Assembly: GCA_037383965.1 (NCBI GenBank) | Contig: JARROL010000001.1 | Span: 990 to 43,503 of the forward strand | Reading direction: 5' to 3' | Origin: Desulfobacterales bacterium | GTDB taxonomy: Bacteria; Desulfobacterota; Desulfobacteria; Desulfobacterales; SG8-13 | DNA length: 42,514 nucleotides | Shown here: piece by piece, positions 1 through 42,514 of the stretch | Position numbering within the stretch: the first letter of the stretch is position 1 | Layout of the letters: each line of letters starts with the position of its first letter | Made by a program: the position numbers and the translations under genes | The notes under the pieces: generated by a model | Told to the model about the DNA's origin: nothing | Seen by the model: only the letters and a program-made list of their open reading frames with translations | Databases searched by the model: none

Positions 1-365
1 ATGACCACTACCGTCAGGACATCCGCCCACGCGTCCGGCAGCGCCCACCAGCTGAGGTTTACGGCCTCGTCCAATAAAATGACGTGCGCCAGTAGGAATA
101 TCGGCGCAATCACCAGACCAATATGGAACACGAACGTGACAACGGTGAGAATCGGGTGCCGACGCCAATTAACCGTCCCGAAAGGGATAATCCAGTGAAA
201 AATCGAGCGCAGACTGTATTTCCAGCTCATGTACGTAAATATGAACGGCTCTTTTTCTTTAACCAGCATGAACAACCGGATCAACCGGTAGAGACAACCG
301 CCGAAAAACAGAATGAAAGCCAGCCATGCCAGAGGACCGCTGACGAAATTGTAAATCTCACGCAT
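1..365 (-). CDS. Partial (about 121 N-terminal aa; continues past window start) integral-membrane cytochrome b of the NarI-gamma / DsrM / HmeC / TmcC family
   Basis: Absent from the ORF track because it has no stop in the window. Manual minus-strand translation from ATG (365-363) behind a GGAGGGGG Shine-Dalgarno gives MREIYNFVSGPLAWLAFILFFGGCLYRLIRLF...HWIIPFGTVNWRRHPILTVVTFVFHIGLVIAPIFLLAHVILLDEAVNLSWWALPD.... It has hydrophobic helices with His residues placed as in DsrM-type heme-b proteins. It starts 12 nt after the stop of the upstream gene. Confidence 0.7.
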   Translation of the reverse strand, partial: MREIYNFVSGPLAWLAFILFFGGCLYRLIRLFMLVKEKEPFIFTYMSWKYSLRSIFHWIIPFGTVNWRRHPILTVVTFVFHIGLVIAPIFLLAHVILLDEAVNLSWWALPDAWADVLTVVV

Positions 366-376
366 ATTTCCCCCTC

Positions 377-1636
377 CTAACTTGCAAGGTCGGTTACGGG
401 TATGACGCGCCGATAATAGGAGCCGTCCTCGAGGGATTTCAAGAGGATCTTCTGGCTGTCGGGACTGAACACCGGGTCCCAGACGGCATCACATTGATGT
501 GACCACAGTCTGTCATCCACGGCGATGGTGTATTGGCCGTTTTTTTGTACCTTGGCGGCCATACGGCTTCCGTCCGGACTGAAAACCGGTTTCCAGGCCA
601 TGTCGAGTGCATCTTTCCAGACGCCGCCGTCGGCAGCGATCCGGTATTTCCCATCCTGCTTGGTGACTGCCGCGATGCGGCTTCCGTCCGGGTTGAAGAC
701 GAGATCGGTCACCAGCTCGTTGAAGACCACCGGCCATGGGGTTGCGTCTACGGCCACCGTCCACTGGCCGTATTTCACGGCGACGATGGATGCCAGCTTG
801 GTGCCGTCGGGGCTGAACAGCTGATGCCAGAGCTGGGGAAACCGGCGGTCCCACACCATTTGACCGTCCTCGGCCAGGGCCCACTTGCCCTCGACCCGGA
901 CCGGTGCGATGACCGAATGTCTTTGCGGGTGAAAGACCGGTTCCCAGACACAGCTGAAGGTCTTGTCCCACGGCTTGCCGTCCACGGCGATGGTGTAATC
1001 ATAAAGGTTGAGCCGCACTTCAGCGGCCAGGTGCTGCCCGTCCGGGCTGACGGCCAGATTCCAGACGTTGACGAACCGGGTGTCCCAGGCCTTGCCGTCC
1101 AGCGCAGCCGAAAAGGTGCCTTCCTGAAACTTGTGCACTTCACCGGAATCCGCCGCACTCACCTGGACTGCCGCCGCTGTCTTATCGCCGTCCGGGCTCA
1201 GTGCGAAATAGGTGATGTTGCTAAAGGTTTTCTCCCAGGGTGTGTCGTTCAGCGCCATGCCGTACTGCATATCCTGCTGAAATGCGACGGCGATGCTGTC
1301 GCCGTCCCGACTGTAGAGGGGATTCCAGACGTAGCCGAATTTATTCTCCCAAGCGGTGCCGTCCACGGCAACGGTCCACTCCCCCATCTCCGAGACCAGC
1401 ACGCTCAGGCGGCCGGAGGGCGTATACCGCAGGTGCCAGGCCTTGTCGAACTCTGCCCCCCAGGGCTCGCCGTTGACACAAACGTCGAACTGACCCTCGT
1501 CGACGTTGACGATAGCGGCGATGTTTTCCCCATCAGGGCTCACGTAGGGCTCCTCGACCCAGCGAAAATTCTCCTTCCATTCTCCGAAGGGAATCCGCTT
1601 TTCACCGGTTTCCCAGTCCCAGTTGTTGATGTTCAC
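377..1636 (-). CDS. Tryptophan-rich repeat protein (about ten ~38-40 aa SPDG...AVDG.PW...F..VW.PVF repeats; PD40/TolB-like beta-propeller-like); possibly TmcD-like
   Basis: 419-aa ORF. A by-eye repeat pattern such as SPDGQHLAAEVRLNLYDYTIAVDGKPWDKTFSCVWEPVF recurs about 10 times. About 23 Trp by hand count. No signal peptide seen. Operonic with the DsrM-like cytochrome b downstream. Confidence 0.75.
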   Translation of the reverse strand: MNINNWDWETGEKRIPFGEWKENFRWVEEPYVSPDGENIAAIVNVDEGQFDVCVNGEPWGAEFDKAWHLRYTPSGRLSVLVSEMGEWTVAVDGTAWENKFGYVWNPLYSRDGDSIAVAFQQDMQYGMALNDTPWEKTFSNITYFALSPDGDKTAAAVQVSAADSGEVHKFQEGTFSAALDGKAWDTRFVNVWNLAVSPDGQHLAAEVRLNLYDYTIAVDGKPWDKTFSCVWEPVFHPQRHSVIAPVRVEGKWALAEDGQMVWDRRFPQLWHQLFSPDGTKLASIVAVKYGQWTVAVDATPWPVVFNELVTDLVFNPDGSRIAAVTKQDGKYRIAADGGVWKDALDMAWKPVFSPDGSRMAAKVQKNGQYTIAVDDRLWSHQCDAVWDPVFSPDSQKILLKSLEDGSYYRRVIPVTDLAS

Positions 1637-1714
1637 TATACTCCCTCCTTTTCATCCCACTGACCTTATTGCAGGGAATACCTCAATTTACGCAAACTGC
1701 TCTATACAGTATCC

Positions 1715-1967
1715 CATTTGAAAATTCAACACGGCCAACTCATAGCCTATGCAGATTATTATTGGGTTTACAACAGACCATTTCGGTTATGTACGCCGAC
1801 GGTGCATGGGCCGGTTACATTAGGGGTATAAATAAAAGTGTTGAATTTTTCAACAGGCGTGTTGAATAAGCCAACATCGTTTTTATTTGATAAATATTAT
1901 ATGAAATCAAAAAGTTAAGAGTCGGGCAGACGGTTGACCAGATGTCGGACTGTTTGAAATTCCAACA
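1715..1967. promoter_or_regulatory. Array of four related 17-bp palindromic sites (TGTTGAA-N3-TTCAACA type); candidate enhancer (UAS) for a sigma54 activator, or alternatively Rex-like operators
   Basis: Sites are CATTTGAAAATTCAACA (1715-1731), TGTTGAATTTTTCAACA (1839-1855, perfect palindrome), TGTTGAATAAGCCAACA (1860-1876) and TGTTTGAAATTCCAACA (1951-1967). They lie 100-350 bp upstream of the sigma54 promoter at 2067. Confidence 0.5.
1905..1917 (+). promoter_or_regulatory. IHF-like site (WATCAA-N4-TTR) in the AT-rich tract between the palindromes and the sigma54 promoter
   Basis: AATCAAAAAGTTA matches WATCAANNNNTTR and sits in an AT-rich bendable region (1880-1920). Confidence 0.3.
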
Positions 1968-2066
1968 GGCCATCTTCTTACCGCCATTCGCCACATCCGC
2001 GGTCTTCATTTATGGATATCATTAGTTTCAACAAGTTATGTCAAAATCGGCCGTGGCGTGTCGTTG

Positions 2067-2082
2067 TGGCATAGCGCTTGCT
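2067..2082 (+). promoter_or_regulatory. Sigma54 (-24/-12) promoter
   Basis: TGGCAT-agcgc-TTGCT matches TGGCAC-N5-TTGCW with exact GG-N10-GC spacing. It lies about 65 nt upstream of the ATG at 2146. Confidence 0.75.
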
Positions 2083-2145
2083 TAATAAAGCAGAAAAACA
2101 GCTCATCATTAAACCTTTAAATACATAACATAAGGAGAGTGAAAA

Positions 2146-3135
2146 ATGACAAAAAGAAGCCTGAGAAATCAACTGGGATATGGTTCCACCTACCGCAAAG
2201 GCGATCGCACGGACGTCGATACCGCGGGGGAAATCAGCTCGGTGCTCGGTGGGCAGGTCTGGTTGATCAAACCCGACAAGGAAGCCAAGTCAGCCAACCC
2301 CTGTATATGGATGCAGGCCGGTGTGGTCAAGAACAAAGACTGTAACAACTATTACGACTGTACCAGCTGCAAATATGATCGCGGCATGCGTCTGCAGGTG
2401 GAGAAGGGCAAACAGGTCAGCTGGCAGGACGCCATGCGCATGCGGCCCGAGCTTGAAAGAGTGTGTCGACACAGCCTCACCCAGCGAATTCACAACCGCG
2501 CCTGCGCCTACGACTACAAATGTGCCACCTGCGATTTCGACCAATATTTTGAAGATGTATGGGCTACGAAAACCAACACCCTCCCGTACGAAATCCAGAG
2601 CGTCAAGGGATTCGAGGTTCCCATGGGGTATTATTTCCACAATGGCCATACCTGGGCCCGGATTGAAAGCGGCGGCTGCATTCGGGTCGGACTGGATGAC
2701 TTCGCCCTTAAACTGCTGGGTCGCGCCGATGCGCTCGATCTGCCGCTGATGGGCAAGGAACTCGACCACGGTAAGGTGGGCTGGGGACTGAAGCGCAAAG
2801 ACAACTTGGCCGATGTCCTTTCTCCCATCGACGGTGTCATCGTGGAGGTGAACGCGGATGTACGGGAAAATCCTGCTTTGACCAATCAAGAGCCTTACGG
2901 TGAGGGCTGGCTGTTCATGGTGCGGACACCGGATGTCAAGGCCACCATGAAAAAGCTCATGGTAGATGTGGACAGCCTGGACTGGATGAACACGGAAGTT
3001 CGGACACTGGAAAGCATGATCGAGCAAACCGCGGGTCCTTTGGCCGCCGACGGCGGTTATCTGCAGGAAGACATTTACGGCAACCTGCCAGATCTCGGCT
3101 GGAAGAAACTGACCCAAACGTTTCTGAGAACCTAA
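2146..3135 (+). CDS. Cys-rich protein with C-terminal glycine-cleavage-H (GcvH)-like barrel; paralog 1
   Basis: Strong SD (TAAGGAGAG). Two copies of C-x12-C-x5-C-x2-C: CIWMQAGVVKNKDCNNYYDCTSC and CRHSLTQRIHNRACAYDYKCATC. The GcvH-like core is YYFHNGHTWARIESGGCIRVGLDDFALKLLG...LSPIDGVIVEVN...NQEPYGEGWLFMV. Confidence 0.8.
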   Translation: MTKRSLRNQLGYGSTYRKGDRTDVDTAGEISSVLGGQVWLIKPDKEAKSANPCIWMQAGVVKNKDCNNYYDCTSCKYDRGMRLQVEKGKQVSWQDAMRMRPELERVCRHSLTQRIHNRACAYDYKCATCDFDQYFEDVWATKTNTLPYEIQSVKGFEVPMGYYFHNGHTWARIESGGCIRVGLDDFALKLLGRADALDLPLMGKELDHGKVGWGLKRKDNLADVLSPIDGVIVEVNADVRENPALTNQEPYGEGWLFMVRTPDVKATMKKLMVDVDSLDWMNTEVRTLESMIEQTAGPLAADGGYLQEDIYGNLPDLGWKKLTQTFLRT

Positions 3136-3245
3136 ACGTTTATTGGTGCGGCAAGCAAGGCGCATCGCGTCGGTAAAGGGCTTTGCACCGATCGGGTTAT
3201 TCGGCCTGCGCTTTGTTTGCCCCCTGCAATCAGAGGAAATTCAAA

Positions 3246-4172
3246 ATGAGAAAGCCACTAGCGGAGCATAAGGCGCGGGCGAGGCAGAATCCATGTATCT
3301 GGATGCAAGCCGGTGTGGTGCGCTCAAAACACTGCCAGCTCAACTATCAGTGCACGGCCTGCCGTTACGACAAAGCCCTGCGTCGGGTGGCCGAGGAGAA
3401 CCGAATGCTGCGGAAACGCGGAGTACCGCCGCATGGCCGCAGAGCGCGCATCGTGGCCTGGAAAGATCGACTCAGGGAATTACCGTCTTGGAAACAGCCC
3501 TGCCTGCACTCCATGAAGGGCCGCATCGAATTCAGGGCCTGCACGAATGACTACAGCTGCGTTGACTGCGAGTTCGATCAGTTCTTTTACGATCAATTCA
3601 CCGTGCATGCGGTGGTCAAACCGGTGGCGGAACTCAATATCGAAGGTTTCAAAATTCCCCAGGGCTATTACCTGCATCGCGGCCATGCCTGGGTGAAAAT
3701 CGAAGAAGAAAACACCGTCCGCATCGGCCTGGACGAGTTTGCAGCCCGCACGTTCGGCCCCTTTTCCCGGATTGATACGCCCTTGATGGGCAAAACGGTT
3801 CATCAGGACCAGCCCGAAATCCGCCTGATCCGTGGGGAAAACAGGGCCGACCTGCTTTCACCGGTCAGCGGCGTTATTACCGCCACCAACCCGCGGCTGC
3901 TGGAAGACGCGCAGGTTGAAAACCGTAACGCCTACGCGGAAGACTGGCTCATTCGGGTTCATGCCGACAACCTCCGTCGAGATTTGAAAAACCTGATGAT
4001 CAGCGATGAAACCGCGACCTTTTTGACCGAAGAAGTGGAACGCCTGTATCAGGTCATCGAGGCGGCGGCCGGTCCGCTAACGGTCGACGGCGGTCGTCTG
4101 GGAAGTGACATTTACGGTAAATTACCGCAACTGGACTGGCCCACCTTGACCCGGACTTTCCTGCGCTCCTGA
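3246..4172 (+). CDS. Cys-rich protein with C-terminal GcvH-like barrel; paralog 2
   Basis: Same architecture and same Cys spacing: CIWMQAGVVRSKHCQLNYQCTAC and CLHSMKGRIEFRACTNDYSCVDC. Core is YYLHRGHAWVKIEEENTVRIGLDEFAARTFG...LSPVSGVITATN...AYAEDWLIRV. The ATG at 3246 with a GAGGAA SD is preferred over the TTG at 3183 given in the track. Confidence 0.8.
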   Translation: MRKPLAEHKARARQNPCIWMQAGVVRSKHCQLNYQCTACRYDKALRRVAEENRMLRKRGVPPHGRRARIVAWKDRLRELPSWKQPCLHSMKGRIEFRACTNDYSCVDCEFDQFFYDQFTVHAVVKPVAELNIEGFKIPQGYYLHRGHAWVKIEEENTVRIGLDEFAARTFGPFSRIDTPLMGKTVHQDQPEIRLIRGENRADLLSPVSGVITATNPRLLEDAQVENRNAYAEDWLIRVHADNLRRDLKNLMISDETATFLTEEVERLYQVIEAAAGPLTVDGGRLGSDIYGKLPQLDWPTLTRTFLRS

Positions 4173-4393
4173 TAGAAAACGGCAGAAGCCTGCGGGTCTC
4201 GCCGTTCACGGCACCGATCAAGGTGCGAACCGGTGAGGGTCGTCGCGGCTGTCAGCCGTAAAGATGGCGCATGGGTGTGGCAGCGTGCCGTTTTTTCCCC
4301 ATGCGCCGGCTTTCCACGCTTCCATAATTCCGGCATTCCAGATCCCCCGATACCCCGTTGATACTCGATTCAGGGGACCTTTCAGCACTTTGA

Positions 4394-4972
4394 TCATTTG
4401 TTTTGGACAAGAATGATTTCGAGCTTGCTGAGTTCATCCTGCAGCAGGACCCTGCAGTGTCGGCAAAGGTGATTCGACTTACGGTCAACATCCCGTATGC
4501 TGCGGCAGTAATGCATGATGCAGGTCCGTTCCGGGCAGTGGCGCAGCGTGAAAGTATGGCCCAGTTCGTGAACGGCTTCTTTGCCGAGACGGCAGTGCAT
4601 CGCCGGATTGGTAGCCGCGGCATCGAGGCCCTCCTGCAGGCGATAGGTGGATATGATAGCGGCCTTGCCCCCCAGTTGGGCTTCGCCGTAAACGTGAGTG
4701 AGAATCGGTATGAACAGGTCGGCCTGGGTGATGGCGATGATCTTCAGTGCGTCATCCGGCGCCATTGCGGCGAGCTTTTGAATAATCACGGTTGAGTGAT
4801 ACTGCCGACGAACCGGATCCAGTGCAAAGTCGACATCCGCCAGCAGCGGCTTGATTTCACTCCGGCAACCGAATACCCGCTCGATTTCTCTAGCGACCAA
4901 TCCACACAACCCCGGGTCAATCACGCCGATGGGTGCGATGTGAATACTGTATGCGGAAAGTCGGCTCGTCAA
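4394..4972 (-). CDS. amzA: Archaemetzincin-family zinc metallopeptidase (peptidase M54)
   Basis: HELGHTFTLRHCPERTCIMHYCRSIRDVDRKSNHLCRHC matches the HExxHxxGxxHC...C.M...CxxC signature. Its start overlaps the stop of the upstream response regulator (ATGA). Confidence 0.8.
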   Translation of the reverse strand: MTSRLSAYSIHIAPIGVIDPGLCGLVAREIERVFGCRSEIKPLLADVDFALDPVRRQYHSTVIIQKLAAMAPDDALKIIAITQADLFIPILTHVYGEAQLGGKAAIISTYRLQEGLDAAATNPAMHCRLGKEAVHELGHTFTLRHCPERTCIMHYCRSIRDVDRKSNHLCRHCRVLLQDELSKLEIILVQNK

Positions 4973-6312
4973 TCTTCTCTTTGGAGGTTGTATCGTTTGA
5001 TTTTACTGTAAAGGGTCGTGCGGTCGATATCCAGGATTTTCGCACATCTGGCGATATTCCAATCGTTTTGGTCCAGAATCCGTTGGATGTGAAACTTTTC
5101 GACCTCTTTGAGGGAGTCATCCGGTGGCAGGGCAATTTTCTGGGTGCAGTAAAACGGCAAATCTTCGGATCGGATTTTGCGATGTTTTCCGATCACGATC
5201 GCTCTTTCAATCGCATTTTCGAGTTCGCGGACGTTTCCGGGCCAATCATGGAGCATCATTTCATCCATCGCCTCCCGCTGAATGCCGTCAATCGGCTTGT
5301 TGGTTTCCTGGCTGTAGTGGTTTATAAAATGGTCGGCCAGCAGCGGAATGTCCTCCTTGCGCTCCCGCAGTGATGGCATGCGAAAGGAAATCACGTTGAG
5401 CCGGTAAAAAAGGTCTTCTCGAAATAGGCCTTCTTTGATCGCCGTCTCCAGATTCCGGTTGGTGGCGGCGATGACACGGAAATCGGCCTCGATCGGTTGA
5501 GTGCCGCCCACGCGATAAAAAACACGGTCCTCCAGGACCCGCAACAAATCAATCTGCATGCGCATACCGATTTCACCGATTTCATCCAGGAAAAGGGTGC
5601 CGCCATGGGCCAGCTCCAGGCGCCCTTTCTTGGTTTCCTTGGCGTCCGTGAAAGCACCCTTCTGGTGACCGAAGAGTTCGGTTTCCATTAAGTGTTCCGG
5701 AATGGCCCCGCAGTTGACGGTCACAAAAGGGCCCTCGCAGCGGGGGCTGTTGGAGTGGATGGCCTTGGCGGCCAGCCCCTTGCCAGTACCGGTTTCTCCG
5801 GTGATCAACACGGTGCTGTCCGTGGCGGCTACATCGGTGATCAGGTCAAATATGGCATGCATGGATCCGGACTGCCCAATCATGCTCTCGAAGCGGGCGC
5901 GCTCTTTGCTGGCTTCTTTCAGGTACAGCATTTCTCGCGCCTGGGCCTGCTGGGCGACGATCTTCTCGATCAATATCCCCAATTCGTTGGGATCGAAGGG
6001 CTTGAGCAGGTAGTCATCAGCGCCGTTTTTCATGGCCTCGATGGCCGTGGAAATTGAGCCGTATGCGGTAATCATCACAACGGCCACGTCCGGTTCGTCG
6101 TTTTTGACCTGCCGCAGGACGTCCAGACCGCTCATCCCTTCCATCTTGATGTCGACCAGCATTATGTCAAAACGTGACTGGGTCAGCTTTTTCAACGCTT
6201 CCTCTCCGCTGGCGGCCGCGTCCACTTTGTATTCATCCCGCTCAAGCCAGCCGGCCAGGGATTCACGCATGATCAATTCATCATCGACAATCAGAATCTT
6301 GGTGTTGTTCAT
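4969..6312 (-). CDS. Sigma54-dependent response regulator (NtrC family: REC + AAA+ + Fis-type HTH)
   Basis: REC domain (ILIVDDE...DIMLVDIKM). Walker A GETGTGKG. GAFTDA loop (a GAFTGA variant). LFLDEIGE. C-terminal HTH (WNIARCAKILDIDRTTLYSKIKRY). The ATG at 6312 behind GGGTGGAG is preferred over the GTG at 6324. Confidence 0.9.
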   Translation of the reverse strand: MNNTKILIVDDELIMRESLAGWLERDEYKVDAAASGEEALKKLTQSRFDIMLVDIKMEGMSGLDVLRQVKNDEPDVAVVMITAYGSISTAIEAMKNGADDYLLKPFDPNELGILIEKIVAQQAQAREMLYLKEASKERARFESMIGQSGSMHAIFDLITDVAATDSTVLITGETGTGKGLAAKAIHSNSPRCEGPFVTVNCGAIPEHLMETELFGHQKGAFTDAKETKKGRLELAHGGTLFLDEIGEIGMRMQIDLLRVLEDRVFYRVGGTQPIEADFRVIAATNRNLETAIKEGLFREDLFYRLNVISFRMPSLRERKEDIPLLADHFINHYSQETNKPIDGIQREAMDEMMLHDWPGNVRELENAIERAIVIGKHRKIRSEDLPFYCTQKIALPPDDSLKEVEKFHIQRILDQNDWNIARCAKILDIDRTTLYSKIKRYNLQRED

Positions 6313-7906
6313 TTGGGTCTCCACCCTCGGCTTGCGATTCCTGCGTCCGCTGTTTCAAAGGCAGTTCAACGGTAAAAACGGTACCCTCCCCGACCTTTGA
6401 GTCCACCCGCATGGCGCCGCCGTGCTCCTGAACAATTCCGTAGGCCACCGAAAGACCCAAGCCGACGCCTTTGCCCTTTTTCTTGGTGGTGAAAAAAGGC
6501 TCGAAAAGCCGCGGCAGGTTTTGCCGGGGGATACCGTGGCCGGTGTCCCGGAAGGCTACTGCGACCGCGTTTGCTCCGGACGCCGACCGGGTTTGTACCG
6601 TCAAGACGGCGTTTTGGGCACTCTCCATGGCCTCGGCGGCATTGGAGATGATATTCATGAAGACTTGTTGGAGTTGATCTTCGGATCCGACAATCTGCGG
6701 TATGTGAGGGTCGAGGTCTTTTTCAACCTTGATGTTGTGTATTTTGAGCAGGTTTGAATTGACCATGAGCGTTTTCTCCACCAGCCGGTTCAAATCCAAG
6801 GGAGTCAGTTCTATTTTGGTCTGTCTGGAAAAGGCAAGCAAATTGGACGCAATCCGGCTGACGCGGCGGGTCTCGGTCTCCATGAGTGTCAGATACCGCG
6901 TGATACGTTCGCTCTCTTTGTGCGTGATTTTTTCTTCGGCGTAAAGCCGTTTGATCAGCAGTATTAAATTGAGTATCCCGGCGATGGGGTTGTTGATTTC
7001 ATGCACGACCGACGCCGAAAGCTTGCCGAGGGACGCCATCTTGTCCTGGTGCAGCAGTTTCTCGTGCGTTTCCTTCAATTGACGGGTGCGTTCGACCACC
7101 ATCTGTTCCAGGCGCCGAGTGATTTTTTCCTCTTCTTTTTTTCGATCCGTAATATCGCGGCTGACTTCGATGAATTTGGATAACTTGCCGCTTTTTTCCC
7201 AGATGGGGTAAATGGTGATCTCCATGTAACGATGCTCGCCGCGCTTGTTGATCCTTGACATGACGCGTTGGCTGGGACGCCGGTTTCGGATGGCCTCGTT
7301 CAGGGGGCAGACCACCGCATCGCGGCTGCACTGCAGGTTTGTTTTCTGGAAAACCTCGTGGCACTTGCGGCCGATCACCTCATCCCGGGTATAATACATT
7401 TTTTCTAAAAAGGTTTCATTGACTTCGATGATGTCCATATCCGGGTTGAGAACCAGAATAAAATCTTCGATACCATTTAGAATGGTTTCAACCTCCTGGT
7501 TGCGTTCTCGTAATTTTCTTTCTTCGATGCCGATGGCTTGCCAGAAAAGCTCGAACACATCGAAGGCCAGGACCCGAATGTGGGCCGGCCGTTTGTTGAG
7601 AATGTCCCACAGAATATAGTCGTCTGGAACCAGAATAATAATGAGCCGGATGTCGAATTTCGGATCACAGAGGTCCTGATAATCCTCTACGGTTTCAAGG
7701 CCCAGTTTCCGGGCCAGGACCATGCCGGGGGCCTGCGCATCCCTATCGGCAACGGCCCGTATACGGGCTCCGACATCGCCTTTTTCGGAAGGAAATGTCA
7801 TTTTCTTCAGTAATTCAAGACACAAATCACCCCCGCCCACGAGACCGATGTTGATCGTAGAGGGCGCCTTGTCGGTTATGAAAATGTGCGGTTCCTTTTT
7901 CGGCAT
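6281..7906 (-). CDS. Cytoplasmic sensor histidine kinase (N-terminal Rossmann-like domain + PAS + HisKA + HATPase_c)
   Basis: H-box HEINNPIAGI. N/G boxes ISNAAEAM, DTGHGIP, GKGVGLGLS. PAS-like segment ILNGIEDFILVLNPDMDIIEVNETFLEKMYYTRDEVIGRKCHEVF. No TM helices. The track start is 7915, but the ATG at 7906 is better spaced from the AGGAAG SD. The 3' end overlaps the regulator gene. Confidence 0.85.
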   Translation of the reverse strand: MPKKEPHIFITDKAPSTINIGLVGGGDLCLELLKKMTFPSEKGDVGARIRAVADRDAQAPGMVLARKLGLETVEDYQDLCDPKFDIRLIIILVPDDYILWDILNKRPAHIRVLAFDVFELFWQAIGIEERKLRERNQEVETILNGIEDFILVLNPDMDIIEVNETFLEKMYYTRDEVIGRKCHEVFQKTNLQCSRDAVVCPLNEAIRNRRPSQRVMSRINKRGEHRYMEITIYPIWEKSGKLSKFIEVSRDITDRKKEEEKITRRLEQMVVERTRQLKETHEKLLHQDKMASLGKLSASVVHEINNPIAGILNLILLIKRLYAEEKITHKESERITRYLTLMETETRRVSRIASNLLAFSRQTKIELTPLDLNRLVEKTLMVNSNLLKIHNIKVEKDLDPHIPQIVGSEDQLQQVFMNIISNAAEAMESAQNAVLTVQTRSASGANAVAVAFRDTGHGIPRQNLPRLFEPFFTTKKKGKGVGLGLSVAYGIVQEHGGAMRVDSKVGEGTVFTVELPLKQRTQESQAEGGDPNEQHQDSDCR

Positions 7907-7989
7907 ACAGAGCATCTTCCTTTCGAATGGGGATTCACTAGCATAGAATCATCTACATTGCAATTCACCCGTTGATCATACACCGTTGG

Positions 7990-8590
7990 TTAGGCGCATC
8001 GAATACTGGTTTTTTCATCTGCACTGATGATGCAGTCATTGGGCCGAAGTCGTTTTCCGTTCCGTAGGCCCTGGTAGAGATCCAAAACACGGCTGGCCTT
8101 TTGCGCAAAATCTGGATCGCTAGGAAAGATCCAGCTGCGATATTGCTACGGATTTATGGCATCCTGGCTCATCCAGCGCCAAACCTTAGCGCCACTGATG
8201 GCGGCTACATTACCGTTTTTATCAGCTTAGCGGGCATTGTCAGCATTGCTGAGCCGAGAAAAGGGGAGGTTATTTTCGCCAGGCATCTGGCAAGCCCAAG
8301 CGTTAACCTCCATGACCACTTTAGGGAGAAAAACGACTCGGTCTCCCGCGTCTTGGACGATCCTGGAGACCGGCCAAGCGTTCTTCATAGAAGCGTTTGC
8401 GCCACTTGCTGATGATCTGTCGCGGCACCTCGAGGCGTTCACCGATTTGTTTGTTTTCCATGCCTTCGGCAGCGAGCAAAATGGCTTTGGCGCGAACGAC
8501 TTCAAAATATGGTGACGTATACTTCCGCGTGATTCGTAGCAAGGCCTTTTTCTCATGTGCCGCAAGCTCTATTAAAAAAGGGCTATTTCT
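7990..8590 (-). pseudogene. Decayed, 3'-truncated IS630-family transposase (N-terminal HTH region only)
   Basis: Minus-strand fragments lie in different frames with internal stops: ...IELAAHEKKALLRITRKYTSPYFEVVRAKAILLAAEGMENKQIGERLEVPRQIISKWRKRFYEERLAGLQDRPRRGRPSRFSP / FLPKVVMEVNAWACQMPGENNLPFSRLSNADNAR* / ISGAKVWRWMSQDAINP*QYRSWIFPSDPDFAQKASRVLDLYQG...ISADEKTSIRCA*. No DDE catalytic part follows. Confidence 0.75.
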
Positions 8591-8775
8591 TGGAATATAG
8601 CACCTCCTTTCGTTTCGGAGGACGATATCAAATGCATACTAATTTGTCGATAATACGACATCGTATTTATAAAAATGTGTACTGAGTTGTGCTTTGTGTC
8701 GAGGACATAGTTTGCTTTCGTCACCGGTAGGTCAAAATTGTCGTACAGCAGTCATTATGTTCAGATACAAAGGCC

Positions 8776-8807
8776 TTGACAGTACTTTCGACGATATGCC
8801 ATATAAC
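8776..8807 (+). promoter_or_regulatory. Candidate sigma70-type promoter of the hdrL-like operon
   Basis: TTGACA (8776-8781), an 18-20 nt spacer, then CATATAAC. The spacer length is suboptimal. Confidence 0.3.
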
Positions 8808-8817
8808 TCCCTTGGCA

Positions 8818-8882
8818 AATCGGCGCAAATTTGATTGGTCCGCTCTTGAGGCGAATCAGCGCAAATTTGATCGGTCCGCTCT
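8818..8882 (+). repeat. Two direct copies (period 36 bp) of a 29-nt element containing the palindrome CAAATTTG, in the hdrL-like leader
   Basis: AATCGGCGCAAATTTGATTGGTCCGCTCT (8818-8846) and AATCAGCGCAAATTTGATCGGTCCGCTCT (8854-8882), 27/29 identical. Flanked by inverted CTTGGC/GCCAAG. Confidence 0.8.
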
Positions 8883-8982
8883 CGCCAAGCATCTTTTATT
8901 GTTGAACTTTTATCCGCCGGCGTATCGCGTGTTTTTCGTCTCAGCGTGTAAGCTCGGCATCAAAAGGGTCAGGATAGATCTT

Positions 8983-11900
8983 ATGAGCAAGAACATAATT
9001 GTTGGATCAGCTTTGGTTGTCGGCGGCGGCATCGCCGGAATGCAGGCAGCTCTGGATTTGGCCGATTCGGGCTACCTGGTTCACCTTGTCGAAAAATCAT
9101 CCGCCATCGGCGGCGTGATGAGCGAACTGGACAAGACCTTTCCGACCAACGACTGTGCCATGTGAATTATCTCGCCCAAACTGGTCGAGGTCGGCCGGCA
9201 TCTCAACATCAATCTGATCACCTGTGCCGAAGTTGAAACGGTATCAGGAACACCCGGAAATTTTAAGGTCACGATCAACAAAGCCCCTCGGTTTGTGGAC
9301 CCGGCAAAGTGCACCTCATGCGGCGACTGCATCGAGGTTTGCCCGGTTTCCCTTCCCGATGAGTACGACCACGGTTTTTCCGCCCGCAAAGCCATCTACA
9401 AGAAATACGCCCAGGCGATCCCCGGCGCTTTTACCGTGCACAAGATGGACAAGGCTCCCTGCCGCCTGGCCTGTCCGGCAGGCTTAAACGTGCAGGGCTA
9501 TGTGCAGATGGTGGGGGCCGGGAAATATAAAGAGGCCCTTAAAATTATCATGGAGGATCTGCCCCTGCCCGGGGTTCTCGGACGCATCTGCCCCCACGGT
9601 TGTGAAGACGCCTGCCGCCGCTGCGAAGTCGACGATCCGGTGGCCATCCGTGACCTGAAGCGGCTGGCGGCCGACCAGGTGGACCCACGGGAAGTGGAGA
9701 TCAAGTGTCTGCCGCAGCGCAAGGAAACGGTGGCGATCATCGGCTCGGGCCCCGCGGGGCTCTCGGCGGCGTATCACCTGATCCGCAGGGGAATCAAGTC
9801 GACGATTTTCGAGGCCTTGCCCCAGGCGGGCGGCATGTTGCGGGTCGGCATTCCGGAACATCGCTTGCCCAGGGAGGTTCTCGACAGGGAAATCGAGCTG
9901 ATCACCAACCTGGGAGTCGACATTAAAGTCAACACGCCCTTCGGAGCGGATTTATCGCTGGATGATCTCTTCGAGCAGGGCTTCAAGGCGGTCTATATTG
10001 CCATCGGCGCCCATAAGGGCATCAATTTGGGCATACCGGGAGAAAAATCGAAGGGGGTTCGGCAGGGCGTCGATTTCCTCAGAGAAGTCAATCTGACCGG
10101 CAAGGCCGACGTCGGTAAAAATGTCGCCATCATCGGCGGCGGCAACGTGGCCATCGACGTGGCCCGCTGCGCGGTTCGCCTGGGCGCCGAGACGGTCAAT
10201 ATCATCTACCGGCGCTCCAGGGCCGAAATGCCCGCCTGGGAAGAGGAAATTCAGGCCGCCGAGGACGAGGGCGTCAACCTCACCTACCTGTCCGCGCCCC
10301 AGGAAGTATTGGTCGAAGACGGTCGGGTGGTAGGCCTGCGCTGCATCCGCATGAAGCTCAGCGACGTCGACTCTTCCGGTCGCAGGAGACCGACTCCCAT
10401 CCCCCACAGCGAGTACGAGATCGACATCGATCAGCTCATTCCGGCCATCGGTCAGAAACCGGATCTCTCCGCCCTGGCGGACGTGGCCGGTCTGGACACG
10501 ACGCGGTGGGGCACCATGGAGGTGGATGCCGTCACCTATGCTACCGGGCGGGAAGGGGTTTTTGCCGGTGGCGATGTCCAGACGGGTCCCTGGGTGGCCA
10601 TTGGCGCCATCGCCGCCGGAAAAGAGGCCGCCGAGTCGATCCAGCGTTATTTCGATAAGCGCGATATGGCTGCCGACCGGGAGCCGATCTACAAGGAAAA
10701 CCCCGTTTATCGGCCGATCCCGGCCGATGCCAACCGCACCGCGCGCGCCAAGATGCCGGCCCTGCCGGTGGTCGATCGCCGGGGTAACTTCAAAGAGGTC
10801 GAGCTGGGTTACGCGGAAGCCGCAGGGCAGTCGGAGGCCCATCGCTGTCTCAATTGCGGCTATTGCTGCGAATGCTACCAGTGCGTCGAAGCCTGCAAAC
10901 CGCAGGCGGTGACCCTGGAGACCCACGCCGAACAGGCGCAAAAGATCGAATTGGAAGTGGGGTCCGTGATCCTGGCGCCCGGGTTCAAACCTTTCGATCC
11001 GTCAAAGTTCGATGCATACAACTACAGCAAACACCCCAATGTGATCACCTCCATGGAAATGGAGCGCTTTTTGTCGGCTTCCGGCCCGACGGGCGGTCAC
11101 CTCGTACGGCCTTCCGACCACAAAGAGCCGCAGAAGATCGCCTGGTTCCAATGCATCGGGTCTCGTGACCTGAACCGCTGCGACAACTCCTACTGTTCTT
11201 CGGTGTGCTGCATGTACGCCATCAAGGAAGCCGTCATCGCCAAGGAGCACAGCGGGGGTAACCTCGACTGCGCCGTTTTCTTCATGGACATGCGCACGCC
11301 GGGCAAGGATTTCGAGCGATTTTACGACCGGGCCCGGGAAAACGATGATGTTCGGTTCATCCGCAGCCGGGTTCACACCATCGACCCGGTGGGGGACACT
11401 GGCGACCTCGAGCTGCGCTATGTTACCGAGAGCGGCGAGATGATAACCGAGACCTTCGACATGGTGGTGCTTTCGATCGGCATGGAGGTTGGGTCTGAAG
11501 CCGTGGCGTTAGCCCAGAGACTTGGATTCGAGCTGACCGAAGGGCGTTTCTGCCAGACCGAAACCTTTGAACCGGTGGCCACCTCCAAGCCGGGCATCTT
11601 CGCTTGCGGGGCGTTCCAGGGACCAAAGGACATTCCGCAGTCGGTCGTTGACGCGAGTGCGGCGGCCTCGGCCGCCGGCGAGATTTTGTCCGCGGCCCGG
11701 TTCACGGCTACCAAAACTCCGGAACTGATCCCGGAAACCAACGTTATCGGCGATCGACCGAGGATCGGGGTTTTCGTCTGCCGCTGCGGCATCAACATTG
11801 CCGGGGTTGTCGATGTTCCGGCAGTACGGGATTACGCTGCTACACTGCCCTTTGTGGATTACGTATCCGACAATCTCTACTCCTGCTCCCAGGATACCCA

Positions 11901-13437
11901 GGACACGATGGCGGCGATTATCAACAAGGAAAAACTCAACCGGGTGGTGGTGGCGGCCTGCACGCCCAAAACACACGAACCGCTGTTCCAGGAGACTCTG
12001 ATCAACGCCGGCCTCAACAAGTACCTTTTCGAGATGGCCAACATCCGCAACCAGGATTCGTGGGTTCACAAGAAAAATCCAGAACTGGCCACCCAGAAGG
12101 CCAAAGACCTAGTGCGCATGGCCGTGTCCAAGGTCGCGTTGATGGAGCCGCTCAAAGAGGCCGAACTTGATGTCACTCCAGTTGCCATGGTTTTAGGCGG
12201 CGGTGTGGCCGGTATGGCCGCAGCCCGCAGTCTGGCGAGGCAGGGCTATGAGACGCATTTGGTCGAAAAAAGCGATCGCCTCGGCGGCCAGGCGCTCAAC
12301 CTTTACCACACGGCCCAAGGGGAGGATGTCCAGCAGAAGCTTGCCGGTCTCATCGAGGATGTCAGCCGCGAGGAGAACTTCCATGCTCACCTGAACACCA
12401 CCTTGACCGGGGTTAGCGGCTTTGTGGGCAACTTCCAATCAACCCTGTCCCACAACGGCGACACCCAGACCTTAGATCACGGGGTGGCCGTTCTGGCCAC
12501 CGGGGCCAACCCACTCATACCCGAAGAGTACGAATACGGCAAGGATCCCCGCATCCTGACCAGCTTGGAGCTGGATCGCAAGTTTATCGAAAACGACCCG
12601 GCGCTGGAAAAGCTGAAGACTGCGGTTTTCATCCAGTGTGTCGGCTCTCGGGAACCCCAACGACCGTATTGCTCCAGGGTGTGCTGCACCCATTCGGTGG
12701 AAACCGCTCTGGAGCTCAAGAAACGCAATCCCGATATGCAGATCTTTATTTTGTATCGGGACATGCGGACCTACGGCGAGCGCGAGTACCTCTACAAAAA
12801 GGCCCGTGCGGCCGGGATCGTTTTTATCCGATACAAACTGGAGCAAAAACCCCAGGTCAGCGTGACCCAAGAAGTGATCCGTGTGGCGGTAATCGATCAT
12901 GTTTTGGGCTGGCCGGTGGAGATCCAGGCCGACCTTCTCACGCTGGCCTCGGCCGTTATACCGGCCGGCGATGAAAGTCTGGCTCAGTTCTTCAAGGTGC
13001 CGATGAACGAAGACGGCTTCTTCGTCGAGAAACACGCCAAGTTGGGGCCCTCCGAGTTCGCCACCGACGGTGTGTTCCTGTGCGGCATGGCCCACTATCC
13101 CAAGCCGATCGACGAGTCCGTGGCCCAAGGCCGGGCAGCGGCCTCCCGCGCCTTGACGTTGCTGGCCCAGAAAACGATTCACACCAGCGGTACCGTGGCC
13201 CTAGCAGATCCTTTCATGTGCAGTCGCTGCGGAGTGTGCGTCGCCATTTGCCCTTATTCGGCGCCGTTTTTTACCGAGGCCGGTCCAAATGCCGGCAAGG
13301 CCGAGGTCAATCCGATTCTGTGCAAGGGCTGCGGTTTGTGCGTGGCTTCCTGCCGCTCCGGGGCGATCCATTTAAAGGGCTTTGACAACAACCAGATTTT
13401 TGCTCAGCTCTTTTCCCTGAGCGAAGAGGTGGGATAG
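8983..13437 (+). CDS. hdrL: Large HdrA-like flavoprotein fusion (HdrA N-module + GltD/NfnB-like NAD(P)H module + two HdrA-type modules + ferredoxin domains); probable selenoprotein with UGA-Sec at 9163-9165 (HdrL-type)
   Basis: ORFs 8776-9165 and 9295-13437 are in the same frame, separated only by TGA at 9163-9165. Read-through gives ...[23 protein letters not shown]..., matching the HdrA motif TFPTNDCSMCILAPK. The ATG at 8983 ([27 protein letters not shown]) follows AGGA. The GltD-like part is [15 protein letters not shown]...[26 protein letters not shown] and [14 protein letters not shown]. There is a second Rossmann fold, [15 protein letters not shown]. Confidence 0.85.
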
Positions 13438-13474
13438 TGCCTATCCATAAATCCTTAAAACCTATGGAGTTATC

Positions 13475-13906
13475 ATGTCCGAGTGGGAACCGAAAATCGT
13501 CGCATTTTTGTGCAATTGGTGCAGCTATGGTGCAGCGGATCTGGCCGGCATCAGCCGGATGGAATATCCGCCCAACATTCGGGTCATCCGGATTCCCTGC
13601 ACAGGGCGGATGAGCCCCAAGTTCTTTCTCGCGGCGCTGCGCGAGGGCGCAGACGCTGTCTGGGTATCCGGGTGACATCCCGGCGAATGCCATTACCTGG
13701 AAGGTAATTACTACGCTCGCCGAAAGTTCGCCCTGTTTCAGAATCTGATGGAGCACATGGGAATCGAGCCCGGGCGGATTCAATTCTCATGGGTTTCCTC
13801 GGCCGAGTCGACCAAGTTCGTCGAGGTGGTCAACGATGTCACTGCGAAGGTCAAGGGGCTGGGGCCCAATCAAAACTTCATTAAAACCGAAGCCAAGGTG
13901 GCTTAG
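13475..13906 (+). CDS. mvhD: MvhD-like [2Fe-2S] hydrogenase delta-subunit-type electron-transfer protein (FlxD-like); probable selenoprotein with UGA-Sec at 13673-13675
   Basis: The ORF stops at TGA 13673-13675 but the frame stays open to TAG 13904-13906. Read-through gives [19 protein letters not shown]...IRIPCTGRM...[28 protein letters not shown]..., matching MvhD GCHPGDCHY. Confidence 0.85.
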
Positions 13907-13907
13907 T

Positions 13908-14852
13908 ATGTCATATATCGTCAAGATCAAAGAGATTTCCGAAAAGATCCTCAAAGACTGCACGGTGGAAATGGTCATCGGCTTTCGCAAGGGAACCGTT
14001 CCGTTGATGAACGAACCTTGCTTTGCGAGGACCCCCGATCAGGTGGATCAGTTTGTCTGGGATGGAAACTGCTGTATAAACCTTGCCAACTATCTGGCTG
14101 ATCGCAAAGAAAAGATCGGAATCGTGGCCAAGGGGTGTGATTCCCGCAACATCGTCACGCACATTCTCGAAAACAAAATCAAACGCGAGCAACTCTACAT
14201 TATCGGCGTGCCGTGCCTGGGAATGATTGACAAGCGACGAATTGCGCAGGATTTCGCCGACGAGATCATTGCGGTTGAAGAGGATAACGGCAAGGTTATC
14301 GTCAAAGGGCATGAGCGGGAAAAAGTCTACGACAAGTCTGCAGTGCTTCAGGAAAATTGTGCCATCTGTATTCATCGTAACCCGGTTATCCACGACGAAC
14401 TGGTGGCCGAACCGGTGGTGGAGCAGATCGAAGTGGACCGCTACGAGGACGTGCGTCGTGTCGAATCCATGGCGCCGGGTGAAAAATGGGCCCATTTCGA
14501 GGAGATGCTGGCGCCCTGCATCCGTTGCTATGCCTGTCGTAACGCCTGCCCACTGTGTTACTGTCCCACGTGCTTTGTGGATGAACACCGCCCCCAATGG
14601 GTCAACAAGGGCCAGGACCCGGTTGACGTGCGCACGTTTCATTTCCTGCGCGCTTACCACTGCGCCGGACGCTGCACCGACTGCGGCGCCTGCGAGAGAG
14701 TCTGCCCGGTCGGCATCCCGGTGCGTCAGTTCACCAAAAAGCTTGAAAAAGATGCCCGGGAACTTTTCGACTGGGAGGCCGGTTTGACGCTGGACAAGCG
14801 CCCGGTGCTCGATTTTTACAAACCTAACGATCCGGATGAGTTCATTAAATAA
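13908..14852 (+). CDS. Fe-S cluster protein (4Fe-4S dicluster motifs), FlxC-like subunit
   Basis: MSYIVKIKE... start at ATG 13908, 1 nt after the mvhD stop. The 24-codon N-terminal extension in the track overlaps mvhD. Motifs CIRCYACRNACPLCYCPTC and CTDCGACERVCPVGIP. Confidence 0.75.
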   Translation: MSYIVKIKEISEKILKDCTVEMVIGFRKGTVPLMNEPCFARTPDQVDQFVWDGNCCINLANYLADRKEKIGIVAKGCDSRNIVTHILENKIKREQLYIIGVPCLGMIDKRRIAQDFADEIIAVEEDNGKVIVKGHEREKVYDKSAVLQENCAICIHRNPVIHDELVAEPVVEQIEVDRYEDVRRVESMAPGEKWAHFEEMLAPCIRCYACRNACPLCYCPTCFVDEHRPQWVNKGQDPVDVRTFHFLRAYHCAGRCTDCGACERVCPVGIPVRQFTKKLEKDARELFDWEAGLTLDKRPVLDFYKPNDPDEFIK

Positions 14853-14861
14853 AGATAGACA

Positions 14862-14941
14862 TAGTGTTTGGTGTTTAGAGCTTAGTGTTTGGTAATCGTT
14901 GTCCGATACCAAACACGAAACACCAAATAGCAAACACCAAA
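14862..14941 (+). repeat. Intercistronic nested inverted-repeat element built from GTGTTTGGT / ACCAAACAC units
   Basis: The left arm has three copies of (A)GTGTTTGG(T). The right arm has three of CCAAACAC / AAACACCAAA. The inner perfect 10-bp hairpin is GTGTTTGGTA (14885-14894) / TACCAAACAC (14907-14916). The outer pair is TTTGGTGTTT / AAACACCAAA. Confidence 0.8.
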
Positions 14942-14957
14942 TTCATAGGTTCACGTA

Positions 14958-16025
14958 ATGAAGATTGTAAAAATTGACAAGAAGAGCTTGAGCACCGACC
15001 TCGACCGACTGCGTGAGACGTATCGACTTTTCGGGCCGGTCAAAGGGCCGCAGTATTACGATTTTCAGCTGCTGGGTCCTGGACAAACGCCCGACTTGGA
15101 CTTTCTCAATACGCGCATGTCGGCCAAGTCTCTGGTTTATCCGCAATCGGAGGTGATGCTCGATTACAGCCTGGACGAAAGTCAAGATGATCACCACATA
15201 ATGAAGGAAAGCGCACGGGACTATTCCCCCCGGGCTGTCATCGGGATCAGGCCCTGCGATGTCAAGGGATACCTCCTGGTGAAGCGCAATTTCGACACCC
15301 CCGACTTCAAGGACCCTTACTGGGTCCGCAACTTTGCGGCCACCACCCTCGTGGGCTATGGCTGTGATGAGCCTTGCAGCAGCTGTTTCTGCACCTCCGC
15401 CGGATCGGGACCTTTTCACGAGGAAGGCTTGGACGTGCTTCTGGTCGATGCCGGAGACAGCTTTTTAGCCAAGATCATCTCCGAGAAGGGGGAAAAGTTG
15501 GCCGCCGCCGCCGGCTGGGACAAACCGGCTGCAGACGGGACCGAACAGGAGATTGACGCTCGCCGGCAGGCAGCAGAAGCCAAGATGAACGCCGCGATGG
15601 AAACGGACCGGTTGGCCGCACAGGACACGCTCGATCTTTACGACGCGCCCTTCTGGGAAGATGTCTCTTTTTCCTGCATCAATTGCGGAACGTGTACTTA
15701 CGTCTGCCCGACCTGCTGGTGTTTCGACATTCAGGACGAGGTCCGCGGGAAAAAAGGAAAACGACTGCGCATCTGGGATAGCTGCATGTATCCGCTGTTC
15801 ACCCTCCACGGCTCCGGCCACAATCCTCGGGGGACGAAACTGCAGCGGGTCCGCCAGCGGTTCATGCACAAGCTCAAATATTATGTGGACAAGTATGAAG
15901 ACGGGATACAGTGCTCCGGTTGCGGTCGTTGCGTGCGCCTGTGTCCGGTGAACATCGACATTCGTCGGGTTGCCCGACTGATGAACAGCCACGGCCAGGA
16001 CGCTGTGGCCTGCGAGGTGAAGTGA
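14958..16025 (+). CDS. Fe-S protein of the sulfhydrogenase-beta (HydB) / AsrA type, FlxB-like subunit
   Basis: CINCGTCTYVCPTCWCFD...RIWDSCMYPLFTLHGSGHNPR...CSGCGRCVRLCPVNIDI. Confidence 0.75.
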   Translation: MKIVKIDKKSLSTDLDRLRETYRLFGPVKGPQYYDFQLLGPGQTPDLDFLNTRMSAKSLVYPQSEVMLDYSLDESQDDHHIMKESARDYSPRAVIGIRPCDVKGYLLVKRNFDTPDFKDPYWVRNFAATTLVGYGCDEPCSSCFCTSAGSGPFHEEGLDVLLVDAGDSFLAKIISEKGEKLAAAAGWDKPAADGTEQEIDARRQAAEAKMNAAMETDRLAAQDTLDLYDAPFWEDVSFSCINCGTCTYVCPTCWCFDIQDEVRGKKGKRLRIWDSCMYPLFTLHGSGHNPRGTKLQRVRQRFMHKLKYYVDKYEDGIQCSGCGRCVRLCPVNIDIRRVARLMNSHGQDAVACEVK

Positions 16026-16921
16026 TGACGACGCCGCATGTTGAATCCGTCATTCCCGGTACCGGAGGGATGACGGTGACGAATCCTTATCTCCCGTATC
16101 CGGTACGAATCGAGGAGATAACCACCGAAACCGAAGACCGTAACCTGAAGACGTTCAAACTGGTGTTCTTGAATACGGCCGACGAAAAAAAGTTTGCCTA
16201 TAAGGCCGGCCAGTTCGCCGAGCTCTCGATAACCGGCAAAGGTGAAATACCGATCGGGATTGCCTCTTCGCCGACGGAAAAAGGCTTTCTCCTTTTTACC
16301 GTCAACCGGGTCGGGCTGGTTTCCACCGCCCTGCACAACATGCGGGTGGGCGACATCATGGGTGTTCGCGGTCCCATGGGCAATTGGTACCCTTGGGAGG
16401 CAATCGAGGGCAAAAGTGTTGTTATCATCGGGGGCGGTTTTGCTTTCACGACCCTGCGGTCGTCCATCGTTTACATGCTCGATCCGAATAACCGGCCAAA
16501 ATTCAAAGATATACATGTCATATATGGTGCCCGGACACCGGGCATGCTTCTCTACCGCGACGAACTGGCGGCCTGGGAGAAACGCGACGACATCTACATG
16601 CACATCACTGTGGACGCCACCGACGATCCGACCTGGAAGTACAATACCGGTTTCGTGCCGACGATCACCGACCAAAAAGCGCCGCCGGCTGACGGGGAAA
16701 CCTATGCCATCGTGTGCGGTCCTCCGATCATGATCAAGTTTACACAGCCGGTACTCGAGAACCTCGGTTACTCGTACGACCACATCATCATGTCTCTGGA
16801 AAATCGGATGAAATGCGGTATCGGTATCTGCGGCCATTGCAATATCGGCAAGGAATACGTGTGCAAGGACGGGCCGGTCTTCACGCTGGAACAGTTGAGC
16901 CGTATGCCGAAAGAGTATTGA
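16025..16921 (+). CDS. FAD/NAD(P)-binding oxidoreductase with C-terminal [2Fe-2S] site (HydG / AsrB / PyrK family), FlxA-like subunit
   Basis: The ATG at 16025 overlaps the upstream stop (TGATG). The track start at 15911 would overlap the upstream gene by 115 nt. Motifs YKAGQFAELS...GEIPIGIASSP, VVIIGGGFAF and the C-terminal CGIGICGHCNIGKEYVCKDGPVF. Confidence 0.8.
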   Translation: MTTPHVESVIPGTGGMTVTNPYLPYPVRIEEITTETEDRNLKTFKLVFLNTADEKKFAYKAGQFAELSITGKGEIPIGIASSPTEKGFLLFTVNRVGLVSTALHNMRVGDIMGVRGPMGNWYPWEAIEGKSVVIIGGGFAFTTLRSSIVYMLDPNNRPKFKDIHVIYGARTPGMLLYRDELAAWEKRDDIYMHITVDATDDPTWKYNTGFVPTITDQKAPPADGETYAIVCGPPIMIKFTQPVLENLGYSYDHIIMSLENRMKCGIGICGHCNIGKEYVCKDGPVFTLEQLSRMPKEY

Positions 16922-16939
16922 CCGGCCTGTTTTTTAATG

Positions 16940-16968
16940 TTGACATCACAGATTCAATACGTTAATAA
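16940..16968 (+). promoter_or_regulatory. Sigma70-type promoter for dsrC
   Basis: TTGACA (16940-16945), 17-nt spacer, TAATAA (16963-16968). It lies about 75 nt upstream of the dsrC ATG. Confidence 0.5.
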
Positions 16969-17043
16969 ACCAACTTTAATCATCGCAATAGGCGGACTGG
17001 CGTAAGCCACTGGAATAATTTATTTTTTAAAGGAGGGTATTGT

Positions 17044-17361
17044 ATGCCAACAGTTGAATTCATGGGAAAAGCATTCACCGTCGACGAAGACGGGTTCATC
17101 GATTCCTACGAAAACTGGAGCCAGGAATGGGTACAGTGGGTCAAGAAAGAAGAGGGCATCGACGAACTCAACGAGGAGCACCAAAAAGTCATCAAGGTCC
17201 TGCGTGAATACTATGAGAAAAACGGAATTGCCCCGATGGTTCGGGTTCTTTCCAAGGTTACCGGTTTCAAACTGAAGCACATTTACGAGTTGTTTCCCTC
17301 CGGCCCGGGCAAGGGAGCCTGCAAGATGGCCGGTCTTCCCAAGCCGACCGGTTGTGTCTGA
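17044..17361 (+). CDS. dsrC: DsrC (TusE/DsrC/DsvC family) with both C-terminal redox cysteines
   Basis: 105 aa with a strong SD (AAAGGAGGG). The C-terminus ...GPGKGACKMAGLPKPTGCV has the Cys-x10-Cys arm with the penultimate Cys that is diagnostic of true DsrC. Confidence 0.9.
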   Translation: MPTVEFMGKAFTVDEDGFIDSYENWSQEWVQWVKKEEGIDELNEEHQKVIKVLREYYEKNGIAPMVRVLSKVTGFKLKHIYELFPSGPGKGACKMAGLPKPTGCV

Positions 17362-17400
17362 TCCGATCCACCGAAACGACACGATGACTTCTATGAAGAC

Positions 17401-17435
17401 AAGGCCCTGCGCGCCCCGCAGGGCCTTTACTATTT
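17401..17435 (+). terminator. Rho-independent terminator after dsrC
   Basis: AAGGCCCTGCG-cgccc-CGCAGGGCCTT (11-bp GC-rich stem) followed by TACTATTT. Confidence 0.7.
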
Positions 17436-17447
17436 AGGGGAGGCGCC

Positions 17448-17843
17448 ATGGTCGTTCTCAACATCAAAACGACGTCGAGGACCGAGTTCGTCGACATCAC
17501 CGCGAAGGTTCAGGAGGCTATCGGCTCCACCGGGTTGACCGAAGGCCTCTGCATGCTCTACGTGCCGCACACCACTGCTGCGATTACCATCAACGAGAGC
17601 GCCGATCCCAGCGTTAAATCCGATATTCTGATGGTCCTCAACGAGGTGGTTCCCTGGGAGGCTCAATACCGTCATGGGGAAGGAAACTCTCCGGCCCATG
17701 TCAAATCCACACTGGTCGGAGCCTCGGAGCTGATTGCGGTTGAAAAGGGGCGACTGGTTTTGGGAACATGGCAGGGTATCTTTTTCTGTGAATTCGATGG
17801 TCCGCGAACCCGAAGGGTGCAGGTCAAGGTCATTCCGGTCTGA
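17448..17843 (+). CDS. YjbQ/UPF0047 family protein (secondary thiamine-phosphate synthase-like)
   Basis: 131 aa. ...LCMLYVPHTTAAITINESADPSV..D......VP......HGEGNSPAHVKSTLVGAS...V..G.L.LGTWQGIFFCEFDGPR.R is typical of the family. Confidence 0.8.
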   Translation: MVVLNIKTTSRTEFVDITAKVQEAIGSTGLTEGLCMLYVPHTTAAITINESADPSVKSDILMVLNEVVPWEAQYRHGEGNSPAHVKSTLVGASELIAVEKGRLVLGTWQGIFFCEFDGPRTRRVQVKVIPV

Positions 17844-18063
17844 GTTTGTTGCCTGCCCGAAATCATCGGTGATAATAAGTATTCGCCTAAAAGTTCATCG
17901 GGAAACGTTGATTTTCGTATTCCTGTTGCCGCAGAGATTGACGAAAATGATGTTATACACAGCGTCATGGTAAAATTTCGTATTGGCCCTTTATATCCTT
18001 GAATTTAAAGTCACCTTAACGTGTCAAACACCTATAACGCCGTGTATGAAAGCGCAATGATTT

Positions 18064-18522
18064 ATGTCGTTTTTTATAGATGAAACCGATCGTCGCATTC
18101 TGAACCGAATTCAAACCCGTTTTCCGATCGCGCCGCGTCCGTACTCGGTGATTGCAGAAGACCTCGGCCTGACCGAAAAAGAGGTGATGTCTCGTATCAA
18201 GCGATTGAAGGAAAAGGACGTTATCCGCAGGATCGGCGGCAACTTCGTACCCGAAAAAGTTGGTTTTGTCAGCACGCTCTGTGCGGCCCGGGTGCCGGAG
18301 ACCGCCATCGAATACTTTGCAGAGGTCGTCAACAGTTACTCCGGGGTCACGCACAACTACGTGCGCGACAATGTCTACAACATCTGGTTCACCTTCATCG
18401 CGCCGTCGATGGCGGAAATCGAGGAAAATCTCGGGCAGATCGAGAAGCAAACCGGTGTTTCACCGATTCTCAACATGCCCGCGACCCGGGTGTTCAAGAT
18501 CCGCGCAAAGTTCGAGCTCTAA
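18064..18522 (+). CDS. AsnC/Lrp-like protein of the siroheme decarboxylase (AhbA/AhbB, NirD/L/G/H) type
   Basis: DETDRRILNRIQTRFPIAPRPYSVIAEDLGLTEKEVMSRIKRLKEKDVIRRIGGNF...VTHNYVRDNVYNIWFTF resembles alternative-heme-pathway decarboxylase subunits. Confidence 0.6.
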   Translation: MSFFIDETDRRILNRIQTRFPIAPRPYSVIAEDLGLTEKEVMSRIKRLKEKDVIRRIGGNFVPEKVGFVSTLCAARVPETAIEYFAEVVNSYSGVTHNYVRDNVYNIWFTFIAPSMAEIEENLGQIEKQTGVSPILNMPATRVFKIRAKFEL

Positions 18523-18560
18523 ATTTAGATTTCCCGCTGCAAGCAGCGCGAAATCTAAAT
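18523..18560. other. Long near-perfect hairpin immediately after the stop codon at 18520-18522
   Basis: ATTTAGATTTCCCGCTGC-AA-GCAGCGCGAAATCTAAAT, 17 of 18 positions paired. It is followed by an A-run, not a T-run, so it is not a canonical terminator. Confidence 0.6.
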
Positions 18561-18635
18561 GAAAAAAAGCGGGATTACTCCGGATCGATTCGCTTGCGAC
18601 CGAAAACCAGATTTTTCAACATGTGACGATGCAAC

Positions 18636-19445
18636 ATGCGTGACATCCGCATAGCCCTTGTGGTTGTTAATTGTCCGTTAGCGGCTATTGACGAAAATCT
18701 GGTGAGCATGGAGCGGCTGGCCGGCGAGGCGGCGCGCGAGGGGGCCAAGATTGTCTGTTTCCCCGAGCTGAACCTTACCGGTTACTGCGTCACGCAGGAA
18801 TTGGCGAAAACGGCCCTACCGGTGCCGGGACCTGCAACCGAGGAGATGGTTCGCATCGCCCGGTCGACCTCCCTGACGATCCTGGCCGGATTGGCAGAAA
18901 AGGACACGGCGGGACGAATGTTTGCCACCCATCTGGTGGTCACTCCCCAAGGCGTTTCCGGTTTTTACCGTAAAATTCATATCGCGCCGCCGGAAAGTCC
19001 CCTTTTTTCGCCCGGTGGGCAGGTTTCACTCCATTCTTTTCCCGGACTCACCTTCGGTATTCAACTCTGCTACGACAGCCACTTCCCGGAACTTTCCACC
19101 TGCATGGCCCTTAAGGGTTGCGATCTGATTTTTATGCCCCATGCCTCCCCGCGGGGAACCCCCGAGAATAAAATGGCCTCGTGGATGCGCCATCTCAGCG
19201 CAAGGGCCTTCGACAACGGTGTCTTTATCGCGGCCTGCAACCAGGTCGGAGACAATCGACACGGTCTGAACTTTCCGGGTGTTGCTACGCTTATCGGGCC
19301 ATCGGGTGAGGTATTGCAGCATATCGGTAGCGACAAAGAGGGCCTGCTGTTGGCCGATCTGGAAGCAGCCCGGTTGAGCGACGTACGCCGTCATCGGATG
19401 CGCTATTTCCTACCCAACCGCAGGCCCGATATCTACAAGTTATAG
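18636..19445 (+). CDS. Carbon-nitrogen hydrolase (nitrilase superfamily)
   Basis: E-K-C triad contexts: CFPELNLTGY, FYRKIHI, GIQLCYDSHFPE. Confidence 0.85.
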   Translation: MRDIRIALVVVNCPLAAIDENLVSMERLAGEAAREGAKIVCFPELNLTGYCVTQELAKTALPVPGPATEEMVRIARSTSLTILAGLAEKDTAGRMFATHLVVTPQGVSGFYRKIHIAPPESPLFSPGGQVSLHSFPGLTFGIQLCYDSHFPELSTCMALKGCDLIFMPHASPRGTPENKMASWMRHLSARAFDNGVFIAACNQVGDNRHGLNFPGVATLIGPSGEVLQHIGSDKEGLLLADLEAARLSDVRRHRMRYFLPNRRPDIYKL

Positions 19446-19472
19446 GCGTTCGGCTGCGACCGACAGTTCTTT

Positions 19473-20429
19473 TCAACGGCGCGGCAAGTGGTGGCGCCTG
19501 AAATAGACCACCGAATCGATCGAGTAAAGGAGTAGGGCGGTCCAGATCAGTATGAAGGTCCACAATTGGGCGGTGCGAAAAGGTTCGCGGTAAACAAAGA
19601 CAGCCAGTAGAAAGGTGCAGCTCGGGGCGATGTACTGCAAAATGCCGATTGTAGAAAAATGAATCTTGCGGGCACCTGTGGTGAACAGCAGCAGGGGCAG
19701 GGCGGTGACCAGCGCGGCGCACATCAGCAGGATATCGGTCCGGCCGTCGCCCCGCAGAAAGGCACCGCTACCGTCGATATACAAGGTGCCGAGGTAGACC
19801 ACCGCCGGGAGCGACAACAGGAGAGTTTCAATTGTCAAACCGACCAGGGCATTGACCGATGCTACCTTGCGGATCAAGCCGTAAAAACCAAAAGTGAAGG
19901 CCAGAAACAGGGCGATCCATGGCAGTCGACCGATTTCGATCGTCAGATAGACGACGCCGACAGCTGCCAGAATCACGGCCACTAGCTGAGCCGGCCGCAG
20001 GCGTTCCTTCAGAAACACCACTCCCAGCATCACGTTGATCAACGGGTTTATATAGTAGCCCAGACTGGTCTGCAGAATGCGATCGCTGTTAATGGCCCAG
20101 ATGAAGACGAACCAGTTGCTCGAGACCAGCATCGTGGTTACCAGCAGGATCAGCATGGTGCGGCCGGAGGAAATCACGGTTTTGAATTCATTGCGGCGGT
20201 TCGTGAAAACGACAAACGGCAGCAGGAACAGAAACGACCAGACCATGCGGTGCATCAGAATCTCGAGGGCCGGGATGGCGCGCAGGGTTTTGAAATAGAT
20301 CGGCGTCAATCCCCAAATGAGAAAAGCCCCCACGGCGCAGGCCGCACCGGCTGGTGATTCCGGTGGCGGCGAGTGAGCGGCGGTGTTTTCTTCCTGCAAA
20401 ATGGGTCTCCGATTCCACGGGATCGACAT
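19473..20429 (-). CDS. rarD: EamA/RarD-family (DMT superfamily) permease
   Basis: About ten hydrophobic helices. N-terminal GAFLIWGLTPIYFK motif is typical of RarD. The start codon is uncertain. Confidence 0.75.
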   Translation of the reverse strand: MSIPWNRRPILQEENTAAHSPPPESPAGAACAVGAFLIWGLTPIYFKTLRAIPALEILMHRMVWSFLFLLPFVVFTNRRNEFKTVISSGRTMLILLVTTMLVSSNWFVFIWAINSDRILQTSLGYYINPLINVMLGVVFLKERLRPAQLVAVILAAVGVVYLTIEIGRLPWIALFLAFTFGFYGLIRKVASVNALVGLTIETLLLSLPAVVYLGTLYIDGSGAFLRGDGRTDILLMCAALVTALPLLLFTTGARKIHFSTIGILQYIAPSCTFLLAVFVYREPFRTAQLWTFILIWTALLLYSIDSVVYFRRHHLPRR

Positions 20430-20854
20430 GACGGTGTACTAAACGGTCATGGCCCTCGGGCCGCTACGGGGCATAAAAATGACGCACCGGAGCCCGATTG
20501 AACGGTTGCGAAAAGCGGCTGACTGTTTGAGTCGCTTACGGGGTCTTAGACCGGATCCTATGCCGATGCCGCTTGGAAAGCACGATCTTCATGCTGAATT
20601 CGAACTCTTTATTTGTATACGCTACTGGTCCGGGCTTAGAGCCCGTTGGCGGCGAGTTTCAGGCGTCTTTCGAAACCGTTCATCCGGGCGGAGGTGCCCA
20701 CCTTATTTACGTGATAAACATGAACAGGTGAACACGTCTTGGCGGCCAGGCCTGTCGGATTTGCCGTCGAGGGCTGCACCATAGTCGAACGATACCCGGA
20801 TGTCAAAAGATACCGGCCGGTTTGACACCGATTAATTGATTGAGGAAATGACCT

Positions 20855-21661
20855 ATGCAACAGTCCGAGCCTTTTACCGTCGAAAAGAGAGGTGGAATCG
20901 CCTGGTTGACTCTCAACCGGCCCGAGAAGCACAACGCCATGGACCTCGATTTTTTCGCGGTCCTCTCGCAACACCTCCAGAAGCTGACAGATGATGGCTG
21001 CGTCAGAGTAGTGGTGATCAAGGCCGCAGGCAAGAGCTTCTCGGCCGGCACCGACCTGTCCTCCGTTGCGGCAATGGTGGGCGGCGGCGGCGCGGACGAG
21101 CGCCGGAACCTGCACCGCAAAATCCTGGCCCTTCAGGAAGGAATCAGCGCGATCGAGAAGTGCTGCAAACCGGTTATTGCCGCCATCCACGGACACTGCA
21201 TCGGCGGCGGGGTCGACCTGATTTGTGCATGTGACGTCCGCATCGCCGAGAAATCCACGCTGTTCAGCATCCGGGAAACCCGAATGGGGATCATCGCCGA
21301 TCTAGGGACCCTTCAGCGGTTACCGCCGATCATCGGTGAAGGCCGCACGAGGGAACTGGCTTTAAGCGGCCGCGATTTCAGCGCCACGGAAGCCTTCGAA
21401 ATGGGGCTCGTCTCGCAGGTCTGCGAGGAGCGGGAAAACCTGTACGACACAGCGGAAACCCTGGCCTGGCAAATTGCCGACAACCCGGCCTTAACGGTGA
21501 TGGGCGTCAAAGAAGTGCTCAACTACAGCCGCGATAGCGGCGTCGATGCCGGGCTGCGCTATGTCGCCCAGAAGAATGCCGCCATGCTGCTGTCGGAGGA
21601 CTTGACGGAAGCCTTTACCGCGTTCAAGGAAAAACGCAAACCGCATTTCAAAGGTAAATGA
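20855..21661 (+). CDS. Enoyl-CoA hydratase/isomerase (crotonase) family protein
   Basis: IAWLTLNRPEKHNAM, KAAGKSFSAGTDL, AIHGHCIGGGVDL. SD is GAGGAA. Confidence 0.9.
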   Translation: MQQSEPFTVEKRGGIAWLTLNRPEKHNAMDLDFFAVLSQHLQKLTDDGCVRVVVIKAAGKSFSAGTDLSSVAAMVGGGGADERRNLHRKILALQEGISAIEKCCKPVIAAIHGHCIGGGVDLICACDVRIAEKSTLFSIRETRMGIIADLGTLQRLPPIIGEGRTRELALSGRDFSATEAFEMGLVSQVCEERENLYDTAETLAWQIADNPALTVMGVKEVLNYSRDSGVDAGLRYVAQKNAAMLLSEDLTEAFTAFKEKRKPHFKGK

Positions 21662-21671
21662 AAAGGTGAAT

Positions 21672-22823
21672 ATGCAAGCCAATCGCGGTGCGCTTTGCGG
21701 GCTTCTGGTGCTCGACCTCTCAAGGCTTCTGCCCGGGCCGTACTGCACGATGATTCTGGCCGATCACGGGGCCCGGGTGATTGCCATCGAAGACCGGCGT
21801 TTTCGAGATGAGGATATTTTTCCGGCGACGGTCAACCGCAACAAAGAGCACATGACGCTCAACCTGAAGAGCGTCGAAGGGCGGCAGATTTTCTATCGCC
21901 TGGCCGCGGCGGCCGATGTCGTCGTGGAGGGCTTTCGGCCGGGCGTCGTGCAGCGGCTTGGCGTCGACTACGAGACCATCCATAAGATCAATCCCCGCAT
22001 CGTCTACTGCGCCGTTACCGGCTACGGTCAGACCGGACCGCTGAAGGACCGGGCCGGACACGACGTCAACTATCTGGCGCATGCCGGCGTGCTCGATCTG
22101 ATCGGCGAAGCCAACCGACCGCCGTCGATTCCCGGTGTGCAGATCGCCGATATGGCCGGCGGCGGGCTGAATGCGGCGATCGGCATTCTGTTGGCGCTTC
22201 TGGCACGCGGAAAGAGCGGCCGGGGCCAGTACATCGACATCTCGATGACCGACGGCGCGGCCAGTCTTCTCTCCCTTCAGCTTCACTTGCAACAGATCGA
22301 TGGCCGGTCTCCCCGCCGCGGCGACTCGCGGTTCTCGCACCGCTACGCCTGCTACAGCACTTATGAAACCCGCGACGGGCGCTATATCGCAATCGGTGCG
22401 GTCGAGAACCGGTTTTGGCAGATGCTCTGCGACCACTTCGGGGTGCCTGAATATGCGGCGCTTCAATACGACGAGGAGCGTCGGAACGAAATCCTGGCTT
22501 TCATGCGCAGCGCTATCAGGAAAAAGACCCTGGCGCAGTGGGAAGAGGAACTGGCGAACATCGACGCCTGCTGGGCGCCGGTCAAGTCACTGGATGATGT
22601 CCTTCATGCGCCGCTCTTCCGGGAAAGAGATATGGTGGTAAAGATCGAGGGCGAGGCAGGCGACACAACGCCGCTTCTCGGCACGCCGATCAAGCTGAGT
22701 GACACTCCCGGCGGCATCCGTACGGCTCCACCGGCCTTCGGGGGAAACACGCGCGCGATCCTCTCGGAATTCGGGTATTCCAGCGAAGAAATCAAAATGT
22801 TGCAAGAAAAAGGTGTTGTTTAA
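21672..22823 (+). CDS. Family III CoA-transferase (CaiB/BaiF / alpha-methylacyl-CoA racemase family)
   Basis: LLVLDLSRLLPGPYCTMILADHGARVIAIE, GRSPRRG. The ATG at 21672 is preferred over the GTG at 21666. Confidence 0.85.
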   Translation: MQANRGALCGLLVLDLSRLLPGPYCTMILADHGARVIAIEDRRFRDEDIFPATVNRNKEHMTLNLKSVEGRQIFYRLAAAADVVVEGFRPGVVQRLGVDYETIHKINPRIVYCAVTGYGQTGPLKDRAGHDVNYLAHAGVLDLIGEANRPPSIPGVQIADMAGGGLNAAIGILLALLARGKSGRGQYIDISMTDGAASLLSLQLHLQQIDGRSPRRGDSRFSHRYACYSTYETRDGRYIAIGAVENRFWQMLCDHFGVPEYAALQYDEERRNEILAFMRSAIRKKTLAQWEEELANIDACWAPVKSLDDVLHAPLFRERDMVVKIEGEAGDTTPLLGTPIKLSDTPGGIRTAPPAFGGNTRAILSEFGYSSEEIKMLQEKGVV

Positions 22824-22934
22824 CGGCCTCGAGTGATTAGATTTTAGCGTTTTGTAGTGGACCTGGAGCACAGCTCGCTTTAATCTGCAATAGCGGGACA
22901 TCTTGAATATCAACGAAAGATGACGTGATGACGA

Positions 22935-23042
22935 TTGGAATGTTGGAATATTGGCTTACTGGAGAAATGGGGTTTGAGGTATTGCATCTATAGATAACGA
23001 TTTCCTCTTTTTACGCAACATTCCAGCATTACAACATTCCAG
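22935..23042. promoter_or_regulatory. Repeat array of a TGGAATGTTG / CAACATTCCA decamer upstream of the GTPase pair
   Basis: TTGGAATGTTGGAATATTGG (22935-22954), and in inverted orientation CAACATTCCAG at 23016-23026 and 23032-23042 (16-bp period). Confidence 0.6.
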
Positions 23043-23104
23043 AAAGGTCGAATCGACCCGGCTTAAATAACCGGCCACTTAAGAGATAATATTAAAACGA
23101 TTCA

Positions 23105-25066
23105 ATGACACCCTTCGACACCTATCGGGAACCCTTGTCGAACCTGCGCGACCTCTTGCCGCGTCTGGTTGAGCTGCTGGAGATCGAAGACGCGGTATCC
23201 GGTGCGGCATGGAAAAATCTCGATGCCCGTCTCCTGCCGCTTGTCGACCCGCGCCTGCCGCTGATGGTGGCCATCTGCGGCGGCGCCAATTCAGGCAAAT
23301 CGACCCTGTTCAACTCCCTGTTGAAGACACGACTTTCGCTGGTGCGCGGTAACGCCGGGAGCACGCGCCGCGTGCTGATTGCCGGCCATCCGGATGTGCT
23401 TGCCCGCCAGGACTTTATTTCCGCGCTGTTCGATCCGTTCGGCAAAGTCCCCCAACCCCTGGATGATCCCGCCGAGTTGCTGGAACCCGGTCCGCCGTTG
23501 TATACCACCCATCCCGACGTCCCGCGGGACCAGATATTGATGGATACCCCTGACTTCGACACCGGCACGGAAGATCGGTACACCAACCGCGACATCGCTC
23601 GAGAGGTACTGGAGGCCTGCAATGTTCTGATTTACATCGTCACCAACACCACTTACAACAATCTTGAGAACACCCGCTTCATGCGCCAGGTCCTGACCGA
23701 GACGGGCATGCGCCGCTGCATCTTGGTTTACAGCTGCTCGCGTACCCTCACGGACAGTCAGGTGATGGACCACCTGTCGACTACGGCAGACAACCTTTAC
23801 GGCGCGACCCGGGACGATTATCTTATCGGCACCTACCGTACCGATACCAGTGATGCCGTAGCGGCCGGCAACGAGTTCATGAACCTGCGGCCGATCCAGC
23901 CCCGGGACCCGGACATTATGGAGCTGTTAGAACGGCTCGATCCCCGGGATATCAGAGAGCAGCAGATTCAAACCATGCTGACAGCTCTAGTGAAACACGT
24001 TCGGCAGGTTGTCGCGACGGCAAAAACCGTTCGAGACGAAATCGACCTTTACGGCAGCGTTATGCAACTGGCTCTCGCCCACGCCGTTCAGCAGTCGCTG
24101 GTTTCCTTTCCTCTGAAGAAAATCATATTGCGCATGAACGATATCTGGCTCGAAACCAGCCCATCGCACCTCAAGTTTTTTCGGGGAGTGGGCAGCGTGA
24201 TCGGCAAACCGGCTCGCATGATTTTTTCCCTGGTGCGTCTGGCAAAGGGCGGGGATAGCGATGCCATCGATCGGAAGGCGGGCGCAGTTGACACTCTTGA
24301 GCTGACCGAATCGAATCTGCTGGCCGGAGCTTCCGAACTGCGGGACAAAATCCTGGCTGAGGAAGTCATTGCCGAAACCATCGCCAAGGACCCGGAAGGT
24401 CGGCGTCTGAGCGCACTGGTCGACCAGATCAGGCAACGACGCGGACGCGACCAAAAGGAGTTGCCGTCCCGGCACATTTCCGCCGCCACCGGGACCGTTG
24501 TCCTCCACGTGGCGGCGCCGGCCTGCACGCACGACACTCGCAAAGAGATCGAGGGCCGTCCCTGGTCGGTGACGGCCGAGCGAATTCTCGCTACCGCTCC
24601 AGAGATTTTGAACATCGCGGAAGATGCAACGCTCAACCAGGAGTTGACCGACCTGGTCAACAACTTTCGGCAGGGCATGAATTTTCGCCAGAAAACCCGG
24701 GAATCATTTTTCGCATCTTTGAATGTCCTACCGGCGACCCTTGGGATTGCCTACATACTGACCACCGGTGATCCCGTGGGCGGCAGTGGGATTTACGCCA
24801 AGCTTCAAGGGATGTTCGGCATGCACGACCTGTGGGCCCTGGTGTCGGTACCGGCCTCGGCCGGGCTGGATGAAACCGGACGGCAGCGCTTGTCCGATAT
24901 GCTCGAGCCGGTGGTTAAAAAATGGGTCGAAAACCGGGCCTCTATCGTTCGGCGGCTTTTCGAAGAGACGCTTTCCGGCGCGGTATCCCGGGAAGTCGAT
25001 GAAACCGCCGAGACAGCCGAAGTGCTGTTGAAAAGGATTGAAGCGGAGTTGACGGCCTTTGGTTAA
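23105..25066 (+). CDS. Dynamin-like large GTPase (BDLP-type), subunit 1
   Basis: G1 AICGGANSGKSTLFNSLL. G3 ILMDTPDFDT. Dynamin_N-like CNVLIYIVTNTTYNNLENTRFMRQVL. Long helical middle region. Hydrophobic hairpin near the C-terminus (FFASLNVLPATLGIAYILTTG...LWALVSVPASAGL). Confidence 0.65.
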   Translation: MTPFDTYREPLSNLRDLLPRLVELLEIEDAVSGAAWKNLDARLLPLVDPRLPLMVAICGGANSGKSTLFNSLLKTRLSLVRGNAGSTRRVLIAGHPDVLARQDFISALFDPFGKVPQPLDDPAELLEPGPPLYTTHPDVPRDQILMDTPDFDTGTEDRYTNRDIAREVLEACNVLIYIVTNTTYNNLENTRFMRQVLTETGMRRCILVYSCSRTLTDSQVMDHLSTTADNLYGATRDDYLIGTYRTDTSDAVAAGNEFMNLRPIQPRDPDIMELLERLDPRDIREQQIQTMLTALVKHVRQVVATAKTVRDEIDLYGSVMQLALAHAVQQSLVSFPLKKIILRMNDIWLETSPSHLKFFRGVGSVIGKPARMIFSLVRLAKGGDSDAIDRKAGAVDTLELTESNLLAGASELRDKILAEEVIAETIAKDPEGRRLSALVDQIRQRRGRDQKELPSRHISAATGTVVLHVAAPACTHDTRKEIEGRPWSVTAERILATAPEILNIAEDATLNQELTDLVNNFRQGMNFRQKTRESFFASLNVLPATLGIAYILTTGDPVGGSGIYAKLQGMFGMHDLWALVSVPASAGLDETGRQRLSDMLEPVVKKWVENRASIVRRLFEETLSGAVSREVDETAETAEVLLKRIEAELTAFG

Positions 25067-25087
25067 CATATTCTGAAAGGAAACAAG

Positions 25088-26869
25088 ATGCCGAGCGCGA
25101 ACCCGGTGATCACTTTCGACGAATACCAGCTCAGGGCTCGCGGGCGCCTTTCGACCGCCCGGGAAACCATCAACGTTTACCGGGACATGGCCGGCGCGGC
25201 ACCCCATTGGAATCCGGCGCATGTCCTGCAAGCGGAATGTCGGGCGGCGATTGATCTGCTCGACAAAATGACGGAGAGATTGGACCGCAAGCTGGTTGTC
25301 ACCATGGTCGGACCCAGTGGGGCCGGCAAATCGACCCTCTTGAACGCTCTGTCCGGTGACGACAGGCTCTCGCGGGCCGGAGACGACAGGCCGACGACCA
25401 AAGAAGTGGTTGTTTTTTGCCGGTCTCGATCCGATGCCGATCTTCTTCTCTCAGGGCTCGCGCCCGATACGGTTACCGTGGCCCAGCGCCCGGGTGCCGC
25501 CGGGCTGGAGCACGTCATTCTGGTGGACACCCCCGACATGGACAGCACGGAAAGCGAAAAGTTCCACCCGGTCCTGGAGAAAACTCTTGCGCTGACCGAT
25601 GTGCTGGTGTGCGTGCTGAACGCCGAGAACCCGAAACGTCGTGACACGATTGTTTTCCTGAAGCGTTTCGTCGACCTCTTCCCCGGTAGCGCGCTCTATG
25701 TGGTGCTGAACCGCTGCGATCGCCTTCCGGAAGAAGAACTGATGACCACCATTTTGCCGGACCTGCGGAACCACCTCCAGGCTTCATGGCACAGAGAGGT
25801 AGACCACATATTCTGCATCAGCGCCCGCAGTCACCTCAATGATCCCCGCTGGCCCGAGGATGAAAAACCGCTTAACGACTTCGACCAATATCCACAGCTA
25901 CGTGACCTGATTTATGGCGCTCTGAACCGGGGCAGCCGCTTTGTCGATACCCGCGTGGAGCGAGCCGATCACCTGGTGGAGCTGGTCCGGCGGTCTGTCC
26001 GCTCCAATGTTGCGGCGGTGAAGGACCGGCTGATCGGTGTGCGCAAGGATATTCTCGTGCTGGAGCAAAAGGCGACGACGGCTGCAACGGCCGCCTTCAA
26101 AGAGAGCGGTACTCAGATGCTGACCGGCATTCAAGCCATGTTCTACCAGAATCTGGCCGGGCGATGGTGGGGCCCGGTCGGATGGCTGGTGGCCCTCTGG
26201 GCACGGTTTCTTATGGCCGGCGCCGGGGTGGTGGCCACGCTGCGTTTCGGCAACCCGGTTCTTCAACTCTGGGGGCTCGTCTCCTCCCTGGTGCGCTACC
26301 GTAAAACCCGCAGCGCGGTCGAAGAGGCCGCAACCGGTGGGGAAATGGCGCCGGTGATGCTCAAGTACCGCTTCACGCTTCAGCAGGCCTGGCCGGATAT
26401 TGCCGATAAATTGATTGCCTTGGGATTCAACGGCGGGGTACGGGACGCCGCCGCTGTTCTGCCGGACGAAAAGGCGCTGCAACAGCACCTGTCGACTTCA
26501 TGGAAATCCAAAATGGAGGCGGTGATGGAGCAAAGGGCCGCTTCCGTGTCGGGCTTTTTTCTGCAGCTGGTCTTCAATCTGCCGACCCTTGCGGTCATGG
26601 CACTCTTTGCCTTTCAGAGCGTCAAGAATTTTCTTTTTCAGTCGACCCTTTCATCCGGATACTTTTTGCATGCGGCGGTCAGTGTCCTGATGGTGTGGCT
26701 GCTCTCCTTCGTTCTATTTCAAGTCATCGTGCGGTTTGCCAGCGGCCGGAACCTGCTCGACCGTACTTTCAAGCGGTTGGTCGACGGGGTCGACACCGAC
26801 GGCAGTGAACTGCTGAGTCGCTCGATCGTGACAGAAATCGACGCCGTTCTGAGGTTGAAGGACGTGTAG
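25088..26869 (+). CDS. Dynamin-like large GTPase (BDLP-type), subunit 2, with C-terminal membrane segments
   Basis: G1 MVGPSGAGKSTLLNAL. G3 ILVDTPDMDS. G4 LNRCD. Hydrophobic segments WWGPVGWLVALWARFLMAGAGVVATL, FFLQLVFNLPTLAVMALFAF and AAVSVLMVWLLSFVLFQVIV. The 21-nt gap to subunit 1 has an AAAGGAAAC SD. Confidence 0.65.
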   Translation: MPSANPVITFDEYQLRARGRLSTARETINVYRDMAGAAPHWNPAHVLQAECRAAIDLLDKMTERLDRKLVVTMVGPSGAGKSTLLNALSGDDRLSRAGDDRPTTKEVVVFCRSRSDADLLLSGLAPDTVTVAQRPGAAGLEHVILVDTPDMDSTESEKFHPVLEKTLALTDVLVCVLNAENPKRRDTIVFLKRFVDLFPGSALYVVLNRCDRLPEEELMTTILPDLRNHLQASWHREVDHIFCISARSHLNDPRWPEDEKPLNDFDQYPQLRDLIYGALNRGSRFVDTRVERADHLVELVRRSVRSNVAAVKDRLIGVRKDILVLEQKATTAATAAFKESGTQMLTGIQAMFYQNLAGRWWGPVGWLVALWARFLMAGAGVVATLRFGNPVLQLWGLVSSLVRYRKTRSAVEEAATGGEMAPVMLKYRFTLQQAWPDIADKLIALGFNGGVRDAAAVLPDEKALQQHLSTSWKSKMEAVMEQRAASVSGFFLQLVFNLPTLAVMALFAFQSVKNFLFQSTLSSGYFLHAAVSVLMVWLLSFVLFQVIVRFASGRNLLDRTFKRLVDGVDTDGSELLSRSIVTEIDAVLRLKDV

Positions 26870-26890
26870 TGTCACCGTCGGATGAGTGCA

Positions 26891-28090
26891 TTACTCGAGC
26901 CGGTAACCCGCAGCCAGCAGGGCGGTTTCGATCTTCTTGAGGTGAGTCGGTCCCCGGGTTTCGAGTTCCAGTTCGACATGGGTCACGTAAAGGGGAATGC
27001 CCCTGACATTGCGGTCGTGATAGATGTGCAGCACGTTGGCTTTCAGATCTGCGACCAGCACCAGGAGCCGGGCCAAAGCGCCCGGAACGTCCGCCATCCG
27101 GACCCGGATGCGCATTACCCGGCCGCTCTTGATGAGGCCTTGGCTGATGATCCGGCCCAGGAGCGGGCTGTCGACATTGCCGCCGCTGATCACCAGTACG
27201 GTCTTTCCTCCCTGGGGAACCCCCACGGCACCGTTCATTACCGCCGCCAGGGGTGCCGCTCCGGCACCTTCGGCCAAAATCTTTTCCCGTTCCAGCAATA
27301 TCAGTATGGCGGCTGCGATCTGTTCCTCTTCGACCAATACCAGCTCGTCGACGCATTCCTGGATGATGTCGAACGTCAGTTGTCCCACTTTTCTGACGCT
27401 GATGCCGTCGGCGATGGACGATTTTCCGTCGACCTGGGTGATGCAGCCTTTCATGACCGCATCATAGGCCGAAGGACAGCCCGCTGTCTGGACACCGATG
27501 ACTTGTGTTTCGGGGGTCATCGCCTGAGCCACCGCGGCGATGCCGGATATCAGACCGCCGCCGCCCACCGGTACCACGACGACGTCAGGATTCGGTATAT
27601 CGTCGAAGATTTCGAGACCAACGGTTCCCTGCCCAGTAATGATATCCACGTCATCGAAGGGGTGGATAAAAAGGCGGCCTTCAAGAGAAAGACGCTGCGC
27701 TTCGTCAAGGCACTCGCCGATACTCTGGCCGGAGATGACCACCTGGCCGCCGTACATGAGGGTGGCCTCTTCCTTTGAGATGGACACCCACTCGGGCATG
27801 ACGATGGTTGCCGGTATTCCGAGCTGCCTGGCCGCCAGGGCCACTCCCTGGGCATGGTTGCCGGCAGAAGCCGCAACAACCCCTCCGGGACCGATATCAT
27901 CCATGCACTTGAGCAGTTTGAACGTGGCGCCGCGAATTTTGAACGATCCAGTCTTCTGCAGGTTCTCTAGTTTGAGGTAAATCTCCCCGCCGAACATGCG
28001 GCTGAGGGCCGGCGAATTGACCAGGGGGGTCTTGAGGATTTTGTCTTCAATCAGGGCCGCTGCCTGCCGGAACTGCTCGATGGGCATCAT
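26891..28090 (-). CDS. Threonine ammonia-lyase (PLP fold-type II, short form with one C-terminal ACT-like domain)
   Basis: TGSFKIRGA (PLP lysine), SAGNHAQGVA, GGGGLISG. Confidence 0.85.
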   Translation of the reverse strand: MMPIEQFRQAAALIEDKILKTPLVNSPALSRMFGGEIYLKLENLQKTGSFKIRGATFKLLKCMDDIGPGGVVAASAGNHAQGVALAARQLGIPATIVMPEWVSISKEEATLMYGGQVVISGQSIGECLDEAQRLSLEGRLFIHPFDDVDIITGQGTVGLEIFDDIPNPDVVVVPVGGGGLISGIAAVAQAMTPETQVIGVQTAGCPSAYDAVMKGCITQVDGKSSIADGISVRKVGQLTFDIIQECVDELVLVEEEQIAAAILILLEREKILAEGAGAAPLAAVMNGAVGVPQGGKTVLVISGGNVDSPLLGRIISQGLIKSGRVMRIRVRMADVPGALARLLVLVADLKANVLHIYHDRNVRGIPLYVTHVELELETRGPTHLKKIETALLAAGYRLE

Positions 28091-28235
28091 GGTCCATTCC
28101 TTTTTTGGGGGACACTGTAGCGATTTTACCTCGAAAACGAGGCCAGTCGGCGTCGATTGATGCGAAAGCGCCGAACCGTCTGTCCGGTTTGCGGGATCCC
28201 GGTGCGGCAGAGAACCGAACCCACGGAGGTATGTT

Positions 28236-29330
28236 ATGGCATTTGTTCTTCCTTCCTACAAGTCGCCGGATCTGGAGCCTTACAAGAATTCACCCACCGT
28301 GGTTTTCAAGCCGGTAGCCACTACCGGCGTGGCGCCGGATGATTATCACGCCACCTCGGTTTATCCGGAATACTTTCACCTGCGCGATGCAGAATGGCGA
28401 CTACTGGAAGAGTCACGCATGGACTGCGTTGTGGTTCGAACGGAAGACGGCCGGCTGCAGGTGACGGAATTCAGGAACCTCAAACCCGGGGACCAGGTTG
28501 CCTGCGGCCGACGGGAAAACGGCGAAGACGGTATTTATGTCCATACCGAAGCCTTCGATTTTCCACCGCACGTCAAGGAGAAGTTCGCTTTCCGCTCGCA
28601 CTTGACCCGCGAGACCTCTTTTTCCATCGATTACGACGAATTCTACGATCTTCTCGGACACGAGCGCGAGCACGGGTTCATCCTGTGGGTTCTGGGCCCG
28701 GCCGTCGTCTTCGATCACGATTCGCGCCAGGCATTCGTCAGGCTGATCGATAACGGATTCGTGCATGGGCTAATGGCCGGCAACGCCCTGGCCACCCACG
28801 ACCTGGAAGGGGCCTTGTTCGGAACGGCCCTTGGACAGGAACTCTACGCGAAACGTACGGTGGCCCTGGGGCATTACCGGCACCTGGACGCGCTTAACAA
28901 AATCCGCGGTATCGGTTCGATCGAAACCGCCGTTGGTGAAAGCGCCATCAAAGACGGAGTTATGCGCGCCGTGATCCGGAAAAAGATCCCGTACGTTCTG
29001 GCAGGCTCCATCCGCGACGACGGGCCCATGCCCGAGGTGATCGCCGATGTCTACCGGGCCCAGGACCGAATGCGGAATTTGACTTGCAAGGCCACCACCA
29101 TTGTCTGCCTGGCGACCCAACTGCACTCTATTGCCACCGGCAACATGACGCCTTCCTACACAGTGGTGGGCAGTGTTGTACGGCCGGTCTACTTTTATTC
29201 GGTGGACATGTCCGAGTTTGCGGTCAGCAAGCTGGCCGACCGGGGTTCGCTGACGGCCCGTTCGATTCTGACCAACGTCCAAGATTTTGTGGTGACCGTG
29301 GAACGGGGCCTCAACAAGCGCTGCGCCTAA
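28236..29330 (+). CDS. Conserved protein, probably the TIGR00300 / LOR-SDH N-terminal-domain family (archaeal ornithine-cyclodeaminase-like); function uncertain
   Basis: 364 aa. GFILWVLGPAVVFDHDSRQAFVRLIDNGFVHGLMAGNALATHDLEGALFGTALG resembles that family from memory. No diagnostic motif could be verified by eye. Confidence 0.4.
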   Translation: MAFVLPSYKSPDLEPYKNSPTVVFKPVATTGVAPDDYHATSVYPEYFHLRDAEWRLLEESRMDCVVVRTEDGRLQVTEFRNLKPGDQVACGRRENGEDGIYVHTEAFDFPPHVKEKFAFRSHLTRETSFSIDYDEFYDLLGHEREHGFILWVLGPAVVFDHDSRQAFVRLIDNGFVHGLMAGNALATHDLEGALFGTALGQELYAKRTVALGHYRHLDALNKIRGIGSIETAVGESAIKDGVMRAVIRKKIPYVLAGSIRDDGPMPEVIADVYRAQDRMRNLTCKATTIVCLATQLHSIATGNMTPSYTVVGSVVRPVYFYSVDMSEFAVSKLADRGSLTARSILTNVQDFVVTVERGLNKRCA

Positions 29331-29336
29331 AGCCTG

Positions 29337-30272
29337 TTACACAACGACCTGCGTTCCCGCCTTGCCCTGCATGGCCGCTTCAATGTCTGCAATGGAGCAG
29401 ATCACAGCCCGTTTGCCCCGGTTCTCGACGAACTGCATGGCGGCCTCGATCTTGGGTCCCATTGAACCGGCCGGAAATTGCCCTTGCCGAAGATACTCTC
29501 GGGCTTCTGCTGTCGTCATTACCGGCAAGAGTTCCTGGCCGGGCTGCCCGTAGTTGAGCATCGCACCGCTTTCGTCGGTAGCGATAATAAAGACCTCCAC
29601 CCCCGCCTCCTCGGCCAGTCTGACGCTGGCCAGGTCCTTGTCGATAACGGCATCCACACCGCAGAAGGTGCGACCATCGCGTATTACCGGAATGCCGCCG
29701 CCGCCGCAGCAGATGACGATGAAGTCAAGCTTGATCAGCCGTACGATTTCCCGCTTCTCGACGATGGTCACGGGGCGGGGGGATGTCACCACCCGTCGCC
29801 AGCCCTTGTCCGTCAACTGCGTCCGATAAGGCGCCCGGTTTGCCCGGGTCCGGGTCAGAATCGGGCCGATGGGTTTGCTTGGATCACGAAAGGCGGGGTC
29901 GTTTTCGTCCACGACCACATAGCTGATGAGGCTTACAATCGGTTTGGCGTGGATTCCCAGTTCCATCAACTGGCTGTCCAGTGTGGACTCGATCATGTAA
30001 CCGATCTGCCCCTGAGTCTGGGCCACCAGAATCTCCAGCGGTAGTTGCGGCACTTCCCTGCAGCTTTCCTGCTGGAGCAGCAGGTTACCCACTTGGGGAC
30101 CGTTGCCGTGGGTGATGATGATCCGGTGTTTGCGCGAGAGTCGGGCAATCTGCCGGATCGGCACCTTGAGGTTCTCGAACTGCTCCTCGATAGTGCCTTT
30201 CTGGCCTTTACGGATCAGGGCATTGCCGCCCAGCGCCACTAACAAAATCGGTTTTGGATTGGGTGTTTCCAT
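29337..30272 (-). CDS. arcC: Carbamate kinase
   Basis: LVALGGNAL, ITHGNGPQVG, VICCGGGGIPV. Confidence 0.9.
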   Translation of the reverse strand: METPNPKPILLVALGGNALIRKGQKGTIEEQFENLKVPIRQIARLSRKHRIIITHGNGPQVGNLLLQQESCREVPQLPLEILVAQTQGQIGYMIESTLDSQLMELGIHAKPIVSLISYVVVDENDPAFRDPSKPIGPILTRTRANRAPYRTQLTDKGWRRVVTSPRPVTIVEKREIVRLIKLDFIVICCGGGGIPVIRDGRTFCGVDAVIDKDLASVRLAEEAGVEVFIIATDESGAMLNYGQPGQELLPVMTTAEAREYLRQGQFPAGSMGPKIEAAMQFVENRGKRAVICSIADIEAAMQGKAGTQVVV

Positions 30273-30285
30273 GGCGGCATTGTGG

Positions 30286-31641
30286 CTACCGCACGGGTTC
30301 CTGCAATTTCTCCATCAGGACCTCTTCCAGCGTCGGCGAGCCGTGGTCATGATATTCGTAGCGCACACGCAGGTTTGGTTTTTCGATGTTGAGGATGCGG
30401 GGCAGGTGTATCGGCGTGGCAAACAGCACCAGGTCGCAGTCGGCATTGGCGATCGTTTGCTCCAGGTCTCGAATCTGGGCCGGCCCGTACCCCATGGCCG
30501 GCAGCACCTTGCCCATGTGTGGATACTTGGTATAAGTGGCGATGATCGACCCCACTGCATACGGGCGGGGATCGATGATTTCGGCTGCACGGTGCTGCCC
30601 GGCAGCGATAAGACCGGCGCCAAACGGCATCTCGCCGTGGGTCAGCGTGGGGCCGTCCTCCACCACCAGCACCCTTTTCCCGCTGATTCGTTCCGGTTGG
30701 CTTACCAGGACCGACGACTCGGCCAGCACGGTCGTCGCTTTTGAGGCAAAGCGGCCAATGTTGCCGCGGACCTGCTCCACCTTTTCGGGGGGCGCGGTGT
30801 CCACCTTGTTGATCACGGCAATGTCGGCCATCAGCATATTGGTTTCCCCCGGGTAATACAGTCGTTCGTGTCCGGCGCGGTGAGGGTCGAAGAGCACGAT
30901 GTGCACATCCGGGAAATAGAACGGTGTGTCGTTATTGCCGCCGTCCCAAACGATGACGTCGGCTTCTGTTTCCGCTGCTTTGAGGATTTTGCCGTAGTCG
31001 ATTCCGGCATATACGACGATGTCCTGGTCTACCAGCGGCTCGTACTCTTCCCGCTCTTCGATGGTGCAATGGTGGGTATCGAAGTCCGCGTAACTGGAAA
31101 ACCTCTGAACCTCCTGTAGCCGAAGGTCACCGTAGGGCATAGGGTGTCGAACCGCTACGACCCGGCGGCCGCGGGCTTTCATGATTTCGCAAACCTTACG
31201 CGTGGTCTGCGATTTGCCGCAGCCGGTACGCACGGCGCAAACGGCGACCACCGGCTTTGAAGCCCGCAGCATGGTGTAGGTGGCGCCGATTAGAGTGAAA
31301 TCCGCACCACCTGCCATGGCAACGGAGGCCTTGTGCATGACCTCCGTATGGGGTACGTCGCTATAGGAGAAGGCGACCAGATCAACCCTATGCTTCCGAA
31401 TGAGATCGCACAACTGCTCCTCGGGAAAAATGGGGATGCCGGCCGGGTACATCTTCCCGGCCAGTTCGGGCGGGTAGCGGCGGTCTTCGATATCGGGGAT
31501 CTGGGTGGCTGTGAAAGCGATGACCGTATAACGGGGATTGTCTTTGAAATAGACGTTGAAATTGTGAAAATCCCGTCCAGCGGCACCCATGATAATGACT
31601 TTTTCTATCATTTTATATTTCCATTGCGCGATGAACGGCAT
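30286..31641 (-). CDS. P-loop protein of the cyclic 2,3-diphosphoglycerate synthetase-like family
   Basis: KVIIMGAAGRDFHNFNVYFKDNPRY..., Walker A AVRTGCGKSQTT, RHPMPYGDL, WDGGNND. The start may be ATG 31611 (MIEKVII) instead of 31641. Confidence 0.55.
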   Translation of the reverse strand: MPFIAQWKYKMIEKVIIMGAAGRDFHNFNVYFKDNPRYTVIAFTATQIPDIEDRRYPPELAGKMYPAGIPIFPEEQLCDLIRKHRVDLVAFSYSDVPHTEVMHKASVAMAGGADFTLIGATYTMLRASKPVVAVCAVRTGCGKSQTTRKVCEIMKARGRRVVAVRHPMPYGDLRLQEVQRFSSYADFDTHHCTIEEREEYEPLVDQDIVVYAGIDYGKILKAAETEADVIVWDGGNNDTPFYFPDVHIVLFDPHRAGHERLYYPGETNMLMADIAVINKVDTAPPEKVEQVRGNIGRFASKATTVLAESSVLVSQPERISGKRVLVVEDGPTLTHGEMPFGAGLIAAGQHRAAEIIDPRPYAVGSIIATYTKYPHMGKVLPAMGYGPAQIRDLEQTIANADCDLVLFATPIHLPRILNIEKPNLRVRYEYHDHGSPTLEEVLMEKLQEPVR

Positions 31642-31776
31642 CGGGAGATACGATCGTCGACATTCATTCGAGACCGGGGTGATACGTTGTGTAATCGTTT
31701 GGATCTAGCTTCGCTAAATCATGGGCTTGCAGGGTCGTTCTGAACTCTTCAGATCTCTTCCCGGATCGTTGCGGTT

Positions 31777-32607
31777 TCATCCTTCTGAATGAACAAGCGG
31801 CGGGTTTTCTTCTTTTCGTGCCTGGTTCGAATAGTACTGGCGATATTCGAGAACTTTTTTGATGTAGATCTGGGTCGTGCTGAAGGGCGGTATGCCATTA
31901 TACTCATAAACACGCTGAATGCCGGCATTGTAGGCAGCCAGCGCCAAACTGACATCCTGCTTGAAGAGTTTCAAGAGTTTTTTAAAATATTTGACGCCGG
32001 CGTTGATGTTTTGGACCGGGTCGAATATGTCATCGACTCCCATAGATTCAGCCGTGAGGGGCATCAGCTGCATCAGGCCGCCTGCACCCATCGGTGACAA
32101 GGCATGCGGGTTGTATCCGGACTCGGCGCGGATGATAGCCCTGATCATGGCTGTGTCGACATTATAACGGGCCGATGCCGCCGCGATAATGGTTTGAAAC
32201 GTCTGTTCGTGCTTGAATTTGGGAAGGTCCATCGGCGGCTTTTCAGGCGGCGGCCGGAATGTTTGACTCATTGGTTTTTCCGCCGATTGAAACGGTTGAA
32301 GAAAAAACCGCTGATTGATTTGTTGAATTTTCATGAGAACCCGAAAAGGGTCGAATGAATTGAGCTTCTGCGGGAACAACGACGGTATGGGGGGATAGCG
32401 GAAGCTGGCGACAACTCCCGGTAAACCGGTACGTTTCATGGCATCCATGGGTGGGAACAATGCCACATAAAGAAGTGCCGTCCCACAGATGAACCACACA
32501 GTCAGCGTGTTGAGTGACCGGCTCTTACAGATTTCGGGCTTCACTTTTTTTATTAATCTGCAAAATTCGGTGTACACCATGTTCTCTGATAACCATATTC
32601 GGTCCAA
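31777..32607 (-). CDS. Lytic transglycosylase (SLT domain) with N-terminal membrane anchor
   Basis: IIRAESGYNPHALSPMGAGGLMQLMP, AAYNAG. The start codon is uncertain (several in-frame Met). Confidence 0.8.
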   Translation of the reverse strand: MDRIWLSENMVYTEFCRLIKKVKPEICKSRSLNTLTVWFICGTALLYVALFPPMDAMKRTGLPGVVASFRYPPIPSLFPQKLNSFDPFRVLMKIQQINQRFFLQPFQSAEKPMSQTFRPPPEKPPMDLPKFKHEQTFQTIIAAASARYNVDTAMIRAIIRAESGYNPHALSPMGAGGLMQLMPLTAESMGVDDIFDPVQNINAGVKYFKKLLKLFKQDVSLALAAYNAGIQRVYEYNGIPPFSTTQIYIKKVLEYRQYYSNQARKEENPPLVHSEG

Positions 32608-32852
32608 TGGTCAACACCCAAAATCGATTCGGCGCATAAAACCAGGGTCTGACGTTTGCGGCCGAATATTTTACGGCTTCATATTTCAAGATGCTGATAT
32701 TAAGAAATAAAGCGCAAAATGCAGGTAAAGAAGACCAATTTACAATTCGATGTATTATCAAATATTTAAAAAACTTCCATTTTTCATTAGCCCTGAATTG
32801 AGAAAACGATGTTATATTGATTAATGAAAAAATCCATAAACAGGACCAAGAC

Positions 32853-33593
32853 ATGCCCCTGCAGCGACGCCACAAGAAAATTATTTTAATCTCCCTACCC
32901 TTTGTTTTGATTCTTTTGGGGACCGGTGCCTACCTGCTCCCAAAACTCGCTCTGATCATTCCGATCAAGGTCGATTATTCGCGCGTCGGCGCTCCCAGGA
33001 TTTACCTTTTGCCGGTTGACCGGCTTATTCGGGTCGCTGAGGATAAACGGGTCGGCGGCGTTCGCCGCGCCGGTGCCTGGTTCTCATTTGCGACACCGTT
33101 CGACATTGAGAAAAACTTTGAGTCCGAACACGCTCAGGCCTTTTTGTTCGGCAATCGCAAGTCATTGGTCGTCTCCCAGCAGATGGAAACGGAAAGGATG
33201 GTAAAGAAGCTGCTGGCAGGGGAAACCGCTGAAAATCGCAAGATGAAACGTCTGCTGGGAGAGGAAAACATCTCATCCGAGTATGCCCTCTTGGACCTGT
33301 GTCTGACAACAACACCGGAGCCGGTCGGGCTGACTACTTCAACACGGGAATTGGAGCGAACCACTCTTATGCTAATTCTCAAAAAGGCCTTCAGTGGGCT
33401 CGGTGATGTGATCTACCGGTTCAGCCTCGGAGAATCGAAAGGGTTTCAGTTCGGCGATCCGGTCACGGCAGGGGATGTCTATGTCTATTTGTTCAGCCCT
33501 TCCGACCGTATGTTCCGCATGAAATTTATTTCGATGACACAGAGGGAGATCGACTTTTTCCTCACCTCGATTGAGTTTTCGGCACTGCCGTAA
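32853..33593 (+). CDS. Hypothetical membrane-anchored protein
   Basis: Open frame with one N-terminal helix (IILISLPFVLILLGTGAYLL). No recognisable motif. The ATG at 32853 is preferred over the TTG at 32817. Confidence 0.5.
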   Translation: MPLQRRHKKIILISLPFVLILLGTGAYLLPKLALIIPIKVDYSRVGAPRIYLLPVDRLIRVAEDKRVGGVRRAGAWFSFATPFDIEKNFESEHAQAFLFGNRKSLVVSQQMETERMVKKLLAGETAENRKMKRLLGEENISSEYALLDLCLTTTPEPVGLTTSTRELERTTLMLILKKAFSGLGDVIYRFSLGESKGFQFGDPVTAGDVYVYLFSPSDRMFRMKFISMTQREIDFFLTSIEFSALP

Positions 33594-33683
33594 CGCACCC
33601 AGACCGGTTGGCCAAGTACCGTCACGCGCCGGGAGGCCTTAACGTATCACAGGAGTGCATATGCAGTATTTATTTCGTCAAAG

Positions 33684-33974
33684 GTTGATGAAATCCTCAG
33701 CGTCGAAGACATCGACGCCCTTTACATTGGTCCTTACGACCTGTCGGCCAGTATGAGGTTGACCGGTCGGGTCGATGATCCGGCGATCGTTGCGGCGATG
33801 GCAACGGTGTGCACCCGGGCGGCCGAGGTCGGCATGCCGGTGGGGGGTTTCGTTGCCGGCGCCGCCGATACAGGGCCCTACATCACGGACGATTATGTGC
33901 TTTTGGCTGTCAGCACGGACATGATGATGCTCGCCCGTGCGGCGCATCAGATTATCGATACTTTGAAAAAATGA
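33684..33974 (+). pseudogene. 3' fragment (about 95 C-terminal aa) of an HpcH/HpaI aldolase-family gene
   Basis: The in-frame translation KVDEILSVEDIDALYIGPYDLSASMRLTGRVDDPAIVAAMATVCTRAAEVGMPVGGFV... matches the C-terminal third of HpcH/HpaI aldolases. The N-terminal two thirds are absent, and the frame upstream runs straight into the stop of the preceding gene. Confidence 0.6.
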
Positions 33975-34001
33975 TCTTCCATTAAACGTATAGGAGATGT
34001 C

Positions 34002-34736
34002 ATGGAACCCTTAAACGGCAATGTTGCCCTGGTTACTGGTGCCAGCAAGGGCATAGGGCGGGCGACGGCACTCCGGCTGGCACGCGAAGGTGTCGCCCTG
34101 GTTGCCGGTGCCACCGGTTTGGAACGGTTGGAGACACTGAGAGAGGAAGCCGAAAGCCTTGGAGCAGCAATTCTAGTGCAGGCATGCGACGTCACCCGCC
34201 TGTCGGATTGCAACGAGTTGGTCGCGTCTGCCGTGAAGCGGTTCGGGGGGGTCGATATTCTGATCAACAATGCCGGCATCGGGTATTCAGGACGTGTGGT
34301 TGACTCCAATCCCAAGGAGGCGGAATGGATGGTGCGGGTCAATGTCCTGGGCGTCTATTACATGGCCCGTTCGGTTCTGCCGGTCATGATAGATCGTAAA
34401 AAAGGCGACATCGTGAACATCGCTTCAGTCGCCGGTTTGAAATATTCACCCAATTTTGCTCTTTACTCGGCTACCAAATTTGCCGTGCGGGCCTTTTCTG
34501 AGGGGTTGCGCAATGAGGTGCAGGCGCACAACATCCGCGTCGCCACCGTGAACCCCGGTATGGTCGCTACCCATTTTTTCGATGCGTTCTCCGCAGGGGG
34601 TGTTGTTCTGCCGACAGATAAGGGCGATCTGCTAGAACCGGAGGACATCGCCGACGCCATTCACTTCGCCCTCACCCGGCCGCGTTCCGTGGCCCTCAAT
34701 GAGGTAACGATACGGCCTTACTGGCAGGAAAGATGA
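34002..34736 (+). CDS. Short-chain dehydrogenase/reductase (classical SDR)
   Basis: VTGASKGIGRA, LINNAGIG, YSATKFAV. Confidence 0.9.
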   Translation: MEPLNGNVALVTGASKGIGRATALRLAREGVALVAGATGLERLETLREEAESLGAAILVQACDVTRLSDCNELVASAVKRFGGVDILINNAGIGYSGRVVDSNPKEAEWMVRVNVLGVYYMARSVLPVMIDRKKGDIVNIASVAGLKYSPNFALYSATKFAVRAFSEGLRNEVQAHNIRVATVNPGMVATHFFDAFSAGGVVLPTDKGDLLEPEDIADAIHFALTRPRSVALNEVTIRPYWQER

Positions 34737-34807
34737 GGAGATAGCGACGGTTGAAAAGATGGCGGCCGCCGGTTTTAGAATAAACGTATATGACCGATAT
34801 ATTTACA

Positions 34808-35314
34808 TCAAATCACATTTCCGAGCAAACACCTGAGAAAAGATTCCTTGAGGGGGCCATCGGGGATTTCTTGTAAGCGGCGGTAGCATTTGGAACACAA
34901 GAAAAGTGGACCGTCAATTTTGCAGACGTCACAACTGATAATCTCGTCCTCGCAGGCATCACAGCGATAAAAAATTTTCTGAATCTCGGAGCTGTCCAGA
35001 GATCGGCACCAGCCGTCGAGCTGAACACCGATGCCGAAAGCAGGATGCGAGGTCGTCGGCAGGGGAGCGCACCTCTTGACCGTTGCATAGCAAAGCTTGA
35101 AATCCGGCGGGCAGCTCAACGCTTCCAAATTCTTCTCGATAAGTATTTGACAACCATCTCCGTCATCTATTGCGTTGTTGCCGACGAAATACATACCGTC
35201 GATGCTGCTGTTGTGTAAGGTAGCAGGGTAAAACTGTTCTTTGGAGCCGAGACCGTACATCACCGGCATTTGACAGGTGGTGCGGGGCCATGTTCTCCGG
35301 TCGGTCGGGTTCAT
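34808..35314 (-). CDS. PilZ-domain (c-di-GMP receptor-type) protein with C-terminal Cys-rich zinc-ribbon-like region
   Basis: RRTWPR (RxxxR) and NSSIDG (D/NxSxxG) motifs at the expected spacing. C-terminal CDACEDEIISCDVC...CSKC. Confidence 0.65.
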   Translation of the reverse strand: MNPTDRRTWPRTTCQMPVMYGLGSKEQFYPATLHNSSIDGMYFVGNNAIDDGDGCQILIEKNLEALSCPPDFKLCYATVKRCAPLPTTSHPAFGIGVQLDGWCRSLDSSEIQKIFYRCDACEDEIISCDVCKIDGPLFLCSKCYRRLQEIPDGPLKESFLRCLLGNVI

Positions 35315-35909
35315 CTTCTCATACCCATATTGTGAAGGCTGTCATGCTGATGTCTGGCCTTCGCCGGGAGCGGCGACTGATGGCCCGCAAGCGCTGTGTT
35401 TCCTGCTGGTTTCAGTCGTCAACCAAATGCCATCCATACTGTTGAATTGCGTATAAATTGATAACTTAGGTAAAATTATAATTAAAATTAGCTACAGTCA
35501 ATACTTTTTCATCCTGCTGCGGTCACGCTTTTCTGTCAGCAGTGGCAGACCGCAGCCATTATCCTCCTTTATACACTGTGTTACGTATGGATGACTTTAT
35601 AAGGCCTGTCTATAGGGGGAAAGCTTCAATTTATTTGGGGCTAAGACCCTTGATATAGGGATTTTTCCCGGATGTGCGGCCGGCCGTGTCATTATGCAGG
35701 AGATGGAATTATTTTTTGCCGGTTTCCTTAGGTCGTGTGCAACATACCCTTCAGTATCGGTACACCCAGTTCGGCCAATCGCCTGGCGACCTAGCGTTCT
35801 TCACCCGCCCGGACCGTTGACGCCGGGCGAGCCAGGACGACACCTCCCGGCGTCATGAACATCAAGTCGGAAACAAACATCAAAGCGATTTCGTCCCGAT
35901 AAGGGCAAA

Positions 35910-35937
35910 ATTGACATTTCCGCCCGATACAGTACAA
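35910..35937 (+). promoter_or_regulatory. Near-consensus sigma70 promoter for the lipoprotein gene
   Basis: TTGACA (35910-35915), 16-nt spacer, TACAAT (35932-35937). About 105 nt upstream of ATG 36044. Confidence 0.45.
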
Positions 35938-36043
35938 TTAATAATCATCGATACTCTGCCCGAACAGCGGTGGTCGATTGCCGGCGAACGTGTCGAGGTT
36001 GAGACCGCGAGTCGCCTTAATCACTGAATGAACTGGAGGGAAA

Positions 36044-36607
36044 ATGAAACTATCGGCCATCGCAGCGGTTGCGGTCATCGGTTTTGGTCTCGTCGGATTC
36101 AGCGGATGCACTCCCCGTACCCAAGTTGGGCTGAAATACCAGCCTGCGCTGATCAAACAATTTCCCTGTCGCAAGAGCGTGTCGATTGTCACTTTTAAAG
36201 ACGTGCGCAATAAAACCACAATCGGTGAAACGCAAAAGGGCGAGCCGATTTATGCGACCGCCTCCGTCTCCGAATGGATATCCAGGGCACTCACCGATGA
36301 ACTCAGGCGCGCCGGCTGTCGGGTCGAATATCACGACGCGTCTTATGGTTTCGATACCGATGTCACGCTCACTGGCGAAATCAAGGCCCTTAACCTAATT
36401 CAGATGACGTACACTGAGTACGACTCCGACATGCGCTTGAACATAATCCTGGAAAAGCAGGGTGAACGGGAATTCAGCAAAGAGTATTACAGCACCTTCA
36501 CGAAGAAGACGCTTCCATCTTCCGGTGTATCCGAGGAGGTTCTGACCGAACTGCTGCAGGGTATGATTCAGGAAATCGTACCGGACCTGCACAGCCGTCT
36601 CGAGTGA
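36044..36607 (+). CDS. Lipoprotein (unknown function)
   Basis: Signal peptide MKLSAIAAVAVIGFGLVGFSGC with a lipobox-like FSGC. SD is GGAGGG. Confidence 0.65.
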   Translation: MKLSAIAAVAVIGFGLVGFSGCTPRTQVGLKYQPALIKQFPCRKSVSIVTFKDVRNKTTIGETQKGEPIYATASVSEWISRALTDELRRAGCRVEYHDASYGFDTDVTLTGEIKALNLIQMTYTEYDSDMRLNIILEKQGEREFSKEYYSTFTKKTLPSSGVSEEVLTELLQGMIQEIVPDLHSRLE

Positions 36608-36674
36608 AAATGACTAAACATCTTGTCCCTTTGATGCCGAAAATAAAACCTGTTACCTGAAAGGACGATGCGGC

Positions 36675-37586
36675 GTGGCCATTCAGCAAAAGCGCGGTCC
36701 GGCACCACTCATCGGTGTCATGCAGCAGAAGGTGTTCGGACTACCTGTCGATCTCGCGGTCATTTTCAGCAACTATAAGAATGCCTACAAGAAGAGAATT
36801 GAAAAACGTCAGCGCTGGTTCATTGTGAGACTATCGTTCTTGAAGCCTTTCCTCGAATTGGACGAAAAAATCATGCAGGTTACCACCGGGCATTCACCCA
36901 CAACCATTTTCGAGAAAATGGGTCTCGGTTGGTTTTTCGTTTATTTAAAGAGATCGCTGCTGGTGTTCACCGACCGGCGTATTTTTCATGTTCCGACAAC
37001 CCCTGCGTATCGGTACCGCAATTCTGTCGCCCAGATTCCATATCGGCTCTGCCGTTCGATCAGCATGAAAGGCCGAAACCTGATCCTCGTTTACAAGGCC
37101 TCGGGGGTGACCGAAAAGTTTTTCAGCCTCGCCGGAAGAGAAAAAAAGAAAATCAGGGCAATTCTGAATGCGGTCCCGGTTTCAAATGACGGTGCTTCTG
37201 CCGGCGGCCGGACCCATCTTTGTCCGCGCTGCGCTGCGCCGCTATCCGTTTCCGGTTATGCGTGCCGACGGTGCCACCTCAGATTCAAGACCGGAAGACT
37301 TGCGACCCTGATGGCGGTTCTGTTGCCGGGAGGGGGATATTTTTATATCCGCCAGCCTTTCCTTGGTGTCATGTCGGCCATCCTTGAAATCTCCTTGCTG
37401 GCTTTGGTCGGCACTGCCTACAGCAACCTGGTCCACGGCGACAAACCGTTCTTGTTAGCCGGTGCCGCAACCCTTTTTATTCTCGAAAAGATAGCCGTTG
37501 CCATCCATGCCAATGTTTTCATTAATGAGTTTGTGCCTCGCCCAAAAAAGTTTGACTTTCAGTTAGTTAGCGATAAGGCCGGCTAA
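36675..37586 (+). CDS. Membrane protein with PH-like/GRAM-like segment, CxxC...CxxC zinc ribbon and C-terminal TM helices
   Basis: CPRCAAPLSVSGYACRRC, followed by hydrophobic LATLMAVLLPGGGYFYI, LGVMSAILEISLLALVG and FLLAGAATLFILEKIAVAI. GTG start at 36675 behind AAGGA, or ATG at 36720. Confidence 0.5.
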   Translation: MAIQQKRGPAPLIGVMQQKVFGLPVDLAVIFSNYKNAYKKRIEKRQRWFIVRLSFLKPFLELDEKIMQVTTGHSPTTIFEKMGLGWFFVYLKRSLLVFTDRRIFHVPTTPAYRYRNSVAQIPYRLCRSISMKGRNLILVYKASGVTEKFFSLAGREKKKIRAILNAVPVSNDGASAGGRTHLCPRCAAPLSVSGYACRRCHLRFKTGRLATLMAVLLPGGGYFYIRQPFLGVMSAILEISLLALVGTAYSNLVHGDKPFLLAGAATLFILEKIAVAIHANVFINEFVPRPKKFDFQLVSDKAG

Positions 37587-37664
37587 TGAGATCATTTCAG
37601 CGCACGGCGTTTGGAGCGTTGCGATTGGCGATGCCGAAGCTCCAGAAACCCCTTCGAAGCCGCT

Positions 37665-38714
37665 CTACCGGTTCCAGGAAAAAAGCCACGCGCCAATCGC
37701 CAGGAAGGTCAGGGTCATCAAAGCCAGGACGGCCAACTCAGGGCCCACGTCGATCAGTCCGGCGCCATCGTTCATGATCTTTCTAACGGCCTTCAGGAGA
37801 TGGGTCAGGGGAAAAATATTGGCAAAGCTTTTGACCCAGTGAGGCGCTCCTTCTATCGAGAACCATACCTCGGACAGAAACATCATCGGCCAGGCGATGA
37901 AGTTCAACAATCCGGTGGCAAATTCCTCGCTGGTTCCCCGCGAAGCGATCACCAACCCAAGTGCGGTCAGACTGAGGCTGCCGACGAAAAAAACGACCGC
38001 CAGATCCACATACGAGCCTTCAACGTGAAATGAAAAAATCACATCGCAACCGATCCAAACCACCGCAAGGGTGAACATCAGCAGAAAGATGCGCGAGAGC
38101 ATCTGGGCGCTCAGATATTCGAAGGCCGTCAGCGGTGTCGCCTTCAATCGCTTCAGAACGCCGTTCTTGCGATAGCGGACGACCACGTAACCCACCCCCC
38201 AGAGGGCGCTGAACATCATGTTCATTGTCAGAATACCCGGAAAAAACCAGTCGACATAACGGATCTGCCGTCCGCTGATTTCATTCTTCTGGGCCGGCAG
38301 ACTCAGGTCCGGCGGCAGCAGGCTGCTGCGAAAGATCTTTTCCACGATGTAGCCCTTGGGAGACGTATTGTTGAGCCAGTAAGGGTAGGGCGGCGGGCCG
38401 GCCTTTATCAGGAAATCGATTCTGTAGTGCTTGAGCTTGTCGAAGGCCTCATCGGCGGTTTTGAACCCGACGAACTGGATGTATTGAGTCCGAAGAAACT
38501 GTTCGGGAATGTCCAAGGTTGCGGGAACCACATTTTCGGTTTCAACGGGAAAGACGCCGACCTTGTATTCGGCATAGCGGTCGCCGCCAAAAATCAGGCC
38601 GAATCCGCCAATGATCAGGAACGGGAAAAGGAAGTTCCAGCCAAATGCGGCCCGGTCGCGTAAAAATTCACGGTTTCTGGCGACAAAAAGTGTCCAGAAT
38701 CTGATAAACTGCAT
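37665..38714 (-). CDS. ABC-2 type exporter permease
   Basis: 349 aa with one N-terminal TM, a large loop and five C-terminal TMs. It starts 2 nt after the ATPase gene. Confidence 0.8.
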   Translation of the reverse strand: MQFIRFWTLFVARNREFLRDRAAFGWNFLFPFLIIGGFGLIFGGDRYAEYKVGVFPVETENVVPATLDIPEQFLRTQYIQFVGFKTADEAFDKLKHYRIDFLIKAGPPPYPYWLNNTSPKGYIVEKIFRSSLLPPDLSLPAQKNEISGRQIRYVDWFFPGILTMNMMFSALWGVGYVVVRYRKNGVLKRLKATPLTAFEYLSAQMLSRIFLLMFTLAVVWIGCDVIFSFHVEGSYVDLAVVFFVGSLSLTALGLVIASRGTSEEFATGLLNFIAWPMMFLSEVWFSIEGAPHWVKSFANIFPLTHLLKAVRKIMNDGAGLIDVGPELAVLALMTLTFLAIGAWLFSWNR

Positions 38715-38716
38715 GG

Positions 38717-39598
38717 TTATTCTCTCAGTTGACGTCCGGTCAATGTGAGGAAAACATCTTCGAGGTTCGGCGACCGCACCGCCATGTTTTTCAGATTGAC
38801 ATTCTTGGCGACGAGTTCCGCCACAAAGCCGTTGAGATCATCGGTCATGACCTCGATTCTGTCCTGAACAACCTGGAAGGGAACGGAAAGCGGCGGCAGC
38901 GACGGGTTGAAACTCGTCATCGGCAGCTCAACGGTGACACCGCCACAGTGGCGTTTGATCAGCTCCGCGGGAGATCCCCGGGCGATGATGCGGCCGTAAT
39001 CCATAATGGCAATCTCGTCACACAGGGCCTGTGCTTCTTCCATGTTGTGGGTGGTCAGCACAATGGTTCGACCGCCGGCCTTGATGTTCTGAACGATCTC
39101 CCAAAGGTTGCGGCGCGCTTGGGGATCGAGACCGGTGGACGGTTCGTCGAGGAAAACCAGTTCGGGTTTGTTGACCAGTGCCAGAGCCAACAAAAATCGC
39201 TGCCGCTGCCCGCCGGATATGCGATCGTTGTATTGGCTCAGAAAGTCCTGCAGGTGACACATGGCGATCAGTTCCTGCAGGTCCGCTGTTTTCGTATAAA
39301 GTTTTTGAAAAGTGACCAGGGTTTCATGGACCGTTAGAAACGACAACAAGGCGGTTTGTTGAAACAAAATCCCCACCTCAGCCCGAAACGTATCGGTCCG
39401 CGGTCGGCCCTTGTAGAGAATTTCGCCTTCCGTCGGTGCGATGATGTCCTCGATGACCTCTATGGTTGTCGTTTTGCCGGCGCCGTTCGGACCCAACAGG
39501 CCGATACAAATTCCCTGCGGAATGGCAAAGGAAACCCCCCTGACGGCCTCCGTACGGCCGTACCTCTTGACCAGGTTTTTAACTTCGAGTAGAGCCAT
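38717..39598 (-). CDS. ABC transporter ATP-binding protein (DrrA/CcmA-like)
   Basis: Walker A GPNGAGKTTT, signature ISGGQRQR, Walker B LVFLDEPSTGLD. Confidence 0.9.
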   Translation of the reverse strand: MALLEVKNLVKRYGRTEAVRGVSFAIPQGICIGLLGPNGAGKTTTIEVIEDIIAPTEGEILYKGRPRTDTFRAEVGILFQQTALLSFLTVHETLVTFQKLYTKTADLQELIAMCHLQDFLSQYNDRISGGQRQRFLLALALVNKPELVFLDEPSTGLDPQARRNLWEIVQNIKAGGRTIVLTTHNMEEAQALCDEIAIMDYGRIIARGSPAELIKRHCGGVTVELPMTSFNPSLPPLSVPFQVVQDRIEVMTDDLNGFVAELVAKNVNLKNMAVRSPNLEDVFLTLTGRQLRE

Positions 39599-39691
39599 CG
39601 ATTATCACTTAGAATCCGTTACCTCAGTTAAGAACGGACTAAATTTTCGACAGTATAACCATTCCGGCGCGGTTATCAATTTGTATTTGGC

Positions 39692-39720
39692 TTGACAACC
39701 GTGACCACGGGGTTTAAGTT
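39692..39720 (+). promoter_or_regulatory. Candidate sigma70 promoter for mobB
   Basis: TTGACA (39692-39697), 17-nt spacer, TAAGTT (39715-39720). Confidence 0.35.
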
Positions 39721-39831
39721 CCGCTCGCTTTGCCGGCCTCCGTCGGCAGAATGCTAACCGCTGCGAACCGGTGAGAACAGATTATCACCGCGAAGCTGTT
39801 TCTGAGGGCAGATGCAGTGTTTGGAGGTTGG

Positions 39832-40341
39832 ATGCCGGTTATTTTGTCGATCGTAGGTAAATCCGGAAGCGGAAAAACGACGCTGATCGAAAGATTGGTC
39901 CCCGAGTTAAAGCGCCGGGGCATACGGATCGGCACGATCAAGCATGCGGCCCACAACATAGAGATGGACAAACCGGGAAAAGACAGTTGGCGGCACAAAC
40001 AGGCTGGGGCCGATACCGTTATGGTGGTGGCCCCGCAAACCATTGCCCTGGTAAAGAGCATGCCCTCACCGAATCTGGATGAACTCGAAAAATATTTCGA
40101 CGATGTCGATCTGGTCCTGACCGAGGGATTCAAATCCGGTCCCATGCCGAAAATAGAGGTGTTCCGTCAAGCAGCGCATGCGGAACCCTTGTGCCGGGGC
40201 GATGACCAGTTGATAGCCTTCGTGACGGACACGACATTCGATCTAGACGTACCCTCCTTTGGGTTAAATGATGTCGCTCAGTTGGCCGACCTGATCGAAG
40301 AGCGCTGCAGTAGTGCTCGATACGTCCGACGAGCACCCTGA
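39832..40341 (+). CDS. mobB: Molybdopterin-guanine dinucleotide biosynthesis adapter protein MobB
   Basis: VILSIVGKSGSGKTTLIERL...GIRIGTIKHAAH...KPGKDSWRH..AGA. The ATG at 39832 behind GGAGG is preferred over the GTG at 39817. Confidence 0.85.
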   Translation: MPVILSIVGKSGSGKTTLIERLVPELKRRGIRIGTIKHAAHNIEMDKPGKDSWRHKQAGADTVMVVAPQTIALVKSMPSPNLDELEKYFDDVDLVLTEGFKSGPMPKIEVFRQAAHAEPLCRGDDQLIAFVTDTTFDLDVPSFGLNDVAQLADLIEERCSSARYVRRAP

Positions 40342-40504
40342 TTCTCTGCGGCCCACCGAAAATTCCGAATGACGTGTTAAAATCCCTCACGACCTCCTTT
40401 TGTCCAAGGGAGGCGAGTTTCCCTTCAGTCAAAAAGGTGGTTGGGGGGTTCTTCAAAATAAGGTTGTCTGCTGGAAGTATGTTATCTGGAGAGTGGACCA
40501 AAAC

Positions 40505-40534
40505 AAAAAGGGGCTCGATGTCGAGCCCCTTTTT
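40505..40534. terminator. Bidirectional rho-independent terminator between mobB and cooS
   Basis: AAAAA-GGGGCTCG-atgt-CGAGCCCC-TTTTT. The A-run and T-run flank the stem, so it can terminate transcription on both strands. Confidence 0.8.
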
Positions 40535-40555
40535 GGTATTCAGATTGAGTGACGG

Positions 40556-42514
40556 CTAGGCGACTTCCAACTTCTGGCGGTCGGCCATATCCATCAGCAC
40601 CCGCTCGCGGGCCTTGTCGATGCCCAAGGCCTTGCGCTTCTTGTCGATGTGCTCGATCATCATGCGGGCCAGTTCATAGGGGTCGGGCGAAAATCCCCAT
40701 TTGCCGAGCCCTTGTTTTTCCAGGCCGTCGAAGAGCAGCTTGTAGAATTTGGTCTCTTCAACGATCGGGAAGGTGACGCCGAACACGGTGTACACACCCG
40801 AGGCCACGAAGTACTGGCCGATACTGATGGCCTTCTCGCTCATCCACTCCGGTGCGGCCCCGGCCACCGGCAGGTCGGCGATGCTGTCGCCCAGACCGCC
40901 CTCATTGACCATTTCGGCGCAGGCGATCAGGATGCGGCTGTTGTCGACGCAGGAGCCGATACCGAGCACCGGCGGCATGCCGACGGTCTCACAAACCTCG
41001 CGCAGCCCCGGCCCGGCCATGACGGCCGCTTCGGGCGTGGTCAGCCCGGCCTTGGCCAACGCGACCTGGGAACATCCGGTCTGCACGACCAGAACGTCGT
41101 TTTTAATCAACTCCTTGACCAGTTCGACGTGGACCCAGTCCTGCTTGACCCGCGGGTTGGTGCAGCCGACCACGCCGGCCACGCCGCGGATGCGGCCGTT
41201 GATGATGTTGTCGTTGAGCGGACGGTAGGAGGCCCGGAACGTTCCGCCGAGCATGTACTTGATGTACTCGTGGGAGAACCCGTGGACGCCGATGTTGCGG
41301 ATCTGCGGGATTTCCACTTTGGCCTTGCGGTTCTTGAAGCGGCTGATGGCTTTGATGACCACCTCGTCGGTGCAGTCCTTGGGGCTGTGCTCGTGGAACT
41401 CGATGTGGGTAGCACCCTCGATGTGGCAGCGCGGGTTGGTGGTGATCAGGGGCGTGCCGTAGCACTCGGCCACCTTGGCCAGGCCCTGCTTGATGCACTG
41501 AACATCGACGCACATGACGTCGACCGCGCCGGTCACCAGCACCGCTTCGGTCGACATGAAGTTGCCGGCGTGGGGGATGCCGTGACGCACCAGGACCTCG
41601 GCCCCGGAACAGCACATGCCGGCCAGGTTGATGCCCTTGGCACCGGCTTTCTTGGCCTCTTCGATCAGGCTTTCTTCATTGCACGATTCGATCATCGATT
41701 CGAACAGGTTGGGCTCGTGGCCGTGGACGATGACGTTGACGTAGTCTTCCTTGAGCACGCCCATGTTGACCTCGATGCTGATGGGCGACGGCGTGCCGAA
41801 AAGGATGTCGGAAATCTCGGTCGCCACCATGGAACCGCCCCACCCGTCGGCCAGGGCCGTGCGGCTGCACTGTTTGGCGATGTTCTCGTAGTGCTGGTCG
41901 ACGCCCATATGGGTGCGATGCATGATTTCCATGATCTCGCGCATCGAACCGCGGGGGACGATACCCAATTTGCGCCAGGTTTCCAACGTTTTTGCTGGGA
42001 CACGATCGGCAAAGGGAATTTCCCCTTCCACCTGGGTGTAGGTTCGTTCCAATTCTTCGTAGAGGTCTTTGGCGATGTCCATCATCTCGCGGCCTTCGGT
42101 CTCGATGCCGATGGAGCGGGCCACCTCTTCCAGTTTGACGGTGTCTTTGATCTTGTAGTCTTGAATGTTGCCGTTGACCACTTCCCGGAACAGGTCGAGC
42201 ATGCTCATGCCATGGTCGGTGTGAGCAGCGCACCCGGAGGCGACCATGCGGGCGAAGTTACGGGCCATGATGGTGTCGATGGTGGCGCCGCAGACGCCGA
42301 CCTTACCGTAGGGGTCTTTGGCGTTCAAGCGGCAGGGTCCCATGGAGCAGTGCTTGCAGCAGGCCGAGTCCGCGCCGATGGGGCAGGCCTTCATGTTGAC
42401 GGCCCGGTCAAAGGCGGTTTCCACGCCGTCGCGCTTGGCTTTTTCAAGCATCTGGATCGTGGCGTCGCAGGTCGTCAGGTCCCGGAAGTTGATCTCTTTT
42501 TCCTTTTTCGCAAT
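40556..42514 (-). CDS. cooS: Anaerobic Ni-dependent carbon monoxide dehydrogenase catalytic subunit (CooS/AcsA family); 5' end beyond window
   Basis: ACPIGADSACCKHCSMGPCRL, VIVHGHEPN, VVGCTNPR. The frame stays open for 21 codons upstream of Met 42451 (IAKKEKEINFRDLTTCDATIQ-M...), and this stretch aligns with CODH N-termini, so the true start lies outside the window. Confidence 0.9.
   Translation of the reverse strand: MAKKEKEINFRDLTTCDATIQMLEKAKRDGVETAFDRAVNMKACPIGADSACCKHCSMGPCRLNAKDPYGKVGVCGATIDTIMARNFARMVASGCAAHTDHGMSMLDLFREVVNGNIQDYKIKDTVKLEEVARSIGIETEGREMMDIAKDLYEELERTYTQVEGEIPFADRVPAKTLETWRKLGIVPRGSMREIMEIMHRTHMGVDQHYENIAKQCSRTALADGWGGSMVATEISDILFGTPSPISIEVNMGVLKEDYVNVIVHGHEPNLFESMIESCNEESLIEEAKKAGAKGINLAGMCCSGAEVLVRHGIPHAGNFMSTEAVLVTGAVDVMCVDVQCIKQGLAKVAECYGTPLITTNPRCHIEGATHIEFHEHSPKDCTDEVVIKAISRFKNRKAKVEIPQIRNIGVHGFSHEYIKYMLGGTFRASYRPLNDNIINGRIRGVAGVVGCTNPRVKQDWVHVELVKELIKNDVLVVQTGCSQVALAKAGLTTPEAAVMAGPGLREVCETVGMPPVLGIGSCVDNSRILIACAEMVNEGGLGDSIADLPVAGAAPEWMSEKAISIGQYFVASGVYTVFGVTFPIVEETKFYKLLFDGLEKQGLGKWGFSPDPYELARMMIEHIDKKRKALGIDKARERVLMDMADRQKLEVA

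Follow-up and report, generated by a model that had tools for sequence, protein, structure and literature searches.

Two adjacent genes, par1 and par2, lie on the forward strand of the 42.5-kb stretch of DNA that was analysed (the window). par1 (2146..3135; 329 aa, ATG start) consists of four parts: an N-terminal extension (aa 1-48), a duplicated Cys4 module (aa 49-140, with the Cys codons within 2302-2370 and 2464-2532), a barrel with the GcvH fold (aa 150-272; 2593-2961), and a helical tail (aa 273-329; 2962-3132). par2 (3246..4172; 308 aa) is built alike, except that it lacks the N-terminal extension and carries 16 additional residues inserted between its Cys4 halves. Its open reading frame was called as 3183-4172; the ATG at 3246 was favoured as start, since 308 aa is the length of the homologs. 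The two products are soluble cytoplasmic proteins and share 40% identity (BLASTP, E = 5e-87), which together with the open reading frames confirmed an initial reading of the locus (the first-pass annotation) as a pair of adjacent paralogs with a common architecture. Sequence comparison likewise showed the C-terminal tail to be kept in both, as proposed there. In public annotation, both genes are called "glycine cleavage system protein H".

The cysteines were found at positions 53, 66, 72, and 75 plus 107, 120, 126, and 129 of par1, and at positions 17, 30, 36, and 39 plus 86, 99, 105, and 108 of par2, i.e. in two copies per protein of the spacing C-x12-C-x5-C-x2-C that had been noted by eye. 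The two halves of the module are homologous and in register (hhalign probability 98.5%, E = 3e-15). Conservation in the family is concentrated in this domain: the invariant columns in 67 diverse relatives were all eight cysteines together with W55, H168, G182, and D184. The module did not match any Pfam or NCBIfam family at significance; the best Pfam match, zf-CHY, stayed below threshold (E = 0.029), and similarity to CHY zinc fingers was marginal in 9 of 29 module sequences. A JGI label, 'CHY-type Zn-finger', is also present. No hit at E <= 10 was returned by a sequence-profile search of the PDB with the module, and Foldseek matches covered the GcvH part only. The tail, too, had no significant match in Pfam, NCBIfam, the PDB sequence profiles, or Foldseek. 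The Cys8 module is thus a domain described in no curated library. It lacks the ferredoxin-type CxxCxxCxxxCP motif, and each half places a CxxC at the N-terminus of a helix in the AlphaFold model. With net charges between -4 and +10 (median +2), the module is not consistently basic. The suggestion of the first-pass annotation that the eight cysteines form two metal or Fe-S sites remains plausible.

The GcvH fold of the central part was evident from Pfam GCV_H matches above the Pfam cut-off (E = 1.2e-21 for par1 and 4.5e-18 for par2) and from an AlphaFold model (mean pLDDT 83) that superposes on solved H-proteins with a TM score of 0.91 and an rmsd of 1.5-1.6 Å (Foldseek). A first AlphaFold run, based on a shallow alignment of 63 sequences from two tight clades, had reached a mean pLDDT of only 57 with an unusable N-terminus, and was replaced by the run with a more diverse alignment. 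The lipoyl column was set by a gap-free HMMER alignment to Thermus thermophilus GcvH. This alignment places D219 of par1 (hairpin tip K218-D219; 2797..2802, forward strand) and E198 of par2 (3837-3839, forward strand) in the canonical lipoyl-lysine column, with K218 one residue earlier in par1, exactly as had been aligned by eye. Lysine occupied this column in 0 of 120 par1-family and 2 of 120 par2-family homologs, hence par1 and par2 are neither H-proteins nor LbpA proteins. The neighbouring lysine, located in a two-residue hairpin turn of the par1 model, gives way to R, Q, E, or T in 11 of 120 par1-family homologs and is absent from par2. Scores against the NCBIfam gcvH models fell below the cut-offs (75.4 and 61.9 bits versus 115.85 for TIGR00527; 77.8 and 64.2 bits versus 117 for NF002270), which also supports the earlier view that the two proteins are probably not lipoyl carriers. 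Among the window ORFs scanned with Pfam (those of about 130 aa or more, plus dsrC), no match to gcvT, gcvP, lpd, or lipoate-ligase (BPL_LplA_LipB-type) families was found, nor did the gene tables compiled for related loci show any gcvT, gcvP, or lpd genes. The public name of par1 and par2 is a mis-annotation. It is shared by thousands of database entries that are unable to carry lipoate, and needs correcting.

Within the Desulfobacterales, family members are 70-80% identical across the order, and the tandem pair was present in all 70 loci surveyed. The duplication is specific to this order; most distant relatives have a single copy. Literature searches did not find a paper on the family, and a term search for GcvH and glycine cleavage gave no mention in the D. 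autotrophicum HRM2 genome paper or the D. vulgaris sigma-54 regulome paper. As far as these searches and the curated models for the Cys module and the tail show, the family has no characterised function, in agreement with the first-pass annotation.

A sigma-54 (-24/-12) promoter motif, TGGCATAGCGCTTGCT, was located by pattern matching at 2067..2082 on the forward strand, 64 nt before the par1 ATG. It is the sole match to the motif in the window (0.09 expected). Two adjacent palindromic activator-type sites (TGT-N11-ACA), TGTTGAATTTTTCAACA and TGTTGAATAAGCCAACA, lie at 1839..1876, some 300 and 280 nt upstream of the par1 start, and a third, TGTTTGAAATTCCAACA, at 1951..1967, about 190 nt before it. 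The first two are the only zero-mismatch TGT-N11-ACA matches in the window, and their position is kept in the related loci L001 and L003 and in many of 79 loci; activator sites were found in the window only upstream of par1. All three sites are conserved among related loci. No sigma-70-like promoter was detected between 1600 and 4500. About 100 nt past the par2 stop, a pattern match indicates a terminator-like hairpin with a T-run (4274..4291, forward strand). par1 and par2 are thus predicted to form a bicistronic sigma-54 operon closed by this hairpin. The sigma-54 motif recurs at -54 to -101 in 74 of 79 related Desulfobacterales loci, and in 41 of 65 divergent loci, against a background rate of 0.006 for stretches of equal size.

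Downstream of the pair and on the reverse strand lie amzA (4394..4972), encoding an archaemetzincin-like zinc protease (Peptidase_M54; E = 2.4e-24 to the M. kandleri archaemetzincin 2x7m) with intact HExxH, Met-turn, and Cys4 motifs; a gene for an NtrC-type response regulator and sigma-54 activator (REC, AAA+, HTH_8; 4969..6324), assigned by its domains and by synteny, whose stop overlaps the amzA start; and a gene for a cytoplasmic histidine kinase (6281..7915). The kinase comprises a 140-aa N-terminal domain without family assignment, a Cys-containing PAS domain, HisKA, and HATPase, and its core resembles ZraS/AtoS-type kinases. Its N-terminal sensor is conserved only within the Desulfobacterales and not across the wider family, so the signal cannot be read from this domain. 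The activator presumably binds the TGT-N11-ACA sites. On sequence grounds, the promoter, the activator sites, and the cognate AAA+ activator together mark par1-par2 as a sigma-54-dependent operon, and both the promoter and the sites are defined precisely enough for direct experimental testing.

The activator and AmzA were encoded near the Cys-GcvH gene in 28 of 39 Desulfobacterales loci. In divergent loci drawn from a metagenome scan and available with both flanks, we detected the activator in 22 of 24, AmzA in 22 of 24, and the kinase in 21 of 24, with three or more different arrangements of the genes. What is conserved is a cassette of four parts (histidine kinase, sigma-54 activator, archaemetzincin, and Cys8-GcvH-like gene), which recurs in permuted orders in relatives of only 28-47% identity. 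In L001, par2 and amzA are separated by an ArsR/ArsP/thioredoxin insert, and L003 has no cassette genes close by; spread across phyla is indicated by just one Dehalococcoidia-labelled protein. To our knowledge, the biological role of archaemetzincins is unknown, and the cassette provides these proteases with a constant genetic partner.

Further downstream, on the forward strand, hdrL (8984..13437), which encodes an HdrA / NfnB-GltD-like fusion and contains a TGA in frame at 9166-9168, is followed by genes for Flx-like Fe-S and NAD/FAD subunits and DsrC (13836..17361; dsrC at 17044-17361). The promoter, the dedicated two-component system with amzA, and the Hdr-like/DsrC cluster had all been described by the first-pass annotation and were found in place. 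HdrL was encoded at most 10 kb away in 16 of 24 full Desulfobacterales loci, and Hdr-like genes lay near the Cys-GcvH gene in 10 of 14 divergent loci; about one-third of loci had no Hdr-like gene within 9-10 kb. The clusters beside the cassette are of the HdrL/HdrA-MvhD type and not sHdr. Co-occurrence of the paralogs with sigma-54 motifs, with the kinase, activator, and amzA genes, and with Hdr-like genes, set beforehand as a test of the proposed module, was thus observed both in the Desulfobacterales and in distant relatives. A shared regulon of par1/par2 and the hdrL operon was considered and dropped, as neither a sigma-54 promoter nor activator sites precede hdrL. The link to the Hdr-type genes is therefore one of neighbourhood alone, and the hdrL operon is a neighbour associated with the cassette and not a member of the same regulon. 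Partners and regulation of HdrL/HdrA-type complexes are poorly understood in sulfate reducers and other anaerobes, and the cassette offers concrete candidate genes.

The Cys module also occurs outside the GcvH-like context. It was fused to REC in 8 of 52 representatives and to HisKA/HATPase in one; the REC-fused proteins make up a large family. In REC-TPR response regulators the module forms the C-terminus, while in the histidine kinase it occupies the sensor position. Sigma-54 activators adjoin the REC-TPR- and kinase-fused genes, and HdrCB/HdrA/HdrL/MvhD genes adjoin all six REC-TPR-Cys loci. A sigma-54 motif was found directly upstream of each of eight distant Cys-module genes or loci inspected individually, most of them with Hdr/HdrL/MvhD clusters alongside. 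The domain is mobile between protein architectures, and is a candidate for a new sensor domain of two-component systems.

Taken together, we favour, with a probability of roughly 0.4, a reading of par1 and par2 as a redox sensor/effector that is centred on a metal or Fe-S site, linked to Hdr-type complexes, and controlled by the kinase/activator pair. A single metal centre, Zn or an Fe-S cluster, would occupy each Cys4 half, and the Cys domain would thereby sense redox state or metals. The barrel without its lysine and the tail may serve as a docking scaffold instead of a cofactor carrier. Turned on by the kinase and activator, the proteins would report on, or adjust, the cytoplasmic thiol, Fe-S, or electron-bifurcating (Hdr-type) machinery, and would probably feed back on the kinase/activator pair, like PspA and ZraP in their own sigma-54 circuits. 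Possibly, AmzA processes or turns over par1/par2, and the duplicated pair of the Desulfobacterales probably acts as a heteromer. Speaking against this reading, a dedicated sigma-54 switch could serve a metabolic effector just as well as a regulator.

A lipoate-free redox carrier or protein substrate of HdrL/Flx-type complexes, placing par1/par2 in an electron or sulfur path and not among regulators, is the alternative that we take most seriously, while considering it unlikely. The Cys8 module, with Fe-S clusters or redox-active thiols, would replace the lipoyl dithiol, and the H-protein barrel would dock on the Hdr-like enzyme in the way that LbpA docks on sHdr. This would fit the HdrL/HdrA/MvhD neighbourhood, which is repeated across rearrangements, the DsrC and Flx-like genes in the window, and the occurrence of two paralogs here as often for LbpA, a GcvH-like protein essential for sHdr (PMC6067878). 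However, the fusions of the Cys domain, with REC-TPR on the one hand and a histidine kinase on the other, bear the mark of a signalling domain and not of an electron carrier; par1/par2 are not co-transcribed with hdrL, which lacks their promoter and activator sites; one-third of loci are without nearby Hdr genes; and a ferredoxin-type motif is missing. Still less can be said for par1 and par2 as genuine H-proteins or lipoyl carriers, as their public name implies. The Pfam scores and the position of K218 in the modelled turn agree with this assignment, but with the canonical lysine absent, K218 neither conserved nor present in par2, scores of 62-78 bits well below cut-offs of 116-117, and no gcvT/P, lpd, or lipoate-ligase family among the scanned window ORFs, we regard it as very improbable.

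The invariant cysteines would also suit an effector of thiophilic-metal (Zn, Cd, Cu, As) stress, i.e. a Cys-rich metal binder induced by a sigma-54 two-component system following ZraSR/ZraP logic, with AmzA, itself a zinc enzyme, as part of the response. Such a role is consistent with the marginal CHY similarity and the JGI label, with the ArsR/ArsP/thioredoxin insert in L001, and with the ZraS/AtoS-like kinase core. It is nevertheless improbable, as the fixed spacing and strong conservation across the order fit a site for structure or sensing more than one for sequestering metal in bulk, the neighbourhood has no conserved metal transporter, and the Hdr association is left unexplained. Marginally less probable again is a zinc-finger regulator in which the Cys module acts as DNA- or RNA-binding output and the barrel as ligand-sensing or oligomerisation domain. 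While the C-terminal location after REC-TPR, the CxxC at the helix N-termini, and sub-threshold matches to zinc-ribbon and CHY families point in this direction, the sensor position in the histidine kinase, the variable charge, and the lack of similarity to any solved DNA-binding domain in the PDB search (E <= 10) argue against it.

The reading as a sensor/effector under kinase/activator control could extend to a wider, rather doubtful proposal: an unrecognised anaerobe signalling/redox system, in which an H-protein descendant, with a Cys8 metallo-domain in place of the lipoyl arm, works together with the kinase, activator, and archaemetzincin to sense or service electron-bifurcating complexes of the Hdr/HdrL type. 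If true, it would constitute a reductive, lipoate-free counterpart of LbpA/sHdr, supply the first physiological context for archaemetzincins, and introduce a new sensor domain common to kinases and response regulators.

Among known systems, GcvH (Pfam PF01597) shares its hybrid barrel-sandwich fold with the central 120 residues of par1 and par2; the H-protein structures matched at a TM score of 0.91 were 1onl, 3ab9, and 3klr, and sequence identity is 25-33%. Unlike GcvH, the paralogs have no lipoyl lysine, score below the NCBIfam equivalog cut-offs, carry an additional 90-aa Cys8 domain and a 57-aa tail, and show a conserved sigma-54 promoter motif upstream in place of a gcvT/P link. A GcvH fold in a non-glycine role is likewise known from streptococcal and staphylococcal GcvH-L (PDB 5a35), here the weakest significant structural match (E = 1.5e-5). 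GcvH-L, which retains the lipoyl lysine, functions together with a macrodomain/sirtuin operon and is not known to have a Cys module or a sigma-54 cassette.

LbpA is the GcvH-like lipoate-binding protein of sulfur-oxidising sHdr systems; the lipoyl lysine is conserved in each of the 95 LbpAs, which are accompanied by dedicated LplA-like ligases (PMC6067878). par1 and par2 resemble it in being GcvH-like, in lying beside Hdr-like gene clusters, and in their number. In contrast to LbpA, they have lost the lipoyl lysine, they possess the Cys8 module, and the scanned window ORFs did not include a gene for such a ligase. Their hosts are anaerobic sulfate reducers with reductive-type HdrL/Flx/DsrC, unlike the sulfur-oxidising hosts of LbpA/sHdr.

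ZraSR/ZraP and PspF/PspA are sigma-54 circuits directed at a small effector, which in turn exerts feedback. The arrangement here is similar in that a kinase/activator pair lies beside a short sigma-54-dependent operon for a non-enzymatic-looking protein. It differs from both circuits in that the effector is cytoplasmic and combines the H-protein fold with a Cys8 domain, that feedback is here only inferred, and that an archaemetzincin gene belongs to the cassette as a constant component.

The tandem paralogs par1 (2146-3135, + strand, 329 aa) and par2 (same strand) share 40% identity across their full common length (E = 5e-87). The longest reading of par2 spans 3183-4172; since its homologs measure 308 aa, the start was placed at the ATG at 3246. 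The first-pass annotation had described two copies of an identical Cys spacing followed by a GcvH fold segment, and both elements were recovered. C-x12-C-x5-C-x2-C is present twice in each protein, giving eight Cys (53/66/72/75 and 107/120/126/129 in par1; 17/30/36/39 and 86/99/105/108 in par2). The two halves of this Cys module are mutually homologous and in register (profile-profile alignment probability 98.5%, E = 3e-15). The central part matches Pfam GCV_H (1.2e-21 for par1, 4.5e-18 for par2), with scores far under the NCBI curated cut-offs for true GcvH. As a first AlphaFold run was poor, a more diverse alignment was used for a second (mean pLDDT 83, pTM 0.72, residues 50-329 mostly above 90). 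With this model as query, Foldseek returned only H-proteins from the PDB (TM 0.91, rmsd 1.5-1.6 Å over ~126 residues); the Cys module and the tail had no match there. Among 67 sequences, the sole invariant columns were the eight Cys, W55, H168, G182, and D184. Conservation was thus strongest in the Cys domain, suggesting that the functional core lies there.

The lipoyl lysine, which had been thought replaced by Asp in par1 and Glu in par2, is indeed missing. In a gap-free HMMER alignment with Thermus thermophilus GcvH, D219 of par1 falls in the lysine column, directly preceded by K218, and par2 has E198. Across 120 homologs per paralog, this column holds D/H/E/N/Q/S/G in the par1 family (K in 0/120) and K in two of 120 in the par2 family. 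The preceding residue is K in 109 of the 120 par1 homologs (R, Q, E or T in the remaining 11) and S or G in nearly all par2 homologs, while R stands two residues ahead of the column in 120/120 of both families. From these alignments we concluded that par1 and par2 are not lipoyl carriers. Because K218-D219 forms the hairpin turn in the AlphaFold model of par1, lipoylation of K218 would be geometrically possible, yet it is no conserved property of the family. The annotated glycine cleavage H function was rejected, as the lipoyl lysine is absent and the scores lie under the NCBI GcvH cut-offs.

Promoters, activator sites and terminator were identified by pattern matching. The sigma-54 promoter expected ahead of the pair was found as TGGCATAGCGCTTGCT, 64 nt upstream of par1. 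It is the sole such match in the window, and 74 of 79 related loci have the same motif at a distance of 54-101 nt ahead of the start. Three TGT-N11-ACA palindromes (1839, 1860, and 1951), putative activator sites, keep their position in other genomes; elsewhere in the window, this pattern has no exact match. A search of 1600-4500 gave no sigma-70-like promoter, and par2 is followed by a terminator-like hairpin and T-run (4274-4291). Together, these features indicate that the pair is a self-contained sigma-54 operon. The nearby hdrL operon has neither a sigma-54 promoter nor the palindromes.

Downstream of the pair, and convergent with it, lie amzA, an NtrC-type response regulator gene, and a PAS histidine kinase gene. 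AmzA matches Peptidase_M54 and the solved archaemetzincin 2x7m (E = 2.4e-24), with catalytic and Cys4 motifs intact. Past the kinase gene follow hdrL, Flx-like subunits, and dsrC. Co-occurrence of these genes was found in other genomes, with counts that vary with tblastn thresholds and 8-10 kb flanks: the tandem pair in 70/70 related loci with room for it, amzA and the regulator in 28/39 (at least 8 kb downstream available), and HdrL in 16/24 with full flanks. In several loci, hdrL lies on the opposite side and a second activator-like gene directly 5′ of par1; some (e.g. L003) contain only the pair and its promoter. At another related locus, par2 and amzA are separated by inserted genes for an ArsR-type regulator, an ArsP permease, and a small thioredoxin (L001:12473-14250).

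Several further features of the region were noted. The N-terminal domain of the kinase (6281-7915; residues 1-140) has no Pfam match, is shared by the kinases of Desulfobacterales yet missing from those of distant cassettes, and carries a glycine-rich GLVGGGDLC motif, possibly for dinucleotide binding. Between the kinase gene and hdrL (~8100-8560, minus strand) lies an apparent degenerate transposase remnant; ORF 8321-8542 (minus, 73 aa) matches HTH_29/HTH_28/HTH_23/HTH_32 N-terminal domains, presumably resembling IS630-type transposases, and the rest is stop-broken. ORF lists cut hdrL (8984-13437) into 8776-9165 and 9295-13437. The in-frame TGA at 9166-9168, inside the HdrA motif TNDCAM-U-IISPK, almost certainly encodes selenocysteine, which has been described in HdrL1/L3 of Desulfobacterium autotrophicum (PMC2702500). 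After dsrC follow a UPF0047 gene (17448-17843) and an AsnC/NirDL-like, siroheme decarboxylase-type gene (18064-18522). Two adjacent large GTPase genes (23105-26869; 653 and 593 aa; MMR_HSR1/Dynamin_N matches) look like a bacterial dynamin-like pair unrelated to par1 and par2.

At 90% identity, par1 matches more than 2,000 clusters and par2 more than 1,200. The best matches, 70-80% identical for par1 and ~60% for par2, are from Desulfobacterales. Relatives are named solely 'glycine cleavage system protein H' or, by JGI, 'CHY-type Zn-finger'. Among GTDB genomes, taking one for each species, relatives are encoded in 430 stretches; the top 80 all belong to Desulfobacterales (among them Desulfonema limicola, Desulfobacterium sp. 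N47, an Olavius symbiont, and Ca. Desulfatibia), with 96% identity in one MAG. In one database protein (P0329, 348 aa), the N-terminal part of an NAD-dependent epimerase is followed by the latter half of a par2-like sequence; this arrangement is probably not genuine but the product of a frameshift or an assembly error.

Scanning metagenomes with a divergent subfamily as query yielded 80 loci at 28-47% identity. By tblastn, kinase, AmzA, sigma-54 activator, and the Cys-GcvH-like gene occur together in at least three orders: (i) kinase, AmzA, activator, gene; (ii) kinase, activator, AmzA, gene; and (iii) gene convergent with AmzA, activator, kinase. Where both flanks were available, activator and AmzA were each present in 22/24 loci and the kinase in 21/24; Hdr-like genes lay within 9 kb in 10 of 14 loci with full flanks. 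A strict sigma-54 motif occurs within 350 nt upstream in 41/65 (background, 0.006 per equal-sized window). That gene order is permuted among relatives this divergent favours a functional unit over synteny kept by common descent. Most divergent loci carry a single Cys-GcvH-like gene; tandem duplication is thus a Desulfobacterales feature.

Queried alone as a single sequence, the Cys module retrieved 225 clusters among 1.84 billion representatives. The majority combine it with GcvH-like part and tail; others are REC-TPR-Cys, TPR-Cys-HisKA-HATPase, double module with GcvH-like part, stand-alone modules, or proteins with an extra N-terminal segment. REC-TPR-Cys proteins form a large family of their own (one member labelled Dehalococcoidia). 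All six loci examined share one layout: a 370-aa sigma-54 DNA-binding-domain protein, kinase, sigma-54 activator, and the REC-TPR-Cys gene, followed by HdrCB/HdrA or HdrL-like genes, MvhD, and genes for hydrogenase or formate dehydrogenase. TGGCA-N6-TTGC lies 27-93 nt upstream of the Cys-module gene in every locus checked. The Cys domain is mobile among signalling proteins, and Hdr genes frequently lie nearby.

Proteins of these groups showed additional peculiarities. The ~370-aa proteins (L086:1427-2533, L087:2189-3304, L088:6919-8052 on the minus strand, and L089-L091) match the sigma-54 DNA-binding domain alone and may be short or divergent RpoN dedicated to the cassette. Two kinases (L086:2535-4484 and L090:3530-5524) have an N-terminal [FeFe]-hydrogenase-like domain (Fe_hyd_lg_C and FeS), which suggests H2 or redox sensing; elsewhere, the cassette kinases carry either PAS or no sensor that could be recognised. 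The extra segment (P0301, P0359, P0377, P0335, and P0297; e.g. L084:1066-2181) is 60-80 aa long, starts MKCPFLEE..V.YC.A, contains further Cys, and has no Pfam match. REC-TPR-Cys and TPR-Cys proteins P0288, P0320, and P0375 end in tryptophan-rich WWW(S/P)YWS.

At the sequence level, we regard the architecture, the lysine loss, the four-part cassette, and the conserved motifs of the sigma-54 promoter and activator sites as established. Each Cys4 half might ligate a metal or Fe-S centre, and the Cys domain might sense redox or metal state, with barrel and tail as a docking scaffold. The proteins could then act on Hdr-type machinery or report its state, feeding back on kinase and activator, and AmzA might process them. 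Under the main alternative, the proteins would serve HdrL/Flx as redox carriers without lipoate or as protein substrates; this reading is plausible but weakened by the fusions of the Cys module to REC and kinase domains and by a transcription unit separate from hdrL. Roles in metal stress or nucleic-acid binding seem less likely. Finally, all LbpA, the GcvH-like lipoate-binding proteins of sHdr systems, retain the lipoyl lysine (PMC6067878), whereas par1 and par2 have lost it; they are therefore not LbpA.

Follow-up and report, generated by a model that had tools for sequence, protein, structure and literature searches.

An Hdr/Flx-type selenoprotein operon beside dsrC in a Desulfobacterales bacterium: a possible bifurcating link between pyridine nucleotides and ferredoxin

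Where would the electrons of a Flx-Hdr-type complex go when its genes adjoin dsrC and include neither HdrB nor HdrC? The question is raised by a 42.5-kb stretch of DNA (the window) from an uncultured Desulfobacterales species, in which hdrL, mvhD (flxD), flxC, flxB, flxA and dsrC follow one another on the plus strand from 8983 to 17361. This gene order, on which the original prediction was built, is real: it was recovered from the coordinates and the Pfam/NCBIfam matches of the open reading frame translations. The locus was compared with those of 80 species-level relatives, retrieved with flanks of up to +/-10 kb (some are short contigs), 62 of which were testable for dsrC adjacency. The mvhD-flxCBA block was invariant across all 80.

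The first five genes form a single, closely spaced operon, with gaps of 37 nt (hdrL-mvhD), 1 nt (mvhD-flxC) and 105 nt (flxC-flxB) and with the flxA start overlapping the flxB stop by 1 nt. A TTGACA hexamer about 200 nt 5' of hdrL (8776..8781, +) is a candidate operon promoter, and TTGACA(AG) occurs at a comparable place 5' of hdrL or hdrA-N in the relatives inspected; no sigma54-type promoter was found 5' of hdrL. The operon product is predicted to be a soluble multi-flavin, iron-sulfur, selenocysteine-bearing complex of the Flx-Hdr kind.

The largest subunit, HdrL (8983..13437, +; 1484 codons), was delimited by translation, Pfam/NCBIfam and PDB matches and motif positions (HdrA2 NF040770, 5.9e-274; PRK12771, 3.2e-163). 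It consists of an HdrA core with an inserted GltD/NfnB-like NAD(P)H module, followed by a second, sHdrA-like flavin/FeS unit. The insert (aa ~151-636; 9433..10890, +) combines Fer4_20, which holds 2x[4Fe-4S], with Pyr_redox_2, has an FAD site (GSGPAG, aa 254) and an NAD(P)H site (GGGNVA, aa 385), and matches NfnB (5JCA/4YLF), StnC (8OH5) and GltD (2VDC). It splits HdrA's own inserted ferredoxin domain between that domain's two cluster motifs. The second HdrA-like unit (aa ~1069-1484; 12187..13437, +) carries the FAD motif GGGVAG, the cluster motif CVGSRE...YCSRVCC and a C-terminal 2x[4Fe-4S] ferredoxin domain (Fer4_7, aa 1413-1461), and it matches the sHdrA-like protein 6TJR at 1.1e-36 over aa 1069-1393.

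HdrL and MvhD each contain an in-frame TGA. Codon 61 of hdrL (9163..9165, +) is read as selenocysteine in the motif FPTNDCAM[U]I; among 56 loci of related species it is TGA in 45 and Cys in 3, and a hairpin with an AGGU loop begins 18 nt 3' of it. With the residue offset taken from the alignment, Sec61 is equivalent to Cys197 of Methanothermobacter wolfeii HdrA, which we take to be an Fe-S ligand and not a redox-active thiol. The mvhD gene (13475..13906, +; 143 codons; FlpD, 1.6e-53; VhuD model) has its TGA at 13673-13675, in VWVSG[U]HPGECHY, again with a hairpin 3' of it. This codon is TGA in 68 of 77 related loci and Cys in the other 9, and the selenocysteine falls within the cluster-binding GCHPGxCH motif.

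The three remaining operon genes encode iron-sulfur proteins. FlxC (13908..14852, +; 314 aa; Fer4_8), whose start agrees with the gene calls, has more than 7000 homologues, and its C-terminal part is homologous to FdhB of Fdh-MvhD-Hdr complexes (7BKB_E, 8RVU_E, 9T1S_M; 1e-18 to 4e-20). FlxB (14958..16025, +; 355 aa; Fer4_22, 4.4e-33; 9NEZ_B, 4.7e-38) is sulfhydrogenase beta/AsrA-like, matching models of ShyB, HydB and AsrA. FlxA (16025..16921, +; 298 aa) is an FAD- and NAD(P)H-binding [2Fe-2S] protein of HydG/AsrB-like composition (FAD_binding_6, NAD_binding_1 and DHODB_Fe-S_bind), homologous to the sulfhydrogenase gamma subunit and to NfnA (9NEZ_C, 3.4e-52; 4YLF_A, 4.6e-12). The two NAD(P)H entry points proposed originally, the GltD-like insert and FlxA, are thus confirmed at the level of domains.

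The HdrA gene of these loci takes three interchangeable forms: with the GltD/NfnB insert, split and accompanied by nuoE-nuoF-nuoG', or plain. In relatives that are ~92% identical, segment 9277-10946 is swapped for nuoE-nuoF-nuoG' in a clean cassette exchange whose boundary falls on one and the same HdrA residue (~291 by the numbering of 5ODC), past which the sister genomes are ~92-93% identical in nucleotide sequence over more than 16 kb. The shared exchange point and the downstream identity indicate that GltD and NuoEFG' are functionally equivalent NAD(P)H modules.

A CCG subunit of the HdrB/HdrD/DsrK type was sought in the window in three ways. Domain PF02754 was not found in its sizeable ORFs, the pattern CX(n)CCGX(m)CXXC had no match in any stop-to-stop ORF of at least 60 aa, and tblastn with Pfam-verified HdrB and HdrD from relatives returned nothing; the claim of a module without HdrB/HdrC in cis is therefore borne out. 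The DsrK/TmcB-like protein that had been suggested beside a cytochrome b at the left edge is absent, as is any cytochrome b or CCG protein there; that edge encodes a PD40/WD40-repeat beta-propeller protein (377-1636, -) and two proteins of 329 aa, each Cys-rich at the N-terminus and with a GcvH domain (2146-3135 and 3183-4172). Within the retrieved flanks of up to +/-10 kb, a CCG protein accompanies just 10 of the 80 loci, and these include neither any of the 16 NuoEF-type loci nor any HdrL-type locus from Desulfobacterales. Where one is present, it is either HdrB with a cytochrome b::HdrC fusion 5' of plain HdrA (L026, L031, L035, L064; with dsrC as well in L026 and L064) or a Sec-containing HdrD right after flxA (L078, L082, L085, L086, L089, L090; together with HdrL in L085 and L090). 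An HTH-HdrD also adjoins paralogous long-HdrA/MvhD clusters. That relatives and paralogues using a CCG partner encode it in cis speaks for stable CCG subunits being encoded together with the complex whenever it needs them. Syntrophobacteraceae and SAR324 relatives combine a GltD-insert HdrL with HdrD at the place held here by dsrC, so the GltD module is no general substitute for the CCG branch.

The neighbouring dsrC (17044..17361, +; 105 aa; PF04358, 6.5e-36; full-length matches 2XSJ_C, 4e-49, and 2V4J_C, 3e-48) lies directly downstream of flxA, as predicted, and encodes a bona fide DsrC with both cysteines of the C-terminal arm (ACKMAGLPKPTGCV). Of 51 neighbouring dsrC genes, 49 retain this motif at the C-terminus (48 exactly, 1 with one substitution); the remaining 2 are truncated by contig ends. 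Since dsrC directly follows flxA in 50 of the 62 testable loci (81%), the original prediction does not fail through a lack of conserved adjacency. Its description of a module ending at dsrC holds for that adjacency but not for the transcription unit. A conserved sigma70-type promoter and a Shine-Dalgarno sequence occupy the flxA-dsrC gap in 51 of 51 loci; here the candidate promoter (16940..16968, +) consists of TTGACA at 16940-16945, a 17-nt spacer and a -10-like TAATAA at 16963-16968. The hexamer is exact in all 51 loci and stands 97-118 nt 5' of the dsrC ATG in 49. An intrinsic terminator (17401..17427, +; 11-bp stem, 8 GC pairs) follows dsrC, with a fold of -26.9 kcal/mol (z = -3.7) that none of 200 shuffles equalled in stability. 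Having a separate candidate promoter and terminator, dsrC is therefore a conserved neighbour and not the operon end. The conserved block runs on beyond it into functionally unrelated genes (yjbQ, ahbA and a CN-hydrolase gene), and some genomes hold second cluster copies without dsrC (L028/L032, L055/L057).

Among known systems, FlxABCD-HdrABC of D. vulgaris Hildenborough shares FlxA (FAD/NAD(P)H/[2Fe-2S]), the Fe-S proteins FlxB and FlxC, FlxD (MvhD) and the HdrA flavoprotein; flavin-based bifurcation has been proposed for it and it is functionally linked to DsrC, as PMC5539420 and PMC10504309 cite Ramos et al. 2015 and Ferreira et al. 2023. By comparison, the window lacks HdrB/HdrC, reverses the gene order (hdrA first), places dsrC adjacent, and has a ~1480-aa HdrL with its GltD/NfnB insert and second HdrA-like unit as well as two selenocysteines. 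Methanogen MvhADG-HdrABC and FdhAB-MvhD-HdrABC (5ODC, 7BKB, 8RVU) share the HdrA core (E ~1e-172), the electron-entry adaptor MvhD, the FdhB-type C-terminus seen in FlxC and Sec or Cys at the Cys197 position, whereas hydrogenase, formate dehydrogenase and HdrBC are missing here, as is the N-terminal domain of HdrA (the alignment begins at HdrA residue ~144). The insert is homologous to NfnB and StnC of NfnAB/StnABC (5JCA, 4YLF, 8OH5) over ~480 residues (E 1e-80 to 4e-111), and both kinds of module that replace one another at loci of the window's type, NfnB-like and NuoE/F-like, are combined in Stn. Unlike in NfnAB/StnABC, the NfnB-like module is here embedded in HdrA, and MvhD, FlxB and FlxC stand between it and the NfnA-like FlxA. 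Clusters of S. fumaroxidans (Sfum_0819-0824) and of Syntrophobacteraceae, Desulfacinum and SAR324 (L078-L090) share HdrL or a long HdrA, MvhD and Fe-S proteins but have a CCG subunit in cis (HdrBC or Sec-containing HdrD), and in L078-L090 dsrC does not occupy the post-flxA position. The HdrABC/HdrL complex of S. fumaroxidans was detected under sulfate-reducing conditions only and was suggested to reduce DsrC (PMC5947623).

By homology, FlxA (FAD, [2Fe-2S]) would exchange hydride with NAD(P)H, and its electrons would pass through FlxB and FlxC, the latter with a C-terminus that resembles a subunit of Fdh-MvhD-Hdr complexes, to the [2Fe-2S] of MvhD and on to the bifurcating FAD in HdrA's core. 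From this flavin, one branch would enter HdrA's inserted ferredoxin domain, hard-wired to a second pyridine-nucleotide flavoprotein (NfnB/GltD-type here, NuoE/NuoF/NuoG' at the identical splice point in sister species); the other would lead through the second HdrA-like unit to the terminal 2x[4Fe-4S] domain, a likely ferredoxin site. To reach DsrC, if they do so at all, electrons would need a CCG protein whose gene lies elsewhere, for instance DsrK or an orphan HdrD. The reading tentatively preferred, at somewhat under an even chance, is that the complex may be a reversible bifurcating/confurcating link between two pyridine-nucleotide pools and ferredoxin, akin to Nfn/Stn, with no thiol/disulfide chemistry of its own and in need of a CCG protein in trans to reach DsrC. 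It is supported by the homology of the insert to bifurcating NfnB and StnC and of FlxA to NfnA, by the absence of a CCG gene in cis here and in most relatives, by the cis location of that gene where such a partner is used, by the exchange of GltD for NuoEFG' at one HdrA residue, and by the autonomy of dsrC. Against it count the position of dsrC and the family-wide DsrC link, including direct binding of DsrC to FlxABCD-HdrABC in D. vulgaris, for which PMC10504309 cites Ferreira et al. 2023, the co-occurrence of a GltD-insert HdrL with HdrD in Syntrophobacteraceae and SAR324 relatives, and the S. fumaroxidans HdrL, whose gene adjoins hdrABC and which was detected solely with sulfate (PMC5947623). 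In addition, Desulfobacteraceae already possess NfnAB (PMC5109826, PMC11887813), so another transhydrogenase would be partly redundant. The caution first voiced over the electron-flow logic of this variant is still fair.

It is rather unlikely that the complex acts as a true NAD(P)H:DsrC oxidoreductase of the Flx-Hdr type, in which HdrA would bifurcate to ferredoxin and oxidised DsrC and a CCG catalytic subunit (a soluble HdrD/HdrBC, or DsrK/TmcB) would dock in trans. In favour of this, DsrMKJOP occurs in all sulfate reducers (PMC5109826), and several orphan hdrD genes, one of them with selenocysteine, are present in Db. autotrophicum (PMC2702500). The order flxA-dsrC also speaks for it, as do the CCG proteins that accompany this flxDCBA block in 10 of the relatives (L026, L064, L085 and L090 included) and the interaction of DsrC with Flx-Hdr shown by experiment in D. 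vulgaris (PMC10504309, citing Ferreira et al. 2023). However, a stable complex usually has the genes for its subunits together, as is the case for CCG in the relatives and paralogues that use it, and 70 of the 80 loci have no CCG gene in the flanks retrieved. Because dsrC is an independent unit inside a longer conserved block, its adjacency is by itself weak evidence.

That block of unrelated genes 3' of flxA and the cluster copies without dsrC would also suit a complex that serves a different acceptor of high potential or a different partner enzyme, perhaps one from the Wood-Ljungdahl or APS-reduction pathway; the position of dsrC would then be inherited order without functional meaning. HdrA/MvhD modules do pair variously (FdhA in L092; POR and Fdh in the literature; MetF), but no candidate partner gene is conserved beside the operon and dsrC is the sole conserved redox-related neighbour, and this explanation is improbable. 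Very improbable indeed is a new kind of DsrC reductase acting directly and CCG-free on the DsrC disulfide or trisulfide, at the second HdrA-like unit (which resembles sHdrA of sulfur oxidisers, 6TJR) or at the two conserved selenocysteines or Cys sites, as it would fit the conserved dsrC adjacency and the missing CCG gene but is without precedent, Sec61 aligns with a presumed Fe-S ligand, the MvhD selenocysteine sits in a cluster-binding motif, and the double HdrA also occurs in relatives possessing HdrB/HdrD.

The closest described counterpart is hdrL1-mvhD-'dsrA,dsrB'-dsrC of Db. autotrophicum HRM2, through which Strittmatter et al. 2009 proposed that electrons pass from NADH to sulfite (PMC2702500). 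It likewise has a Sec-containing HdrL (an HdrA/glutamate-synthase fusion), then a Sec-containing mvhD, 'sulfite reductase subunit' genes and dsrC. The intervening genes were named dsrA/dsrB in 2009, whereas those of the window encode AsrA/HydB-like and AsrB/HydG-like Flx proteins, to which the HRM2 pair probably corresponds. Two Desulfobacterium MAGs (L087, L088) have HdrL(GltD)-MvhD-FlxC-FlxB-FlxA-DsrC, and their FlxC is 62-64% identical to that of the window. The cluster is therefore not new but already described and widespread in sulfate-reducing Desulfobacterales, in which its product, on the reading preferred here, would join two pyridine-nucleotide pools to ferredoxin.

The genes hdrL (8983-13437), mvhD/flxD (13475-13906), flxC-like (13908-14852), flxB-like (14958-16025), flxA-like (16025-16921) and dsrC (17044-17361) follow one another on the + strand of the window. 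This gene order was delimited by a six-frame ORF listing and translation, and the assignments of all six genes were confirmed by Pfam, NCBIfam and PDB sequence searches, in agreement with the original prediction. The operon from hdrL to flxA is tight, with gaps of 37, 1 and 105 nt followed by a 1-nt overlap. Both hdrL and mvhD contain a TGA (at 9163-9165, hdrL codon 61, and 13673-13675, mvhD codon 67), each gene thereby appearing as two ORFs in one frame, and automatic gene callers split hdrL into 60 + 1380 aa and mvhD into 66 + 52 aa. When related species were aligned, HdrL codon 61 was TGA in 45 loci and Cys in 3, and MvhD codon 67 was TGA in 68 loci and Cys in 9. Because TGA and Cys alternate at the same alignment positions, the two TGAs are interpreted as selenocysteine codons, and hdrL and mvhD are both predicted selenoprotein genes. 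Hairpins with G-rich apical loops begin 18 nt (hdrL) and 8 nt (mvhD) past the TGA, with energies like those of shuffled sequences (z = 0.27 and -1.27).

HdrL is recognized as an HdrA flavoprotein, in the form of a fusion, by HdrA/HdrA2 models and by 5ODC_A (8.5e-172); its residue numbers were taken from PDB alignments and motif positions. HdrL aa 6-154 and residues 144-290 of M. wolfeii HdrA (5ODC) give a gap-free alignment, in which Sec61 falls at Cys197 of the M. wolfeii protein. The methanogen-type N-terminal HdrA domain is missing. The first ferredoxin motif of HdrL (aa 110-121) presumably sits in the inserted ferredoxin domain of HdrA. HdrL aa ~151-636 constitute a complete GltD/NfnB-type module, comprising a 2x[4Fe-4S] Fer4_20 domain, an FAD site and an NAD(P)H site, whose best structural relatives are NfnB (5JCA, 4YLF) and StnC (8OH5). 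Homology to HdrA picks up again at residue 292 in HdrL aa 627-850, and aa 1069-1393 form a second HdrA-like unit that resembles the minimal sHdrA-like flavoprotein 6TJR and ends in a 2x[4Fe-4S] domain.

The remaining proteins of the operon were assigned in the same searches. MvhD/FlxD is matched over its full length by PF02662 FlpD (1.6e-53) and is an MvhD-like [2Fe-2S] protein of the FlxD kind. FlxA has FAD_binding_6, NAD_binding_1 and DHODB_Fe-S_bind domains and matches HydG/ShyC/AsrB models and 9NEZ_C (3.4e-52), giving it the FAD/NAD(P)H-binding and [2Fe-2S] sites of a PyrK/AsrB/HydG-like protein; it also matches NfnA (4YLF_A, 4.6e-12). FlxB contains Fer4_22 and matches ShyB/HydB/AsrA models and 9NEZ_B (4.7e-38), while FlxC joins a 4Fe-4S dicluster domain to an FdhB-like C-terminus; domain models and PDB matches place these two as the Fe-S proteins akin to sulfhydrogenase beta/AsrA. 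FlxB and FlxA are nearest to sulfhydrogenase I of P. furiosus (9NEZ), FlxB to its beta subunit and FlxA to its gamma subunit. The C-terminal 100 residues of FlxC match FdhB of Fdh-MvhD-Hdr supercomplexes (7BKB, 8RVU), which fits a role for FlxC as electron donor to MvhD, and we infer that FlxC would be the subunit passing electrons to MvhD.

The module shares its FlxA, FlxB, FlxC, FlxD and HdrA features with FlxABCD-HdrABC, but it lacks both HdrB (the catalytic disulfide reductase with CCG domains) and HdrC, which are defining subunits. It is therefore to be filed as an HdrL/Flx variant and not as a canonical Flx-Hdr. HdrL was defined by Strittmatter et al. 2009 (PMC2702500) as a large fusion of HdrA with the glutamate synthase small subunit, with an NAD(P)H site and with mvhD next to it, and the fusion, the site and the following mvhD are all found in the window; the novelty claimed for the module was to that extent overstated. 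The HdrL1 and HdrL3 proteins contain Sec (PMC2702500). As the gene order in the Desulfobacterium MAGs (related loci L087 and L088) is HdrL-MvhD-FlxCBA-DsrC, the ‘DsrA/DsrB’ of Strittmatter et al. 2009 are most probably AsrA/AsrB-like Flx proteins. The NfnB-like part of NfnAB/Stn (2x[4Fe-4S], FAD and an NADPH site) has its counterpart in HdrL aa 151-635 (5JCA_L, 4YLF_B, 8OH5_C, 9N5U_A; Fer4_20 and Pyr_redox_2), and NfnA is a homologue of FlxA, a likeness known here from sequence. Beyond the literature consulted, the present analysis adds how widely, and within what limits, dsrC adjoins the cluster, that the dsrC promoter is conserved, and that NAD(P)H-module cassettes are exchanged between sister species.

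A CCG protein (an HdrB/HdrD/DsrK-type disulfide-reducing subunit) had been predicted to be missing, and this was borne out across the 42.5-kb window: no PF02754 domain was found in a Pfam scan of all sizeable ORFs, no CX(n)CCGX(m)CXXC signature in ORFs of at least 60 aa, and no match by tblastn with Pfam-verified HdrB/HdrD from relatives. No HdrC-like gene was found in the window, tblastn with cytochrome b::HdrC and HdrD returning just weak Fer4 matches inside flxB. A DsrK/TmcB-like protein with a cytochrome b had been proposed at the left edge; window-wide searches by Pfam, NCBIfam, CCG regex and tblastn found neither. What lies at the left edge instead is a gene for a PD40/WD40 repeat protein and, in tandem, two + strand genes (2146-3135 and 3183-4172) for 329-aa proteins whose N-terminal half is rich in Cys (NPCIWMQAGVV...C..C motifs) and whose C-terminal domain is GcvH-like. 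Minus-strand genes for an M54-type peptidase, a sigma54 response regulator and a PAS histidine kinase come next. When aligned by hand with E. coli GcvH, the tandem proteins did not conserve the lipoyl-lysine position. In Desulfosarcina widdelii (L055) and UBA2771 (L063), too, HdrL-type clusters have the GcvH-like pair, the response regulator and the PAS kinase upstream of them. GcvH-like proteins are partners of sulfur-oxidising sHdr systems. The right edge holds a gene unrelated to the operon, for a 631-aa Prismane/CO-dehydrogenase family protein (40556-42451, - strand; PF03063, 1.3e-170).

The intergenic region between the histidine kinase gene and hdrL (7916-8983) is unusually long, at ~1.07 kb. 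It contains a degenerate 112-aa ORF on the - strand (8227-8565), which is without a Pfam match, and a 24-nt direct repeat (GCGCAAATTTGATYGGTCCGCTCT) with copies at 8823-8846 and 8859-8882, 36 bp apart. One exact copy of the repeat is present in each of the close relatives L001-L004, with a degenerate second copy in L004, and a regulator may bind at this repeat. A sigma54 promoter for hdrL had been suggested by the divergent PAS histidine kinase and sigma54 response regulator. This was rejected, as no convincing GG-N10-GC was found upstream of hdrL in the window or its relatives; the sole good sigma54-like match (TGGCAT-N5-TTGC, 2067-2081) precedes the GcvH-like gene.

A FlxC alignment scan of one genome per GTDB species yielded 569 loci, and the window proteins were mapped onto the best 80 (62-97% identical) for synteny. 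These 80 loci cover Desulfobacterales, Desulfosarcinaceae, Desulfatibacillum, Desulfosudis, Desulfococcus, Desulfobacterium, Syntrophobacteraceae, Desulfacinum and a SAR324 bin. The mvhD-flxC-flxB-flxA order was invariant in the best 80 of 569 loci wherever the contig allowed. The dsrC adjacency was likewise conserved in this survey: of the 62 loci whose downstream sequence was long enough, 50 have dsrC starting 119-435 nt past the flxA stop codon. The 12 loci without dsrC after flxA comprise six from Desulfobacterales, in which unrelated genes come next, and six from Syntrophobacteraceae/Desulfacinum/SAR324, in which HdrD does. Some genomes have the cluster twice (for instance L028 with L032, and L055 with L057, both loci of a pair coming from the same genome). 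An exact-sequence look-up of DsrC recovered the gene neighbourhood of the window on at least 21 metagenome contigs, among them L010, which shares 99.5% identity with the window across 19.5 kb. In most relatives dsrC is followed by yjbQ, ahbA and a CN-hydrolase gene, located in the window at 17448-17843, 18064-18522 and 18636-19445. The yjbQ gene remains linked to the flx cluster even with hdrD replacing dsrC (L078, L086, L089, L090).

The DsrC protein is 105 aa long with the C-terminal end ACKMAGLPKPTGCV, and it matches the DsrC chains of the DsrAB-DsrC crystal structures 2V4J, 2XSJ and 3OR1 over its full length. Its length and the two cysteines of its C-terminal arm (CysB-X10-CysA-V) are those of a bona fide DsrC, not of TusE/RspA. 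An exact TTGACA is present in the flxA-dsrC gap of 51/51 loci (97-118 nt upstream of the ATG in 49 of the 51), against about 0.04 per locus expected by chance. An A/T-rich hexamer resembling a -10 element comes after the TTGACA at sigma70 spacing, and the consensus AAAGGAGG lies close to the dsrC ATG in these gaps. In the window the + strand elements are TTGACA at 16940-16945 and TAATAA at 16963-16968, with a strong terminator past dsrC (17401-17427, + strand; z = -3.7). The dsrC gene clearly has autonomous, conserved predicted expression signals. An intrinsic terminator between flxA and dsrC was sought and rejected: the window has only a weak hairpin and T-run (z = -0.6), and a strict scan was positive in 4/51 loci. 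As flxA is followed by this weak hairpin and T-run alone, there may be read-through from flxA into dsrC. The prediction that the module ends at dsrC was correct as to adjacency, but with a separate promoter and terminator for dsrC it overstated operon membership, which should not be assumed from the position beside flxA. In the dsrC 5' UTR, the sequence UGGC-GUAA-GCCA (16998-17009) gives a short GC stem and a GNRA-like loop; its form in the relatives inspected is GGC-N4-6-GCC. The stem is conserved between promoter and Shine-Dalgarno in the relatives aligned, and it may be an mRNA-stabilising or regulatory 5' hairpin.

CCG proteins are encoded in cis in 10 of the best 80 of 569 loci, within flanks of up to +/-10 kb. 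Four of these loci (L026, L031, L035, L064) have HdrB and a NarI-like cytochrome b::HdrC fusion upstream of a plain HdrA, and are the only ones with a pair of the kind proposed for the left edge of the window; six (L078, L082, L085, L086, L089, L090) have HdrD downstream of flxA. The HdrD of the Syntrophobacteraceae/Desulfacinum/SAR324 loci consists of an HdrC-like 2x[4Fe-4S] domain and a CCG domain, both Pfam-verified, and occupies the exact position of dsrC (13127-14389 in L078 and 12921-14234 in L085). The HdrD-like genes after flxA have one in-frame stop codon (...LPE*GH...), a probable selenocysteine. Paralogous long-HdrA/MvhD clusters elsewhere in Desulfobacterota have HTH-HdrD genes in cis. 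Mutual exclusion of GltD/NuoEF modules and CCG subunits was considered and rejected, as L085, L086, L089 and L090 join a GltD-containing HdrL to HdrD.

The gene upstream of mvhD is HdrL with the GltD insert in 15 loci and a plain ~1020-aa double HdrA in 17. In a further 16 loci, all with dsrC next, the HdrA gene is broken up: a short N-terminal part of ~125 aa, which contains the Sec, comes first, then nuoE, nuoF and a NuoG N-terminal domain fused to the HdrA core. By blastn, the NuoEF-type loci L005-L007 and L011 are 92-93% identical to the window at the nucleotide level from 10946 on, for >16 kb, and NuoEF-type relatives are as close to the window as HdrL-type relatives are. In these four loci the GltD segment of the window (9277-10946) is swapped for 3.4 kb of nuoE-nuoF-nuoG' (514-3887 in L005). 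On these alignments, the difference is a clean cassette exchange at one HdrA point, about residue 291 of 5ODC, and the GltD and NuoEFG' modules therefore appear to have the same role.

In the mechanism that we propose, electrons from NAD(P)H would enter at FlxA and pass through FlxB/FlxC and MvhD to the HdrA FAD. From there, one branch would run via the inserted ferredoxin domain to a second pyridine-nucleotide site, in the GltD (or NuoEFG') flavoprotein, and the other via the second HdrA-like unit to ferredoxin. On this basis the complex would link NADH, NADPH and ferredoxin reversibly by bifurcation, in the manner of Nfn/Stn, a reading that is preferred tentatively. The exchange of NAD(P)H modules at one fixed HdrA site provides natural ‘domain-swap’ variants among sister species in which the first branch could be tested.

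The main rival, put forward in the original prediction, is that the complex reduces DsrC via a CCG protein supplied in trans. The conserved dsrC adjacency, the HdrL + HdrD loci of Syntrophobacteraceae and SAR324, proteome data from S. fumaroxidans (PMC5947623) and a DsrC/Flx-Hdr interaction in D. vulgaris, cited in PMC10504309, are consistent with this possibility; however, relatives that use CCG subunits co-encode them as a rule, and we consider it somewhat unlikely. As the operon is without a CCG subunit across the order, purification of the complex should ask whether one joins in trans. Service to some acceptor other than those of the preferred bifurcating link or DsrC is distinctly improbable, and direct, CCG-free reduction of DsrC by the complex hardly credible.

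It is also highly unlikely that the Desulfobacterales HdrL(or NuoEF-HdrA)-MvhD-FlxCBA complex is a three-flavin bifurcating machine that depends on selenium, works independently of CCG proteins and ties the DsrC redox cycle directly to ferredoxin and two pyridine-nucleotide pools. If it were, sulfate reducers that oxidise their substrates completely would have a new soluble route for cytoplasmic electrons into sulfite reduction, with HdrA as the scaffold and NAD(P)H modules of a plug-and-play kind. The operon stands beside dsrC in at least 50 species-level genomes, and it is a conserved candidate path by which NADH, NADPH and reduced ferredoxin from complete substrate oxidation may reach DsrC/DsrAB in abundant marine Desulfobacterales.

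Follow-up and report, generated by a model that had tools for sequence, protein, structure and literature searches.

Two large open reading frames stand side by side in a 42,514-nt stretch of a Desulfobacterales genome (the window), and they raise the question of which GTPase family they encode and what such a pair would do. As the original prediction had it, the frames encode 653 and 593 amino acids and lie 21 nt apart; both are intact and co-directional on the + strand, with the gene for subunit A at positions 23105–25066 and that for subunit B at 25088–26869. The intercistronic spacer (25067–25087, 21 nt, + strand) carries a ribosome-binding site, AAAGGAAA, ahead of the ATG of B, and the 281-nt non-coding spacer upstream of A (22824–23104, + strand) is the likely site of the pair's promoter and 5′ leader. 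RNA contigs covered both genes in four metatranscriptomes (marsh or rhizosphere), and the A–B junction was bridged by contigs X25 (24829–25161), X26 (24971–25338), and X28 (24947–25626) from marsh metatranscriptomes. The RNA contigs started upstream of A at approximately 22901–22952; the depth over 22400–22733 was zero in three of the four metatranscriptomes, and the upstream gene was silent in those three. A and B are therefore co-transcribed.

The AlphaFold2 models of A (pLDDT 79.1) and B (pLDDT 84.4) both contain the predicted long helical region after the G domain, and in Foldseek searches both matched BDLP, IniA, and Cj-DLP1/2, followed by mitofusin/Fzo1 and LeoA, and also SynDLP and EHD, all with a probability of 1.00. 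The best matches of A were BDLP (2j69, E-value 1.4e−9), Cj-DLP2 (chain 5oxf_C, TM-score 0.37/0.40), IniA, and SynDLP, and those of B were BDLP (2j69, E-value 8e−12), IniA, Cj-DLP1/2, MFN1/Fzo1 (TMt 0.51–0.56), and LeoA. The global TM-scores to known dynamin-like proteins (DLPs) were low (0.2–0.4) because the domains are posed differently, and sequence likeness to solved or studied DLPs was limited to the G domain, with 10–17% identity in the structural alignments. The Pfam Dynamin_N model was matched by B (34.2 bits, cut-off 27) but fell just short for A (25.8 bits). The fold searches support the view that A and B are bacterial DLPs of the dynamin superfamily, as first proposed.

Other sequence searches provided a case for Era/EngA/HflX-type GTPases (TRAFAC, MMR_HSR1) that associate with ribosomes or act in assembly, extended at length on the C-terminal side and playing no part in membrane remodelling. 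Pfam MMR_HSR1 was above its cut-off of 21.9 bits for A (30.7 bits) and B (32.2 bits), the NCBIfam models for Der, Era, and MnmE matched, EngA and Era were the best PDB sequence matches of the A-family profile, and several database entries are named “50S ribosome-binding GTPase.” However, MMR_HSR1 is a generic G-domain model, and the matches to the Era/EngA/HflX models covered only some 35–50 residues in the P-loop and G2 region, scoring 14–34 bits (about 30 for Era/EngA/HflX) against equivalog cut-offs of 116–631. Neither protein has a KH, RNA-binding, or second G domain, all full-length fold matches were to the dynamin superfamily, and B has predicted transmembrane helices without charged residues. 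We consider a ribosomal function highly improbable. What the pair shares with Era and EngA (Der) is the stretch from the P-loop to G2 (G-x-x-x-x-GKST-LFN...G-x-T-R); this match spans only about 40 residues, scores tenfold under the family cut-offs, and lies in proteins that differ from A and B in overall fold and domain content.

Motif conservation was measured on 46 (A) and 47 (B) family sequences. In B, the P-loop (G1) GPSGAGKST (25310–25336, + strand, residues 75–83) is invariant at G75, G78, G80, K81, S82, and T83 in 47/47 sequences, as is the G2/switch I motif RPTT (25388–25399, + strand, residues 101–104). Switch II reads DTPDMDS (25526–25546, + strand, residues 147–153), with D147, P149, D150, and S153 invariant in all 47, and Asp150 takes the place of the DxxG glycine. 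The B-family profile found Cj-DLP1 as its best PDB match (3.9e−8) with G3 and G4 in register, and HMMER aligned switch II to VDTPGLDD of that protein, the Asp facing the Gly of DTPG. G4 is NRCD (25709–25720, + strand, residues 208–211), with N in 43 and D in all 47 sequences and an invariant Arg following; its counterparts in the alignments are TKAD of Cj-DLP1 and NQID of a Streptomyces DynB-like protein.

In A, the P-loop GGANSGKS (23279–23302, + strand, residues 59–66) follows an invariant Cys58 and is itself invariant at G59, G60, G64, K65, and S66 (46/46), so that G1 is found in both proteins as predicted. At the G2 threonine position the A family varies, with 24 sequences having N and 21 having T. 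Switch II is DTPDFDTG (23543–23566, + strand, residues 147–154), at the end of a predicted strand (143–147), with P149, D150, D152, T153, and G154 invariant and D147 and T148 conserved in 45/46; Asp150 again occupies the glycine position. The G3 motif claimed for both proteins is thus canonical in neither: DTPD replaces DxxG, and its Asp is kept by every member of the A (46/46) and B (47/47) families. The G4 position of A reads LVYSCSR (23723–23743, + strand, residues 207–213) on strand 204–211. In its 46 relatives, these columns hold Y (46/46), then R/N/S, C/V, and Y/S, with no Asn at position 1 and Asp at position 4 in only one sequence. The assignment of G4 to the second protein alone therefore stands, and the loss of G4 throughout the A family bears out the idea of a degenerate partner; together with the alignment of the A and B families over the G domain only (hhalign probability 98.5), it supports the term “heterotypic.” Judged by these motifs, the pair belongs to a dynamin branch in which Asp replaces the switch II Gly (DxPDxD[S/T]). 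An Asp in place of the γ-phosphate-sensing Gly, combined with a degenerate partner, suggests that the pair probably serves as a slow switch or scaffold gated by nucleotide, and not as a fast mechano-enzyme.

Family-averaged Kyte–Doolittle (KD) hydropathy in 19-residue windows revealed hydrophobic hairpins in both proteins. Hairpin 1 of B (26171–26293, + strand, residues 362–402) is rich in Trp and Gly (KD 1.78, 5% charged residues), with G362, P363, G365, G378, G380, R386, and G388 invariant, W366 conserved in at least 90%, and low pLDDT in the loop 379–387; it is probably re-entrant or paddle-like. Hairpin 2 (26555–26740, + strand) comprises two predicted transmembrane helices of 27 and 29 residues (490–516 and 523–551; KD 1.69 and 2.52, 0% charged residues), with low hydrophobic moments (0.48 and 0.53) and Arg/Lys residues beside the putative cytoplasmic ends. 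In A, a hairpin with a GDPVGG turn (24704–24868, + strand, residues 534–588) reached KD 1.62 in the window from residue 534 and 1.21 in that from residue 570, with 0–6% charged residues; its many invariant columns include P543, Y550, T554, D556, G559, and G569, its model confidence is low (pLDDT 35–50), and it could serve as a membrane paddle or in binding B. The stalk helices outside the hairpins are amphipathic, with 22–36% charged residues. The hydrophobic segments foreseen near the C-termini are thus real, except that hairpin 1 of B lies mid-protein, and their uniform hydrophobicity, near absence of charge, and low hydrophobic moment argue against buried core helices; insertion into the membrane is what this hydropathy predicts.

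We then considered the distribution of the pair in 41 genomes, the bacterium's own and 40 relatives. A and B were both present in 25 and both absent from 15, and one incomplete genome held a contig-end fragment of A alone. Of the 25, 21 had the two genes no more than about 150 bp apart on one contig, and one had them unlinked; in the other three, which are drafts, A and B lie at contig ends, where adjacency cannot be judged. The order was A then B throughout, Myxococcota included, and in many cases the genes overlapped by 4 bp. Single-copy and co-inherited, the pair occurs in about half of the order's families and in nearly all genomes of the genus, and is rare in the rest of the phylum. Within the family, it is flanked in conserved synteny by housekeeping genes for CoA-transferase, enoyl-CoA hydratase, and threonine dehydratase, and no conserved neighbor indicating a process was found in the contexts examined.

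These data bear on the phage-response role once suggested, in which A and B would form a mobile anti-phage system of the Eleos (LeoA/LeoBC) type that senses phage at the membrane and seals the membrane or aborts infection. Eleos (PADLOC PDLC03839 and PDLC03841; LeoA, PDB 4aur) is likewise a two-gene dynamin-like module, and the LeoA structure was among the fold matches of B. The PADLOC LeoA model matched B at 3e−12 (residues 141–316) and A at 1.2e−3, and LeoBC matched B weakly (3.8e−6, 26 residues), but these matches are partial and at the G-domain level. A part in phage defence is reported for B. subtilis DynA (PMC12998192). In contrast to Eleos, the pair is vertically inherited and lies outside islands: its GC content (0.58–0.59) is similar to that of its flanks, and no integrase or transposase occurs near it within the window. 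None of 50,697 phage records matched the pair, and the sole match among 72,556 plasmid records was an 11.85-Mb actinobacterial replicon, which is no true plasmid. That the pair is inherited vertically and missing from mobile elements argues against a mobile defence system, and we regard this role as unlikely.

Taken together, the locus is quite probably a two-gene operon for a heterotypic bacterial DLP pair of the DxPDxD[S/T] branch, with B anchored in the membrane, A peripheral, and a nucleotide-gated assembly at the membrane. B would be an integral inner-membrane DLP, the Desulfobacterales counterpart of Streptomyces DynB, with an N-terminal helical neck, a G domain with G1, G2, and G4 intact, a helical stalk, and two hairpins, its termini and G domain presumably facing the cytoplasm. 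A would be a peripheral DLP with an intact P-loop and Walker-B aspartate, without the guanine-specificity motif G4, and with a conserved hydrophobic hairpin. Each may bind nucleotide, and nucleotide-dependent pairing of the G domains, as proposed for Streptomyces, would bring A to the anchored B; the assembly could then tether, shape, or stabilize the cytoplasmic membrane. Division-site stabilization or scaffolding and membrane repair are candidate roles.

Under the latter, the same DLP pair would repair or fuse membranes in response to stress, the role suggested for B. subtilis DynA, Cj-DLP1/2, and IniA/IniC, and would not be a DynAB-like division scaffold; this reading agrees with BDLP, Cj-DLP1/2, and IniA being the best fold matches. 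In the Desulfosarcina lineage, the pair immediately follows the gene for an HtpX-like M48 peptidase and neighbors HSP20 and Lon, genes of envelope and protein stress, but this context was seen only in two related genomes of that lineage and is absent from the window, Desulfonema, Myxococcota, and the other contexts examined. Similarly, a candidate σ54-like −24/−12 element picked out by eye, TGGAGCACAGCTCGCT (22864–22879), is positioned compatibly with the RNA 5′ ends but showed no clear conservation in relatives. Two further observations speak against a repair role: transcripts of the pair occurred in situ, under no known stress, in four metatranscriptomes from marsh or rhizosphere, and among studied proteins the one closest to B in sequence is the division-associated DynB-like protein. 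We regard a repair role as a serious possibility that falls somewhat short of probable.

Bacterial DLPs are mostly encoded as side-by-side operon pairs (PMC6104087), and among these Campylobacter jejuni Cj-DLP1/Cj-DLP2 (PDB 5owv/5oxf; PMC6104087) are also heterotypic; Cj-DLP2 gave the highest full-length TM-score of A. Cj-DLP1, however, has canonical DTPG and TKAD motifs, identity to the Cj proteins is 10–14%, and the Cj tetramer is cytosolic and recruited to the membrane (PMC6104087), whereas B has predicted hydrophobic transmembrane helices. Mitofusin/Fzo1 (PDB 5yew, 5gom, 9kfd, and others) are permanently anchored fusion DLPs with a transmembrane hairpin between stalk helices, as predicted for B, and gave its best local superpositions (rmsd 6.5–6.9 Å over about 350 columns); they belong to the outer mitochondrial membrane of eukaryotes, have a canonical G3, and were solved as truncated constructs, and the likeness implies no orthology. 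Nostoc punctiforme BDLP1 (PDB 2j68/2j69), the top Foldseek match of both proteins, shares with them the order of a G domain, a neck and trunk of helices, and a hydrophobic tip for membrane insertion, at an identity of just 12–13% and TM-scores of 0.2–0.3. Its G motifs are canonical. The BDLP1 paddle is transient (PMC6104087).

By sequence, the closest studied relatives of A and B are Streptomyces DynA and DynB. In S. venezuelae, DynB is vnz_12105 (Schlimpert et al. 2017 PNAS 114:E6176; PMC8748795; bioRxiv 10.1101/2025.06.23.661029) and has two transmembrane segments, dynA lies upstream of dynB, the P-loop lysine of DynA is K74, recruitment of DynA by DynB needs both P-loops, and nucleotide-dependent G-domain pairing was inferred from P-loop lysine mutants (PMC8748795; bioRxiv 10.1101/2025.06.23.661029). 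We compared an A-then-B pair from two Streptomyces genomes, which gene order, transmembrane segments, and P-loop lysine position mark as the probable DynA/DynB. Both systems have adjacent genes in the same order, a second protein with a C-terminal two-helix transmembrane hairpin, and DxPD for DxxG in both proteins (DAPD and DLPD in Streptomyces). RPTT at G2 of B recurs in both Streptomyces proteins, and the second Streptomyces gene encodes a G4 of NQIDRLP (N-x-x-D-R-L-P, as in B) and two C-terminal transmembrane segments. The relatives listed in the original prediction did not include Streptomyces DynA/DynB, and the DTPD form of switch II was overlooked there. With hhalign, B matched the DynB-like protein at a probability of 99.2 (34% identity over 216 columns) and A the DynA-like protein at 97.9; homology was detectable over the G domain only (27–34% identity). 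In the G-domain tree, the B family grouped with DynB-like proteins with moderate support (85/66) and with both Streptomyces proteins at 100/94. The DynA-like G domain clusters with B-type domains and retains RPTT, whereas A stands in a separate clade that has no characterized member and lacks a conserved G2 Thr; simple orthology of the pair to DynAB thus does not hold. In addition, B has the Trp/Gly hydrophobic hairpin (362–402) and A the GDPVGG hairpin, to which no C-terminal hydrophobic window of the DynA-like protein is comparable, and the host here, unlike Streptomyces, is a non-sporulating Desulfobacterales bacterium. We regard the A/B pair as a modest extension of an already known kind of system, with an unusual nucleotide-binding site.

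Both open reading frames of the original prediction were present and uninterrupted on the forward strand. Subunit A (P0001, 653 amino acids) is encoded at positions 23105–25066 and subunit B (P0002, 593 amino acids) at positions 25088–26869, neither containing an internal stop codon. Between the TAA stop codon of A and the ATG of B lie 21 nt, CATATTCTGAAAGGAAACAAG, with a ribosome-binding site. A 281-nt spacer lies 5′ of A, with a CoA-transferase gene before it, and a convergent threonine-dehydratase-like gene (PALP and ACT domains) ends 21 nt past B. The GC content of the pair (0.58–0.59) equals that of its flanks. Contigs 92–99% identical to the region, assembled from close relatives and in a type of dataset that may carry DNA, were found in four marsh or rhizosphere metatranscriptomes; both A and B were covered, and the A/B junction was spanned by a contig in three of the four runs. 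The depth over the CoA-transferase region (22400–22733) was zero in three of the four runs; coverage began at approximately 22901–22952. The start of coverage, the silent upstream region, and the junction-spanning contigs support the proposition that the pair has its own promoter in the spacer and is co-transcribed.

The spacer also contains a candidate sigma-54-like −24/−12 element, TGGAGCACAGCTCGCT (GG-N10-GC, positions 22864–22879), and the metatranscriptome contigs start approximately 20–70 nt downstream of it. This candidate showed no clear conservation in three relatives, and no conserved promoter was evident when the upstream spacer was aligned with those of relatives. Units of TGGAATG and CATTCCA occur in the spacer at positions 22930–23050. 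In a genome of the same genus they have expanded greatly (L030:5751–6223): heptamer-like units containing TGGA, in a long run, precede about a dozen units of CATTCCA, and the tandem heptamers form a long imperfect hairpin. The repeats look more like an element of variable length than like a fixed operator.

The original prediction described the two proteins as paired dynamin-like GTPases and proposed a check against Pfam, in which B passed the Dynamin_N model (34.2 bits; cutoff, 27) and A just missed it (25.8 bits, or 31.1 bits when frame neighbours were summed in the genome scan). Precomputed PF00350 matches were present on many family members, and both A and B passed the generic G-domain model MMR_HSR1. 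Because the HMM evidence, taken alone, is weak and ambiguous for family assignment, relatives were gathered and both structures were predicted with AF2 (pLDDT 84.4 for B and 79.1 for A). In both models, a helical neck and trunk come after the G domain, in a fold like that of solved dynamin-like proteins (DLPs). For each of A and B, the 50 Foldseek matches listed against the PDB contained only dynamin-superfamily proteins, namely, Nostoc bacterial DLP (BDLP; E-value 8e−12 for B and 1.4e−9 for A), IniA, Cj-DLP1/2, mitofusin/Fzo1, LeoA, SynDLP, EHD, Drp1, OPA1, and dynamin, with a probability of 1.00. Global TM-scores to solved DLPs were low (0.2–0.4), as expected of hinged multi-domain proteins, and B could be superposed locally on the G-plus-neck constructs of MFN1/Fzo1 (TMt 0.51–0.56 at approximately 6.5 Å). 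Single-sequence phmmer searches against the PDB returned only P-loop noise and family profiles were required for informative matches; with the B-family profile, the top sequence match was Cj-DLP1 (3.9e−8), with G3 and G4 in register. When the A and B families were compared with hhalign (probability 98.5), they could be aligned over the G domain only, indicating that the pair is deeply heterotypic. With all fold matches in the dynamin superfamily and B over the Dynamin_N cutoff, these results support the original reading: A and B are a real heterotypic bacterial dynamin-like pair. Membership of the Era/EngA/HflX group, which had been named as the outcome that would contradict this reading, did not emerge and was rejected. 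The NCBIfam Era, Der, and MnmE models matched only approximately 35–45 residues around the P-loop, the best scores were 30.6 bits for Der (cutoff, 306.7) and 33.7 bits for Era (cutoff, 237), and neither A nor B combined a score above an equivalog cutoff with a KH domain or a second G domain.

The nucleotide-binding motifs were then counted as alignment columns in the B family (n = 47) and the A family (n = 46). G1 is invariant in both, reading G-P-x-G-x-G-K-S-T in the B family and C-G-G-x-x-x-G-K-S-T in the A family. The G2 motif R-P-T-T is also invariant in the B family, and its Thr position varies among A-family members (N in 24 sequences and T in 21). At G3 (switch II), the B family has D-T-P-D (D147, P149, and D150 in 47/47; T148 in 43/47) and the A family an essentially invariant D-T-P-D-F-D-T-G. 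The claim that G1 and G3 occur in both proteins therefore stands for G1, but neither protein has a canonical G3, an invariant Asp replacing the Gly of DxxG. G4 reads N-(R/K/H)-C-D-R in the B family (N in 43/47 and D in 47/47). The corresponding stretch in the A family is Y-(R/N/S)-(C/V)-(Y/S), with Tyr in 46/46 sequences, no Asn at position 1, and Asp at position 4 in one sequence only; the lack of G4 reported for subunit 1 was thus correct and is a family-wide property. These departures from the canonical G1–G4 set touch the motifs and not the fold. The Asp in place of the DxxG Gly is not an alignment artefact, because both models place the DTPD motif at the end of the predicted beta-3 strand and HMMER pairs vDTPDtDS with VDTPGLDD of Cj-DLP1.

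Several cysteines near these motifs are invariant or nearly so: Cys58 of A (positions 23276–23278), immediately before the P-loop, and Cys175 and the Cys of N-R-C-D (Cys210) in B, for which a redox role is conceivable. The genome of the window also encodes a third, solitary DLP (P0243; 748 amino acids; 62.9 bits against Dynamin_N) on the minus strand of contig C47 (L042:5997–8243), tail to tail with a YcaO-TPR gene. Its candidate G3, picked by eye, is DCQG, with the glycine, and this DLP was termed more canonical.

Whether the hydrophobic segments are membrane elements, as originally proposed, or buried core helices was assessed from family-averaged Kyte–Doolittle (KD) hydropathy in 19-residue windows over both alignments. 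The profile of B had peaks of 1.78 (window from residue 367), 1.69 (from 490), and 2.52 (from 530), with 0–5% charged residues. The hydrophobic moments of the predicted helices at residues 490–516 and 523–551 (27 and 29 residues) are low (0.48 and 0.53), whereas the remaining stalk helices of A and B are 19–36% charged and mostly more amphipathic. Hydropathy, charge, and hydrophobic moment are indirect measures, but they clearly favour residues 490–551 and 362–402 of B as putative membrane segments. Residues 362–402 form a Trp/Gly-rich hairpin, in which Arg373 is nearly invariant and Arg386 invariant, and this hairpin resembles a re-entrant or paddle-like element more than a full membrane span. 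The predicted cytoplasmic ends of the B hairpins are flanked by Arg and Lys residues, consistent with a topology in which both termini and the G domain of B would lie in the cytoplasm. In A, a conserved, charge-poor hydrophobic stretch at residues 534–588 (KD 1.62 and 1.21) surrounds a GDPVGG turn; AF2 models this stretch poorly, and from its hydropathy it is, like the conserved segments of B, a putative membrane-binding element.

Among the 41 genomes searched (the window's own and 40 relatives), 25 carried both A and B and 15 carried neither; the other genome, 72% complete, had only a fragment of A at a contig end. Of the 25 carriers, 21 had the two genes on one contig, no more than approximately 150 bp apart, and in three draft genomes the copies were at the ends of different contigs, where adjacency cannot be judged. 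The sole clearly unlinked case was one relative genome of the order (G027), in which the genes are approximately 690 kb apart on contig C1 (191445–193358 and 880398–882134). A always preceded B, and the two genes frequently overlapped by 4 bp, in the relatives and contexts that were compared; among these were Desulfosarcina ovata, Desulfonema magnum, other metagenome-assembled genomes (MAGs), and a Myxococcota pair whose A protein is 41% identical to that of the window. Flanking genes were conserved only inside the window's own family, and no third gene travelled with the pair among the seven contexts compared. In an even sample of 300 genomes of the phylum, B was found in only two others, indicating that the pair is essentially an order-level feature that is sporadic elsewhere. 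An exhaustive A-family profile search yielded 143 clusters at E ≤ 1e−30, a set that includes many fragments, and 444 at E ≤ 1e−10.

This distribution is not that of an island or mobile element: synteny is retained across the family, and the two genes occur in single copy and are inherited together. No homologue was found among 50,697 phage records, and 72,556 “plasmid” records gave one match only, to NZ_LT559118.1 (PLSDB), an 11.85-Mb replicon of Nonomuraea gerenzanensis that is evidently of chromosome size and was classed with plasmids without being a true one. That match had 33% identity over residues 70–231 and no annotated feature beneath it. A reading of the pair as an Eleos defence system would draw on the match of the PADLOC LeoA model to B (3e−12), which covers residues 141–316 only; the LeoBC model matched 26 residues at 24 bits, A scored 16 bits against LeoA, and the two component HMMs did not both match over most of their length. 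The distribution and the absence of a mobile context led us to reject this reading for the most part, and a mobile phage-defence role for the pair is unlikely.

Two Streptomyces genomes were searched with the A and B profiles, and each contained one tandem pair, whose first gene scored highest with the A profile (55 bits) and whose second gene did so with the B profile (83 bits). The first protein has the motifs GGSTGAGKST, RPTT, and LLDAPDIDS, and from its GTG start the P-loop lysine is residue 72–73. The second has GATGSGKS, RRPTT, VDLPDHDS, and VVLNQIDRLP, with two hydrophobic segments at residues 560–601. In the literature, dynA lies upstream of dynB and the P-loop lysine of DynA is K74; DynB is anchored by two transmembrane (TM) segments and recruits DynA, for which both P-loops are needed (PMC8748795; bioRxiv 10.1101/2025.06.23.661029). 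From this good fit, in gene order, TM segments, and the lysine position, we infer that the Streptomyces tandem pair is probably DynA/DynB. The hhalign comparison of B with the DynB-like protein gave a probability of 99.2 (34% identity over 216 columns), and that of A with the DynA-like protein 97.9 (27% identity over 181 columns). A maximum-likelihood tree of the G domain only (214 columns, with long branches) recovered the B family as monophyletic (100/98) and sister to the DynB-like proteins (85/66), with the B, DynB-like, and DynA-like proteins grouped together at 100/94. The A family lay outside the DynA-like group, in a separate, diverse A-type assemblage, in which the glycine position is D, A, S, P, or occasionally G and G4 is missing in all 20 aligned sequences. 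Together, the profile alignments and the G-domain tree suggest that B is a distant relative of DynB, and that A is probably not an orthologue of DynA and lacks a characterised close relative. Individual distant A-type proteins (P0342, P0347, P0350, P0351, P0356, P0385, P0318, and P0384) have DTPA, DTPS, DTPP, DVPS, or DTPG/DSPG at switch II, and all of them lack G4. The glycine position is therefore not fixed among A-type proteins, whereas the B types keep the Asp.

By analogy with DynAB and with DLP pairs in general (PMC6104087; PMC5827413; PMC8748795; bioRxiv 10.1101/2025.06.23.661029), membrane-anchored B would recruit A through nucleotide-dependent pairing of the G domains, and the A/B assembly would tether or stabilise the membrane. 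The replacement of Gly by Asp and the loss of G4 in A lead us to speculate that the pair hydrolyses nucleotide slowly or behaves like a switch, and that A may have relaxed base specificity. Division-site stabilisation is suggested by the relationship to DynB, and no division genes were adjacent to the pair in any context seen in the window and its relatives. The best fold matches, together with a gene neighbourhood confined to the Desulfosarcina lineage, suggest membrane repair instead. There, in D. ovata and a related MAG (L031:1–6004 and L037:1–5004), an M48 (HtpX-like) peptidase gene immediately precedes the pair, and HSP20 and Lon genes are found beside the pair, a stress-gene neighbourhood absent from the window.

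A broader reading, which we consider unlikely, is that pairs with DxPDxD[S/T], among them the Desulfobacterales pair and Streptomyces DynAB, form a mechanistically distinct branch of the superfamily in which the universally conserved, gamma-phosphate-sensing switch-II glycine has been replaced by Asp and the A-type subunit has lost guanine recognition. The heterodimer would therefore not be a mechano-enzyme but a nucleotide-gated membrane switch or scaffold, slow and possibly promiscuous for GTP and ATP, and could govern the architecture of the septum or membrane during division in Desulfobacterales, an order that includes filamentous and aggregate-forming genera. If true, such a septum role would extend the division function of DynAB well past the actinobacteria.

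Literature searches found nothing relevant on DLPs of Deltaproteobacteria or sulfate reducers, or on a “DTPD” GTPase motif; neither the DLPs of this lineage nor the motif was found described. Pairs of this kind are themselves well known, since operon-paired BDLPs have been described as the rule (PMC6104087); they are common, although few have been studied, and roles in membrane repair, division, vesiculation, and phage defence are being worked out. On its own, the pair is an incremental extension of a known type of system; what it contributes is an example from sulfate-reducing Desulfobacterales that is lineage-restricted, vertically inherited, and transcribed. Its directly testable features are the invariant switch-II Asp in both subunits, a partner without the guanine-specificity motif, and a second subunit with predicted TM helices.

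The likeness to DynA/DynB is seen in gene arrangement and in motif chemistry. In the window, its relatives, and Streptomyces, the genes are adjacent and co-directional, with the soluble partner upstream and the putatively TM-anchored partner downstream. The D-x-P-D switch II, the oddest feature of the pair, occurs in both subunits in each case, as DTPD/DTPD here and as DAPD/DLPD in the two Streptomyces genomes, in the pair that fits DynAB. This unusual chemistry therefore belongs to proteins of known phenotype, through which the working of a dynamin-type G domain that lacks the DxxG glycine can be studied.
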